Origin: Bispira polyomma
Lineage: Eukaryota
NCBI GenBank assembly: GCA_965649765.1
Contig: OZ287756.1
Span: 31,868,001 to 31,932,000 of the forward strand
Direction of reading: 5' to 3'
Length of the DNA: 64,000 nt
Positions 1 through 64,000 of this stretch are shown in pieces (the stretch's first letter is position 1; the number at the start of each line of letters is the position of its first letter). The notes beneath the pieces are model-generated. The model saw only the letters and a list, made by a program, of their open reading frames with translations, did not search any database and was not told the origin of the DNA. The position numbers and the translations under genes were made by a program.

Positions 1-1194
1 TTGTCTGATAGATTCCAATCGGTCAAAATTGGCACCATCTTGTCCGATCCTACATGGTTAAAATTTGGGGTTCCCCAGGGCTCAGTCCTGGGTCCTATTT
101 TGTTCTCAATGTATACCACCCCACTCAGCAAGATCATTGCTGCATACAAAAACATAAACTTTCACTTCTATGTGGATGATACCCAATTGTACATCCACCT
201 TACACCCGATTCTGCCCAGGCAGCTTTCACCTCCTTACAGAACTGCCTTGTCGATGTACAACACTGGATGGCAGCAAATAAACTCAAGCTGAACCCTGAT
301 AAGACCGAGTTTATTTTGTTTGGCTCCAAGTTGCAACGGGAAAAACTGTCCAGCTGTTTCCCAGTTGATATTCTTGACAGCAGGCTTTTCCCAGCTGACA
401 AAGTACGCAACCTGGGCGTGTTGTTTGACTCTGAATTCTCCTTCTCCAACCATGTTGCATCCGTGTGTAGATCATGTTTTGTTGGCCTCTGTGATTTCAG
501 GCGAATTAGACGTTATCTAACCAAATCCACTGCAATCACTGTTGCCAACGCCTTGGTCAGCAGTAGGCTTGATTACTGCAACTCTCTGTTCCGTTCCCTA
601 TCTTGTAGTGACCTCAAACGTCTTCAGAACGTTCAACACTCATTGGCTCGCATCGTGGCCAAAACTTCTGAATTTTCTCATATTACTAGTGTACTTAAGT
701 CACTCCACTGGCTCCCAATAAAATATCGTGTTGCTTTCAAAATTGCAACAATTATATACAAATTTCTAAATTCTGGATCACCCACCTATTTCAGCCCCCA
801 TCTATCCAAATATACATGCTCAGTCAGGACTAGGCGCAGTAACCCTGATATGTTATATCTTAACATTCCCACTTTCGCCCCTCGCATCCACAAATCCAAA
901 GTACATTTCAATCATTGCCTTGCTCATGATGGCCCCTTCATATGGAACAGCCTGCCTGATCATGTTCGCTTGGCTCAAACTTTCTCCTCTTTTAGGAGTA
1001 AACTGAAGGCCTACCTTTTCGAACAGGCCTTTCCACCTTAGCCATCGCAACCATCCCGGTAGTCTCTCTGGTTATGACCACCATCCGTCCCCCATTTCTG
1101 ATTTTTTGATTAATGCTTAGGTCAGTTGCGCCTTAGAATTTGTTGTACAAAAATTAAGCGCTATAAAAGTACGATTAGATTAGATTAGATTAGA
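1..1194 (+). mobile_element. 3' part of an L2/CR1-clade LINE: RT C-terminal ORF (1-1041), 3' UTR and (GATTA)n tail
   Basis: ORF contains GVPQGSVLGP, YVDDTQLY (YADD variant), LKLNPDKTE, SRLDYCNS, LHWLPI. Terminal stem-loop GCGCCTTAGAATT...AATTAAGCGC is followed by (GATTA)4 at 1173-1192. Confidence 0.95.
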
Positions 1195-1875
1195 CTTTAA
1201 AATCGGGCCCATTTTGCTGATCAAACTTGAATGTGGAACCCCCCTTTAAGTACCTCAACTTACCTAAAGGTTACCTTAGCTTAAGGTTGCATACCCTGGA
1301 GGTGGAGTATCAGATCACCTGACCTTATGGCTACCTTAGCTTAAGTTTACTTTAAGGTTACCTCACACTAAGTTTAATTCAAGTTAGTTTTTTTGCTTAC
1401 GTTGCTAAGGCTTCTGTAAAATGTATTAGTAATAATCTATTCTAATCTAAAGTATATTATGTATATAAAACAGTGCCAAACCTAATGTATCTTTTTATTT
1501 GCTGTAAGTTGTACAGATATGTTGGTTTGGGCATTATGGCTTTGTAAATCCGGGCTTTTGAGAACCCTGGGACCAGGGCAATCAGTTCTAACTGATGTAT
1601 TATAAACATCCCTTTCACCCTGTATGTGAGTTGGGCTTTATTTGTTATGGACTAAATCTTTAATTTTATAGAAATTATATAGCTGGAAAAATTGCTAGAT
1701 ACCCTATAATGGTTTGGGTTCTAGGATCCTGCTGGACAAAGTACTATGAACAATAATACAGAATAAGAAGCCTGTATTTTTCAATTGGAAAAAAGGCTGT
1801 GGAAAGCCTGAACTTTGATTGATATGCTGCTGTTGTCCTTGGGCGAAACCCAGATACTAAATGTATTAGTACTAA

Positions 1876-2210
1876 GGTCTCTGTGGCCTAATGGTTACAG
1901 TGTCAGACTTTGGATCTCAAGAATCTTGAGAGCCCAGGTTCAATCCTCGCTGCAGGCTTGGAGATTGTACCCTTGGACAAGGTGCTTTACACAAACTTGT
2001 CCCTCTCTACCCAGGTGTATAAATAGGTACCTGGCCGCTAATGGGTGTTAGTTTGAAGTTCTGTATGTGGCAGCTCGGCTGAGGGAGCTGAGACTGTACA
2101 ATGGTTGACAAGTTGATGAACTCAGGCTGGGGTAATAATGTCATAAGCGCATTAGTTAACAGTGATGTTGATAATGCGCTATATCAAATGAATAATAATT
2201 AATATTATTA
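1876..2210 (+). mobile_element. tRNA-derived SINE with CORE-like central domain and L2-type tail
   Basis: A box TGGCCTAATGG and B box GGTTCAATCC. CORE-like segment CCTTGGACAAGGTGCTTTAC...CCCAGGTGTATAAATAGGTACC. Tail stem AGCGCATTA...TAATGCGCT, then ATATCAAATG and an AAT-rich end. Confidence 0.8.
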
Positions 2211-2920
2211 CATGTGTGTTGACCCCTTGGAATTATCTAGGGTTACCTACAATGGTAAATATTATTTGTCGTGATAATGAAAAGTTTTTAAGAAATGCTC
2301 TTTTAGCATTGTTGATATTATGATAATGAGACCACAGTGATAAATAGTCTGTAAACACATTGCTGTTACCACTAACATATTTAATTATTATAAGCTGTGT
2401 TAGCCTGCTGAACCCACTGAAGCTTTATGCGCTATTCAATTCACAGGTGTTACTGGGGATAAAACTAATTGAACTAATTAAGTGGGATAGATCGCCTTAA
2501 GGGACGAATACACATGTCCGATTTTACCTCATCAGACGTCCATTTCCGTCATCATAAAAAATCAAAATATAAAAAAATAGAGAAATCGAATGCCCATTCT
2601 CACCTTGTCAAACTAACAGAATTTGCCCCAGTTGTGACCTCTCTATGGTGGCTTTTGCTGCCATTTTTGTGTTACTTGAGCCTAATGCACGTTTTAAACA
2701 AACAACTCAGCAAGCCTCTTTATAAGTTTACAGCACAGTCAAATAGTTTATGTTGTTTACATGATTGAGATTCTTAAAGATCGCCCACTAAGCTGAGCAA
2801 GTTTAGTTAGTAGAGTTAATGTGGCAATAGTAGTATAAGATGTGAGGTCTTCGTGGAGGAGAGGCATGTTATATCTGTGTATATCAGTGCAATAAACAAT
2901 CAGGCTTCTGGGTTTTCTCT

Positions 2921-2992
2921 TTAGCTCGACTGTTAATGTACTGAATTCTTAAAATCTACAGAGCTCCGGTTCGAATCCCAGCCCCGGCAAGT
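2921..2992 (+). mobile_element. isolated tRNA-like SINE head fragment
   Basis: TAGCTCGACTG (A-box-like) and GGTTCGAATCC (B box); no complete cloverleaf. Confidence 0.4.
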
Positions 2993-3094
2993 TATTTCAG
3001 TCTTTTACAATACCGAATGCTACGTCTATTAGAAATATTCAAATTGCTACTGACTATCTCATAACTATTTGTTTTGTTAATGCCTATAATGGTC

Positions 3095-4264
3095 TTGTAT
3101 GAAATACTTTAACAGTCCATGTCTTATTACTGATGGACATGTACCTGATGGTTTCAAAACTGCTGTGGTTTCTCCTGTCATCCAGCTGATGATCTAAAGA
3201 ACTATCGCCCTGTATCTGGTTTCATATCAAAACTGGTTGAACATGTGGTTGCTAAGCAACTGTTAGAACATATACATGTCCATGATTTAGACAACACATA
3301 CCAGTCTGCATATAAAAAAGGTCATTCAACTGAGACAGCTTTTCTGACCATAAAAAAAATTAAGTTCACTTATCCTTGTCAAGAGGCGAACCTTCTGCCT
3401 TCATATTGATCATTCCACTCTTCTCAGTTGTCTTCAGACTTGGTTTGGAGTTGGGAGCTCTCTCTAAATTGTTCACCTCCTACTTAACTGCTATCAGTCA
3501 ATACAACTTGGCTCTACTTTGTCTGATCTTTGTAAACTCTTGTTTGGTCTTCCCCAAAGTTCTGTTCTGGGCCCTTTGTTGTTTTCATTACACTACTCCT
3601 CTCAGTTGAGTGATTAGGAAATACAAAAGTATTAAGTTTCATTTTTACGTTAACAACACCCAAGTTTATGTGCACTTATCCCAGAAGAATAAATCTGCTG
3701 CCTTTAAACAGTTGAATAGGTGCCTTGATGATGTAAAAGCGTGGATGTCAACTAGCATGTTTCCCAATTGACATCCTGACCAGCTGATTCAGTCAAGAAC
3801 CTGGGCCTGTGGTTCAACTCTGACTTTTGCTTGTCTCAACATGTTCAGAGTGTCTGCAAAAGTTGTTTTGTGCAAACCCAGGGCTTCAGACATCAGGCAG
3901 TTTCTTACTCATGATGCTTCTATACTTGTGGCCAATGCTCTTGTCAGTAGTAGGTTGGATTACTGTAATTCCCTTTTCAGGAGTTTCTCCAAGTTCAATC
4001 TACGCAAATTACAATGTATCCAACACAGTGCAGTTAGAATTGTGTCAAACACCAGTCGATACATCAGTATAACTCCTGTTCTTAAGAAATTGCATTGGCT
4101 TCCTGTTGAACATCGCTTAGTGTTTTTAATCATCCCCTGGCGTTCTCTGTGGTGCATGACCTTTTTTTCCTCAATACTGAAAATTGGTTGACTGACTTGG
4201 TGCTGTTGTGCCTTAGTAAAGGGGAGATTAAGCGCTATAGAAGTTCAATAAGAATTAGAATTAC
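3095..4264 (+). mobile_element. degenerate L2-clade LINE RT remnant
   Basis: Frameshifted motifs KNYRPVS, YQSAYKKGHSTETA, ANALVSSRLDYCNSLF, LKKLHWLPV. 3' end GTGCCTTAG...TTAAGCGCTATAGAAG with an (AATTAG)-type tail. Confidence 0.9.
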
Positions 4265-6454
4265 AAATGTGGTATGTCGTCCAATGAGTAATCTTCATAC
4301 TGGCGTAAACATCTATCCACCTAATCCTGGATAACTATAAGTCCATAGCTTCTGTGCTGATGTATGGGGCTGAAAATGTGACTCCTTTGCTGCCTTTTAG
4401 ACTTGCTAGGATTAGGTGACTGAATTTAACTTTCGTTCCCCCATGGCATTTCTTGTCTGCTCAACCTCTGTTCTAACTGCTCAAATTTGTCCATCATCCA
4501 GTTTGTGACTGGTCCTGCTGCATTTGCGACTCATCCGCGCCACCCCCAGCCACTCCCATCTGTGTATTTCTCCAGCTGTGAGCTGTTGTCGAGTTTATCC
4601 CTTGCGCCCCTGTGGTGTATTCCTCTGTTTCAAAAAAGGGTTAGTGTTACCTACTCTCTCTTTTTATTCAAAGTCGTCCATATTAACACAGCACCTTTCT
4701 CTGCTGATACTGTTATAAATTTAGGTCACATGCTGCGTAAAAGGCAGCTCATGGAAACACTTTTAAAAGTTGTGTATGTTTGTTTTACTTTCATATATAA
4801 TATTCTTGAAAAATAATAGTAATAGTGTAAATGTAGTGTCTATAAAAGTTGTTTCATCTAAATTGTCATACGTAAACTTACTTAAAGGCACATAACTGTT
4901 ATTATCAAAGCTTCTTATTCATGGCATCCAATATTTGTAATTGAAATGTAAATTATCAGTCTGAAGAGAAATGTGTGGTAATTTTTTAATATTAATTTAA
5001 AATCTGAGCGCTGTAGAACTGTATTTATACTCACAGAGTACATTTTACTAAAAATGCAATCTTTTTGGCATTTATTTTTTAGAATACATTAGCTGACATT
5101 AAATTGTGCACATGGCACTGCAAAAAAATTGAAATAGTCAGTTTATCAAGACAGTAAGTCTATAAATTGAGTTAAATAAGTCGATTTATAGAGATAGTCA
5201 GTTGACAAATAGAAACAAGATCTAAATGTCTGAACAGCATATCGTCAGCTTCCTTCTCATCAATGACTTTGAACTTTACCACTAATATTATGAAGTCATA
5301 CAGAAATACCCTAGTCAGTTCAATGACAAGTAATACCTTTTGAGATATGACACAAAATACTGGAAATTTACCTTTATGACCCTAACTTGACATTTAATTC
5401 AAGTTTAGAGATAAGATAATGAGATTGAAATCTTAGACTGTTTCCTAGATATTCAAGATATTTTGGCAATTCAAGATAGTCACCAAAATCAAAAATATTT
5501 TAAAAAGTTGGTATACACTCTAGATAAGATGCCCTTTGGGCCAAAAATTAGGTCAAAATAGCACCGTTCTGAGATAACCTTCATAGTCATAAAATTTCGT
5601 AAATAATTGTACAAAAATCTCACACTTTTCCAAGATTATGCCAAACTTGTCTGCATGTCTTCATCGATTTGAATCAATAAGCATGAGGGCTAGTTTCTAA
5701 TTTAATAAGCAATCTGTTAATAAAGATTGTTTTGATTTGAATCTGATTTCAGTGCATTTGTGAATATAAAATAATATTGCAAGGACAAATAAAATTTAGT
5801 CAGTGATATCCATTTCTTGTTATATACATCTAACAGTTGTTCAGTCAATTGTACGTCATCTTTAAACAGTAGCTGTGATAGCGTGTATCAACTAATAATG
5901 CAATGTTGTATTACACATCACTTATGAACAATCACCTAGTAACTTTTTCCTCTTATAGTAAAACTATAAAATTCAGACTATCAGCATGAACCTTTAACAT
6001 TGATTAGCTGTTACCTTACTGCTAATTGCCTTGAAAACAATTAAAAACACAACGGGTACATCTACATAAATACTATACGTATATTAATTTAATTTTGAAG
6101 GTAATCTGTGGTGTAACTAAATTTTTATGATATCTTTTTATCTACAAAATATAGGTTTTCTTCTTTGAAATCACAGCGTCTCAGTGTGCAATAATGATCT
6201 GGTTATATTTATATTAAATATGTAATTTTGGACTTAACAAATTACTATTATCAAATATTATTTCCATACGTTTTGTATCTAAACTGTGTATAAAAAAACC
6301 TAGGAATGTTTTAAGTTGTCCTATCTGTTGAAATAATGCATCATATCTACAAGAACTATATATCTCCAGATCACTAAAGAACAGTTGCAGAGTCAGGTTG
6401 AACAAAATTGGACCTAATTTTTCACATTGGACTCATATTCCACACTAGTTCCAT

Positions 6455-6678
6455 CTATAGAAAATATACAATGCATACATATTTCACACCATACTCACTG
6501 CAAAAAAAATGCTCACATATTCCACAATGTCCCAAGTACACAAAATGCACAATGCACACATATTCCACAACATACTAACTGCAGAAAATGCATAATGCAC
6601 ATATATTGCAAAATGTCCCAACTACAGAAAATACACAATGCACACATATTGCACCATGCCTAAGCAGCAGAAAATGCA
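6455..6678. repeat. 43-bp minisatellite (~5 copies), paralogous to 28620-28970
   Basis: Unit ~AAAATGCACAATGCACACATATTCCACAATGTCCCAACTACAG. Confidence 0.85.
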
Positions 6679-6959
6679 ATCAGTTTTAGGGAAACTTCAT
6701 GTAAAATTTTATTAGGACATTAAACATTCTAACAGATACTAAAAAAATGATCATTACAACCGGTTTTTTAATATATCATGAATATAATTTGGTATACAAG
6801 TGCTCCTCTTATAGCCATTAGCTTTATGCTCCAATCCCACTGAATTTGTACAATATTTGTTTTCTACAACAATATTTGTTTTCTTCCATCAAATCAGGTG
6901 GCATAATGGAGGTCTCCCATTTGTGGGTCATGGTGTTCTGGTTATATATATATATATTA

Positions 6960-8979
6960 CAGTGATTATGCATAATCAGGGAATACGGGTATTCACTGTT
7001 TTGGTCAGGGAATACGCGTATTCCCTAAAATTTCCAGGGAATACACATATTCCCTGATATTCCCTGATATTATTAGGTAAATTTAATGTAACAATATGCA
7101 CATGAAATTTTTTTTACATAAAATTAATGTTAAAATATGCACATGATAAAGGTCATAGATTCTTTTAATGAAATGAATTAATTTATGTGTATGAGGGATT
7201 ATACATTTACTGTATTAATATAAATAGAATAAATATTTTTCAAAAATTTAAGTTACAAACCTCATTGGCTTTCCATATGTTAAACTAGAAATCATTTTTA
7301 ACTATTTCTTCAATGTATCAAAATAAGCTGATCTCTCTCATATCATTAAATGATACCTTCTAATCAAGAAATTAACATAAAGATAAAAATAATATTATTT
7401 TAATGCACAGGTAACTCTCAGAATTATAAAGCTGATAGGATTACTTGAATTTGTAAAGTTGATTATTTGAAGTATGAAGCAAAGTATTTGGATGCAATAG
7501 ACTTTTTTCAGATGTACACTTAATTGTAATGGCCTCTCACCTAAATGTTATTTCTGAGATGTGTTTTTTTTTTCATTCAAAGAAACATCAAATACCATTT
7601 AATGTATAAGGATAAATTTTAAAACGCAATTAATCAATTGCAATTTTATGAAGCCCCAACATATTTTGGTTGACATATAAGCCGAAGTGTTTCAGTTATA
7701 TTCATTCCTGATTTAATAATCAGTACCATGGATAGGTCAATTAAAAATCAATTTAAAGAAAAATTTTAAAAAAGGAAGAAAATTGCTAGCTAACCTCCAA
7801 ATTTAAAAACAAGACATGAATACTACCTTTTGACAAAGTAAGTATCTTCTTAACTAGATTACAAAAGTAAAGTTCATATTTAAGATTTACATTTGCTTTT
7901 AAAAATTTCTACTTTTATTTAAAATGTTACATCTCTGTAGATTATGTTTAAATCTGTTTTAAAGGTTTGAATTTGTACAAATTAATCAAATTTCAGATAT
8001 TGTAAAATAATGTTTGACGTTACGATCACTTTTGTATAATTTAAATATTTTTTCTGACTTTTTTTAACTGAGCATAGAATTGAAACTGTATTTTACTTTA
8101 GATAGGAACTATAATATATATATATTTGTTGGTTCAAAGTTGTTTCAATAACGTTTCAAACATTCAAATAACTTTGTTAAACTTAATTTAGGAAATATGT
8201 GTATTTCCTGACGCTCAAATTCTGGGAATACCTGTATTCCCTAAAATTTCCATAACGTTTAATTTTAGGAAATTTTTTAGGAAATTTTAGGGAATTTTTT
8301 TAACTGAGCATAGAATTGAAACTGTATTTTACTTTAGATATGAACTATAATATATATATATTTGTTGGTTCAAAGTTGTTTCAATAACGTTTCAAACATT
8401 CAAATAACTTTGTTAAACTTAATTTAGGAAATATGTGTATTTCCTGACGCTCAAATTCTGGGAATACCTGTATTCCCTAAAATTTCCATAACGTTTAATT
8501 TTAGGAAATTTTTTAGGAAATTTTAGGGAATTTTTTTAACTGAGCATAGAATTGAAACTGTATTTTACTTTAGATATGAACTATAATATATATATATTTG
8601 TTGGTTCAAAGTTGTTTCAATAACGTTTCAAACATTCAAATAACTTTGTTAAACTTAATTTAGGAAATATGTGTATTTCCTGACGCTCAAATTCAGGGAA
8701 TACCTGTATTCCCTAAAATTTCCATAACGTTTAATTTTAGGAAATTTTTTAGGAAATTTTAGGGAATTTTTTTAACTGAGCATAGAATTGAAACTGTATT
8801 TTACTTTAGATATGAACTATAATATATATATATTTGTTGGTTCAAAGTTGTTTCAATAACGTTTCAAACATTCAAATAACTTTGTTAAACTTAATTTAGG
8901 AAATATGTGTATTTCCTGACGCTCAAATTCAGGGAATACCTGTATTCCCTAAAATTTCCTTGATTACACATATCCACTG
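6960..8979. mobile_element. non-autonomous TIR DNA element inserted in a (TA)n tract (Tc1/mariner-like ends)
   Basis: Left end CAGTGATTATGCATAATCAGGGAA; right end reverse complement CAGTGGATATGTGTAATCAAGGAA. TA on both flanks. Absent from the paralogous segment near 29150-29255. Confidence 0.75.
8059..8958. repeat. 236-bp tandem repeat, ~3.8 near-identical copies
   Basis: AACTGAGCATAG recurs at 8066, 8302, 8538 and 8774 (period 236). Confidence 0.97.
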
Positions 8980-11899
8980 TAACATATATATATATATATA
9001 GTTTCTCACTCGTAAGATTATTTTATATGTCACTTCAAACTGCCTGCTCGGCACAAAGTAAAGCAAGAGGTGAAAAAATAAATCCTTTCTCTAACTTTTG
9101 TATCTAAAACTGTGAGTATTATATTCTATAAATGTTTTAGTTTTCCTACCTGTTGAAAAAATGCATAATATCCTGTAAATATTTAAATAATAATATGTCC
9201 TCATTTTGTCTGTTCAAAACACATGTAAAGTTTGAAGCTAATATATCATGTATTACCACTGTAAATATAACTGTGAGTGTGTACAAAAACAAACACAAAT
9301 AAACTCATATATTTGTGTATGATTTATATTTCTGTAGGTAAAAGTTTTAAACTTCCTGCTTAACATAATACCCATTTATTCTCTGCAATCGAACATGACA
9401 CAAAATTGATTAATCTTCCTGCCCTAAATAATAACTTCTTCTATCTGAGTAACACTTAAAAGGTGTGTGCAGAACTAAAAACCATATTTCTAATTCTCCT
9501 GTACAGTTTTATTATCTTCACATCGTATTTGTGTTGATCTGGCCAGGGTCGTTTTAATATGGTATTTTTATCGGCTTTTAGGTGCCAATATACCTGTTCG
9601 ATTTCGCTTTTCGATTCAAAAATATTATTTCACCTTACCGTCCGTCATGGGAAAAAAAATTGGTCTTGGACCGATTTTGAACAATCAGCTCCCGATTAAG
9701 AGGTGGCCTCGATCAGGTGTATCCTACTTCTCTGTTTTGTTAGATTCTTAATTTTTCAGATGACGGAAACAGACGTTGGATGATGGATTTGGAAGTAACA
9801 TCGGACAAGTATATGCTCCTATTTAGCCAATTTTATTCTGTTGAATGTCCTTACTGATTTTCTATTGAAAAAGTATTTTTACATGCTTTTAGTTCTGGCA
9901 ATGATTTTTATCAGAGATGGCTGTAACAATTTGTTTTACACAAAAATATCTCTTGCTAGTTTGTGATATCAAATAAAGTTTTAGTTTTGATGCAACATAT
10001 GTATATGCAACACATTCTTGCATAGTAGTGACAGGAAGAATGGTAAATCACACATATTACCACTGATCACATATAAATGTTCATTTGGGACATTTATTCT
10101 TATTAAAATTAACAATGTTTGTATGGCACCCGAAAGTGAGCATGTAGCAATATGGCATTTATTCACCTCACTGGAGTCAAACGAGTGAGTAAGAATATAA
10201 TTTATTCCTGTTGTTTATACAGCTTCTTGAAGTCCAATTTCAATATGGTGAAATTAATAGATGTAGGTTTGGGTAGTAGAGCTGGAACAAAAAAATAAAG
10301 ATACTTTAAGTTAAGGTCAAGTTTGTGTATATAAAGGGAAATGGGATATCATGAAATATCAGTCAGTTGTAAAAGAGGAATTGAAGGAATAGACGACTTC
10401 ATGAAATTAGAAGCAATGTATTATTTTATTACTACAATGACACTCATGGGTTATTTTTACAGTTATGTCTCTAAGTTTTATGCAGACCGAATATATTTAC
10501 TGGCTAAAATATGTGATTCTTTATAATTAAAAAGTACAGCATATATTTCCTTCAAACATTACATTGGCAGTCTGCAACAATGTACAATGAATTGTAGCTA
10601 TCTAACTTGAATTGCAACATTTTCTTTAATAGGCCCAAAAGGAACCTAGCCTTTCATTTTGTGCTGGTGATTATATTTGTTTCTGCAGTTTTATAGAAAT
10701 AATTTATGCGTTTTATCTGCATTTTATATATGCCTTTGATGTAGCAACTAAAACTGTAACTGTAACTTTTAAAATGAGAAAACAAATTTCTGCGTTGTGG
10801 CAAAAGGCTACGCATAAAATTGTAATGCACTCCTCCATAATCACAAGGCAATGTGAGTCATAACCTTATATATATAGATTTCCCTTGGAGCTGGGTAATC
10901 AGCCTCAAACTGCATGTGCATACCATGCATGTGAAAATGAACACAAATTCATCCAGCACTAAATTCTGACAATATTCAATACAAATCCAAGATCTTCAGC
11001 GATCTTCATGAATTGTGATTAATATTTAGAACAAGAAAGAATAGTCAAAGCTTTGAAAGCAATCCTTTAGTAATATATCTGATACCAAATAGCAAGACAC
11101 TAAATGTTATAACAAGCTGTTAAAACTATATTTATTCTTACAATAATTACAAGATTCAGGTAAATAGGATAGTCTGTTGTTGCTCTTCAGAAAATGCCTC
11201 GTATAAATCAGGCACATTAAAAATGCATAATACAATGCAATATGTTTCAACAATATTGTCAATTCTTCTAAATAATATGCACAAAATAAGAAGAAACAAT
11301 ACAAGAACAACTATAAGTGTAGCTGTTACAATTCTATAGAGCTCTAGTGCAATTAAACAAACAAGTTTATATGTATTGCTTACATAAAGCATTGGTTAAT
11401 TTAGTATATATTTAACGTAAGGTACAAGTCAATGAATTTTTTACATTACCAAAGTAAGTTAACCAAGGCACACAGTCTTGTTCTCACATTCTCAGATTAA
11501 TTATTTTCATATGATTAATATCAAATAATTTCTGTATTTCACATATACAGTTTGTATCACTTTATAATGGGGGATGAAAGCATGACATCTTCACCGATCT
11601 GAAACATTGTTAAAAGGGATTTTGTTGATCATATTATGCTTAAAATATTATTTGGCAGCTTCCTAATACCATTCATGATATAATTAATAGTTCAGGGTGA
11701 CTGTTGATCAAAATATATAGTGATTTTATTTACTGTCACAATAAAAATTCTGCTATCAGAATAAATTAGATTAACTGTTCAATGGCAGAAGCTCCTTACA
11801 TCCGAATATTTAAACTAACATTTTCTACTTGAAAATACATATTGTCACAGTTGCTAACTATGAAACATGCATTTATCAATTGTCGCAAAAATACTATAG

Positions 11900-12846
11900 C
11901 TTAGGGTCGGTTCTCAGCCCTCTACTTTTTACCCTCTACACTTATCCTCTCAGTGCAGTCATCAATAATCACAATGTTAAACATCACATGTATGCTGATG
12001 ACACTCAAATCTATCTCTCTCTTAACCCTCATAATGCCGGAAACAACCTGGATTTATTTGTCGACTGTCTCTCCTCAGTTCAGGCCTGGATAAAATACTC
12101 CAAACTGAAATTGAACCCAGATAAAACTAAATTCATCCTAATTGGCAACAACAAACACAGTGAATACTTAAGATCACTTTTCCCACTCACACTACTGAGA
12201 GATGAGATTCAACCTTCAGACCAGGTAAAAAGCTTAGGTGTCACTATTGATCCCTGCTTTTTCATTTCTTTCTCACATTAACAACATCCGCTGCTCCTGT
12301 TGCTATCACATTCAGGACCTCAAGAATCAGAAATTATGTGTCATTAGATACTGCTATCACTGTGGCCAACGCTCTTGTAAGTGGCTGCCTTGACTACCTT
12401 TCCTGTGTGGAGCTAATAAGTCACACATGAACAAGTTACAGTCCATTAAAAACTATGTAGAGTCATCTTTTGTTTGGAAATCCATACTGATGTCACTCCA
12501 TACCTCAAGAAACTCGATTGGCTTACGGTTCACCATCGAATCCTGTTTAAAATGCACGTAACCACCTTTAGAGCTTTTGACTCTCAACTGCGTCACTACT
12601 TCGCTACAGCCTTCCAGTTGAGCTTTGACTGCTTGAAACACTTTCTGGATTTAGGAGATTGCTTAAAACCTATCTCTTCAGGCTCGCCTATCTGCCATAG
12701 TCGTCTCCTTGGGCGCTGACGCATCCATCCTTACAACCTGGCTATGTTTTTTTAATTTTTCTATTGGCTTATTGATTCTGATGTTTCACCTTAGGAGATG
12801 CCTAGCATCAATAAGGTGCATTAAAAATGTACAATACAATACAATA
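11900..12846 (+). mobile_element. 5'-truncated degenerate L2-clade LINE
   Basis: GSVLSPLLFTLY, HHMYADDTQIY, LKLNPDKT; later part frameshifted; (TACAA)n tail at 12830-12846. Confidence 0.92.
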
Positions 12847-12924
12847 ACTAAGAATAGATACATTCAACTATAAAATACAACAATGAACTATGATAACAAA
12901 TACAGTGAACTATAAAACAATATA

Positions 12925-13250
12925 ACAAACACTGTGGTAACTAATATAGGTTACATTCAGCTATAAAATAATACAAGAAACTGTGGTAACTAGTATAGGT
13001 TACATTTAACTCTAAAGTAATACAACAACCCGTTATAACTAATATGGGTTACATTCAACATTAATAATAAACAACAAACTGTGATAACCATTATAGGTTA
13101 CATTCAACCTTAAAAATAATACAACAACCTGTTATACCTAATTACAGGTTAATAATTACAAACTGTGATAACTAATACAGGTTACATTTAATTATAAAAT
13201 AATACAACAAACTGAGTTAACTATTACAGGTTACATTCAACTATATTACA
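12925..13250. repeat. 49-bp minisatellite just downstream of the receptor stop codon
   Basis: GGTTACATT recurs at 12949, 12998, 13047 and onward (period ~49). Confidence 0.85.
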
Positions 13251-13482
13251 ATAAACTGACATACATGTTTACTCCCACATTTTAAAAAGTTCAAAATGTA
13301 CAGATTTAGGTTTACAAAGTGCAAACACTCTTTGTGCCTTACGCCTTACAACAATCAAAATAAATGTCTGATTAATAAAAAAAATTTGAGTAATAACTAA
13401 TCAGAGCAGGCATATAGCTACACAGCAAGTAAATTTTTTTAATCAATGCAGTTGTGTTTTACGACATATTTTAACATTAAGC

Positions 13483-13781
13483 TCACATATTCAGTGGGGT
13501 GTGTATTTTGTCAGAAATATTATCAATGCTACCAATTTGTTGGTAGTTAGACTTGTCTTCGTTGTTCTTTACTTCTGCTACATCATGTACATCATCATAC
13601 ACATCCAGCCCATTTGTCCGATGCATTGTGGTCATATTTTGATCATCTACCACAGGGGCATTCTGAGAACTCTTGAGTTTGATCACAATCACCACTGTGA
13701 TGGCAATCATCAAACCCAAAGCCAGCACTGTGCTCACAGCTCCTGCAATAATGGGTGTGCTTGATGGTGTGTCTTCTTTTT
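13483..13781 (-). CDS. terminal exon: transmembrane helix and cytoplasmic tail
   Basis: Acceptor TTTCATCAG, phase 1. EKEDTPSSTP-IIAGAVSTVLALGLMIAITVVIVI-KLK...VYDDV...SNYQQI...stop. Confidence 0.88.
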
Positions 13782-16700
13782 CTGATGAAATTTTTTTTAA
13801 AGGGTTAGTATTACAGTTACTTCTTTTCATATTGGTATCCATTAAACTTGGCTACAAAGTCAAATTCTTCACCATCAAAGTCAGAATACGTTTAATCAAG
13901 TAATGACTGATTATACAAATACAAACTTATCTAGTATTACATAAGTGAACATTATATTGTTAAAAAATGCTTTAGTGGTTACCTATATCACAGAATGATC
14001 CTGTCCAGCCATCCAGACAACCAACCCCACAAATACCGTCTATGTGATCACAGGGGCCTCTACAGTTACCATAACACACAGAAGCACACTTCACGCCAAA
14101 CCCACCAGGAGAACATTCTGAAGTTAATATAAAAACAAAACATATCTAACATAGGTTTATTGTAGCCATTACAACTTCATTCTTTTTCTCAATGCCTTTA
14201 TTTCCTTATGAAAGATATTTGCATTAGAAAATAAGAAAAATATTATGAACAAGAAACGCTGTGTTCAAGGTTTGATTCTAACTGTATAATTTATTTATTA
14301 AGTACTTTAAAGGGAAAATGGAATGGTCAAATTGAAGGAATAGGTTCCAGTTTAATATCTAGAAAACGTCACAAATAAGAACAATAGCCTTTTGTAATGT
14401 GATCTTTTTAATATAATATGTGTATAAGTAAATATTATTAAACAATCAAATACTGTAATGGTAAAATGTATGCATACTTTCACTGCAGGTAAATTCAATG
14501 AATCCAGAGTTACACTTTCCGTCTTCAAAGAATCCAGTTTCTCTATCACAGGGGAAATTTCACAGTTTGGTGAACATGGATGACAGTTGTTACCATAGGT
14601 GTTGTGAGAACATTCTGACATATAATATTATGTTGTCAAGATAGTGGCTCATACACAAAAAGTGAATTATTACTTCCTAATTTCGCAAGTACTAGCAAAT
14701 GAATAACAGAATGGAATAATTTAATTCAAAGTTGCTCCATAGTTCTTAGCTTTATGTATAGTTATATTTAAATATGTGGGTAAGCTACAAGTCTAATATA
14801 GATTATTTATATAATGATTGAGTAAATACTTGCCATTTTTATTGTTGGATTAATAACAAATCCAAGTAATTTATCAACATTTTTTATCAATCACAGAGAA
14901 AGCCAAGGTGATGTCTTTAGAATTATCGATATTTATGAAACATTCAGCCTTGTTTTTATTCAAACGATCTTAGCTCATAACTTAGAAATACTGAAAAGTT
15001 AAAAAAAACTCATATGATAATCACATAGTTAGTGTGTATAAAACAGTTGTCTAAAATGTCACTCTACATTGGGTCTGGTCCAACACGTCGGAAGATATCT
15101 CCACGGGACACTCCCATTGCTCTGCTGTCAAGATAGCATTCTATCCACATAAGTAATAGACCATTATTATTATTATTATTGAAATATTTTATATAGCGCC
15201 TTATTTGATATTTCATCCTCTGGGGCACTCATTCTAGTCCGATAAGAAAGCTTGGGTCATCATCAGTTGAGTATTTGAAGTATGATGGTGCAATACCTTT
15301 TTTAAGTGACTGACTGATGATACTTAGGAAAATATATTTTAATCTTCTGTTATTGGAATAACTTTATCGCCTGTTTGGTTACTTGATAAAAAATGCAGCA
15401 GAAGAGCTAACCAGAACAAGTAACTGTCACCCATTACCAAGGTACATTAACTTGCCACTGGAGTTAGGTACCAAAACTACTGAGGCACCAAATTTTAAAT
15501 GAGATAAGGGACTATGGTGCTGTGTAAGAATTTTACTAATAAAGCCACAGTGAAAGAATCACATATTCAAGATACACTGTGACAGGTTTATTGTGAGATC
15601 ACCTCTTTTAACTGAATACTTTCTGTATTTGTATAGTTATTTCATACATGTCATTGAGTGGTTCTATATATTTCTATTTTGACTCACTTGGTGAACAATC
15701 CTGTCTGGTCTTCCCAGCTATACAACCATCTGTACAGTTTAGCGTGTCTGAAAACTTTTCACACTTTGCATCTCTGCAGTTTTCAGAACATGGTTGACAA
15801 CCTATTCCATAGGTTTTCCCATCACATACTAAAACAAAATGTATGGGGTTTTACATATATCTTCCGTTTAGAGTATACTATCAACCTATCTTCTCCAGTT
15901 CTCCCAGCTATACACCCATCTGTACAGCTCAGTGTTTCTGAAAACTTCTCACACTTTGTATCAGTGCAATTCTCAGAACATGGTTGACAACCTATTCCAT
16001 AAGTATCCCCTTCACATTCTGAAATTGAGAACAGTATATTTGTAGTCATGTGTAGTAGAATGTTTTGTATTTGAGCATTTTGTTGAAATAATAATTCCAT
16101 TACATAAGAGATCAACAATAGATAACATTTTGGATAGTTGACAAAACATTCAGAAATTCATTAGTTGTTTGACAAAAGTACCAGAAATTATAAGCTGTAC
16201 GTTTTCTCAAAAGATAATGCTGAAAAGACATGTATTGCCAATAAAGATGCATTACTGGATCACTGAGTATAAAACATGAATTTAAAAATGTTGCAACTTG
16301 ATTGTAGATTTTAGGATTTACATGCTAGTAACTTTCACAGGTTTACAATGGTAAACTTACAATAGTTAAATTTAATTAATAACATTTTAATCCCCACACA
16401 GGGATATTTCAAAAACACATATAACACAAAAACATAGGACTAGCCAACATTAATGCATAAACAGTTTAAAACAAACAAAATTAAAAAAATAGTGACATAA
16501 AATTTGCACAGAAATCACTGATCTATATGCACAAAATACCCCATACTATTACATTAGAGACAACATGCAAAAAAACGTAACAATGGTATTCATTTAGACA
16601 TTTATAGCTATTTATAGCATTGGTTATAAACATATCATAAAGAGTCATAAATGTATTGGTGCCTTATATGGAGAGCTAAAGTCGCCCCCTTTTCTATGCC

Positions 16701-19700
16701 ATCATTACTGAGAGCTTGCAGCATGTAAACCTGACATACAGGTAAATACAATAATATTGAAATTCAACTTAAACTTTACATAAATCACCGGCACCCTTCA
16801 CCATGTGAAGCGTGAAAGGGAGTTGCGCCCCTTGCCGCCGGATGCTACGGAGTGGGTCAATACCCAGTCTGGTTGCTTGCTGATTAACTAGCTGTTAACC
16901 CCCCTACCCTTACGACCTTGCTATGCCCATGGACTTTACAATTGGATCACTGATTCTGATGTTGCGCTTTAGAAGATGCCTGGCATCAATAAAGCGCGTT
17001 AAAAATACATAATATATAATAATATATAATATATTTAAGTAACAAGCCAACACTTTAAGAAGATTCATATCCTACACCAAATGGTGTCTTATGAATTAGT
17101 TATGTTGGCACTTTTACAAGAATTTGCCAACTTGCCCACAGCCCACTGAGACAGTGTCAGATTGTATGTGAGTTTCTTCCTAGTGGACCCACCAATCCAA
17201 CCCTTGCAGGGCCATCTCAGTTTTGAATCCTTCGTGGTGACTTCTGTATTATTAAATCTACGCAAGGTGGGTTTGCCTTGGGCAAGGTCACGTTAAGCAG
17301 GAAATTCATAGTCCGCCAACTTCCAGGTAATTGTGGCTTGAACGTTTGAGAATGAACTCAAAGTATCTATGTTTGGTATGATCCCATCCCCCTAGAATTA
17401 CTGATCTAACAGTATGGACTTTATTATCAAGAAATTTTGGTGATCCAAGGGGTGCGAACTAGGCATGACTGACTCCCCCTTTTGGGATTCTACAAGGTGT
17501 GAATGTTAAGTTGATATGTCAACTCGGTTTAACCTTATTTTATAGTGACTGGGCACTTCCAACAATTTACGATAAAAGTTATTTACAATAGAATATGTAG
17601 CTTATTTCCTTTTGTTTTGTAGATTCATTTGCAGATCTCTTTGGCTCCAGTGTGAGCAAATTAATCACCAAATCTTTATATAAACCATTTGTAAATATTA
17701 CGTATAATTATAAATAATACAAATATTCCAATAAAAACAATTAAACATAGTTAGAACAGTATTGATTTGTACAAAAATATTTGTATGACAGCATTTGTCC
17801 TGGTGTTGACAGTTTAAAGTACAAATCAAAATGAAGTCCAACAGAAAACGGTTCTCTTGATAGTTATGATGAATTGTGATTGGATGGGAATGAGCGATAG
17901 ACAGAAAGTATTTAAAGTGTAGCAATATGTGAGTATTTTTGTCTAAGGTACTACATCATTTTAGTGTGTGCATTGAAATTGCAGTCCCCTAAAGAGATCC
18001 TGCTGGGTGTATGTATAGTATAACTATTTATGTGAAAATTTTGTTCAAATTTGGATTAATATGAAAAAATATATCCAGCTGTAGGTCTTTCTGTAATAGA
18101 TTAGATATATTACCCTCCGTTCACAAGTTGAAAATTCAGTTCACCAATATATGAAGCCACCAGTTTACATGTATCAATGTCGCAAAACAACTAAAATGTA
18201 CAGACTGCTTATGTTTTTCCTTAAAGAATATACTCCCAGTCTACTTGTTGCAGAAGGCTTATCATGATTAGTTTTTTCATCTCAGCCTGGGCTCTGTCGT
18301 ATTATGGAACTTACCCGACCTAGGGTGGGTTCTAGATGTACACGGCAAAAATGTATAGGCAATGCCAACAGATTTGCTTTAGCCATTGTTCTCTGCTCCA
18401 CTTTAGCCAAGCTTTTTAGCAAGCCAGTGTTGGAAGATTTTTATAGTTTTGACATCTTGTTATTGGTACACTATTCTGCTGTATTATTTAATTTAGTGTA
18501 TCATATTACTAAAGAATTACAGAATTTTGATAACAAATACACATTATATTAAAAGCCTGTTCTAAGAAGTAGAGATAGTATAAGTTCAGATGTACAGTCT
18601 TATAGTAACCTACATTTTTTATAACATTGTAACATCATGGAAGATTGAAAATATATGCATTGCCAATAAAGATGTCAACTATTTTGTATACTGTGCATTA
18701 CCAGGTGACTATGTATAAAATATTCAACAATACATATATTAAAATAAAATATATATTTGTACAGTAAAAACCATGTCAAAAGTGCACCTTAGTACTCTAG
18801 CAATAATTATTCTTTAGTCTGATAAAATACCAAAAGCATGGCCCAAAATTACACATTAGCTCTGTACGGGGGGGAGGGGGGGGGAGGTTTTATTTGTGTT
18901 TCATTCTAAAACAACTTTCTATAATGATATATAGGGGTACTCAATTACAGAATGTTTACACAGAAGTGATGAAGTGATTGTAAATATTTCTGGTGGCCTC
19001 ACCCAGTGCACAGTCTTCTCCAGTTCTCCCAGCTATACACCCATCTGTACATTTCAGTGTCTCACTTCTCACACTTTGTATCAATGCAATTTTCGGAACA
19101 TGGTTTGCAACCCATTCCATAGGTATCTCCATCATATTCTGAAACCGAGTACAATATCATAATAAATTGTAGTCATGTGTAAAATAATTTTGAGTGTTTT
19201 GTTCAAATCAGAATTACATGGTGTAAGATAAATAATAGATAACTATTTGTGATAGTGGGCAAAACATACATGAATCGATAGTTGAATGACAGAAGTGCAT
19301 CTATTCTTCATTGACAGAGTGTTTGTACAGAAGTAATTGTAAACTTTTCTGTTGGCCTCACCCAGTGAACAGTCTTCTCCAGTTCTCCCAGTTATACAGC
19401 CATCTGTACATTTCAGTGTCTCTAAAAACTTTTCACACTTTGTACCTTTGCAATTCTCAGAACATGGTTTGCAACCTATTCCATAGGTATTCCCAATACA
19501 TTCTGAAACCGAGTACAATATCACAGTAAATTGTAGTCATGTGTAGTAGAATGTTTTATGTTATGTTTAAATCAATATTACATTTGCATAAGAGATCAAG
19601 AATATATATAAAAAATTTGGGCAGTGGACAAAACATTCATTAATCCAATAGTTGACTGACAGAAGTACAGATAATATAAGTTCATATGTAAGTCTTATTA

Positions 19701-22700
19701 CAACATATACTATTAGGGATTGAAAATATGTGCATTAAAATTAAAGATGTCAACTATTTTGTACACTGTGCATTAGCAGGTGACTATGTATAAAATATTT
19801 AAGAATACATCTATTAAAATGAAATGTGTATTTATATTGAATTATATACATTACAAAACATATATTGAATTATATACATTACAAAACAAAAACATGTCAA
19901 ACGTGCACTAGTACTCTAGCAAGAAATACTCTTTAGTTCAAGCCTACACTTCCTTTAAGCACATTCCAAGGTGTCCAATTCGAAGGTGTCAAATCTGATC
20001 AGACGTCAACCGACATTGTGCTTTCTTTTATTCGATATATACTTGAAATTAGCTTGGATTACTGGGCTTTTTTTCCACAAAAAATTGTTGAAAAACGACT
20101 GAGATATATACAATCAAATAAGGGTACCTATTTTTACTTCCTGATGTGTAAGTTGTGTACACTAACGTCATTATAACGTTGCTATGCATATCTTTACACA
20201 GGCATGATGAAGTGATTGTAAACATTTATGGTGGCCTTACCAAGAGAGTCTAATTACAATTACAGTAATCTATTTGTTGAATGACAGACGTACCAGAAAA
20301 TATAAGTTAAGATCATAACAGATTGTTTGAAGGTAAATATGTCGAATAGTTTGCAAGCTGGTTGCATTTCTTGATCACTGAGTATAAAATATAAAAGTTT
20401 AAAAAGTTCCAATTTGCTTGCACAGTAATATAGAGCATCTGCAAATTGTTTTCAAAATATTTTCATGTACATTTCCCAAATATATTACATTTCTGACAAC
20501 AGACAAGACCTTGCCATAGCTAATATTCATGCACTTTATTTTTGTAGGAGTTTTCTATCATTATGTCTTAATAATTAGGGTTCGCCATTTGCATTTAAAT
20601 AATGCATCTATTGAAATAAAATATCTATTTCCATTTATATTACAATGTATATATTCAATACAGTACATCCTTCCCTGCCCTTTTCAGATTTTTATTTTTT
20701 TAATTGTTCAGGGAGAGCTAACGAGCAATAATAACTGTCCCACATCCTAGGGGGACACCACCTACTGGGGATAATTACCATAATGCCAGATGTGCAACAT
20801 TTAAATGGTTCATTGGGTGTGCACTATAATCCTTTGCAGGAATGTAATTTGGGGTAAGTTTTGACAATCTGCATAAGGCCGGCATAAGGCCAGCTAGAAT
20901 AGTCCATGCAAAAGCCACACAAGTGTATTACAATAGAAATGTCTACAGCACAACTTCGCTGCGTCATCTACACACAATTTTTTGTCACATGAATAGCCAT
21001 GAGAATATACAGTTGGTGCTATAAAGCATCACAAATGTTACTAAGATATCCAGTCAGCCTTATAGAATACCAAAAACATCTTCAAAAATTACATCAGCTG
21101 TGTAAAGTTGTCTGAGGGTTTATTAGTGTCTATTTGAAACCACCTTCTTAAAATGATAAATTTGATTTCTTCATCTACAGAGTGTTTAAATAAAAGTGAT
21201 ATAGTGATTGTAAACATTTCTGTTTACCTCACCCAATGAACAGTTTTCTCCAGTTCTCCCTGCTATACACCCATCTGTACATTCCAATGTTTCTGAAAAC
21301 TTCTCACACTTTGTATCAATGCAATCCGCAGAACATGGTCTGCAACCTACGCCATATGTATCCCCAAACATTCTGAAATAGAGTACAGTACAAGAATAAT
21401 TTGTAGTCATGTGTAGTAAAATGTTTTGGATTTCAAAATTGTGTTCAAATCAGAATTCCATAAAAAAAGTACGGAAGAGTATGAGGGCCAAGTTTTTTTT
21501 GTTTAGAATTGGCAAGACAGTATCTCAATAAATCGAGCTAATTTAAAAGAATTTTTTTTTTAATTGTCGAGATAATATCTCGATAAATCTAATTTTTTTA
21601 TAATATATTTTATTTTCCAATGTACAATAGTTAATAGCATTGGCATTCTCTATAGTTTAGTAAGGTGACCTCAAAGTCCTTGTGTTATCTATACTCATGG
21701 TTAACTTAATTATGTTAAGGTGGCCTTAACTGCTCGGTCACCTAAAAGTGTAATTAGTAGTAAGTGTTTTAATCTGACTAACCTTTTAGTGATTAAATGT
21801 TAGATGTTAGTGATACAATAAAGTGCTCAAAGTGTCATACGCCTTTCCTTTGTCATTATCTCATAGCACTTGCTTTTCATATCTGGGGTGGCCTGTAGAC
21901 TGAGTTTATGTAAATAAAATGACAAATACTGACCATCTTTGTTGAAATTGACTATTGTTGAAAGCCTGATTAACTACTTTTGACCCTAGCTATGACTGTT
22001 TGTATCTTGCCCTGATTAACTACTTTTGACCCTATGACTGTTTGCTGATTAACTACTTTTGACCTCTATGACTGTTTGTGTCTCGCCCTAATAAACTACT
22101 TTTGACATCTATGACTGTTTGTGTCTTGCCCTGATTAACTACTTTTAACACCATGACTGTTTGCTGATTAAATACTTTTGATCTCTATGACTGTTTGCTG
22201 ATTACCATTTGACCCTATGGCTGTTTGTGCCTGTTTCCATGGTGGCTGTTCAGTTGGCCACTCACACACCTTCCTTTTCCATGGTGGATAATTATCTCGA
22301 TTTATAGAGATAATATGGTGACAATTAAAAATAAATTCCTTTTAATTATCTTGATTTATCGAGATATTATCTCGACAATTCAAAAAAAAAGTTAGCCCTT
22401 ATACTCTTCCTCAGAGATAAACAATAGAAAAAATTTGGGATAATGGACAAAACATTCATAAATCCATTAGTTCAATAATAGTAGTACAGATAATACAATT
22501 TCAGATGTAGGTCTTCCTAGAGCAGATTATCAAAGATTGAAAATACATGTACACTGGTATCATTACCAAGTCACTAAATATACAGTTTTCAAGTTTGAAA
22601 AAGTTGAAAATTGATTGTATACAGGGTAATATTCTGCAAATTGTTTTAAAAATGCTTCCTCCTACAGTTTCCAAATAACTTACAGTTCTGCCAATAGACA

Positions 22701-25700
22701 AATCCTTGCCATATCTAATATTCATATTACTTCATGCACTAGTTTTGTAAAACTTTTCTATTTTTATGTCTCCATAATCAGAGTTGACCATATACATTAA
22801 GAGAATACGTCTATTGAAATATAATATATTTTTCTATTTATATTGAAATGTATATACTTAACACAGTATATCTCTGCTCTGTGTATATTTCCATTTTTTT
22901 AATTATTCAGGAATAGCTAAAGGTAAATCACTCTGCCACTGAGGATAGATACCACAATGCCAAATGTGCAACATTTTACATGGTTGACTGATGAGACACT
23001 ATAATCCCATGCAAGAATGTTACCATCTAGGCAACAGCAAAAGGATAACTTTTTCCAGGTTTTATTTATATTTCATTGTGAAACCACCTCTTTATACTGA
23101 CGACTTTTCGGGTCTGTTTGTAGCTTTTTATACATGTGATTCAGTGATTGTATATATATATTATATTTTTTTCACTAAGTGAACAATCATCTCCAGTTTT
23201 ACCAGCTATACACCCATCTGTACAGATCAGTGTGTGTGAAAAGGTCTCCCACTTTGCATCTGTGCAGTTCTAAGAACATGGTTGGCAGCCTATACCATAG
23301 GTTTCCCCGTCGCATACTGTAACAGAAAGTACAAACATTAATGGGTAAGTGATTCTTCTAACAAAATGCTTCTCTAAGGTTTGTTCATTTTCTGTGAGAG
23401 CAATTAACAGAACATACTTTGACTGTTGATCATAACACTTTTCATGGCTTCCTTCAACCTGGCTGTTATTTTGATTTTTCGACAGGTTTATTGATTGTAA
23501 TGTTGCTCCCTACACTCCCATTTAATCTGTTTGCACTGTTCGGGTGAATTAGCACATTGTATAGATGGCAATGACCCTGTCACCTTAGACTCAGTACTCA
23601 TACCTTTGTACAATGCCTATATTTTAATCAGTATTTGGTACCTGAGTTGCAGTTGTTCCCTCTATGCCCTGCTGTACAACCACCAAAACAGTCATCAGTC
23701 TCTGAGGTCCAGTTACACTGGGGGTTCTGACCACACCCATCACACTGCTGGCCATAAGTGTTGGCTGGGCACACTAAATTAACACATTAATAACTAGTGA
23801 ATATGAAATTTCTTTTCATTTTATTGTTCTTGATAAACTATCCCAATACACTATACTCTTCTCCATTACTCTACCCTCATTGTCTGATACTTTTCAAGGT
23901 AACTGAAGTAGAATGTTAAACAAACTTTAAATACATATATACAATTATTAACAATAAATACAATGCTTATTATACACACTCTTGGCTTATATGTTCATTT
24001 ATTTACTGAATATAAGTGTTACAGTAGGAAACACAAACTCAAAAACAATAATCAACATAGCTTTTACAATAAATATTTGAAATACAATGACATGTTAAAC
24101 TATTTCAATGGTTTCATAGACATGTAACAGATTCAAGTATGTTCTACTGATAGTATATCAAACCATATATTTTTAATGTTAATGTATGACGAAAACACTA
24201 ACCTTCTATTTCTACTTTGCACAAATTTAAAATATTCAAAGAATCGGTACTTCTCAAGTTTTTCTTGATCAATATGTAACTGAAATGCAAAAATAACATG
24301 AAATGTTTTAGTAACTGACTGAATGCACCCATTAACTAACCATCGATTTTAATGCAAAGCAAGACTGCATGCATGAACATAGCTGGACATAGCTTTAACA
24401 TAAAACCAGATAACTGGTGTCATTTTTTACCATTACTTTCACACCTGTTGCTTGCATCATGATTTTATTTTATTCAACAACTTAAATCTATTACAGATTA
24501 CTTCATGTCTGCCTTGTACGCTGGAATGTAAATATGACAGAATAAATATGGTAACAATGTCCTCTATTCAGGATTATACCATAATTAAAATCAGTAGATT
24601 TTGATATTACCACTGGTCTTGCTATAACCATTTAATGTTAGCTTCAATTAAAAGTCAACTCAAAGGTATAATAGTGAATTTGCTATTAGTCTGTACCTAA
24701 TCAATTTTCAGGTGGAAGTACAATATGACACCTTGAACATATAACAAAACAATTTAAAATTAGCTAATCATAATTGAATCAATTGCTATGAATAAATATG
24801 CATACATATATGGTTTGTGACAATATTCATATTTTACTCTCCATTTTGTTATCCAATACTTAAGCTACTGCGACTGACATATCACAAATAATCAGGGACA
24901 TAAAATTCTATTTTTCATTATGACATAATTTTTTTGTCTGCCTAAAATACGCTACTGTAGAAAATAGGTGATACCACACACAGCACTGATAACAAGTTGC
25001 TTTTATCACCATTAACGTCTCCTTTAAATCTACATTTTCACAGATAGTTTGGCATAATAGATTGGACACACAAACAAGTGAAAAGCCAGCCACTAAGTCA
25101 GGTGTCTCAACCCAAAGTTTTTATATCATGATCATCAGATTAAAGCTCCAATTAGGATCACATTATACTCTTTGCATATTTATTGGCTCCTTTTGAAAAC
25201 TGTGCCAAGTTGAAACATTATATGATACCTGATTTGTCATACAATTGTGTTGTTATGCAGTATATAAAAAGTACTTGATTAAACAATTAAACAAAAACAA
25301 AACACATCCCGACAGCTTTTCTTCGTCACAAAGGCAAAATAATTGATGTTTTTAAATATCTGTTTAATTTATTCGGTTTATATGACTAAAATACCCCTAT
25401 TATCTTAATTAAATAATTTCTTAATACAATAAGATGGAAATCCGAACAAAGTACTTAATTAGTATTTACCTAGCCATAATGGGCGATCTGCAATTTATTT
25501 TGTAAATGTCAGAAACTGTATCCTCTCTATAACGACATTCTAACTTGTCTGGTGAATTAGTGTCTGAAGTATTAGACCCATAGACTGTAAACTGTGAAAG
25601 TCTGTATTCTGAAAACAATATATTACAGCATACAAAAATCATTGAAGGCACAACAATTATGATTGAGACAATATAAGGCTCAAATAAGTGACTTAATATT

Positions 25701-26889
25701 TTTGTTAAAAGAATGTGAGTAACTATGTCTACAGCTATGATTTTCTCTCAAAGCGATTTTGACTATCAATTTTTGGTCTATATCAACAACAAAATGTACA
25801 AATAGAAAGATTTAGGATTGAATTTAAAACATGCCTGAAATATTTAATTTGTTTAAAACCCTATATATGTAGTATGTGTTCTTGAATAGAGTGAAAACAC
25901 TATAAAAGTCTAGGTTATTTAAAATGTAAAATGGCAGACACAAGTACTGAAAATACTATCCTAAAAATACTGACTATATTGGAGATAAATCAACTTCTAC
26001 ATACCCGCAGAAGGTCACAAAATAGAATTGTATAACCCTTTATGTTAAAGTTTGAATTTACAACACCCATGTGAGTAAGTGAAACTGCACTTGTAACTCG
26101 TGAAGGTAACAGTTTTTTGTAATACATTCTATGGCTGTATTCACAACGAAGGCACAACATAGATATTAACCTTTGAATTTAAAACACCACTCAAATACAA
26201 AATGTGTCAGGACCATAATACTTTAAACACCATTACAAAATACTAACGGTTGATGTCTCTATTGAAAAATTTCACAGAGTTCACAATAGCTGTTTGTCCC
26301 AAGTCCACCCACCACCAGCCTGGGCCTGAATGTCCATTGGTGTGTGTACAGCAATTATGTCCCATGTCACGTTCATAACAACCATCTATGGCAACAGAAC
26401 TGAGGTATCTATCAGTTCTCCAGTTTGAGGACTGCCCTGTGGTCTTACCAGTTATGTTTAGTCTTACAGGCTCAGAAGTAACTGTGAAAGAACAATAACA
26501 TATGTGGTTAACCTCATATAAGTGTCTTAGTACTAAATGTATAGATATTAGAATTAGTTATAGTTTTAAATACAGTTGAGACCTGGTGTGAAGAGAACGA
26601 AGGACGTATTTATACTTAAATCGGATTTTAAGTTATGTGAACAGAATTGTTTATTTCATATAGTTTATGATAACTCAATAGGGAGTTTTATGAAACAAAC
26701 TTTACCAATCACTACGGGAATGGAAATATTAGTGGAATTTTGGTGCCTGAACTGTATATTAAAACAGTATTGCATCTATAGGTAACTACAATTAACAAAA
26801 TATATGACATTGTTACACTCACCTTTAACAAAATAAACAAGCAAAACCAGATACACAATATAACACTGTAAGTTTCTTTTATACTTCAT
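13483..26889 (-). CDS. multi-exon gene: signal peptide + F-type lectin (FTP) domain + MEGF10/SREC-type EGF repeats + TM + Tyr-motif tail; several stalk exons disabled
   Basis: Phase-consistent GT-AG exons 26823-26889, 26248-26481, 25470-25608, 24203-24279, 19362-19502, 15688-15828, 13983-14117 and 13483-13781 join to 1233 nt (410 aa + stop) when the broken exons are skipped. The gene could instead be a young pseudogene. Confidence 0.8.
13983..14117 (-). CDS. intact EGF-like exon (135 nt, phase 1-1)
   Basis: ECSPGGFGVKCASVCYGNCRGPCDHIDGICGVGCLDGWTGSFCDI; CAG acceptor and GTAACC donor. Confidence 0.9.
14478..14614 (-). pseudogene. EGF-like exon with a -1 frameshift (137 nt)
   Basis: ECSHNTYGNNCHPCSPNCEIS, then a shift at a C4 run to CDRETGFFEDGKCNSGFIEFTCSE. 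One expected Cys is Phe; splice sites are present. Confidence 0.8.
15688..15828 (-). CDS. intact duplicated EGF-like exon (141 nt)
   Basis: CDGKTYGIGCQPCSENCRDAKCEKFSDTLNCTDGCIAGKTRQDCSP; TTTTAG acceptor and GTGAGT donor. Confidence 0.9.
15886..16018 (-). pseudogene. duplicated EGF-like exon that has lost its last Cys and normal donor
   Basis: ECEGDTYGIGCQPCSENCTDTKCEKFSETLSCTDGCIAGRTGED, then homology stops; only ~57 nt separate it from the next exon. Confidence 0.8.
16790..17033 (+). mobile_element. short retroposon with structured GC-rich head and L2-derived tail (copy 1)
   Basis: Near-identical inverted copy at 58722-58946. The 3' part matches the LINE 3' UTR at 12729-12830. Confidence 0.8.
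19003..19138 (-). pseudogene. duplicated EGF-like exon with a 5-nt deletion creating TGA (136 nt)
   Basis: EYDGDTYGMGCKPCSENCIDTKCEK*; first Cys is Tyr; splice sites intact. Confidence 0.85.
19362..19502 (-). CDS. intact duplicated EGF-like exon (141 nt)
   Basis: ECIGNTYGIGCKPCSENCKGTKCEKFLETLKCTDGCITGRTGEDCSL; TTTCAG acceptor and GTGAGG donor. Confidence 0.9.
21233..21372 (-). pseudogene. duplicated EGF-like exon with a 1-nt deletion (140 nt)
   Basis: AA TGT TT- GGG GAT versus AA TGT ATT GGG AAT in the 19502 copy. The remainder (GDTYGVGCRPCSADCIDTKC...) is out of frame with the acceptor. Confidence 0.85.
21473..22410. mobile_element. MITE with long imperfect TIRs and an internal ~30-45-bp minisatellite (21967-22230)
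   Basis: Left GGAAGAGTATGAGGGCCAAGTTTTTTTT; right reverse complement GGAAGAGTATAAGGGCTAACTTTTTTTT. It interrupts intron sequence that is contiguous in the sister copy at ~16090-16125. Confidence 0.85.
23176..23316 (-). pseudogene. duplicated EGF-like exon (141 nt) with an in-frame TAG
   Basis: VCDGETYGIGCQPCS*NCTDAKWETFSHTLICTDGCIAGKTGDDCSL; stop at 23270-23272, one Cys is Trp, weak donor GTGAAA. Confidence 0.88.
24203..24279 (-). CDS. F-type lectin domain, C-terminal exon (77 nt, phase 2-1)
   Basis: YILIKKNLRSTDSLNILNLCKVEIE resembles the FTP C-terminal YV...L.LCEVEV pattern; phases match both neighbouring exons. Confidence 0.8.
25470..25608 (-). CDS. F-type lectin domain, middle exon (139 nt, phase 1-2)
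   Basis: QYRLSQFTVYGSNTSDTNSPDKLECRYREDTVSDIYKINCRSPIMA; TTTTCAG acceptor and GTAAAT donor. Confidence 0.85.
26248..26481 (-). CDS. F-type lectin domain, N-terminal exon (234 nt, phase 1-1)
   Basis: ...TGQSSNWRTDRYLSSVAIDGCYERDMGHNCCTHTNGHSGPGWWWVDLGQTAIVNSVKFFNRDIN, with fucolectin motifs QSS, AIDG, CTHT, WWxVDLG and NR. Confidence 0.92.
26823..26889 (-). CDS. first coding exon, signal peptide (67 nt)
   Basis: MKYKRNLQCYIVYLVLLVYFVK, then a G|GTGAGT phase-1 donor. Confidence 0.85.
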
Positions 26890-28023
26890 TGTATATTTAT
26901 GTATTTCTACACCACAATACTGTCAATCACATACTTCCTTTATATCTTGCTTAACTTTAATGTATATATCATTTTACAAACACACTGGCAAAATTATTTT
27001 CTTACCTGATTTAAAACAAAAATGTTTACAATGTATACATGGTGACTCTTATGTGAATCATGTTTATTATTTCCTTGTGGAATACCTTGAGACTTATACT
27101 GAATAATATAATTATTTCCTTTCGAGCTATGCTCAGTGGACAAAAAAAATCACATTCAAACAACTTTAGTCACATGTTGTGCCTTATCAATATGTTTTAC
27201 TTTAATAGCAACCTTTCACTTTAGTACTAATTTAGATCAAATACAACTCCAAATAATAATTTTACTTCTGTGTTGGATCAAATAAAATACCTTTAACGAG
27301 ATATAGATGTTGTAGATTTAAGGGTTAGTAACGTAAACACATGAACTGAAGCAGTAAATTATGTTGCATGTAGAAGAGCTTCTTTGTCCTTGTATTAGTT
27401 AACTTTTGTGGCTATAAGCCAAACTTATCAGCTATGTATTGCTATTTTTATGGTTATAAATAATAAATAATGACAAAAATATTAATGGTGGGCTGATTTA
27501 TATTTTTTAAATGTCATCTTAACAACTATTTTGTGATATACGTTGTTTGTAGCAAAGTATAAAATTATACCAAAAGTGGTCAAAATTCTACAATGTACAA
27601 CCTTCACAAATGTGACATAAAGCATATACACAGAATGTATTCTTTATTGAAATATTGTACTAGAAACAGGCATAGTTCAGCGTTACTTTGCATGATGTAA
27701 TTTTTAAATTAAGATATAGAAAGCATAATAAATTGGAAGATCATACAACCTGAGAAGAAAGTGAAAATAGTTTATTGGTAATGTAATAGGTGTTTATGTT
27801 ACTAAACCTTTAAAAACTAATAACTACATATTTTGAATAATCTCGATATATTGAATTTTTCTTATTCACTTATATATACCAACCTTAGGTCACCTTAACA
27901 CTTGATCCTTATCTACCCAGTTACCAAATATATATAAAATGCAATTACGAGAGACTTCAATGTCAAGTTTAGACAAAACAAGAGCACTTAGTGGATCCTT
28001 AAAACATATATGTATTTGGGTAA

Positions 28024-28150
28024 AAATAAACCATTAAATTTGTGAGCATATATGGGTGGAATAATTTATCTCCTTTTCTGAAAAACTAAGTACAGTAAAA
28101 GGAGATAAATTATTCCAGCCATATTTGCTCACAAATTTAATGGTTTATTT
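28024..28150. repeat. near-perfect inverted repeat (~57-bp arms, ~12-nt loop)
   Basis: AAATAAACCATTAAATTTGTGAGCATATATGGGTGGAATAATTTATCTCCTTTTCTG and its reverse complement, with 2 mismatches and 1 indel. Confidence 0.9.
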
Positions 28151-28619
28151 AAACAATATATACTCACAAATCTATCATTACAGCTGGACATTCGATATGA
28201 TGAATATAATTTGATATGATTGCTTCTCTAATAACACTTTCTAATTTGCTTGATGCTCCAATTACAACTTAATTTTTACAATATCTTTTTATCTACAAAT
28301 TATAGCATTTCCCCTTCGAAATCACATCTATATGGAGGTGTTAGTGTGCAATGATGTTCTGGTTATATTTATAATAAATTTGTAGTTTTTGATTTGTAAA
28401 ATTACTTGAAAAGTCACTTGAACTCCAAGTTTGGTACAGTTAAATGTTAAATTAGTATTGTTTTCAGAACTTTTGTGTCTAAACCTGTGACTTTTATAAA
28501 CCTAGGAGTGTTTGAAGTTATTCTAAAAAATGCATAATATCTACAGGAACTATATATCTCCAAAACAGTTGCAAAGTCAGGTTGAACAAAATGAACCTCA
28601 TTTTTCACCATGGACCAAT

Positions 28620-28970
28620 ATTCTACAATGTTTTAATTACAGAAAATGTACAGTGCACACATATTCCACAATGTCACAACTACAGTAAATGTACAATGCA
28701 CACATATTCCACAACATACTAACTGCTGGAAATGCACAATGCATACATATTCCACAATGTCATAACTACGGAAAATGCACAATGCACACATATTTTACAA
28801 TGTCCCAACTACAGAAAATGTACAATGCACACATATTGCACAGTGTCCCAACTACAGAAAATGCACAATGCATACATATTCTACAATGTCGCAACTACAG
28901 AAAATGTACAATGCACACATATTCCACAATGTCTCAACTTCAGAAAATGCACAATGCACACATATTCTAA
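28620..28970. repeat. 43-bp minisatellite (~8 copies)
   Basis: AAATG(C/T)ACAATGCA recurs at 28687, 28730, 28773 and onward. Confidence 0.92.
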
Positions 28971-30953
28971 CTTCAGGTAAAATTTTATCAAAAAATTAGA
29001 CAATTTAATTTAAACAACAAATACTGAATAATCGATCATTACAACTAGATATTTTATATAATGAATATAACTTGGTATAGGATTGCTTCTCTTATGGCCA
29101 TTTCAAAGTAGCTTTATGCTCCAATTATAACTGAATTTCTACAATATTTTACTACAAGCATTGCATGAGTAAGATGCATGAGTAACGGAATTTTAAACGT
29201 AAAGCGAACATGCTCAGTGTGACCACAGCATAAGATCACTTAGAACACAGGCGCCTTTCTCTAAATATTTTTATCTAAAACTGTGAATAATATGTTCTAT
29301 AAATGTTTTAGTTTTTATACCTGTTGAAAATATGCATAATATCCACAAGATATTTAAATAAGTATATGTCTTCATTTTGTATGTTCAAAATGCATGTAAA
29401 GTTTGAGGCTAATATATGATTATTACCATTGTAAATATAACTGTGAGAGTGTACAAAAACAAACACAAATAAACTTATGTATATTTGTGTATGATTTGTA
29501 TTTCTGCAGGTAAACGTTTTAAACTTCCTGGTTAACATAATACCTATGTATTCTCTACAATCTAACATGGCATGAAATTATTTATGCATGCTAGTATGGC
29601 TAAATTGAATTAAAAAATTATGTGTTGCAAATAATCAGCGTGTGGACATTGTTCTGACATCCCTCTCTTTTTTAAATGGGTTTAATTATGTGATTTAGAA
29701 ATTGAGAACTTTTTCGTAAAATTATGTATTTTTTCTTTTGTCAGATACTATAACCATGGTTGAAGAATGAGCATGGAAATGTGTTGTGTTTTGTGAAAAG
29801 GGCTCATTTTGCCGAAAGTTCATGTTTGCCTGTGTAAAGTGTGTGAGAAAGCTCTACACAATGGGTCTATATTGCGTTATCTTGTAAAAACTATAGCCAT
29901 TGGTCAGTTTACTCTAAATTGTTAATTAAGTCATGGCTAATAACCTACATATACTCACAACAGATACCTTGTTTTCTAACTGATGACACTGAACTGTACA
30001 TTCAGGTGTATCAAACAAATTGTATTGTATTTCCAGTACAAATTACATAATATATATATTCGTGCTAAGTTGGCTACTTTCGGTAATACATCTATTGTTA
30101 GCAAGAATATCAATAGTATGTCCAAAAATATTCAAGATTGGTAAAGATAAACTGTTTGTCACTGACAGTAATAATTTTCTAATCACTGCACTGTTCTATT
30201 GGACATGGAACTACAGTTACAGTTGTCATAGATGAGTAGCTAAAAACACAAACAATTATTCGACCAAGGCATAGGGTACTCTGGTTTAAGTGTCAACTGA
30301 GTACTGCCTAAATCATGCAACCTGACAAAGCAACATTTGTGGTATTATAATTGATATGACTGGTGAAGAAAAAATCTTAAATGAAAAAACTTAAATTGTA
30401 AACAACATCAAAAGGATATAGGTAGTTATACCGTATGTTCAGTGGTGAGGAATCAGCAACACTGTTTGAACCAAATACAATAAATTCAGTCTTAATGATA
30501 TTTAAACTTACTTTGTTTACCCTCATTCAGGTGTAAACATCGCTAACTAAGGCTAAGAGAGTTGGATAAACGATTGTTTGTTATGTATAGAAATTTCACT
30601 AAACTGTTTTGAATTTTTTAATAATTAGGTTTAGTGGTGTAGATTACAATGATAATAATACTAAATCCTACAAAGATTATACTAACAGTGTTACTAGCAG
30701 CAAGTACACCACATACATTATAAATACAATGTTTACAAAGATCATAAAAGTTTCTACTAAAGTAACTTCTATGAAAACTGTTTCTGTTAAAAGACAAAAT
30801 TTTACATGAGGGCATTATATATTTTGGAGAAATGTAGCTTAAATAATAAAAAACTAATTCCAAACTAAATTTTTGGGGGCCTAAAATGGCCATTACAGTA
30901 TTGTATTTTTTGTTAACTATAATTTACAAAATATACACCATTGGTTCACTCAC

Positions 30954-31020
30954 CTTGTACAAGATAAATAAACACAAAAAGATAGATAATATACCACTGA
31001 AAGTTTGTTTTATACTCCAT
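30954..31020 (-). CDS. duplicate signal-peptide exon (alternative first exon or orphan of a deleted paralog)
   Basis: MEYKTNFQWYIIYLFVFIYLVQ + G|GTGAGT; same 67-nt length and phase as 26823-26889, with homologous flanks. Confidence 0.7.
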
Positions 31021-32299
31021 TATATATTATTATTTCTACACTGCCATACTGTCAAGCACATATATTCCTTATAACTTTCTTAACTTGAATGTGTATGGTG
31101 TTTTACAAAAAACCTTACACATAAACTGTCATGTAAAGCCTGTGTATTACTTCCTTGTAGAATACCCTGGGACATATACCAAATAATGTAACTATTTGTT
31201 TTCACCCTATGCTCAGTGATCCAAAAGATTCATATTCAAAAAACCTCAGTTACATATTATGTCTTGTCCATATGCCACATTTTTCAAAAGCAACCATTCA
31301 CAACATTAAATAGGACTTAAAATATACATTTAACGTCAGTGTTGAACCAAATAAAGTACTTTCTATGAGATACAGATTATCTGTGAAATTTAGTATATTT
31401 AATGGTTCACTAACATAAACATATAAAATGATCGCCAATAAAAAACAATATATTAGATAACATATTGTGCTGTTATAACTGGGTTTCAGCATTTTTAATG
31501 CAGTCATTTATTCCTTTAAAGGTAAAATACTTAGATGAAGATAATTCTATGAATAAAAAATGTGGTTATTTCAACCTAAATTCTATTTGTGAGCCTACTG
31601 TGATGCCAATAGGCATGACTATTGTGAATGGAATGTATAACACCAACTTATTGACAAACAATTCGAACATCATAAAATTGGTATAATATTACCATGACCT
31701 GTAAGATAAATCGTCCGACCTCTTCAAAAAGTCATTAACATTATGAGCAGTTGGCTCGTTTTGTATTCACGATCACTTTTTTTGGCTCCCAATCACCTTG
31801 ATTGATAAAGGTAAGTGGTTGGAATCCCCCGACTTCCCTGATAAGTTGTTAGCATTACAAGCGAGTCATCAGGATCGCATTTTTGGACTCTCGACCTCCC
31901 TGATTGTTTCTGATTGCTTACAATCCGTTCGTTGGACACTAAGATAAGTCAGGAACAACTGAACCAGATCTTGGTAATAACAAGGCTTCAAACTTTAATC
32001 CAAACAGTTTTAATTCAGAAGTCAAGTGATAAGCATGATTCTACAAAGAATAATAAATCTACAAAGGACTTAGGGCTGTAATTGCCTATATGCAAGCAGA
32101 ACTGATGGTTATATCTGACATTGAGGCAGGATAAGACAATTAAGAAGGCAAAGGGAAGCATCGAATGTACAGCCTTAGCCTCAGGCTCAGGTTGCCAGAA
32201 GACGAAGGGCAAGGCCAAGGTTCTGGATCAAGCCATGACTCAGGGAAATGGCAGAACATGGACACTAAACATTACTCGCCAGTCGTACCACATCTTCCT

Positions 32300-33150
32300 A
32301 ACATATTTCAGGGAATGGAGAGGATGGTGGGGTACAGGATACAGAGACACACACCCTAGTACAGGAAAGCAGTGACACATCAATACAGTACTCTTTCGTA
32401 GTGGACTGGTCAACCATAATCATAGTTTGTGCCATAAGTTTGCCAGACCATCATCAACCAGTCCCAGACAGAATTCCTCACATTCCTCCCCGTTGACTGA
32501 AATAAGTCAAGTCCATGTTCCATTAATGGCAAACGCATTGCTATGAGATACCCGAGAAAAGGTGAGAGCGAGCTCTTCAGCTACAAGGGGTACCACTCAA
32601 TCGTCCTGGTAGATGGGATTATCGTTTCCTGTGAGTCGACAAAGATTCAAGCTGCTCATGCTCAGATGCCCATATTTTTAACAGATCCCAACTGAAGGAG
32701 AAAATAGAGGACCACTAAATCAACTTCCCCCCACTAAAACTATTAGCCCCGTCAGAGTCCATGTCCTCTACGTCATCCTAGGAGATGAGGCATTTGCCCT
32801 AAAGACATGGTTGATCAAACCCTACTCCAGACGGGGGATGGACATGAACGTAAGGTCATACAATTATGCATTTGGGATTTTAGTCCAGAGATTTTGGGTC
32901 CTTCTGTCAATAATGCAGCAGGAGCCACCAGTGGTGGTCACCTGTGCTTTAGCATACGTGGTCCTGCACAATGTGATAAGGACCGCAGCCATCAATATGG
33001 CTAATTCAGGTAATCCAGAAGAGGACCCACCTGTCCCACTGATAGCAGCACGTGTCGGAGGAAACAACCCACCCAACTGAAGAAATCCCAGCAGGGCAGC
33101 AAAAGAACAGAGAGAGCTACTCATGCAATATTTCACCAATGAGTGCCCTG
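32300..33150 (+). mobile_element. PIF/Harbinger DDE transposase (HARBI1-like) fossil
   Basis: Frameshifted motifs NGKRIAMRYP...FSYKGYHSIVL, CSDA, SQLKEKIE, YVILGDEAFALKTWLIKPYSRR, AFGILVQRF and VLHN. Confidence 0.88.
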
Positions 33151-33606
33151 GTAAAACGACATTTGAGTCTACACCTGAGCCTGAGCCGAAAACAAACATG
33201 AAAGGCCTTTTTCAAGGCCACTCAAAACATTCAAAAAGAATGTTAGAGCTGTAAACATAAAAACCCCTCACAACAAGAAGCATACTGCCCCGACAAAAAA
33301 TATTGCCACAACCTGTAAGACAAATCGTAAGATAAGTCATACGGCCTCTCTGATAAATCGTTAACATTACGAGCGATTGCCCCATTTGGGACTGCTGAAG
33401 GAGGAGAAGGAGAGACTGGCGTCTACATGTTAGTGGTTGTAGTACTCGTTTGTGATTACTTAGGACCAATTTGGTTTAGGTGTTTTCTGTGCATCTGGAT
33501 TAACAGGTGTGAACGGCTCAGGAGTGTCTATGTTCTGGCAGCTGAGACTGTCAGTCACTGATTCAAAGAGATGAGGCTTTCAAGGGATTCAGTATGTCTG
33601 ATACTT

Positions 33607-34512
33607 TCACTGATGCTGGGTTTGTGTACTGGTGGCTGGTGCTTGCAGATTATATAATAGATGGTGCAGTGTGTGGCACCTAGACTGTTGACTGAGGCAT
33701 GACAGGTGAGGACTGAATAGGTTGTGGCACTCTTCGCTGGGATTTCTAGTAGATATACTGTTGTTGTTGCTGTTGGGTACAAAGGTGGGTTGAGGCATCT
33801 GGTATTGCATCTTGGGTTGTGTCTTATACTGCTGATGCTGTTGGAACTGTGGCACTGCTTGTGCTGTGGTCGTCCGGTATTGGATAGTACTCACAAGGTT
33901 GAATGCCTCCCTTCTGAAGTGGTTAAAATGTTCATCTGGCAATTTGTTGCCCCCTCGAAGTTCGGGGTTGATCTGGCACACACCAAAGACTGCTTTGAAG
34001 TACTCCCAGGGGATGCTATCAGCAAGGAAGACTCCATCTCTGTTTCAGCTCCCTGGTCTGTGTCTATCTGGAACCACATCCCGGAAGTTGGTAATTCTCT
34101 GGGAGCCATGGACAAAGAGGCGGATGCGACGGATCTGATGGTCTCAAGACATGTTGTATGATGTGAGGTTTCAAAAAGTCAAAGGTGTACTTGACCTAGT
34201 TCTGCCTCTCTGTCAGGTATTGCCTGGCCGGATTTCTTGATGCTCAGCTTACCTCTGTGATTGAAACCACTTCAGAACTCTAGCCACAACATGTCTGTAG
34301 CCTTGGTTTCTGTGTATTTTGGATCTCATTTTTGTTTTACCATTCTTTGTCCCACAAAAGTCCATCAGTGCCTCCTCCTCTGCGTCTCTGAACATGACTG
34401 TACGCATCTTCCCCTTTTTCTGTTTCCTTAATATGGAAGCCACATATCTTTTTTCATCTGTGTCAGCATTATCCTTCAGATAAGGCTCCTGAGTTCCCTC
34501 CTGCTCAATCAC
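33607..34512 (-). mobile_element. convergent second ORF of the Harbinger element (MADF/SANT-like partner), decayed
   Basis: FRDAEEEALMDF, LKWFQSQR, LTERQN*VKYTFDFLKPHI and C-terminal FRREAFNLV. The tail-to-tail layout with the nuclease fits Harbinger elements. Confidence 0.65.
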
Positions 34513-34910
34513 CGGGTCTGTGAATGTTGTGTCCCAGACCTGTCTTTTTCATTGGAGCTTCCCTAATGACTTACCCTTTGTTTCCCCCAAATTATCTTTT
34601 CAGTCGGGGGTAAACAAAGGATTTATCTTTACCAAATGACACAATAACTCAGGTTTGGGGAAGGGGGGTTAAAAGGATAACTCGTAATGGCCCTCGACCT
34701 ATCTTTTTTTTGGGGGGGAAACATTTATTTTTAACATTTATAGGCCCTCGACCTATCTTTGTGATGGAAAGATAATCAGATGAATTTTCAAACAATTTAG
34801 GGGAAGATTGAAAAGATAAAGGTCTTAAGAAGGTATTGATAAATCGTAAGTGGGTTACGATTGGCCTAGATTTACCCCAATTAATCGGCTGGGCCAACAA
34901 ACTTAGACCC

Positions 34911-35388
34911 TGCTCGCAGAAGTTATCAAACATATTTGAAAACCTCTGTGACATCCCCAATTTGAAAGGTTAAGACGTTGGAACCACCTGACCTCCTCAA
35001 TAATTGCCCCGATCTTATAATCGTAATGATCGAGGGCTATGACTGGCACAGTAGAACAAGGCAATTTATGGCAATGACCCACATTATACATATCTCACCC
35101 AATTTTAAGTAATTTCAATGGATGTACCAAATAAATGTCTTGACCCTTGTCACTGCTCGCAGAAGTTATCAAACATATTTGAAAACGTCTGCGACATCTC
35201 CGATTTAAAAGGTCAAGTCGTTGGAACCCGCCGACCTCCTCGATAATTGCCCCGATATTATAATCGTAATGATTGGGGGCTATGATCGGCATAGTGGCAC
35301 AGGGAAATTTATGGTAATGACCCACAGTATACATATCTCACCCAAGTTGTTGTAATTTCATTGGATGTACTAAATAAGTGTCTTGACA
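34911..35388. repeat. two-copy 243-bp tandem duplication in the Harbinger subterminal region
   Basis: TGCTCGCAGAAGTTATCAAACATATTTGAAAA at 34911 and 35154. Confidence 0.9.
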
Positions 35389-36159
35389 TCAAATCCTGGA
35401 TGTTCTCAAATAAACGTAAGTTAAAATTAGAGACTGTGACCATTAGTATTATCAATGGGGTAAATAAAAATAATGTACCCAATACCTACTTGTTTAGCTG
35501 CTTGGAAATGATGTCATTCCAGAAATGATGTCAATCCAGCCAACACAGTTCAGAACTGTGTGCTACCTCTCAAAATAAAGGTGTAAAATGGATATTATTT
35601 GACCTTTTTGGCTGGGGTCATCCCAACTTGAGTGTTCAATTGAAAGATTAATTATTTCAGATCTATTTTTTTACTCAAATCTTTCTTTTTCCAGTCATGT
35701 GTCCACTCTGAGCAAAACAACATAGAGTTATATACAAGACATCCACAGTGTTCATCCTATAATTTATTTAGACAATATCATGATTTTGGCATATGCAATG
35801 GTGAGCAGCAGGCTTGTAATTCCTTGCTCCTTGACCTTTCTACTTTGACTAAAATAGACTTCTTTTTGCTGAATATTCATTAAGACTCATATTGCTCATT
35901 GTTTCCAATAATTAATTCAGAAATGCAAAATGGTAAAAAATGTTCAAAGTAAGATAGTTTGGACCTTTGGGTCACCAAAGGTCAAGCTGGAAGGTAAGTG
36001 ATTGAGGTATAACCTTATTGTTAGTGTTATTTTTTACTTTCTATAGTGCCACTATTAATGATCAGGCATCCTCTATGGTGCACATTCTAGTCAAATATGC
36101 AAAATAATAGTACAATAGAAGAGAAGGTTAGGATCAGAATTCAACTGTAACCAACAGAT

Positions 36160-36930
36160 GAATGTTAAGGGGGAAACACGAGTGATACAGTTGTGTATTT
36201 TGTCCTGAAGCCTTTAATTCTCATCTCAGTGCGAAGACTAGCAGGGAGACTAATCCATTCGGAAGGTGCTGCAACTGTACATGATTACGCAGCAGTTTTT
36301 TAGCTAAGAACTCAATCTGTAGCCAGTGCAATTTTGTGATGTGATGGCAGTGTGTGATGGCAGACAGACATGGCATAGAATTGTGCATAAACTGTTATAA
36401 ATGTTCTACAGTTTGTTCATTTGCCCTTGTCCGATGTCCTGTGGTAGTGCGTTGCCGTAATCAAGTCAGAGTAAAGCATTGACAGTACCCTACGAAAGTA
36501 GCAGGTTTTTAACACTACCTTCGGTAGAAAGAGGAGATGCAGAAAAAAACTTTAAAATTGTTTTCCTTGACTTGGGTAAATGTTTTGGGTCTGAGGGAAA
36601 AGTAGATTTGTGTATCATCTGCAGAAAAAATGATAGCTTATATTTTGGTATGAAGATATAACAATCTTAAGTGGAGTTGTGTGCAGTGATACAGAAGGGG
36701 CCCTGCAAGATACCATAAGGCAGCACAAAAGGAATCGAATGACTTTATCGCAACTATCTTGATATTTGATCCAATGCAACACAAAATATGTTAAATCAAA
36801 CCACAGATTAAGACATTTGTATCACAGTCGCAAAAAGTGTGAAATATTGTTTTAAATATTGTTTTAGATAAGGCAGGATGCTATGGGGACTTACAAATGA
36901 CCTCCTTCGGAAGTAAACCTCTGAAAGGAT
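36160..36930 (-). mobile_element. highly decayed L2-clade LINE RT remnant
   Basis: Minus-strand fragments YGILQG, SADDTQIY, HITKLHWLQI and AAPSEWISLPASLR. Confidence 0.7.
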
Positions 36931-38861
36931 CAAATTTTCACCTAATGTGTACTGCAATATAAGAATGCAAGTACAAAAATTGTTTAATAAAAAAGCAGAC
37001 ATATTTATGGATATAAAACAATCCCAAGGATAGATTAAAACTTAGTAAGTGATAGCCATTTCTTGTTATAAACATCTAACTGTTGTTTAGTCAATTGTAA
37101 GTCCCCTTTAAGCAGTAGGTATGAGAGAGGGTAATGCACTGTTATATTACACATCACATATTAACTATCAACTTTTTTTAAATTTGTATCTTTACAAAAT
37201 GTTGTCTATACCATGCGGTCAGTATTTATTTGATGAAATTATCAGCATACTGTCTTGTGTTTATTGTTTGTGTTTATTATTTGTTAGGTCTTGTGTGTTA
37301 CATGCAGAAATAAAAAATATGAATTGTTTCATGAGGTAGTTGAATATATACAAAGTACTCTGTAGTGTTGTGCCTGGAGTCTTTTGTGTAAAACATTTTT
37401 TCTCAGTTATATCAACTTCTATGAACACAAAATTAACAGTTTAATGTATTTATGGCAGAAAAACAACATAGTTTGTTGGATATATATTTATTGCATATGA
37501 AATTTGGGTTAACAGAAGTTATATTACAGAAGTTTGGATAATAGTATTAAATCAAATAGTGAAGAAGTAGAAGTGGTGTATAAAACTAGTATTTACTAAT
37601 ATCTACACATTCAAACAAATCACACAACCACATAGGGATTTCATCACATGCAAAATAGAAATATAGACGCGTCGATACATAAATTATCACAGATCCTGAG
37701 AGAGCTATAACAAGTAAAAATAGCAACACTACCACACTAAGTAGTAATCATCATGATTGTCAATACCAGTCTGTTAACACAAGATGTCTATTTCTTCATT
37801 AGTATTCTTTATAAATACGTATTTAACACACAAAAAACATAGAGCAATAAAAGCTGGAATGACATATAAGGGTTTACATAGTTTACAGTATTTTTACTGG
37901 TAGGTACTACTTTCTAGTCTAAAGAAAAACTGAGGCACATATTTTATACCATAGCAGTTAAAAACATTTTCAGAGCACTTTGTCATTCACCAAAATGCTG
38001 TAATTATAATTCATAACATTTCAATTTCAAGGATTATGTAGTTTTTGTTAGCGTATGCAATTGTGCAATAGCTTAAATGTCACGTTAGAACTGTTTTAAT
38101 CCCAAATTGTGATGAACCAGGGGGTTGGCAGTTTCTTCTGAAGCGGAAGCTACCATCCAGAAAATTTGGTTCTTTCTGGTTCGGAAGAGATACCAATCTT
38201 CCATTTTTTCCGCCCAAATTGGAAGAAATACCTTATGTTTATGTAAAAATATGGATTCTTACTTGTTGAAAATAATTGGAATGTAATACAGAATTTACTG
38301 ATGGACTTAATCTATAAAATATTATTTAGAGTTAGGATCATTGACTATACAGTATTCTTACTATTCTATAAGATCAGGTCTTGCATAGTGAGTGGTTTTA
38401 GGAAATAATTATCATCTTCCACAAGGCTAAAGCATACACTGATACGTGATTTATAACATGTCACACCTAAATTTACACTATTATTTTCCATTCCAGTTTT
38501 TTTAATACACTAACAATTTTTGCCCATTTTCTTTCCCCGTCAACAATCTAAAGGGCTCTATCAGGAATGGTTACAATGTGTCCGTCCCACAATTTGGTCT
38601 AGAATTCTGACTGTATCTTGCCAACTAATGGTAAAACAGTGTAAAAGTAAACATCTAATATCCAAGAACAAGAACACTTTGTTATGATACTAGAGAAGAT
38701 TCACAAAAAAGAAGAGGCAATTTTGTATAAAAACAATAGGAAAACATCAATTTGGGAGAGTGGAAAGGAGTTTATATCAACTGAAATATTCATTCGGATA
38801 AGAGAAGTTTAGATAAGCGAAATGCTATAGAAGCAGCAACCTTCACGTGTGGCATACTGAT

Positions 38862-39116
38862 TTGAATTTGAATTGGGATATTTAACATCCAGTCTAGAAC
38901 CTTTTTAGGTTATATTGGGATGGGTACTTGGAAACGCTGGAGGAAACACTGCATACAGTTGATCAAGGTTCTGCACTGAAACCAGTGGCCCACAGTAAGG
39001 AACTACCACCTTTCCCACATAGGCATCGACGGGATTCGAACTCACGCCGCCCAGAGGTGAGAGACTAGTGATTGTTAAGCCCAATGCTTGCCAACCACTA
39101 GGCCACCGCGGCCCCT
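38862..39116 (-). mobile_element. full-length tRNA-derived SINE with 15-bp TSD
   Basis: A box TGGCCTAGTGG, B box GTTCGAATCC and (AATTCA)n tail. TSD GTGTGGCATACTGAT at 38847-38861 and 39117-39131. Same family as 63030-63283. Confidence 0.95.
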
Positions 39117-40822
39117 GTGTGGCATACTGATAGACTTTATTGAACGTTTATTTGCAATGTAATGTTTTCTGCCCGATTCAGGCAAGATTGCTCAGGTGAT
39201 AGCATAAATAGTGTCACCTTGTCCAGACTCTATCCCAGTAACTATAAGTGGCGGTGACTTTATTAGAGGTTGACCAAGGCGGTAGTCCAGAATAAGAAAC
39301 TACTAGAACATAGTAGAAATCGAAACGGACTACGACAACCTTAGCAAAAGATAATTCAGCAGACAACTTCATTCAATGTAAAGTATATTGGCAAATTTAT
39401 ACTTTAACTGCAACTAACACCACAAATATGATCTTTAAAAGGAAGCAAAAGACAAAAAACTGTCATTATCACTAACTTGTTCAAAACCAAGGCAAAGATT
39501 TAACATTGCACGCCTATATTTAGGAAGATGGGTACATATGTGCGTACATTCGTATTTCAGTGTCAATTAATGATTTTCATTGATTTGTGTGGTTTTCATG
39601 TCAATACCCTGATGAGAAGCAAAATGGCCAGTAACAGCAAACAAAGCACAAAATTACCTGTTTTGACTATAATTTAGACTAGACTACCAATTTTTTGTTT
39701 GGGCTATATAAAAAGTTAAACCGGGTAGCCGGGCAGACAACCACCATATTTGGTGAAACATTATCTGTGAAACTACTGTAGACCTTATGGGGTGAGTGTC
39801 CAACCACACTTGATGTGTATTAATTGTGATTAATTTTTATACCACCTATTATTGTTTATATTACAATTTGGATTTATAAAAATAAAATGATCATCATAAA
39901 CAACAATCTGTCATAACTAAAAACTAACAAACTCTTAACTCACTAAAACATGTCTTTGCTTTCTAAGCCATCTTATTAAATTAACAACAAACAATACTAG
40001 CATGGTACAGAAGAGATACCATATATAGCCTGATACTGTACACGACATAGAACTTATTTTATGAAAATTTCACGGACAAATTAATTTTTATCGATCATCC
40101 AATAAGCAAATGTACTTAAATCTCCCACTTTGAATATCATTCTTCACAACTGAAGCTTTTGGTCATACAAGACAATTTTAAACCAACATTTACAACTGTT
40201 CACCACTATATAATGTTCTAAAACAAGGAGCGTCTCCAAAGCCTCTTTTTGGCTATTTCTCTGTTTGAGCACATCAATGTAACAATACCATATTTATACA
40301 ATGATTTTGTAATTTTATACACGAACAAATAATGTTATCTGTGAATTTTGTCTTGGTACAAGGCTGTGTTCATCTTGAAAAGGGAACTTTAAAGTGAGTT
40401 TTAAGTGAGTGAGTTTTACCTTTTAAAGTCTCAAGATTGACCTTTATGATATGTATCATTCACGACATTGATATGTTTGTATTACACATCAATATTACAT
40501 AAAAAGAGATCAAACAATAAATATTGTCGATATTGATCAACAATTTACTCACTACTGATTTCACATTGACATCCAAATATAACATCTTGTGATCATATTC
40601 AAAGGGACGATATGAGACTTGAATATGATAATGATAGGTGATCCTTAGAATCCACTTCAATGGAGATTAATCGCTAAAAAAGTTTGATTAGATTATATTA
40701 GATTGAGGGTGCGTTTATTTTGCAGTAGTTGGGTTTTAATTTTGCTGTGGTATCCCGGAATAGGAACAGGTTTTTGACGAATGATATCCCTGACTAGAAT
40801 TATTAGAGATTTACAACCCGGA

Positions 40823-41078
40823 TTATGACTCTTCCATTCCGAGTAATGTTCTAAAATTCTGATGAATCTCCTCTATATCGTTCTTTAATCCTGTTTCCGT
40901 ATCTTTATAGTCCCGCTCACACACGGCTTTGAGATGTTTACAGAGGCCGTGTTCTTCCTGTAAAAACCTCAACAGTTCCTTCTTGTCTTCCTCCTGTAAA
41001 AAGTGACCTTTAGTTCTCTCGGACTGCTCCTCATTCTCCTCAGCGTCCTCAGACTCGTCATACTCACTGTCTGTGTCA
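40823..41078 (-). CDS. putative last exon of the importin-alpha-like gene (acidic loop plus helical C-terminus)
   Basis: DTDSEYDESEDAEENEEQ...FLQEEHGLCKHLKAVCE...MEES*; coding-like composition in AT-rich surroundings. Confidence 0.65.
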
Positions 41079-44000
41079 CTGTAAACCATATAACAATAAC
41101 AATATGTCACACTTACTGTCACTGTAAACCATATAACAATATGTCATACTCACTGTCTGTGTCACTGTAAACCATATAACTGTCACAGTGTGATTCACGG
41201 CAACGTAGTTTCCGGGGGCCGACAGCCGATAATTTTATTTAGACGGCTTTTATATTTGCGGTTAGTAAAATGAGAGATAGTTTAGCGGATACCTTTTCCG
41301 TAAATTATGAAAAAGGGCGGTTTTTGCCATTGCCTTTAACCCATTGGTTGAGTATGGATGTGCTGCTGCCAAGCCCAAGTTATTGGAATGTCATGATTGT
41401 TTGTTAATGTGACTTGTGATGTAGAAAAGGGTTTGTTTATTAAACCAGGATTGTTTGCAGGTTTGTTATAATTCCAAATATGAGTGTGTGTGATTGTTAG
41501 AATGACTGAGTAATGTAGTCAGTTCATACTTTATAAATTATCCTTTTTACCTTTTATAGCTTAGTACAGTAATAACCTGTTTATCAGTAATGTCTAAAAT
41601 CAAGTAAATCATTATTTATGTATTGTATATATGCTATAGATAGACAGTTGTTATTAACTAATATAATTGCTCAAGTACTAATTCATGGTTATAGATTTAT
41701 ATGCAAGTAGATTAATTTAGTACTGTAATGTAGTCCTGATATAATAGCTAGATTGCGATAATTTGTATTACTCAGGTAATTTTAGAATGTAGTTTGTAGT
41801 TGTCGTATCGTAGGTTTTATTTATTTTAATTATCGTTGATTAGTATTTTGATTCGGTCACATTTAGTGGTTCGAATATTACATTGTTTATTACAGTTTAA
41901 CTTAGTACGAAATATAAATTCAGATTATACCTTTTATTTAATCTTAATTTATTTACATAATAGTTGTTGAAATATGTTAGTTCAATTTACTGTGATATGT
42001 AAAATTAGTGATAGTTATTTATTTAGATTTATATTGGGACTGTTAATTATTTAGATCAGGCATTTACAAACATGTTATTGTAACTTTCAGGTGTTGTTTC
42101 CAGTTTTGAAACCTGAAGTCGTGTTGTGTGAAGTGCTGACCTACGAGTCACGGTATGCTGTAGCCTGTAGATAAGAATAAAGGTTTTTAGTTAAGCTGCG
42201 TGTTGTTTCTACTCCACTGACATCTCGTCCCCTGGAAAGTCCGCGGTTCTGGTCACCCTGGGTTGGTGCGCGGCGATATAACAATACGTCATACTCACTG
42301 TCTGTGTCACTGTAAACCATATAACAATACGCCATACTGTCTGTGTCACTGTAAACTAGTGAGTGGACGATTCGACGAACATCTAAGCAATCGTCGGTCT
42401 ATTGAACCAAAGACGTTGATCCGTAATCGATCGATCATCGGTCGGACAATTAAGCAATTAATCGACCTGCAAAATACAGACTAATTCCACTCACTACTGT
42501 AAACCAAATAGCAACACGTCATACTGTCTTTGTCACTGTAAAGCATATAACAATACGTCATACAGTCTGTGTCACTGTAAACCATGTAACAATACGTCAT
42601 ACGTACTGTCTTTGTCACTGTAAACCATATAACAATACGTCATACTCACTGTCCATGTCACTGTAAACCATAAGACAATTTTCAAGGCCATCATCACAAC
42701 ACATCATCTCAAAAAATACAGTAGAACCTCTATTATCAAAACTTCCATTATCTGAAAATATTCGATTTTGTGAACTCATTTCTACTCTTTCTCAAAATTA
42801 AAGCCTACCTTTTGTTTGGTACACAAATCCTCTTTCTATTTTACTCACTGCAAGATGTTTGGATAATAGAGGTTCCAAGTTGTAAGCGGAATATATAGGA
42901 AATATAGGAATGTTGATAGGCCTGCACTTTACCGGCACAATCTTAAAGACTTGTAGATTTGTGGACGTGCACTTATATTACATTATTATGTGTTTTTGTA
43001 CATACAGTATGTCAAACATGACGCCATTTATAAAATACTGTACAAGTCGAAATTTTAGGAAAATTTACTGAAATTCATTTTCACTATTAGTTATGGTTTA
43101 ACTTACTTTTAACAACTTTACTAACCCATCCAAATCATAACTAGAGTACTGCTTTGCAAATGAAAGGAAATTGTTTTTGCAGAGCAAAAACAAAGCGTCC
43201 CAATAAGACATTGAGCAATTTTCTGCATATACCATCCGAGCCTAAAATTCTGCCGAAATTGCTCTATCTGCACCATTTCCGAGATAAACGCAAAAATTCA
43301 AGTTGTCGGCCAAAAATGGGGAAAGAGCGATTTTTTAAAAATTTCAAAAAAAAAAAAAAAAAAATTGATTTTTTGAAAATTTTGAGTTTTTAAAATTTTT
43401 TGACTTTTTTGAAAATTTCAAAAAAAATTTAAATTTTGTATACCAAAATTTAGCCGAAATCACTCTATTTCTAACCGTTTCCGAGATATTAAGGATTTTT
43501 CGTTTTCTTTGTTGAGATTGAGAACTTTTGCGAAATTTTGAAAATTTTAACATTTTTAAAAAACAATTATACCCTGTGGGCCCAAAATTCAGCCGAAATC
43601 ACTCTATCTCTCACCGTTTCCGAGATATTAAGGATTTCTTTTTCCTTTGTTGAGATTGAGGATTTTTGCAAAATTTTGAAAATTTTAACATTTTTAAAAC
43701 ATTTTTAGACCCTGTGGGCCCAAAATTCAGCCGAAATCACTCTATCTCTCACCGTTTCCGAGATATTAAGGATTTTTTATTTCCTTAGTTGAGATTGAGG
43801 ACTTTTGCAGAATTTTAACATTTTTAAAAAAATTTTATACCCTGTGGGCCCAAAATTCTGCCGAAATTACTCCATCGCTCACCGTTTCTGAGATATTAAG
43901 GATTTTTCATTTTTTTTTTACTTTTGCAAAATTGGCTGCAACTCAGCAACCACTGGATGGATTCTCTTCAAAGTTGGCACATGTATTCAGTAGACCTTGG

Positions 44001-47000
44001 GCAAATTTTCAATATAGTGTCATTACATTTCGACCAATCAAATAAGTCGTATGACCCAAAATGCGTAAATTTACCTCCCATATACAAACAAGCACTCTTA
44101 CGGGATGCTTAATAACACTACTGACCTAAACTCAAGATTACAGAACAGCAAGTTTATAGAAACTGTCACACTGGGTACTATTTAACCCTTAATGTCCTTG
44201 TCCACTAGCTAGCAGTTGACAAATAAGTGTAGTCAGTGTTATTCGCTAATACCAACTCTGTCAGCCAACAGTCGACCATATAAAATATTATTATACAGCC
44301 CCCTCGGCACACTGCAGTTGACATGAAGAAAAATATTTTGTTTCATTTGTTGCGAAAACGTCACTTGTGATGTCATCAAAGTGAGTCAAAGTATTTTTTC
44401 CTCTGTCTAGTGGGATTACTCTCTATATAGGTGGCGAAGGGCTAATACTGGTAATACCCACAAATTTTTTTTCCTAATAAAACAAGTTAAGAGTGGTCCA
44501 TGGACCAAATCGCCAGATGACTGTGAATTTGCATCGATTATCGGCCACAAGAACTTCATGCATCAAAAGTCCAATTTTAAACTAAATAAAATGCTGATAC
44601 ATACCTAAACTCTCGTATATTTTATGTTTTCCCAAAATATAAATTCAAATTTCGATGTGAAATGAACATAAAGTTACCTTTTCATCAATCTATTATTTAT
44701 ATTCGTCCAACAGGGTCCCTTCTAAAACTCGGAGCTCTTGGGAGGTAAAATCGCCTAAATCTTGAGAGGTAGCTTGAAAATCGTCTAAATCTTGGGAGAT
44801 AGCTTGAAAATCGCCCAAATCTTGGGAGGTAGCCTGAAAATCGCCTAAATTCTGGGAGGTAGCTTACAAATCGCCAAAATCTTGGAAGGTAATTTAAAAC
44901 AAACTTTTAAAAGGAATTAATTTATAAGGAATTAATTTGGTATGAATGTATTATTACATGCATTCCAATAAATAACCAATGTATTGTTATATTTATTCTT
45001 CATTCGCTTTGGGGATTATAATATAGTTTAGGAATTAATTTTGTATTAATGTATTATTACATGTATTATTATCTTTATTCTTTATTCGATTTGGTAATTA
45101 TATATTATATAGTCTAAGAATTATTTTTTATATGTATTCTCCAGAAATATTTTTATGACCTACCAAATCCACCCAGAAATATATGTGGTTTTCAAGCTAA
45201 CTCCTAAGATATAGGCAATTTTAGAGCTACCGCTTTAGATTCAGGTGATTTTCCTGTATGAATATGAATATATATGAATAACTACAAAACACAGAAACAT
45301 ATGTCCAAGGTATAGAAGACAAAAAAACAACAATAAATTTTGACTTGTATTAATAAATACAAAACACAAAAACATGCTAGCAGGGCGATTGTGTCCATCG
45401 TAAAGGTTGGAGACAAAACACAATTAATAATTTTGACTTGCATGAATCACAAAAAAAAAAACACAAAAAGATATGAGCAGGGTGATTTTGTCCAAGATAT
45501 AGGTTGGAGACAAAAACAATTCCTAATTTTGACTTGTATGAATTACTACAAAACACAAAAACATATGAGTGGGGTGATTTTGTCCAAGTTACAGGTTGGA
45601 GACAGAAAACAAAAATTTTGATTGTTTGAAGAGCAACCTGTTTACCATGAAAAAGTGTTACCAGGGCAATTTTGTTTAAGTTGAAGGTTGAAGACAATAA
45701 AGATAGACACAGCCATGCATTTAATCATATTAAAAAACTTCTATACTCCACAAAAACATACGAGTAGGGCGATTTTGTCCAATATATAGGTTGAAGACAA
45801 TGAACAATTAAAAATTTTGACTTGTATGAATCACTACAAAACACAAAAACATACAAGTAGGTCGATTTTGTCGAAAATATAGGTGGGAGACAAAAAAACA
45901 ACTAATAATTTTGACTTGTATTAATAACTACAAAACACAAAAACATATGAGCATGGCAATTTTGTCCAAGATATTGGAAACAAAACACAATAATTTTGAC
46001 TTGTATTAATCACTACAAAACACATAAAGAAATGAGCAGGGCGATTTTGTCCAAGATATAGGTTAGAGACAAAACACAATTAATAATTTTGACTTGCATG
46101 AATCACTACAAAACACAAAAAGATATGAGTGGGGTGATTTTGTTCAATATATAGGTTAGAGACGAAACACAATTAATAATTTTGACTTGCATGACTTACT
46201 TAAAAATACAAAAAGATATGAGTGGGGTGATTTTGTCCAAGATATAGGTTGGAGACAAAAAACAATTAATTTTGATTTGTATGAAGAGTTACCTGTTTAC
46301 CATAAAAACATATGACCAGGGTAATTTTGTCTAAGTTGAAGGTTGAAGACAATAAATATAGACACAGCCATTTAATCATATTAAAAAAATTTCTATACTT
46401 CACAAAAACATATGAGTAGGGCGATTTTGTCCAAGATATAGGTTGAAGACAACAAACAATTAATAATTTTAACTTGTATGAATCACTACAAAACACAGAA
46501 ACATATGTCTAAGATATAGGAGACAAAAAAAAATATAGGTTGGAGACAAAAAATAATTAACAAATTTGACTTGTATTAAGAACTACAAAACACAAAAACA
46601 TATGTGCATGGCGATTTTGTCCAAGATATAGGTCGGTTAAAAACAAAACACAATTAATAATTTTGACTTTCATGAATCACTACAAAACACAAAAACATAC
46701 AAGTAGGTCGATTTTGTCGAAAATATAGGTTGGAGACCGAAAACAATTATTTTGATTTGTATGAAGAGCTACTTCTTTACCATAAAAACATATGACCAGA
46801 GCAATTTTGTTTAAGTTGAAGGTTGAAGACAATAAATATTGATACAACGATTTAATAATATTAAAAAAACTTCTATACTTCACAAAAACATATGAGCAGG
46901 GTCATTTTGTCCAAGATATAGGTTGGGGACAAAAAAACAATTAATAATTTTGACTTGAATGAATCACTACAAAACACAAAATCATACGAGTGGGGTGATT

Positions 47001-49670
47001 TTGTCCAACTTACAGGTTGGAGACAGAAAACAATTAATTTTGATTTGTATGAAGAGCTACCTGTTTACTATGACCAGGGCAATTTTGTCTAAGTTAAAGG
47101 TTGAAGACAAAAAAAAAATAATTTTGTTAAAATTGCTAAAAAAATATAGATTCACACCATGTTTTCTTCAACTATCTTGGGCAATATTTATTGTAGCTTA
47201 AAACTATCGAAAAGCACAAAAGATTACCTTCCTAATGATACCAAAAATATATGTCAATTATAAATATAGATTCAGCAATTTAATTATTTTAAATTTTCGG
47301 GAAATAAAAGACGTTTTGCGCGAATGTCGAATGTTTGAGTTTTAGTCCCAAACCCTACATCCGGCCCCACGATCGGTAAACATAAATAAACTCCCAAATT
47401 TGTCACATTTTCGTTAATAACTTCTATATTAGTAGGCGGAATGTTATAAAAATAATTTTGAGTCATATACAGAGTATCTTAAACATTCTTTGTTAATTTG
47501 AATACTCAACTCCTAGCAGCTTCTGAGATTATCTTGTCGACACCCGTTTTGAGGCCTTTTCCGTATATAGCATGTATACAACAAAGAGATGTGATAAGTC
47601 CAGCTAACACCTACTTGTAGGTGTCACCTGGCCTAACAAACTCTGCCTCTTAAGTCTTTTACCTGGGGTATTTTGGAGACTCTTCATTTTCTTCCTTGGG
47701 TTTCAAACAGTTGTGGATGGTTTTAAACGTATCCCTCAGTAGTTCTAAGTAAGACCCACCGTACACGTCAGTAGGCTCCAGCTCACTTTTATCAGCCTAG
47801 TAAAAAATATGGAAAGGATGACGTAACTGGGACTGACACACGGTTTACACTTTGTATAAAAGAAGAAATAGTGGACCTTTAATAATATTTTTTCACTTCA
47901 TAACAAACGTTCATGCAAAGAAAATATTAAAAAAATTAATAATAAATAATAAAAATAAAGAGGACACCTGGGTTAGGGGGTATTATAGGGCATACACTAA
48001 TTAAATATGTTAATTACCCACATGGGGTTGGGAAGGACAAGGTAAAAGATAACAAAACCATGGCATCTGTGACCGAGTGGTGGAATCTAGGTGAATTTTC
48101 TTGCCTAACCATTATACAGGGATTATACTGAACTCCATATTTTCCACAGAATGTTTGTCCTGTGTATTTTCCATTTTAGAAAGTATCAATACAAATTAAT
48201 AAGTATATCAGCTTTTTGGAAATATACAGTAATACAATTTATAATATCTTATGGCCAAAGACACAAAAACAATTGATTTTAATTAGGCCTTAAAAAGTAA
48301 CATCTGGCTGTGATTAGAATTAATATCTTCTGGAGTCCAACTTCACTTTAACATGCACTTACCTGCAGACAAAGTACCATTGCTGCCAATACTTGTTTAT
48401 CTTTCATCAACACAGTCCTCTGTTTAGGGGAGGAGTCTTCAATGAGGTTGGCTATCACATACAGGGCTTCATTGGCTACATGTCCACATCCACTCTGTAG
48501 ATGTTTTAAAATGGTGGGAATTATTCCGTAGTGAAACAATATCTTTGTGGATCCCTTGGGTCCCGCTGTAACGTTAGATAGCACCCACAGTGACTGTTTA
48601 ACCAGCTCAGGATCTTCACTCAGTAGGAGGAGGAACAACTGATTCAAGACCCCCGCATGTATTACGGCCCAGTTGATATTCAGAGCTTCAAGACTTAGGA
48701 GATTTCCCAAGATACGCAAGCTTTTGACTTTGATCTCAAAATTGGAATGACTGACAAAGGACACAATAGCAGGGTAGATGCCATAATTCAGTAGTATGAT
48801 ATGTATGTCCCATTCCTGATACAACTCGACCGCAGCATCGAGAAATAGCACAATCTCCAGAAGTAACGACTCATTTGGTGCGTTAAGGATCGAACAGACG
48901 CGAAAGACCATCCTCTGAAAGACTTCATCATCAATAGTGAGAGCCTGTTTCACCACTTTTTTAAAAAGACTGACCAACAGTTGTTTTTCTTTGTCTTCTA
49001 CTAAAATGTCAAAGAGTAGACAGAGCTTCAAGTGAATGGTCTGCCTTGTGTTTGCCACAATGTTGCACACGTCCTTATCATGTAAAATCACTGCATCTAG
49101 TAAGCCTACACATGCCATCAAAAGGTCTCTGTTGTGTTCTGATTTATCGTCTAACACGTCATAGCAAAAGCTCATGACGTCGCACTTATGCTGAACAAGC
49201 ATTGGGACAGATTGGGCTGAACACATTTCACAGATAAGATGTACCGTTTTGGCATCATATACAGAATGGGACAAAACCATCTTACAGTTGGATGCCTGAC
49301 GAGCCTTGTTATCCAAAGACAACTTCTCCAACAAGTACAACAGCTTAAACGCATGTACATCTTCTTTTGTTACAATTGGACAGGAATATATATCCAACCG
49401 AGGACAATAAGTTAATGTGGTCTGTGTGTTCTTCCCTGAAGTACTACCATTCACATGAACTTCATTCTCTTCATCTTCCGTTTCCATGTTGTTCGATTGG
49501 GCTTTAGTGCAGCAATAGCCACAGGTACACTCACATAAAACAGGGCTGACCTTGCCATTTTCTACGGAAGAATTCAGAGGTTTCTCAGAACCATGAGAGA
49601 CAATCCAACTCAACAGAGTACCTTCAGAAGCATCTTTGTACTCCCTTGGCTCAATTTCCATAGGTTCCAT
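40823..49670 (-). CDS. divergent importin-alpha (karyopherin alpha)-like ARM-repeat protein, 3 coding exons, ~565 aa
   Basis: Exons 48363-49670 (phase-0 donor GTAAGT), 47663-47796 (phase-2 donor GTAAAA) and 40823-41078 (phase-2 acceptor TTTACAG) join in frame. ARM motifs LRILGNLLS, SLWVLSNVTAG and EALYVIANL. The exon 3 join is inferred from phase match. Confidence 0.7.
41181..42278 (+). mobile_element. solo LTR (Gypsy-like, 4-bp TSD)
   Basis: Starts TGTCAC and ends GCGATA (degenerate ...GACA). TAAC duplicated at 41177-41180 and 42279-42282. AATAAA near 42176. It splits one minisatellite unit cleanly. Confidence 0.75.
42357..42496. mobile_element. 140-bp hAT-type MITE
   Basis: TIR TAGTGAGTGGA/TCCACTCACTA; perfect 8-bp TSD CTGTAAAC at 42349-42356 and 42497-42504. 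Confidence 0.92.
42719..42883. mobile_element. pogo/Tigger-like MITE
   Basis: TA-CAGTAGAACCTCTATTATCAAAAC ... GTTTGGATAATAGAGGTTCC, followed closely by TG-TA. Confidence 0.7.
43139..44115 (-). mobile_element. Helentron-associated (HINE/DINE-like) non-autonomous element with internal 130-140-bp repeats
   Basis: AACTAG terminus and hairpin TGTTTTTGC-AGA-GCAAAAACA. Sub-TIRs AAGCGTCCC (43193) and GGGATGCTT (44102). CCGAAAT repeats at 43454, 43593, 43731 and 43861. Confidence 0.75.
44735..44895. repeat. 30-bp minisatellite (~5 copies)
   Basis: Unit AAAATCGCCTAAATCTTGGGAGGTAGCTTG. Confidence 0.9.
45280..47110. repeat. ~85-90-bp satellite with interspersed variant units (higher-order organisation)
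   Basis: GATTTTGTCCAAGATATAGGTTGGAGACAAAA recurs about 15-20 times. A variant unit GAAGAGCTACCTGTTTACCAT...AAGTTGAAGGTTGAAGAC occurs near 45628, 46283, 46762 and 47051. Confidence 0.9.
47663..47796 (-). CDS. exon 2 of the importin-alpha-like gene
   Basis: Acceptor TTTTTTACTAG; ADKSELEPTDVYGGSYLELLRDTFKTIHNCLKPKEENEESPKYP; only the phase-0 frame is open. Confidence 0.75.
48363..49670 (-). CDS. large first coding exon (436 codons) of the importin-alpha-like gene
   Basis: Long open frame with ARM repeats; acceptor ATTTTTAG at 49713-49720 just upstream of the ATG; donor CAG|GTAAGT. Confidence 0.92.
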
Positions 49671-50879
49671 TTCAAAGGCAGTATATACAGAAAACCTACC
49701 AGCAAGGGTGACCTAAAAATAAAAGAAATATAAATACATACACTACTAAACGGTAGAACCTATAATATCAGATAACTGAAGGTTAATAATATAGAATATA
49801 GGTACTATAGTATGAAAAAATAGAATAATGCAAATTTGAGAGAGTAAAGTGTTATTGAATATTCGGAGAGCAGATATTGTACTGTATGTGTATCATGTAT
49901 GTATTGGTTCTTGTATGGGTGAAAACCTATACAAGGATTGTTCAACTGTATGACACAAGTGAAATATATAACCATGTCACAAGCACTCGTTCATTAATAT
50001 CGGATGTACACAATGATAAGTCTGTGAATTGCTTTGTTTTTGCTTGTATTATCGTTTGTCCAGACACATTCTTTCCAAGTGGCAATCACATGACAAGTCA
50101 CTTAACACTTTATGCAAATTGCTCGTTCCTGTTTTGAAGCAATGACTTCCATATTTTTAAAGAACAAAGTGACTGATTTGAAAACTGCTGGATAATGTTG
50201 CCAATAACACCAATTATTTTGCCCATTAATTCCCCATTGACATAAAGGTACCCTGAACTGACAATAAAAAGTAATAAAACTTCCAACTTTTTATCTATTT
50301 ACCCAAATTGAAACAGTGAATATCTGTTTGTAGCAACATCTATTTATAACAAAGTTTTGTTGAAACAATTATTATAATATCATTACTTATATAATACGAT
50401 AAAATTATTTGTGTCTACTTTATTGTTAAATTTATATGTACAGTCCTTTACAAGGTGGGCATCGATTGGTACCCGGATACCAGTCAGGACGCCACCAAAG
50501 CACAACGCCACCCCATAATGCCACCACCATTAATAAGCAGAGTCCAGCTTTATTTTCTTAAATAGATTACATGTGTAGTGGCTGTATATTGTACACCCAA
50601 CTTGTATACTCCAGCAAATATTACCGTCATTGCTACATTAAACAATATTTAAATGCACAGTCATTGGAAACTGACAAAGACGTATTTATTTTGGTAGATT
50701 TTTAAACTGGCCCGTCATTGCTCCATTAAACAATATTTAAACGAGAAGTTTACGGAAAATGCTGATAAGCCATATTGTGGTTTCTACTTTACAATATACT
50801 TAATAAACCATTTATTAAAGACCGAGATAAATATAGCTATTTTCAGGGACTTCTGTTAATTGCTTCCTTCAAATTCAAG

Positions 50880-51130
50880 TACACTAAGTGGACAAATTGA
50901 CCCATCCGCACTCACCCGCACCCGTGTACATATCCATACATTTATTCATGGCTGATGGCTATACAGTTGAGCAATATACATCATTCCCGTCCGCACCCGT
51001 AGAAAAAGGTTCCAAATCCTTTTTCTATGGATGTGGGTGGAAATGGTTAACTGTATAACTACCACCCATGAATATATACATGGGTGCGGGCATGGGTGAG
51101 CAGGGATAGGTCTAGTTTCTGACTAAAAGT
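50880..51130. mobile_element. palindromic MITE (~250 bp)
   Basis: Arms ACCCGCACCCGTGTA...TATACAGTT...CCGTAGAAAAAGG and CCTTTTTCTATGG...AACTGTATA...TACATGGGTGCGGG; boundaries approximate. Confidence 0.7.
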
Positions 51131-52981
51131 AACAAAAGTTTAATTTCTATTTTTGGAGAGTTTTTGGTGGACAGCATTTCGCTATAAATATGGCTATTAC
51201 ACCTAATCACTGTATAAAATTCATTTTGAAGTAATTATTTTCACATTTTATTATCCATATAACATACACATGCCTACACCACAAATATATAGATTGTCTG
51301 CCTAAATCAATTTTAAACAAATTTAAAGTACCAACACAGCTAAATAAACAGTGATACTGCCCAAAATTTGAGGTTGATGATTAGACAGTACTAATGATTT
51401 GCCATTTGGCTGTATTGCAGTTTCTCTTCTGTTTCTCATATTATGTATCGTGTACATAAACTATTTCACAACATAATTATTATTGTTAATAAAACTTATG
51501 TAATATCTTTAACTAGATATTTACTATTGTTTGAAAATGGCGAAATGCTGTCCACTTTTCAATCAATATTAACCCAGTGACTTTGGTTTTTAACTAGTGC
51601 TTAAAATTTATCAGAAATACCTTAATGTATCTGGATACGAGTCAGATTTGTATGCAATGGAACGACCTCCACAAATAACCAGTGAATTGCCTTAACATTA
51701 TTTCCTTTTGCTCATATGTCAAATTTCCGTGAATTTCGAGCGAATCGCTGTCCCCCCCTGTAATCGGCAATGTGGCTTTATAAGTTGAAATAATTTACAT
51801 ATATGTTGTTAATCAAGGTGACGTTTTGTGTGGCGTTCAGACCGTATTTCTGATACCCAGGCGTGAACTGGTCCGCTGCGGAATATTAGCTGTTCATGAG
51901 GGCCATACAGCCTCACATGCATATATCCCATTATTATACCTCGGCGGTGAATTCAGCGATCCGTTTGGTTAAAATGCGATCATGTGACATAACATAATTC
52001 GCAATATGGCCCGGAAGTCAGGGGCCATATCACTGCAGTGGGCCATATCAGTTGCAAACTTTAGTAAGCACCATTGTCGGTAATATTTTAGTATTTTAAT
52101 AATGGATACATATATTTAACATATATAACTTTAACTTACACCAGAACTAGTACTTAAAGCCATTTTATAAAATGATTAATGCACCAAAAAACCCCTACGA
52201 TCGTCATACTTGTCACGGAGTTAGGCCCACTGCTAAACCTCGGAGCTCCGCGAATATAGACGTCGGGTCTCTACAATTACTTCTTGAAATACCAACTTCA
52301 TTGAAAATTCTCAAAATGCTTTGGTATAATAAACATAATATAAGCTGTTTGTAAGGGCTATACTTGGATATATGCACCCGAGGTCAGGCCAATATGGTTA
52401 TATGACAGCACATTTAATAAATAATAAAAAAGGTTAAAATTATTTGATGATTACTCTAAATATAAAATAGTTTCTTGAAATTTTTAAAATCAAAGTGGAC
52501 ATTGATTAGAACACTTTGCTATTTTTTTTAGACTTTTTTTACTATGCTCTATAATATCAAATATATACCAATAAAATTATCCTAAATTACATAATTGGCA
52601 ATGTAACCCAATTTGCTAAGAATTGTAACAGTAAATCTAAATAAATAAGCCCCCAAAACAATTTGGTATCCATATTGTCATATTTTGGGTTAACAATGGA
52701 TAAAATTGCTTACAATATTTGCCATTGTTTAACATGGGACGAGTTATTGGATAAAATTACCAAGGCTGGTTTCAAAATATATGTCAGTGGAATTTTAGTT
52801 TACTTTTGTTTTATTTAAGCTACAACTTTACAATTTACTATATTATTGTTCCATTCAATGTCCACGGGTGTACGCGTAAGCTTGTCCTTACTGCCAATCT
52901 ACACAGTCTCTCGGCACATTTCGTATACGATTCACAGTCGCTAGGGGCCGAATTTCGTAGCTGGCGACTGTGCCTCTGATC

Positions 52982-53202
52982 TAGACGTGATTACCGCGGC
53001 GATCATCAGTTAGCTGTCTTATCGCCGTGGCACGAGCCCACATAGAACTAGAGATTTTTTTAAAACAGAAAACCAAAAATGAAAAACCTAAAAACACTTT
53101 AAAAAAATTTTAAAAAATTTTTTTAGAAATCTCCAGTTTTATGTGGGCTCGTGCCACAGCAATAAGACAGCTAACTGACGATCGCCGCGGTAACCACGTC
53201 TA
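52982..53202. mobile_element. Mutator/MULE-type MITE
   Basis: ~85-bp TIRs TAGACGTG...CACGTCTA; perfect 9-bp TSD CCTCTGATC at 52973-52981 and 53203-53211. Confidence 0.92.
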
Positions 53203-53232
53203 CCTCTGATCACATGTGGCGAAAGTATATAA

Positions 53233-53604
53233 ATAAGCCAATTCAACATTTCGAGTGCGCATCGTCTGCGCAGATATTGTCGGGATAAATAAAGCCACGT
53301 GTGAGCGATAACGACAGAGTATTTAAAAATGTCGGCAATTTATTTCCACTTCAACTTTTAGAAATAATAAAAACAATTAATATAAAGCATCAATACAGGC
53401 AATCTTGGTCTCTAAAGAAAGGTTTTGATGAGAGCTTCTGGATTGTAAGTTCAGTTTTTGAATAATTGTACGTTATAACATTTAATTTTAGAAAATGTAA
53501 ATACGCGATCTGTTTTAGTTAGCTTTCGATGGTTTGTTTATCCCGAACCGGAAGTGTCTGCTTTAATGTTGCACATGCGCTCTCGAAATGCTGAATTGGC
53601 TTAT
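53233..53604. mobile_element. MITE with 30-bp TIRs, superfamily unassigned
   Basis: ATAAGCCAATTCAACATTTCGAGTGCGCAT versus right reverse complement ATAAGCCAATTCAGCATTTCGAGAGCGCAT. Confidence 0.85.
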
Positions 53605-53806
53605 ATAATCTTGCAGGCCCTTCTGCATACTTCAATTATAGTGCTACTATGTGTCTAGCGTGTGTGTATACTACATGTGTCTAAATATTAAGCTTTTTCA
53701 TTGACGAGATTTCACTTTTTTTGGGATTTTTAGCTGATCAAAAAGTAAATAACTATCCACAAAATGCGACAAAATATTTGTTACAACTTAGGCGAAACAT
53801 CAGGTT

Positions 53807-54939
53807 TATACTATACCTCGGAATAGAGCTGGAATCGGAATGCCGCCCTGTACTGCCGCCCTGGTCATATAAAGCTTGGTCCTTTTATGTAAGTTTAAAT
53901 ATCTCAGCCGTTTTTTAATGGATTTTGATGCAACGAAAAGCAAAGGAATCACAATAAAATAAGCTTTCTCATCTTATTTTATTGCAAGTAATTTCTGAGT
54001 TTTAAATAAATAATCACCATTTTGAGTGCAAAACCCAGCAAAAATGGCTGAAAGTTGGAATAGGAGTTTAAATGTACAGGAAAGCAGGTTGGAATGGGAG
54101 TTGTAATAGAGATATACTTCTCTACAGGGCGGCTAGTTGGAATTGGGGTTGGAATGAGAGTTGGAATAGAGATATACTTCTCTACAGGGTGGCAGACTGG
54201 AATGGGGGTTGGAATGAGAGTTGGAATGGAGATGTACTTCTCTACAGGGCGGCAGGTTGGAATAGGGGTTGGAATGAGAGTTGTAATGCAGTTATACTTC
54301 TCTGCAGGGCTGCAGACTGGACTGAAGGTTGGAATGAGAGTTGTAATGGAGATATACTTCTCTACAGGGCGGCAGGTTGGAATGGGGGTTGGAATGAGAG
54401 TTTGAATGGAGATGTACTTCTCTACAGGGCGGCAGACTGGAATGGGGGTTGGAATGAGAGTTGGAATGGAGATATACTTCTCTACAGGGAGGCAGACTGG
54501 ACTGAAGGTTGGAATGGGAGTTGTAATGGAGATGTACTTCTCCACAGGGCGGCAGGTTGGACTGGGGGTTGGAATGAGAGTTAGAATGGAGATATACTTC
54601 TTTACAGGGAGGCAGGCTGTACTGAAGGATGGAATGGAAGTTGGAATAGAGCTAGCTATGCGTGGGTGGAAGGTTGGACTTGATGTTAGAATGGGAGCAA
54701 TTTTAAAAAAACAATCCAAATTTAACTATATCTTCATCAGCATTTTAATTAGTAACCTATCACAAGGTATATTATAAGAGCTTTCTGGTGATACCAAAAC
54801 GAAATTTTTGGAGGAAGTAGTTAGATAAATACATCCATTTATACAATTTATTTTTCATGTTGCACCTTAATCAAGTTGCCGCCCTGCCACCCTGTTCCAG
54901 GGCGGCTGGAATAGGGCGGCAATTCCGAAGTGTAGTATA
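53807..54939. mobile_element. TIR element carrying a 60-bp satellite
   Basis: Left TATACTATACCTCGGAAT; right reverse complement TATACTACACTTCGGAAT. Flanked by direct repeat TAGG(C)GAAACATCAGGT. Confidence 0.7.
54075..54655. repeat. 60-bp tandem repeat, ~10 copies
   Basis: Successive 60-nt lines are almost identical (TCTACAGGGCGGCAGGTTGGAATGGGGGTTGGAATGAGAGTTGGAATGGAGATATACTTC). Confidence 0.97.
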
Positions 54940-57900
54940 TAGGGAAACATCAGGTGAATGTTAAACTTACAGAAACCGCAGTGTTACTGTGAAGCATGAA
55001 TGTAAATGTGAAGCATATATACAGCGCTTTCTCTTGGTACACTGAAAAAAAAGTTGGTTGATCTAACAAGTTAGTAGATCCTACGATGTCTATCTTGACT
55101 AAGCACTTAGTTAAATTAACCAATATTTTATGAGTTGATTAAACTAAAGCACTTGGTTAGACTAACTAATCCTGTTAGTTCTTTCAACAAAGTCAAGTTA
55201 GTTAGTCTCACCAAAAAGGTTGGTTAGACCAACTAATTCAAATTGGTCTGATCAACTACCTATAAGCTGGTTGGTCCAACAAGTAAAGTTTGTTTGTCGA
55301 ACAAAGTTAAGTTAGGTAGTCTTACCAAGGAGATTGGTTAAACCAACTACTTTAAACAGGTCTGAACAACTACCTATAAACTGGTAAAGTTAGTTTGCCT
55401 AACAAAGGTTATTTGGTTGTATCAACAAAGTGATTGGTTTATTTTATATAATAAAATTGGTATAATGGTTAGTCAAACAAAGTTGATTAGTTAAATGATC
55501 ACATGCTTTTACCTTTTAAAAAAATAATCATTAGATTATCTAAGATTTATCATTGTAGGTTGACCTTTTATTAAACTGCTTACCATAGAATAGTATGAGG
55601 ATCTTAAACTATGTAATTTGTAGCCGTGTATATATATATAAATGCGTCTAAAAGCCAGTAATAACTCCATGTTGACTCCAATATATATATTTTTTCTTTA
55701 TTATATTTATAATATTGAATACACAAACACACAATAATTTGAGGCATTGTATACAAATGTAACAAAGTCTTTAACAGTGAAATGTATCTGAATTAAATTT
55801 GCAAAAAATATACATAAAATTGTAACAAATGTCTATATTATATACAAGACAACATATTTCTAAATTACTGATTCTTTAAGTAAATAATTAATTCCAAAAG
55901 GAGTGAATTAATTTGCACTTTGAACATAATCATGTATAGCGCTGGCTACTTAGACTACAGATAAAGTCATTTTATCATACTAAGTTAATGCAAACATATT
56001 GAAACCCTAGAAACAAGACACAAATGGGAAATTGAAGACTTGTACAATCTTGTAGTAACATAGAAAATTTATTTTACCAGGAAACCAATAACTAAGACAA
56101 GTAAAAGGAAAAGGGCAATAATATATTATTAATTACATTATGTTTAACACCATGGGCCGAAAACATTGTTTGCTTTTGAGCAATATTTGACACACTAAAA
56201 TTTAAACTAAAAGGGACCATAAAATATAAAATTGTAACAACTGAATGACAAAATATATATATTTGACCATATTTCAAGTTATAGCAGCTTTTCAGTAGGT
56301 AATATGTAGGATAAACTACATTTCAAAATTTTACCAGCTGTGATGGCCCGATATAGATGGTATATATTTTATTATCGCTCTCGGTTTTGTCAAATATTAT
56401 CGATACCTTACCAATGCTTTTGCATCAGTCATTTCATGTATTCCTGGTAGCAATAAAGTGTTCTCACATATTTTACTGCATATTACATTTAAATTTTTTT
56501 TATTAAACTTGCCACATTTTCAAGTCGTAGTTATTTCTGGGAAAGCCCCAGACCTGCGCATATGCTCGCACTGAGAACGCCCTGGATTTTTAGCTTACTA
56601 GTTTTTACTACATGTGAACTTGCTAAGGTTATAACAAACTTGCAGGCACTGCCTGACAAGTGAAACAACAATACCCTATCAAATTTTTAGGAGCCTTGTG
56701 CTTTATCTTGGTGCTACTAGTACTTTCCACAGTATTAAGCAACTACAGGTATTTCTACTCTTCCTAGACAGGATGCCGGTACAAGACACTTAACATCCTT
56801 AGCATATGCCAATGTCCAACAATGTTATCCGCCAAAAAAAGGGGATCAGTATGGTATCAAATCTGGGACCTCCCAAAACCTGCTTACTCATTAGATTACT
56901 GAGTAACCTAGGACTAAATCTAAAACATTTGGGAAAACTTTTGACAATAAAATATTTAAGTCAATAGCATGATAACAATACAAGAGTTCAGGTGTTGAGA
57001 CCCTGAATTTCAGAAAATAGCTAACCAACACTTATAACTGGTATAAAAAAATCACAGTGTAAATGTAAACAAATACTTATGATGACATACATTTTAAAAA
57101 ATTGATGTTAAACTTCATTGCTATTAAACAAGTAGAGACACAAAATGCTTTAGCCGCCATTTTTTTTTCTCTTACTGTGGCCATGTTGGATTTTTTTCAA
57201 AATTTGAAATATGAATTTCTGTTTGCGAACTAAATTAATGTATGCCATCACCTTTCAGTGTAAAATAGACCCTATCAGTCGAAAGCACACAATCCAATAT
57301 GTTTGATTTGAGTTATGGCAAGTTTGAGTAAAGTATTTCTAAAAAAATTACAAATATTTATAGATTGCAATGGATGCTAGTTGATGGATCATCATGTTAA
57401 CTCATTCGACTCCACGAAAAAACTATTGAGGTGAACTGAAGAAAATCTTTCGGGTAATTGTATCCTAGGGGTCGAAAGGGTTAAATGCCACAGATGCATT
57501 TTAGTTTAAAATAATCTGCAAAAATAATTTTTGGGAGTTTGGTTAAATAAAACTAAAATTGACACTTTGAATTTTGTGTTACACCTTAAAGTTAAAAAAA
57601 AAACAAAATATTAGGAATATGAATTTGGTTGGACTATTTGTGATTGAGCAGTACTGAATTAAGTTATTTATAGAGTCTACATTACTTTATATTAACAGTG
57701 ATACCAGGTTTTAATGGAAGCACTTGTATTTTCATACTCATCATTAATGTCAAACAGAACATTTTGAATAAACTGACATGTTTTTGTTAGTTTTTTGTTT
57801 TATTGTACATTAAAAAGTTTAAACATAATGTTTTTCCATGTTTGCTTTTATGGTTGACAGAAAATGATCACAGGTAGCCACAACACCTCCATTGAGTGTG

Positions 57901-58721
57901 ATTTTCAGGTTCCTGTTGAAAGGATATGCATCTACATATATATTGCCAACTGCTACATCAGTCACCTAAAACAATATATGAGATATATTTTTAAAAGTAT
58001 TAGTAGGATTTTACATTGCATGAAAAGCAGGAGCAGAAATGTGATATACCAAATATAAACTTATTAGGACATACAGTTTCAGAAATATGGCCTAGACAAA
58101 CTTAATGAAACCATGGCTCCAAGGGAAAAAAATATCCCGTCAGCCGTAATATAGATGACAGGTAACAATACATGGGATCAAAATTAAAAACATAATCAGT
58201 AATATGGATGATATGTATATAAACCTACAGGTGCTGTTCAATAAAATATGTTTAAATCACTTACAGGTGGTGGGGTGAAATAGTAATAATATTAAAACAT
58301 GATTCAACCAACAGCATCAGCACACAAGTGAAACTTCTAAAAAGTAGTACTCTTGAGAGAAAGCATACAAGCTGTATTATTAGAGTACTCTTTACAATAT
58401 TTTGTTATGAAGAATGACATTTGTTACCTTAACTTTAAAGAAAAGCTTTCCAATAGACTCCTTCAGTTGGCTTGGAATTGCCAATACTGCCGCAATGTCC
58501 AGCTATCCTGCAAAAGTATATGGGGGCTATTTTTTTATTTTAAATTAAAAATATATTATACTCTTCTGTAATATTTTTTCAACCTATGTTCATATTATAT
58601 TATAACAAGAGTCAAGTGACTTCAAGTGGGACAGAAAGTAAGCTGCCCTGCTCTAAAGATTCACAAGTCACGATTTCCATTAAGGATACGATACAAATAC
58701 AAACCAAAGATCTCCAAGTAG

Positions 58722-58946
58722 TTATTATTATTATTATTATTATGCATTTTTAACGTGCTTTATTGATGCTAGGCATCTTCTAAAGCGCAACAGCAGAGTA
58801 AAGTCCATGGGCATAGCAAGGTTGTAAGGGTAGGGGGGTTAACAGCTGGTTAATCAGCAAGCAACCAGACCGGGTGTTAACCCACCCGTAGCATCCGGCG
58901 GCAAGGGGCGCAACTCCCTTTCACGCTTCACATGGTGAAGGGTGCC
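58722..58946 (-). mobile_element. short retroposon with structured head and L2-derived tail (copy 2)
   Basis: Reverse-complement match to 16790-17010; (ATA)n tail. Confidence 0.8.
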
Positions 58947-59736
58947 ATAGCCTAGTTACATCCCTATATGACCTTAAATATGGGGGTCAAAGGTTAAATT
59001 TTATTGGGTCATGCCATGGATGTGTAAAAGTTGTTTTTACATTGAAAACCACTAAGACAACTAATAATGATGATATAAAGACATACAAGGCGACAAAAAA
59101 GGACACAGTCGATATATGCCATGCTGCAAATTTTTTAACAAAGGCGATATAAAAAATTGAGACTTTTTTAACAGTAAAAGTTCAGCCAGGTATTTGGTAC
59201 TTTTATTAGGAGTCCAATTCCGACTCCATTAAACACAAAAATTGTCTTTATTTTACTGATACATATTCATATAGAAGCAACATTACTCTTATTAAACAGT
59301 ACTTTTACAAATGCCATTTTCGTGTAATCCTAATAATATAGTTCATTTGAATAAATTAGCAAGAGGATATCAATTGGGCCACTGTGCATGTTCGTAAGAA
59401 CAAGTGTCCTTACTCCAATTGTCCATTACTCTAATTTTATTCCCAAAACAATTTGTCAATGTACCAGCTATTTTGAAGAGAAAAAGGACACAACGTATAC
59501 AATTAGATTTAAGATTTATTTTTACAATGACATGGATTTAATATTTACTATAATAATGATACACTTACATAATTGTTTTGAAACAAATAAAATCTTAACA
59601 TATAATCATTGACTTGTCGTATACTAACACAACCCTTAAATCATTAAATTAATTTTCAACAATATTTTTACATTTCTCTAAAGCTAGACATTTCTTATTA
59701 GTATGTACAAATTTTATATGTATATATAAATAAACG

Positions 59737-60529
59737 CAGTGAATATACGCACAGACCCGTGTGTGTAAAAAAAACACGAAACTTAAATATTTTTAAGTCT
59801 GTGGCTGTTTTAGCTGCTTAATATATTGGGTTATGTATCAATATATTACCCTAAAGACAACTTTAAAAGAAAAGGGTCAATAACTTTCCCAGAAAGTGAA
59901 AATGTTATATGTCAGGAGGTAACTATGATTCGAATTAATTAATAGACCTTGGGAAGCTTATATAAAGGTTAAAGACAATTAAATATCTAATATTATTAAA
60001 TGCGATGGACGTCAGGTTACCGATGTCTTAATGTATAGATAGGCATCGGGTCCTCAAATATAACAAACAAAATGTATACATTAGCCATGGACTTAATTAA
60101 GACAAGGTCTGGCAGAAGTAAACAAATACAAAAATGGCCCCCCTTATTTAACCAAATATCTTAAGCATTTCACAACGGATTTGGTTGAAACAAAAAACAC
60201 AATAATGACAATAAAATGAGTTATTAATAAAATAATACATCCCCGGACGAATTTTACTGAAAATTACTTCTCGAAACAAACTTTTATGAATATATTACTG
60301 TATATCTACACATGTAACTTGTCTTTAAACTTAAATATTTTAGCCATTTCTAAACAGATTTTGATGCAACAAAAAGCACAATAATGCAAATGAAATAGGC
60401 TCTTATATATTACCTTATATGTGCACACATTTTGAAAAATAGAAAAATATTAGCCTCCTTATCCTCAAATCATATCCGTGCGTATAACATGTTTTTTATA
60501 CACACAGACCCGTGCGTATATAACCACTG
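59737..60529. mobile_element. non-autonomous TIR element (CAGTG ends)
   Basis: Left CAGTGAATATACGCAC..GTGTGT..AAAAAAC; right reverse complement CAGTGGTTATATACGCAC..GTGTGTATAAAAAAC. No clean TSD. Confidence 0.65.
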
Positions 60530-62634
60530 TTAAATAAATGGCTCAAAAAATGTTATAAAAAATACCGGTAGTTGGCATACGAAACAAAAATCACTCACCC
60601 ATTTTTCAGTTTAAAGGGAGGTCAGTTTGTCAGCATGTCTTCCACATTGGCATGGTTGTTTATTAACATTAACCGACGATCTGAGAGCATCCAGTCCATT
60701 AATGCCTTTAACAGATTTTCATCAGGTTCCGCCTTTTGACTTTCTGTGGTAACTGTGTCCTTTGGACGCTTTATGGAGGTATCATCCTGGCTGGCCTGGC
60801 AAGTAGTGTTTCAAACCCCACAATACATTGCTTGAATGTTGTTTGAACTCTGAAATATCAGGCATAAATAAACACTTATTAAACAGTAATATCAACCACT
60901 GTGATATCGTGGAATACATATTTTATCCTATTTATCTTGAAAAGATTTTCCAGACTTGTCTCATCTGACATACAATTTAACTAATCACTATTAGTTGGAT
61001 CAACAAAGGCTAACCAATTTTCATTAGTTAAACTAACTAACATCCAAACAGTAATACCAACCAAAGTCCTTAGTTAGTTCGCCCAATATATTAGTTAGTT
61101 AGCCCAATATATTAGTTAGTTTACCTAACTATAACTAACCACAACACTCTTGAAAAATAAATAATAAAAAAAAAACTACTTCTGTGCAATTATTCAAGTA
61201 GCCCACCACTATAGTATAAAGATTAGTGATATATATATATATACATAATATTTGCATTTTATTTACAATATTGACAAAAATAACAGAAAACAATACCTCT
61301 GGGCGATAATTAGTCTGCAATTTTCTGCATACCAATATGATCTACAGTTAATGTTTAACATTTACCTATGTTTCTGTAAAACTGATGCATCTATTAAGGA
61401 TATATAATAAAGAAAACCATCTTACCAGTTTAAATATTTGTGCCAAATTCCATCTTGTTTACAACCAGCAAATAGTATATTACGCATGCTCCTACTTCAA
61501 AAACTAAGGTAGTAACAAATATCTGTTCTTAGATTAACTAAGGGGTTGGTTAAATTTTGTTCTAATGAACTGTTCTTGGTAGATTAAACTAACCTTGGGT
61601 TTTCATTGAAATAAATAACATGGTTATTGCGATATATCTCCTGTTCTAAAAGATTTACACTGGCTTCCTGTTCAATTTTGATCTAGATATTCAAAACTGC
61701 CACACTAATCTAAAAATCTCTCAATCCAGGCCCATAAAATACCTCAGCCTGTATCACCTCTTACTCTCAGCAAATCAATACCCACAATAGAAATCTTAAT
61801 AAATTGTTCCTTAATTTTTCTACCATTTGATCGCCACACATAAAAATCAAAAGTCCATTTTAATAATGGATTTGAAATGACCTACCACAAGATATTATGT
61901 ATTCACCATCTGTTTCAACTTTAAGAAGCAAGCCTATCTTAAGACCTATCTCTATCAAAAATCTTATCCCACCTAACACAGTCTTACCAGCGGATTTAAA
62001 ATCTGCCCAGACCAAATTGAAATTTTGATTTTCCCGTAAATTTGGCTTAAATACGACAATGCAAAATAATATTTTCATTTATGTAAGCATAATTATTCCT
62101 TTAAAACTCCTTTGACATATGGATCAAACAACTGGTAACTCATCCCTGAGCACAAATGAAACAGAGGCGTACCAAAAAAAATCTTTTAAGGATTATATCT
62201 TAATGCTACTTACTAATTTCTGAGCACATATAAAAGAGCAGTGTTTTAGAGGAAACCTTTGAAGGATTAAATGTAAATCCTACTAAGTCATTCCTGAGCA
62301 CATATATAAACGAGCAGTGTACCAACATAAATGTTTTAAGCATTATATCTACAGCCACACCTTGACTCTGTGAATTGATGAAGAGATAATTTACACGAGA
62401 TCTCGTCCTAAAGTGAGATCACGTGTATGAATTTTTGGGATTATGATAACGAGATTGATAACGAGAAGTGTGGACTTCTACACATTTTTATTAGTTACTA
62501 AAGTTTTGTTAGGTATACAAGATTTTTCCCCCAAAGCCAAAAAAGAAATATGAAGTTTAGAAAGTATAATTAACAAGGGTCTGAAAGGTGGAAGGGACAA
62601 GGCGTGATTGTGCGGATTGTTGTTAAATACAGGC

Positions 62635-64000
62635 TCAAATGGCATTACTTTTCCACACCATGTGGAGTTTAATACTGTCCAAAGGGATGTTGGCATCATA
62701 AGCTGTGGTTGCTGCGAACCTTTTGAATGTGTGAAACCCATGGCCATCTAGAGGGATTTCACAAATGCTGAGAATCGAGGCTAAACGCCTCCTAACCATA
62801 GATTGAGTGACCAACTGAAACTGTGCATCTACAAACAAAGGGTCCCCTAAGGGAAATCTAACTGAAGTAAGGAGAGCCTCAATGGCCTGAATGGGACACA
62901 TAAGGGGATTTGTACTCTGGCTACAATAATAGTACAAGACTCATCTACCCTTTGCATATTCTTGACCCATTTCAGTTTAATGTGTAAACCCGGAGGTGCA
63001 AACATTATGTCCTTTCTACAGATTATTCTGGGGCCACGGTGGCCTAGTGGTTAGCAAGCATTGCGCTTTACAATCACTGGTTTCTCATCTTTGGGCGGCG
63101 TGAGTTCGAATCCCGTCGATGCCTATGTGGGAAAGGTGGTAGTTCCTTACTGTGGGCCGCTGGTTTCAGTGCAGAACCTTGACCGACTGTATGCAGTGTT
63201 TCCTCCAGCGTTTCCAACTACCTGTCCCAATATAACCTACTAAAAGGTACTAGAGTGGACGTTAAATATCCAAATTCAAATTCACAGATTATTCTTGATA
63301 AATCCACATCTCTCTGAAAGGGGTGTGCGATATTTGAGATCCTAAGAAAAGCATAAAACGCAATAAGGAACATAACTTTATAAGAGTACTTTCGAACACT
63401 GTGCATGCTTGGGAAATATCCTTGATACCATGCAATGAGAACAAGCCCTTTGGGCTTACCAATCTCCTACCATTTATCATAGCCGACGTATTTCCTGACT
63501 AAAACTATGATCCCAAATGTGCATATTCAATGCATAATTCACACTGGAAAACTTTATAGCTGAAATGTAATTATTTACTACCCTATAAGTGAGATTCTGT
63601 GAAACTAAAAACTCTAGAAAAAACAACACAGTGGATACCGTCACACTGTCTACTAATTTACACTTTATCATAAACGCTAAGAACACTCTTAACTGTTTAT
63701 TGTAAGCCATTTCTGTAGCTGGCCTAACTGCTGTTGCAGACCTGTTAATTGCCAAATCCAGCATAGCGACAAGGTTCTGAGGAACATCTACAATGAGTCA
63801 CATAAAATAATGCATCAGATGAAATATTATCCCTAATTTCCTTACTGAACACTTCCCTGAGCTTGCCGCCACAGAGAAGGGATAATGCATCTGCCTCTAG
63901 ATTATTTTTTCCTGCTATATGTGCAACTGTCAATTCAATGTGATATTTGATTACTTGTAACCAAATGTTACGAATGCACAGCCCCATGAATGTATTCTTG
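62635..64000 (-). mobile_element. DIRS-type tyrosine-recombinase retrotransposon remnant: RNase H C-terminus followed by frameshifted YR
   Basis: RNase H end IRNIWL...HIAGKNNLEADALS. YR fragments YISAIK, FLIAFYAFLRISN, FAPPGLHIKLKWVK, CPIQA, GFHTFKRFAAT and HMVWKSNAI. Confidence 0.92.
63030..63283 (+). mobile_element. tRNA-derived SINE inserted in the DIRS recombinase, 12-bp TSD
   Basis: GGGGCCACGGTGGCCTAGTGG...GTTCGAATCCC. TSD ACAGATTATTCT at 63018-63029 and 63284-63295. Confidence 0.95.

Follow-up and report, generated by a model that had tools for sequence, protein, structure and literature searches.

Exon organization of the locus

The window analyzed is a 64,000-nucleotide stretch of contig OZ287756.1 of Bispira polyomma, and the exons of a predicted lectin receptor gene lie on its minus strand (all coordinates are window positions). 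Judging from exon order, the gene would encode a putative signal peptide, a lectin domain, cysteine-rich EGF-type repeats, one putative transmembrane (TM) segment and a short tail; the TM call denotes a hydrophobic segment. The signal-peptide-type exon nearest the lectin is of type A (26823..26889; 22 codons, phase 1). An extra open type A copy is located at 30954..31020 (phase-1 donor GTGAGT), and a second kind of open leader, type B, at 29321..29375 (phase-1 donor GTATAA); in paralogs E and K, every open leader identified is likewise of type B. The lectin is split over three open exons, L1 (26248..26481; 234 nt, phase 1-1), L2 (25470..25608; 139 nt, phase 1-2) and L3 (24203..24279; 77 nt, phase 2-1). 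L2 carries private G>R and S>I changes at columns invariant in all other rows, and L3 has a private E>K change within the C-E-V-E-I motif.

The next exon, E0 (23642..23773; phase 1-1, AG/GT), is an open EGF-type exon of a kind that comes after the lectin exons in every mapped paralog. The original prediction overlooked it, counting eight EGF exons as the full set and proposing a 24203>19502 junction; with this ninth exon in place, the junction expected after L3 is 24203>23773. Nor is the core as clean as was supposed, because an in-frame 6-nt deletion relative to the paralogs has removed one conserved cysteine from E0.

The original description holds both for the six copies of the 141-nt phase 1-1 exon that follow on the minus strand and for the five lesions of the stalk as they stand in the assembly. 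R1 (23176..23316) has a TAG at codon 15 and one Cys>Trp change, with a strong acceptor and a weak donor (GTGAAA, 9th percentile). R2 (21233..21372) has a -1 frameshift in codon 2 between an acceptor at the 91st percentile and a donor at the 83rd. R4 (19003..19138), with a -5 deletion giving TGA and its first Cys changed to Tyr, matches the open, 8-Cys cassette R3 (19362..19502) exactly in its scored acceptor and donor. R5 (15890..16018) retains a strong acceptor, but a deletion extending into the intron has taken the donor and the final 12 nt of the exon, fusing the cassette to intron sequence just ahead of R6; read-through to the R6 donor (331 nt) meets a stop. R6 itself (15688..15828) is open with 8 Cys and has a shortened acceptor tract (24th percentile).

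The fifth lesion, a -1 frameshift near 14555, lies in E7 (14478..14614), which also has a Cys>Phe change. The idea of broken duplicated cassettes fits R1, R2, R4 and R5 but not E7, a single-copy EGF-type exon of 138 nt that is intact in 8/8 cluster paralogs having it; its donor is identical to that of four intact paralog E7 exons and is weak across the family. The single-copy EGF-type exon E8 (13983..14117) is open with 8 Cys, and the TM and short cytoplasmic tail exon (13483..13781) is open to its TGA, with two tyrosines (YDDV, YQQI). As originally stated, the signal, three lectin and TM/tail exons are all open and phase-matched.

Lectin domain and database matches

L1 belongs to the F-type-lectin/galactose-binding fold family, as seen in its similarity to solved F-type lectins (FBP32 3cqo, E = 8.9e-12; 1k12, E = 9.8e-07) and its match to PF22633 at 29.7 bits against a cut-off of 27.8. 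A profile-free search with L1 returned 882 matches (E<=0.001), none of which is both close and named; the best single-domain matches are unnamed (51-63% identity), and the best named ones are fucolectins. In the nearest Atlas cluster, judged on 7 members whose phylum is recorded, molluscs are the most frequent. The fucose-binding motif is given in the accessible text of PMC5712786 as HX24RXDX4(R/K), and the focal lectin does not match it as written. It keeps the His, which is present in 13/14 rows, and both Arg, with 27 residues from His to Arg and the second Arg at +6, and the acidic residue at +2 is absent (R-D-I-N-Q-Y-R). From these residues, the predicted sugar site is a variant of the fucose-binding motif. 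The cation-binding motif h2DGx, where x is N, D or S, reads AIDGC in the focal gene and in 11/14 rows, so that the h2DG part is present and x is Cys.

The EGF-type label is based on the cysteine pattern. No single exon matched Pfam EGF, the only hit being DSL for E8 at E = 0.086, and a profile of the family EGF exons was matched by only 2 of 180 fetched proteins. A search for L1 homologues among longer proteins, which is a weak test, gave 0 matches from 15 candidates.

A tandem cluster of receptor genes

Together with 11 other loci of F-type-lectin/EGF/transmembrane type, the focal gene makes up a tandem cluster (C9, 31.39-31.90 Mb), and its exon order is common to the loci. Four loci are fully open, namely A, B, D and, via the type B leader, E. 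Several others are broken in core exons, indicating that gene death is common in the cluster: locus F has a -8 deletion in L1, H has a stop in L3, C is without L1 and L2 and has a stop in the tail, and J is a fragment. K and H are frameshifted after the TM and lack both E7 and E8. No TM exons turned up in the DNA retrieved for loci outside the 31.39-31.90 Mb interval, which makes the cassette counts of those loci minimum values.

Birth and death of the EGF cassette

Because the cassette is of phase 1-1 and its length is a multiple of three, gain or loss of a copy keeps the reading frame. Our census, after two manual corrections, comprises 103 R-type matches in 23 loci, with 1-12 open copies per locus, and eight cysteines are present in 70 of its 76 open R exons. 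Copies arise within genes along with flanking intron: R2-R4 of the focal gene form one clade (97/87) and have intron flanks in common, E holds three near-identical copies, and X8c holds three identical ones. The nearest copies of R1, R5 and R6 sit in other genes, indicating that not all copies were born in place; the tree covers 71 of the 103 copies, partial and divergent ones being omitted, and many of its forks are unresolved.

Outside the focal gene, 74 of 97 copies are open, 22 have lost a splice site, and one has a coding lesion with both sites kept, although some of the site-lost calls concern divergent copies with partial alignments whose boundaries could be off. These 23 dead copies are spread over 17 of the 22 other loci, the otherwise open paralogs A, D and E included. 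The frame is still open in 8 of the 22 site-lost copies, which is consistent with splice-site loss preceding decay. The focal gene departs from this pattern, since AG/GT is intact in three of its four dead cassettes and a site is lost in just one (Fisher p = 0.005 against the other loci; p = 0.010 with duplicated events collapsed). By a home-made matrix trained on this receptor family, the R2 and R4 sites rank between the 75th and 91st percentiles among 116 open family exons. Cassette birth and death is real family-wide, is of a known kind, and is clearer in the neighboring genes than in the focal gene. The exon duplication and decay originally proposed are thus upheld, by the paralogs.

Reading frames and lesions of the focal gene

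Skipping of all damaged exons with E0 kept gives a 454-aa product (signal, lectin, E0, R3, R6, E8 and TM); the earlier exon set does give exactly the 410 aa reported for it, but that set misses E0. Any inclusion of R1, R2, R4 or E7 leads to a premature stop, at 224-364 aa in 15/15 patterns. Default splicing yields a stop in R1 or R2 and a product of 224-231 aa. A premature stop under canonical splicing is one mark of an unprocessed pseudogene, and together with the strong R2 and R4 sites these patterns leave the claim of a living gene unsupported.

The proposed validation of the lesions in reads succeeded for E7, whose -1 deletion is present in gap-free contigs of 3/3 runs (two samples, one study), but the R5 junction was seen in no listed contig; the R1, R2 and R4 lesions are given as in the assembly. 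Over about 1,080 nt, made up of the signal, lectin, E0, E8 and TM exons, there is no stop or frameshift. All five lesions lie in EGF exons, with p = 0.082 if they are spread by length over nine EGF exons and p = 0.024 for R plus E7, a set chosen post hoc; this confinement is weak evidence.

Selection and residue conservation

We used singleton counts in place of branch-specific dN/dS. The focal core has a nonsynonymous to synonymous (N:S) count of 15:2 (ratio 1.6-2.0), compared with 36:16 (0.5-0.6) for the pooled cores of A, B, D and E, a difference that is not significant (Fisher p = 0.11). The focal lectin and E0 exons give 5:1. The ratio is near 1.1-1.3 in the open paralog D and 0.4-0.5 in the clear pseudogene F, so this test hardly separates live from dead genes. 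Counts for R exons (56 of 103 copies, full-length, from 14 loci) are uninformative at 6:5 for focal dead, 4:1 for focal open, and 61:24 for open copies in open genes; focal E7 gives 4:1 with low power. The predicted contrast between a purified core and neutral broken cassettes was therefore not seen in these low-power counts (core 15:2, R 6:5, E7 4:1). The singleton counts hold no signal of purifying selection in the open core of the focal gene and appear compatible with neutrality. At conserved columns, private amino-acid changes are also most frequent in the focal gene (24/252, against 0.9-7.5% in the 15 other rows).

A probable young pseudogene in a living family

We consider that the focal locus is probably a young pseudogene within a living tandem receptor family. 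Duplication of the 141-nt in-frame EGF exon takes place inside genes, and splice-site mutation is the likely way in which copies are lost. In a live gene, a cassette would have to leave the mRNA first, by splice-site loss and constitutive skipping that make the stalk one unit shorter, and would decay afterward, and a frameshift in a still-spliced cassette would kill the gene. The focal frameshifts sit in exons with seemingly working splice sites (R2, R4 and E7), and the default mRNA, with its stop far upstream of the last junction, would likely be degraded. Intact members of the family are predicted to be glycan-sensing surface receptors, whose stalk length may be fixed per gene or allele and not switched by regulated splicing.

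Some observations run counter to a pseudogene, namely the spared core of ~1,080 nt, the weak R1 and E7 donors, and the existence of K and H without E7 and E8. Nor need intact sites prevent skipping, for exon 3 of macaque KIR1D, in the part of PMC6288254 that describes it, carries a 5-bp deletion, keeps its sites and is nonetheless skipped constitutively. A living focal gene in which all five damaged exons are skipped to make the 454-aa receptor is conceivable, if unlikely. Its frame is open under full skipping, three open leader exons lie upstream of its lectin, R5 has no donor and the R1 and E7 donors are weak; dead cassettes in the otherwise open A, D and E, and the KIR precedent of skipping despite intact sites, would fit as well. 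However, this model requires R2 and R4 to be dropped but R3 kept, though their sites are equal, and just 1 of 23 dead cassettes elsewhere retains both sites. The core, moreover, is without a purifying signal and has lost conserved residues in L2, L3 and E0.

Default splicing itself, giving signal, lectin, E0 and a stop in R1 or R2, could make a short secreted lectin of 224-231 aa if the transcript escaped decay via a polyadenylation site in the next intron. We think it distinctly unlikely that the gene now yields such a product. The lectin exons are open and retain the binding-site His and both Arg, and AATAAA/ATTAAA hexamers occur downstream of R1, but such hexamers would be expected in DNA of 33% GC (9 in 2.3 kb), and the lectin and E0 exons have private changes at invariant residues and no purifying signal. 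It is very unlikely that the lesions mark a null haplotype in a species that also has segregating intact alleles with different numbers of cassettes. Biomphalaria clusters do differ between haplotypes, EGF loss included, according to the available portion of PMC12297450, and the E7 contig of run X3 has a depth of 65, about half that of the TM-adjoining contigs (134-140), although contig depth is not copy number. Against this, the second sample has the identical E7 deletion, the sole insertion-bearing contig has multi-copy depth and a paralog-type base, and the five lesions, taken with the changes in the core, point to something beyond a recent null allele. That the lesions are assembly errors, the region being repetitive, is barely credible. 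The single-base losses of R2 and E7 do adjoin short homopolymers, but contigs of all three runs, second sample included, carry the E7 deletion, R5 is a clean deletion against paralog introns, R1 and R4 have further Cys losses, and this assembly has 74 open cassettes among the 97 outside the focal gene.

Relation to known systems

Symmetric phase 1-1 EGF exons duplicate in frame, as in the shuffling of class 1-1 modules, and paralogs of multigene families duplicate and then die in birth-and-death evolution. The turnover in this cluster is the same in kind and shows many intermediate stages together. As originally noted, the lectin-EGF-TM architecture is already known, matching that of the Biomphalaria SCARF/MEGF-like receptors (subgroup 1B), which in the passages at hand combine a signal peptide and a galactose-binding/fucolectin domain with several EGF-like repeats, a single TM helix and a small tail, and whose paralogs are clustered, with many fragments. 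The likeness is one of architecture, and no phosphatase domains were found in the Bispira polyomma cluster. EGF domain loss between haplotypes is reported for SudRes1 in the same passages, where neither turnover at the exon level nor loss of splice sites is described. Architecture and EGF loss are thus already known from Biomphalaria, and cassette turnover is of a known kind; we found no description of exon-level turnover in such receptors in the main text of openly accessible papers.

KIR lineage III pseudoexon 3, in the sections available of PMC3504360 and PMC6288254, also concerns a tandem family of immune receptors, where the exon for an extracellular domain persists in the gene but is missing from the mRNA, so that the receptor is shorter. 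KIR differs in that its domains are Ig domains and its single fixed pseudoexon, whose sites are intact, has been demonstrated by cDNA, whereas here a tandem EGF cassette of variable number is mostly dead by splice-site loss, as seen in the genomic sequence. Oyster bindin is another F-type lectin family gene with a repeat number varied by exon duplication; according to the text seen of PMC5712786, it is a single-copy gene whose lectin repeats (1-5) are varied by alternative splicing, whereas here the EGF stalk varies among paralogs at the gene level.

A broader reading, which we rate as rather unlikely, is an EGF-exon ratchet that tunes receptor reach, with cassettes duplicated and silenced singly at splice sites, leader exons turning over in parallel, and genes like the focal one living by strong-site skipping or secreted lectin forms. 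If this holds, an invertebrate would have a repertoire of receptors in graded stalk lengths (1-12 units), both within individuals and between them. In Biomphalaria, such clusters lie under schistosome-resistance peaks, and the portions of that work at hand note the EGF loss between haplotypes and leave it unexplained at the exon level. The present cluster suggests a simple route to such loss, in which an in-frame exon is copied and then silenced by a single splice-site change. This translates into a testable rule, by which dead cassettes in live genes are without a splice site and a frameshift with intact sites marks a dead gene, and which would aid the annotation of such receptor clusters. 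The focal gene is probably the least functional example.

Exons and lesions of the focal gene

The focal gene on the minus strand comprises one signal-type exon (26889-26823), the lectin exons L1, L2 and L3 (26481-26248, 25608-25470 and 24279-24203), nine Cys-rich exons and, last, a TM/tail exon (13781-13483); two more open leader exons lie on the same strand at 31020-30954 and 29375-29321. The six copies of a 141-nt exon reported in the original prediction (cassettes R1-R6) are present on this strand, as are all five lesions: TAG in R1 (23316-23176), a 1-nt deletion in R2 (21372-21233), a 5-nt deletion with TGA in R4 (19138-19003), removal of the final 12 nt of R5 (16018-15890) together with its donor, and a 1-nt deletion in the EGF-type exon E7 (14614-14478). 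The exon set proposed for a skipped transcript does give the predicted 410-aa product, but it leaves out E0 (23773-23642, minus strand), an open, phase 1-1 exon that follows the lectin exons in every mapped paralog, and the product with E0 is 454 aa. The focal E0 is 6 nt shorter and is without one conserved Cys.

A tandem family on C9

Searching the genome with the L1 exon returned 50 matches, of which 23 cover its full length at >=63% identity, and the TM exon returned 16, all on C9 (OZ287756.1), where the window spans 31868001-31932000. Mapping of all exon types in 80 stretches of 10 kb defined a cluster of 12 loci at C9 31.39-31.90 Mb. Four paralogs are fully open: A, B, D and, via a type-B leader (one of two kinds of signal-peptide-type leader exon), E. 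F has a frameshift in L1; C is without L1 and L2, and a stop interrupts its tail; L3 of H contains a stop, and both H and K are without E7 and E8 and frameshifted beyond the TM helix. J, a relative of D, is fragmentary and in part inverted, the only leader found in I has AAG in place of ATG, and G, for which no leader was found, has AA in place of AG at the TM acceptor, with an in-frame AG 6 nt further.

The lectin, E0 and R exons are also common to loci at 32.2-33.0 Mb, on C8 and on C1, whose ends were not found in the mapped stretches. One such locus (C9 32909684-32850023; 3' end not found) has two leaders, two tandem lectin+E0 modules and 12 open cassettes. K and H have in common a deletion of ~50 nt beyond the TM helix (C9 31854866-31854619 and 31646215-31645970); apart from this and the missing E7/E8, K is open and would encode a nearly tailless receptor, while H is broken. 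An open type-B leader at window 9204-9150 (minus strand) is probably where the coding sequence of the neighbouring K starts; the L1 of K lies just outside the window start, ~12.8 kb from it. At C9 31729973-31731989, the E0-R-R-R segment of D recurs as an inverted copy adjoining a TM exon, with one broken cassette identical to D's. A second, more distant cluster at C9 61.4-62.5 Mb holds ~14 L1-like exons at 39-51% identity, several with stops.

Birth and death of the R cassette

The proposed turnover of EGF cassettes is borne out across the family. Among 103 R-type matches in 23 loci (focal included; 71 copies entered the R tree), open copies range from 1 to 12 per locus, and 17 of the 22 other loci have at least one dead copy. 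Births within genes are seen in E, with three near-identical copies, and in one C8 locus with three identical ones; the focal R2-R4 form a supported clade with common intron flanks. The 97 non-focal copies divide into 74 open, 22 that have lost the acceptor or donor, and a single frameshifted copy with both sites, in G, whose donor is weak; these numbers follow two manual changes of automatic labels, by which one 5' fragment (in E) and one half of a split copy (its 3' half, in I) count as dead, with no proper site. An open frame persists in 8 of the 22 site-lost copies. A symmetric exon may thus drop out of the mRNA through a tolerated splice-site change, with decay coming later. Duplication is also seen in the leader, L1, L2, L3, E0 and the entire lectin module, and partial or asymmetric exon copies are present only as remnants. 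Pieces of the 5' parts of L1, L2, L3 and R, each copied with its acceptor, lie upstream of intact exons (C9 31687859, 31410816, 32959524, 32890471, 32889418 and 31531006).

State of the focal gene

The reader's gene is probably a dead member of this turnover family, and we favour, with some reserve, a young pseudogene. The original prediction took it to be alive with its damaged exons skipped, which we consider unlikely. Consistent with skipping, ~1,080 nt of core exons are free of stops and frameshifts, and lesions are confined to the EGF-type exons (p 0.082 for all EGF exons, 0.024 for R plus E7); PMC6288254 describes constitutive skipping of a KIR exon whose sites are intact and which carries a 5-bp deletion. 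However, three of the four dead focal cassettes retain both AG and GT, unlike nearly all dead copies elsewhere (Fisher p 0.005, or 0.010 with shared events collapsed). With a matrix built from 116 open exons of the family, the sites of R2 and R4 rank between the 75th and 91st percentiles, those of R4 equal those of R3, and R1 is the only focal cassette with a weak donor. The E7 donor is weak family-wide, which would suit skipping; yet this single-copy exon is intact in the 8/8 cluster paralogs that carry it and frameshifted here, and its focal donor is the same as in four of those paralogs. Private amino-acid changes at conserved columns also oppose a live gene, being most frequent in the focal row (24/252; 0.9-7.5% in 15 other rows). 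Singleton nonsynonymous:synonymous counts in the open core (15:2, vs 36:16 for A+B+D+E) point the same way, although the difference is not significant (p 0.11) and the measure is a poor guide to the state of paralogs known to be live or dead (D 10:2, F 16:9); R-exon counts are uninformative on the state of the gene.

All 15 exon patterns that include R1, R2, R4 or E7 stop early, at 224-364 aa, which further opposes a live gene; that the gene now makes a secreted, truncated lectin seems quite improbable, and that the lesions mark a null allele more doubtful still. An assembly error is hardly credible, since the E7 deletion is carried by one gap-free E7-spanning contig in each of three public runs (two samples from one study, one possibly that of the assembly itself; none recorded as RNA) placed on 13400-16950. 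The sole contig with an extra E7 base has ~3-4x the depth of the deletion contig, and that base is the one found in several paralogs. The R5 lesion is a clean deletion when compared with paralog introns; its junction was not seen among the contigs listed for this interval in the three runs.

Domains and known systems

L1 is similar to F-type lectins (FBP32, E 9e-12; PF22633 above cut-off). The sequence at its cation motif is AIDGC, and the His and two Arg of the putative binding site are retained with a spacing that differs from the fucose motif stated in PMC5712786. Eight Cys occur in 70 of 76 open stalk R copies; stalk exons searched singly gave no Pfam EGF match. The layout is that of subgroup 1B, scavenger-F-like receptors, in Biomphalaria LG5R (PMC13712769), and from likeness to the Biomphalaria receptors we infer a putative immune role. 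EGF loss between haplotypes is reported for the Biomphalaria MEGF/GBD cluster SudRes1 (PMC12297450), and KIR pseudoexon 3 (PMC3504360) and oyster bindin (PMC5712786) provide precedents for a change in domain number via exon silencing or skipping. The ingredients of cassette turnover are all previously known; the openly accessible main texts searched yielded no account of exon-level turnover in lectin-EGF receptors, of which the family-wide pattern is a tidy example, open to testing.

Other elements in the window

A stop-free frame of 454 codons at 48351-49712 (minus strand) encodes armadillo repeats (PF00514, E 5e-12). Remnants of LINE-type reverse transcriptase lie at 1-1038 (with a PF00078 match), 3364-4188 and 11814-12716, and frames at 62638-63797 (minus strand) resemble, by eye, pieces of a tyrosine-recombinase retroelement. 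A GC-rich block at 32682-34548, with frames on opposite strands and a faint DDE_Tnp_4 match (E 0.086), may be a decayed PIF/Harbinger-type element. Tandem repeats or minisatellites of varied unit lengths occupy 8050-8960, 12929-13248, 21965-22232, 28640-28970 and 54000-54770.
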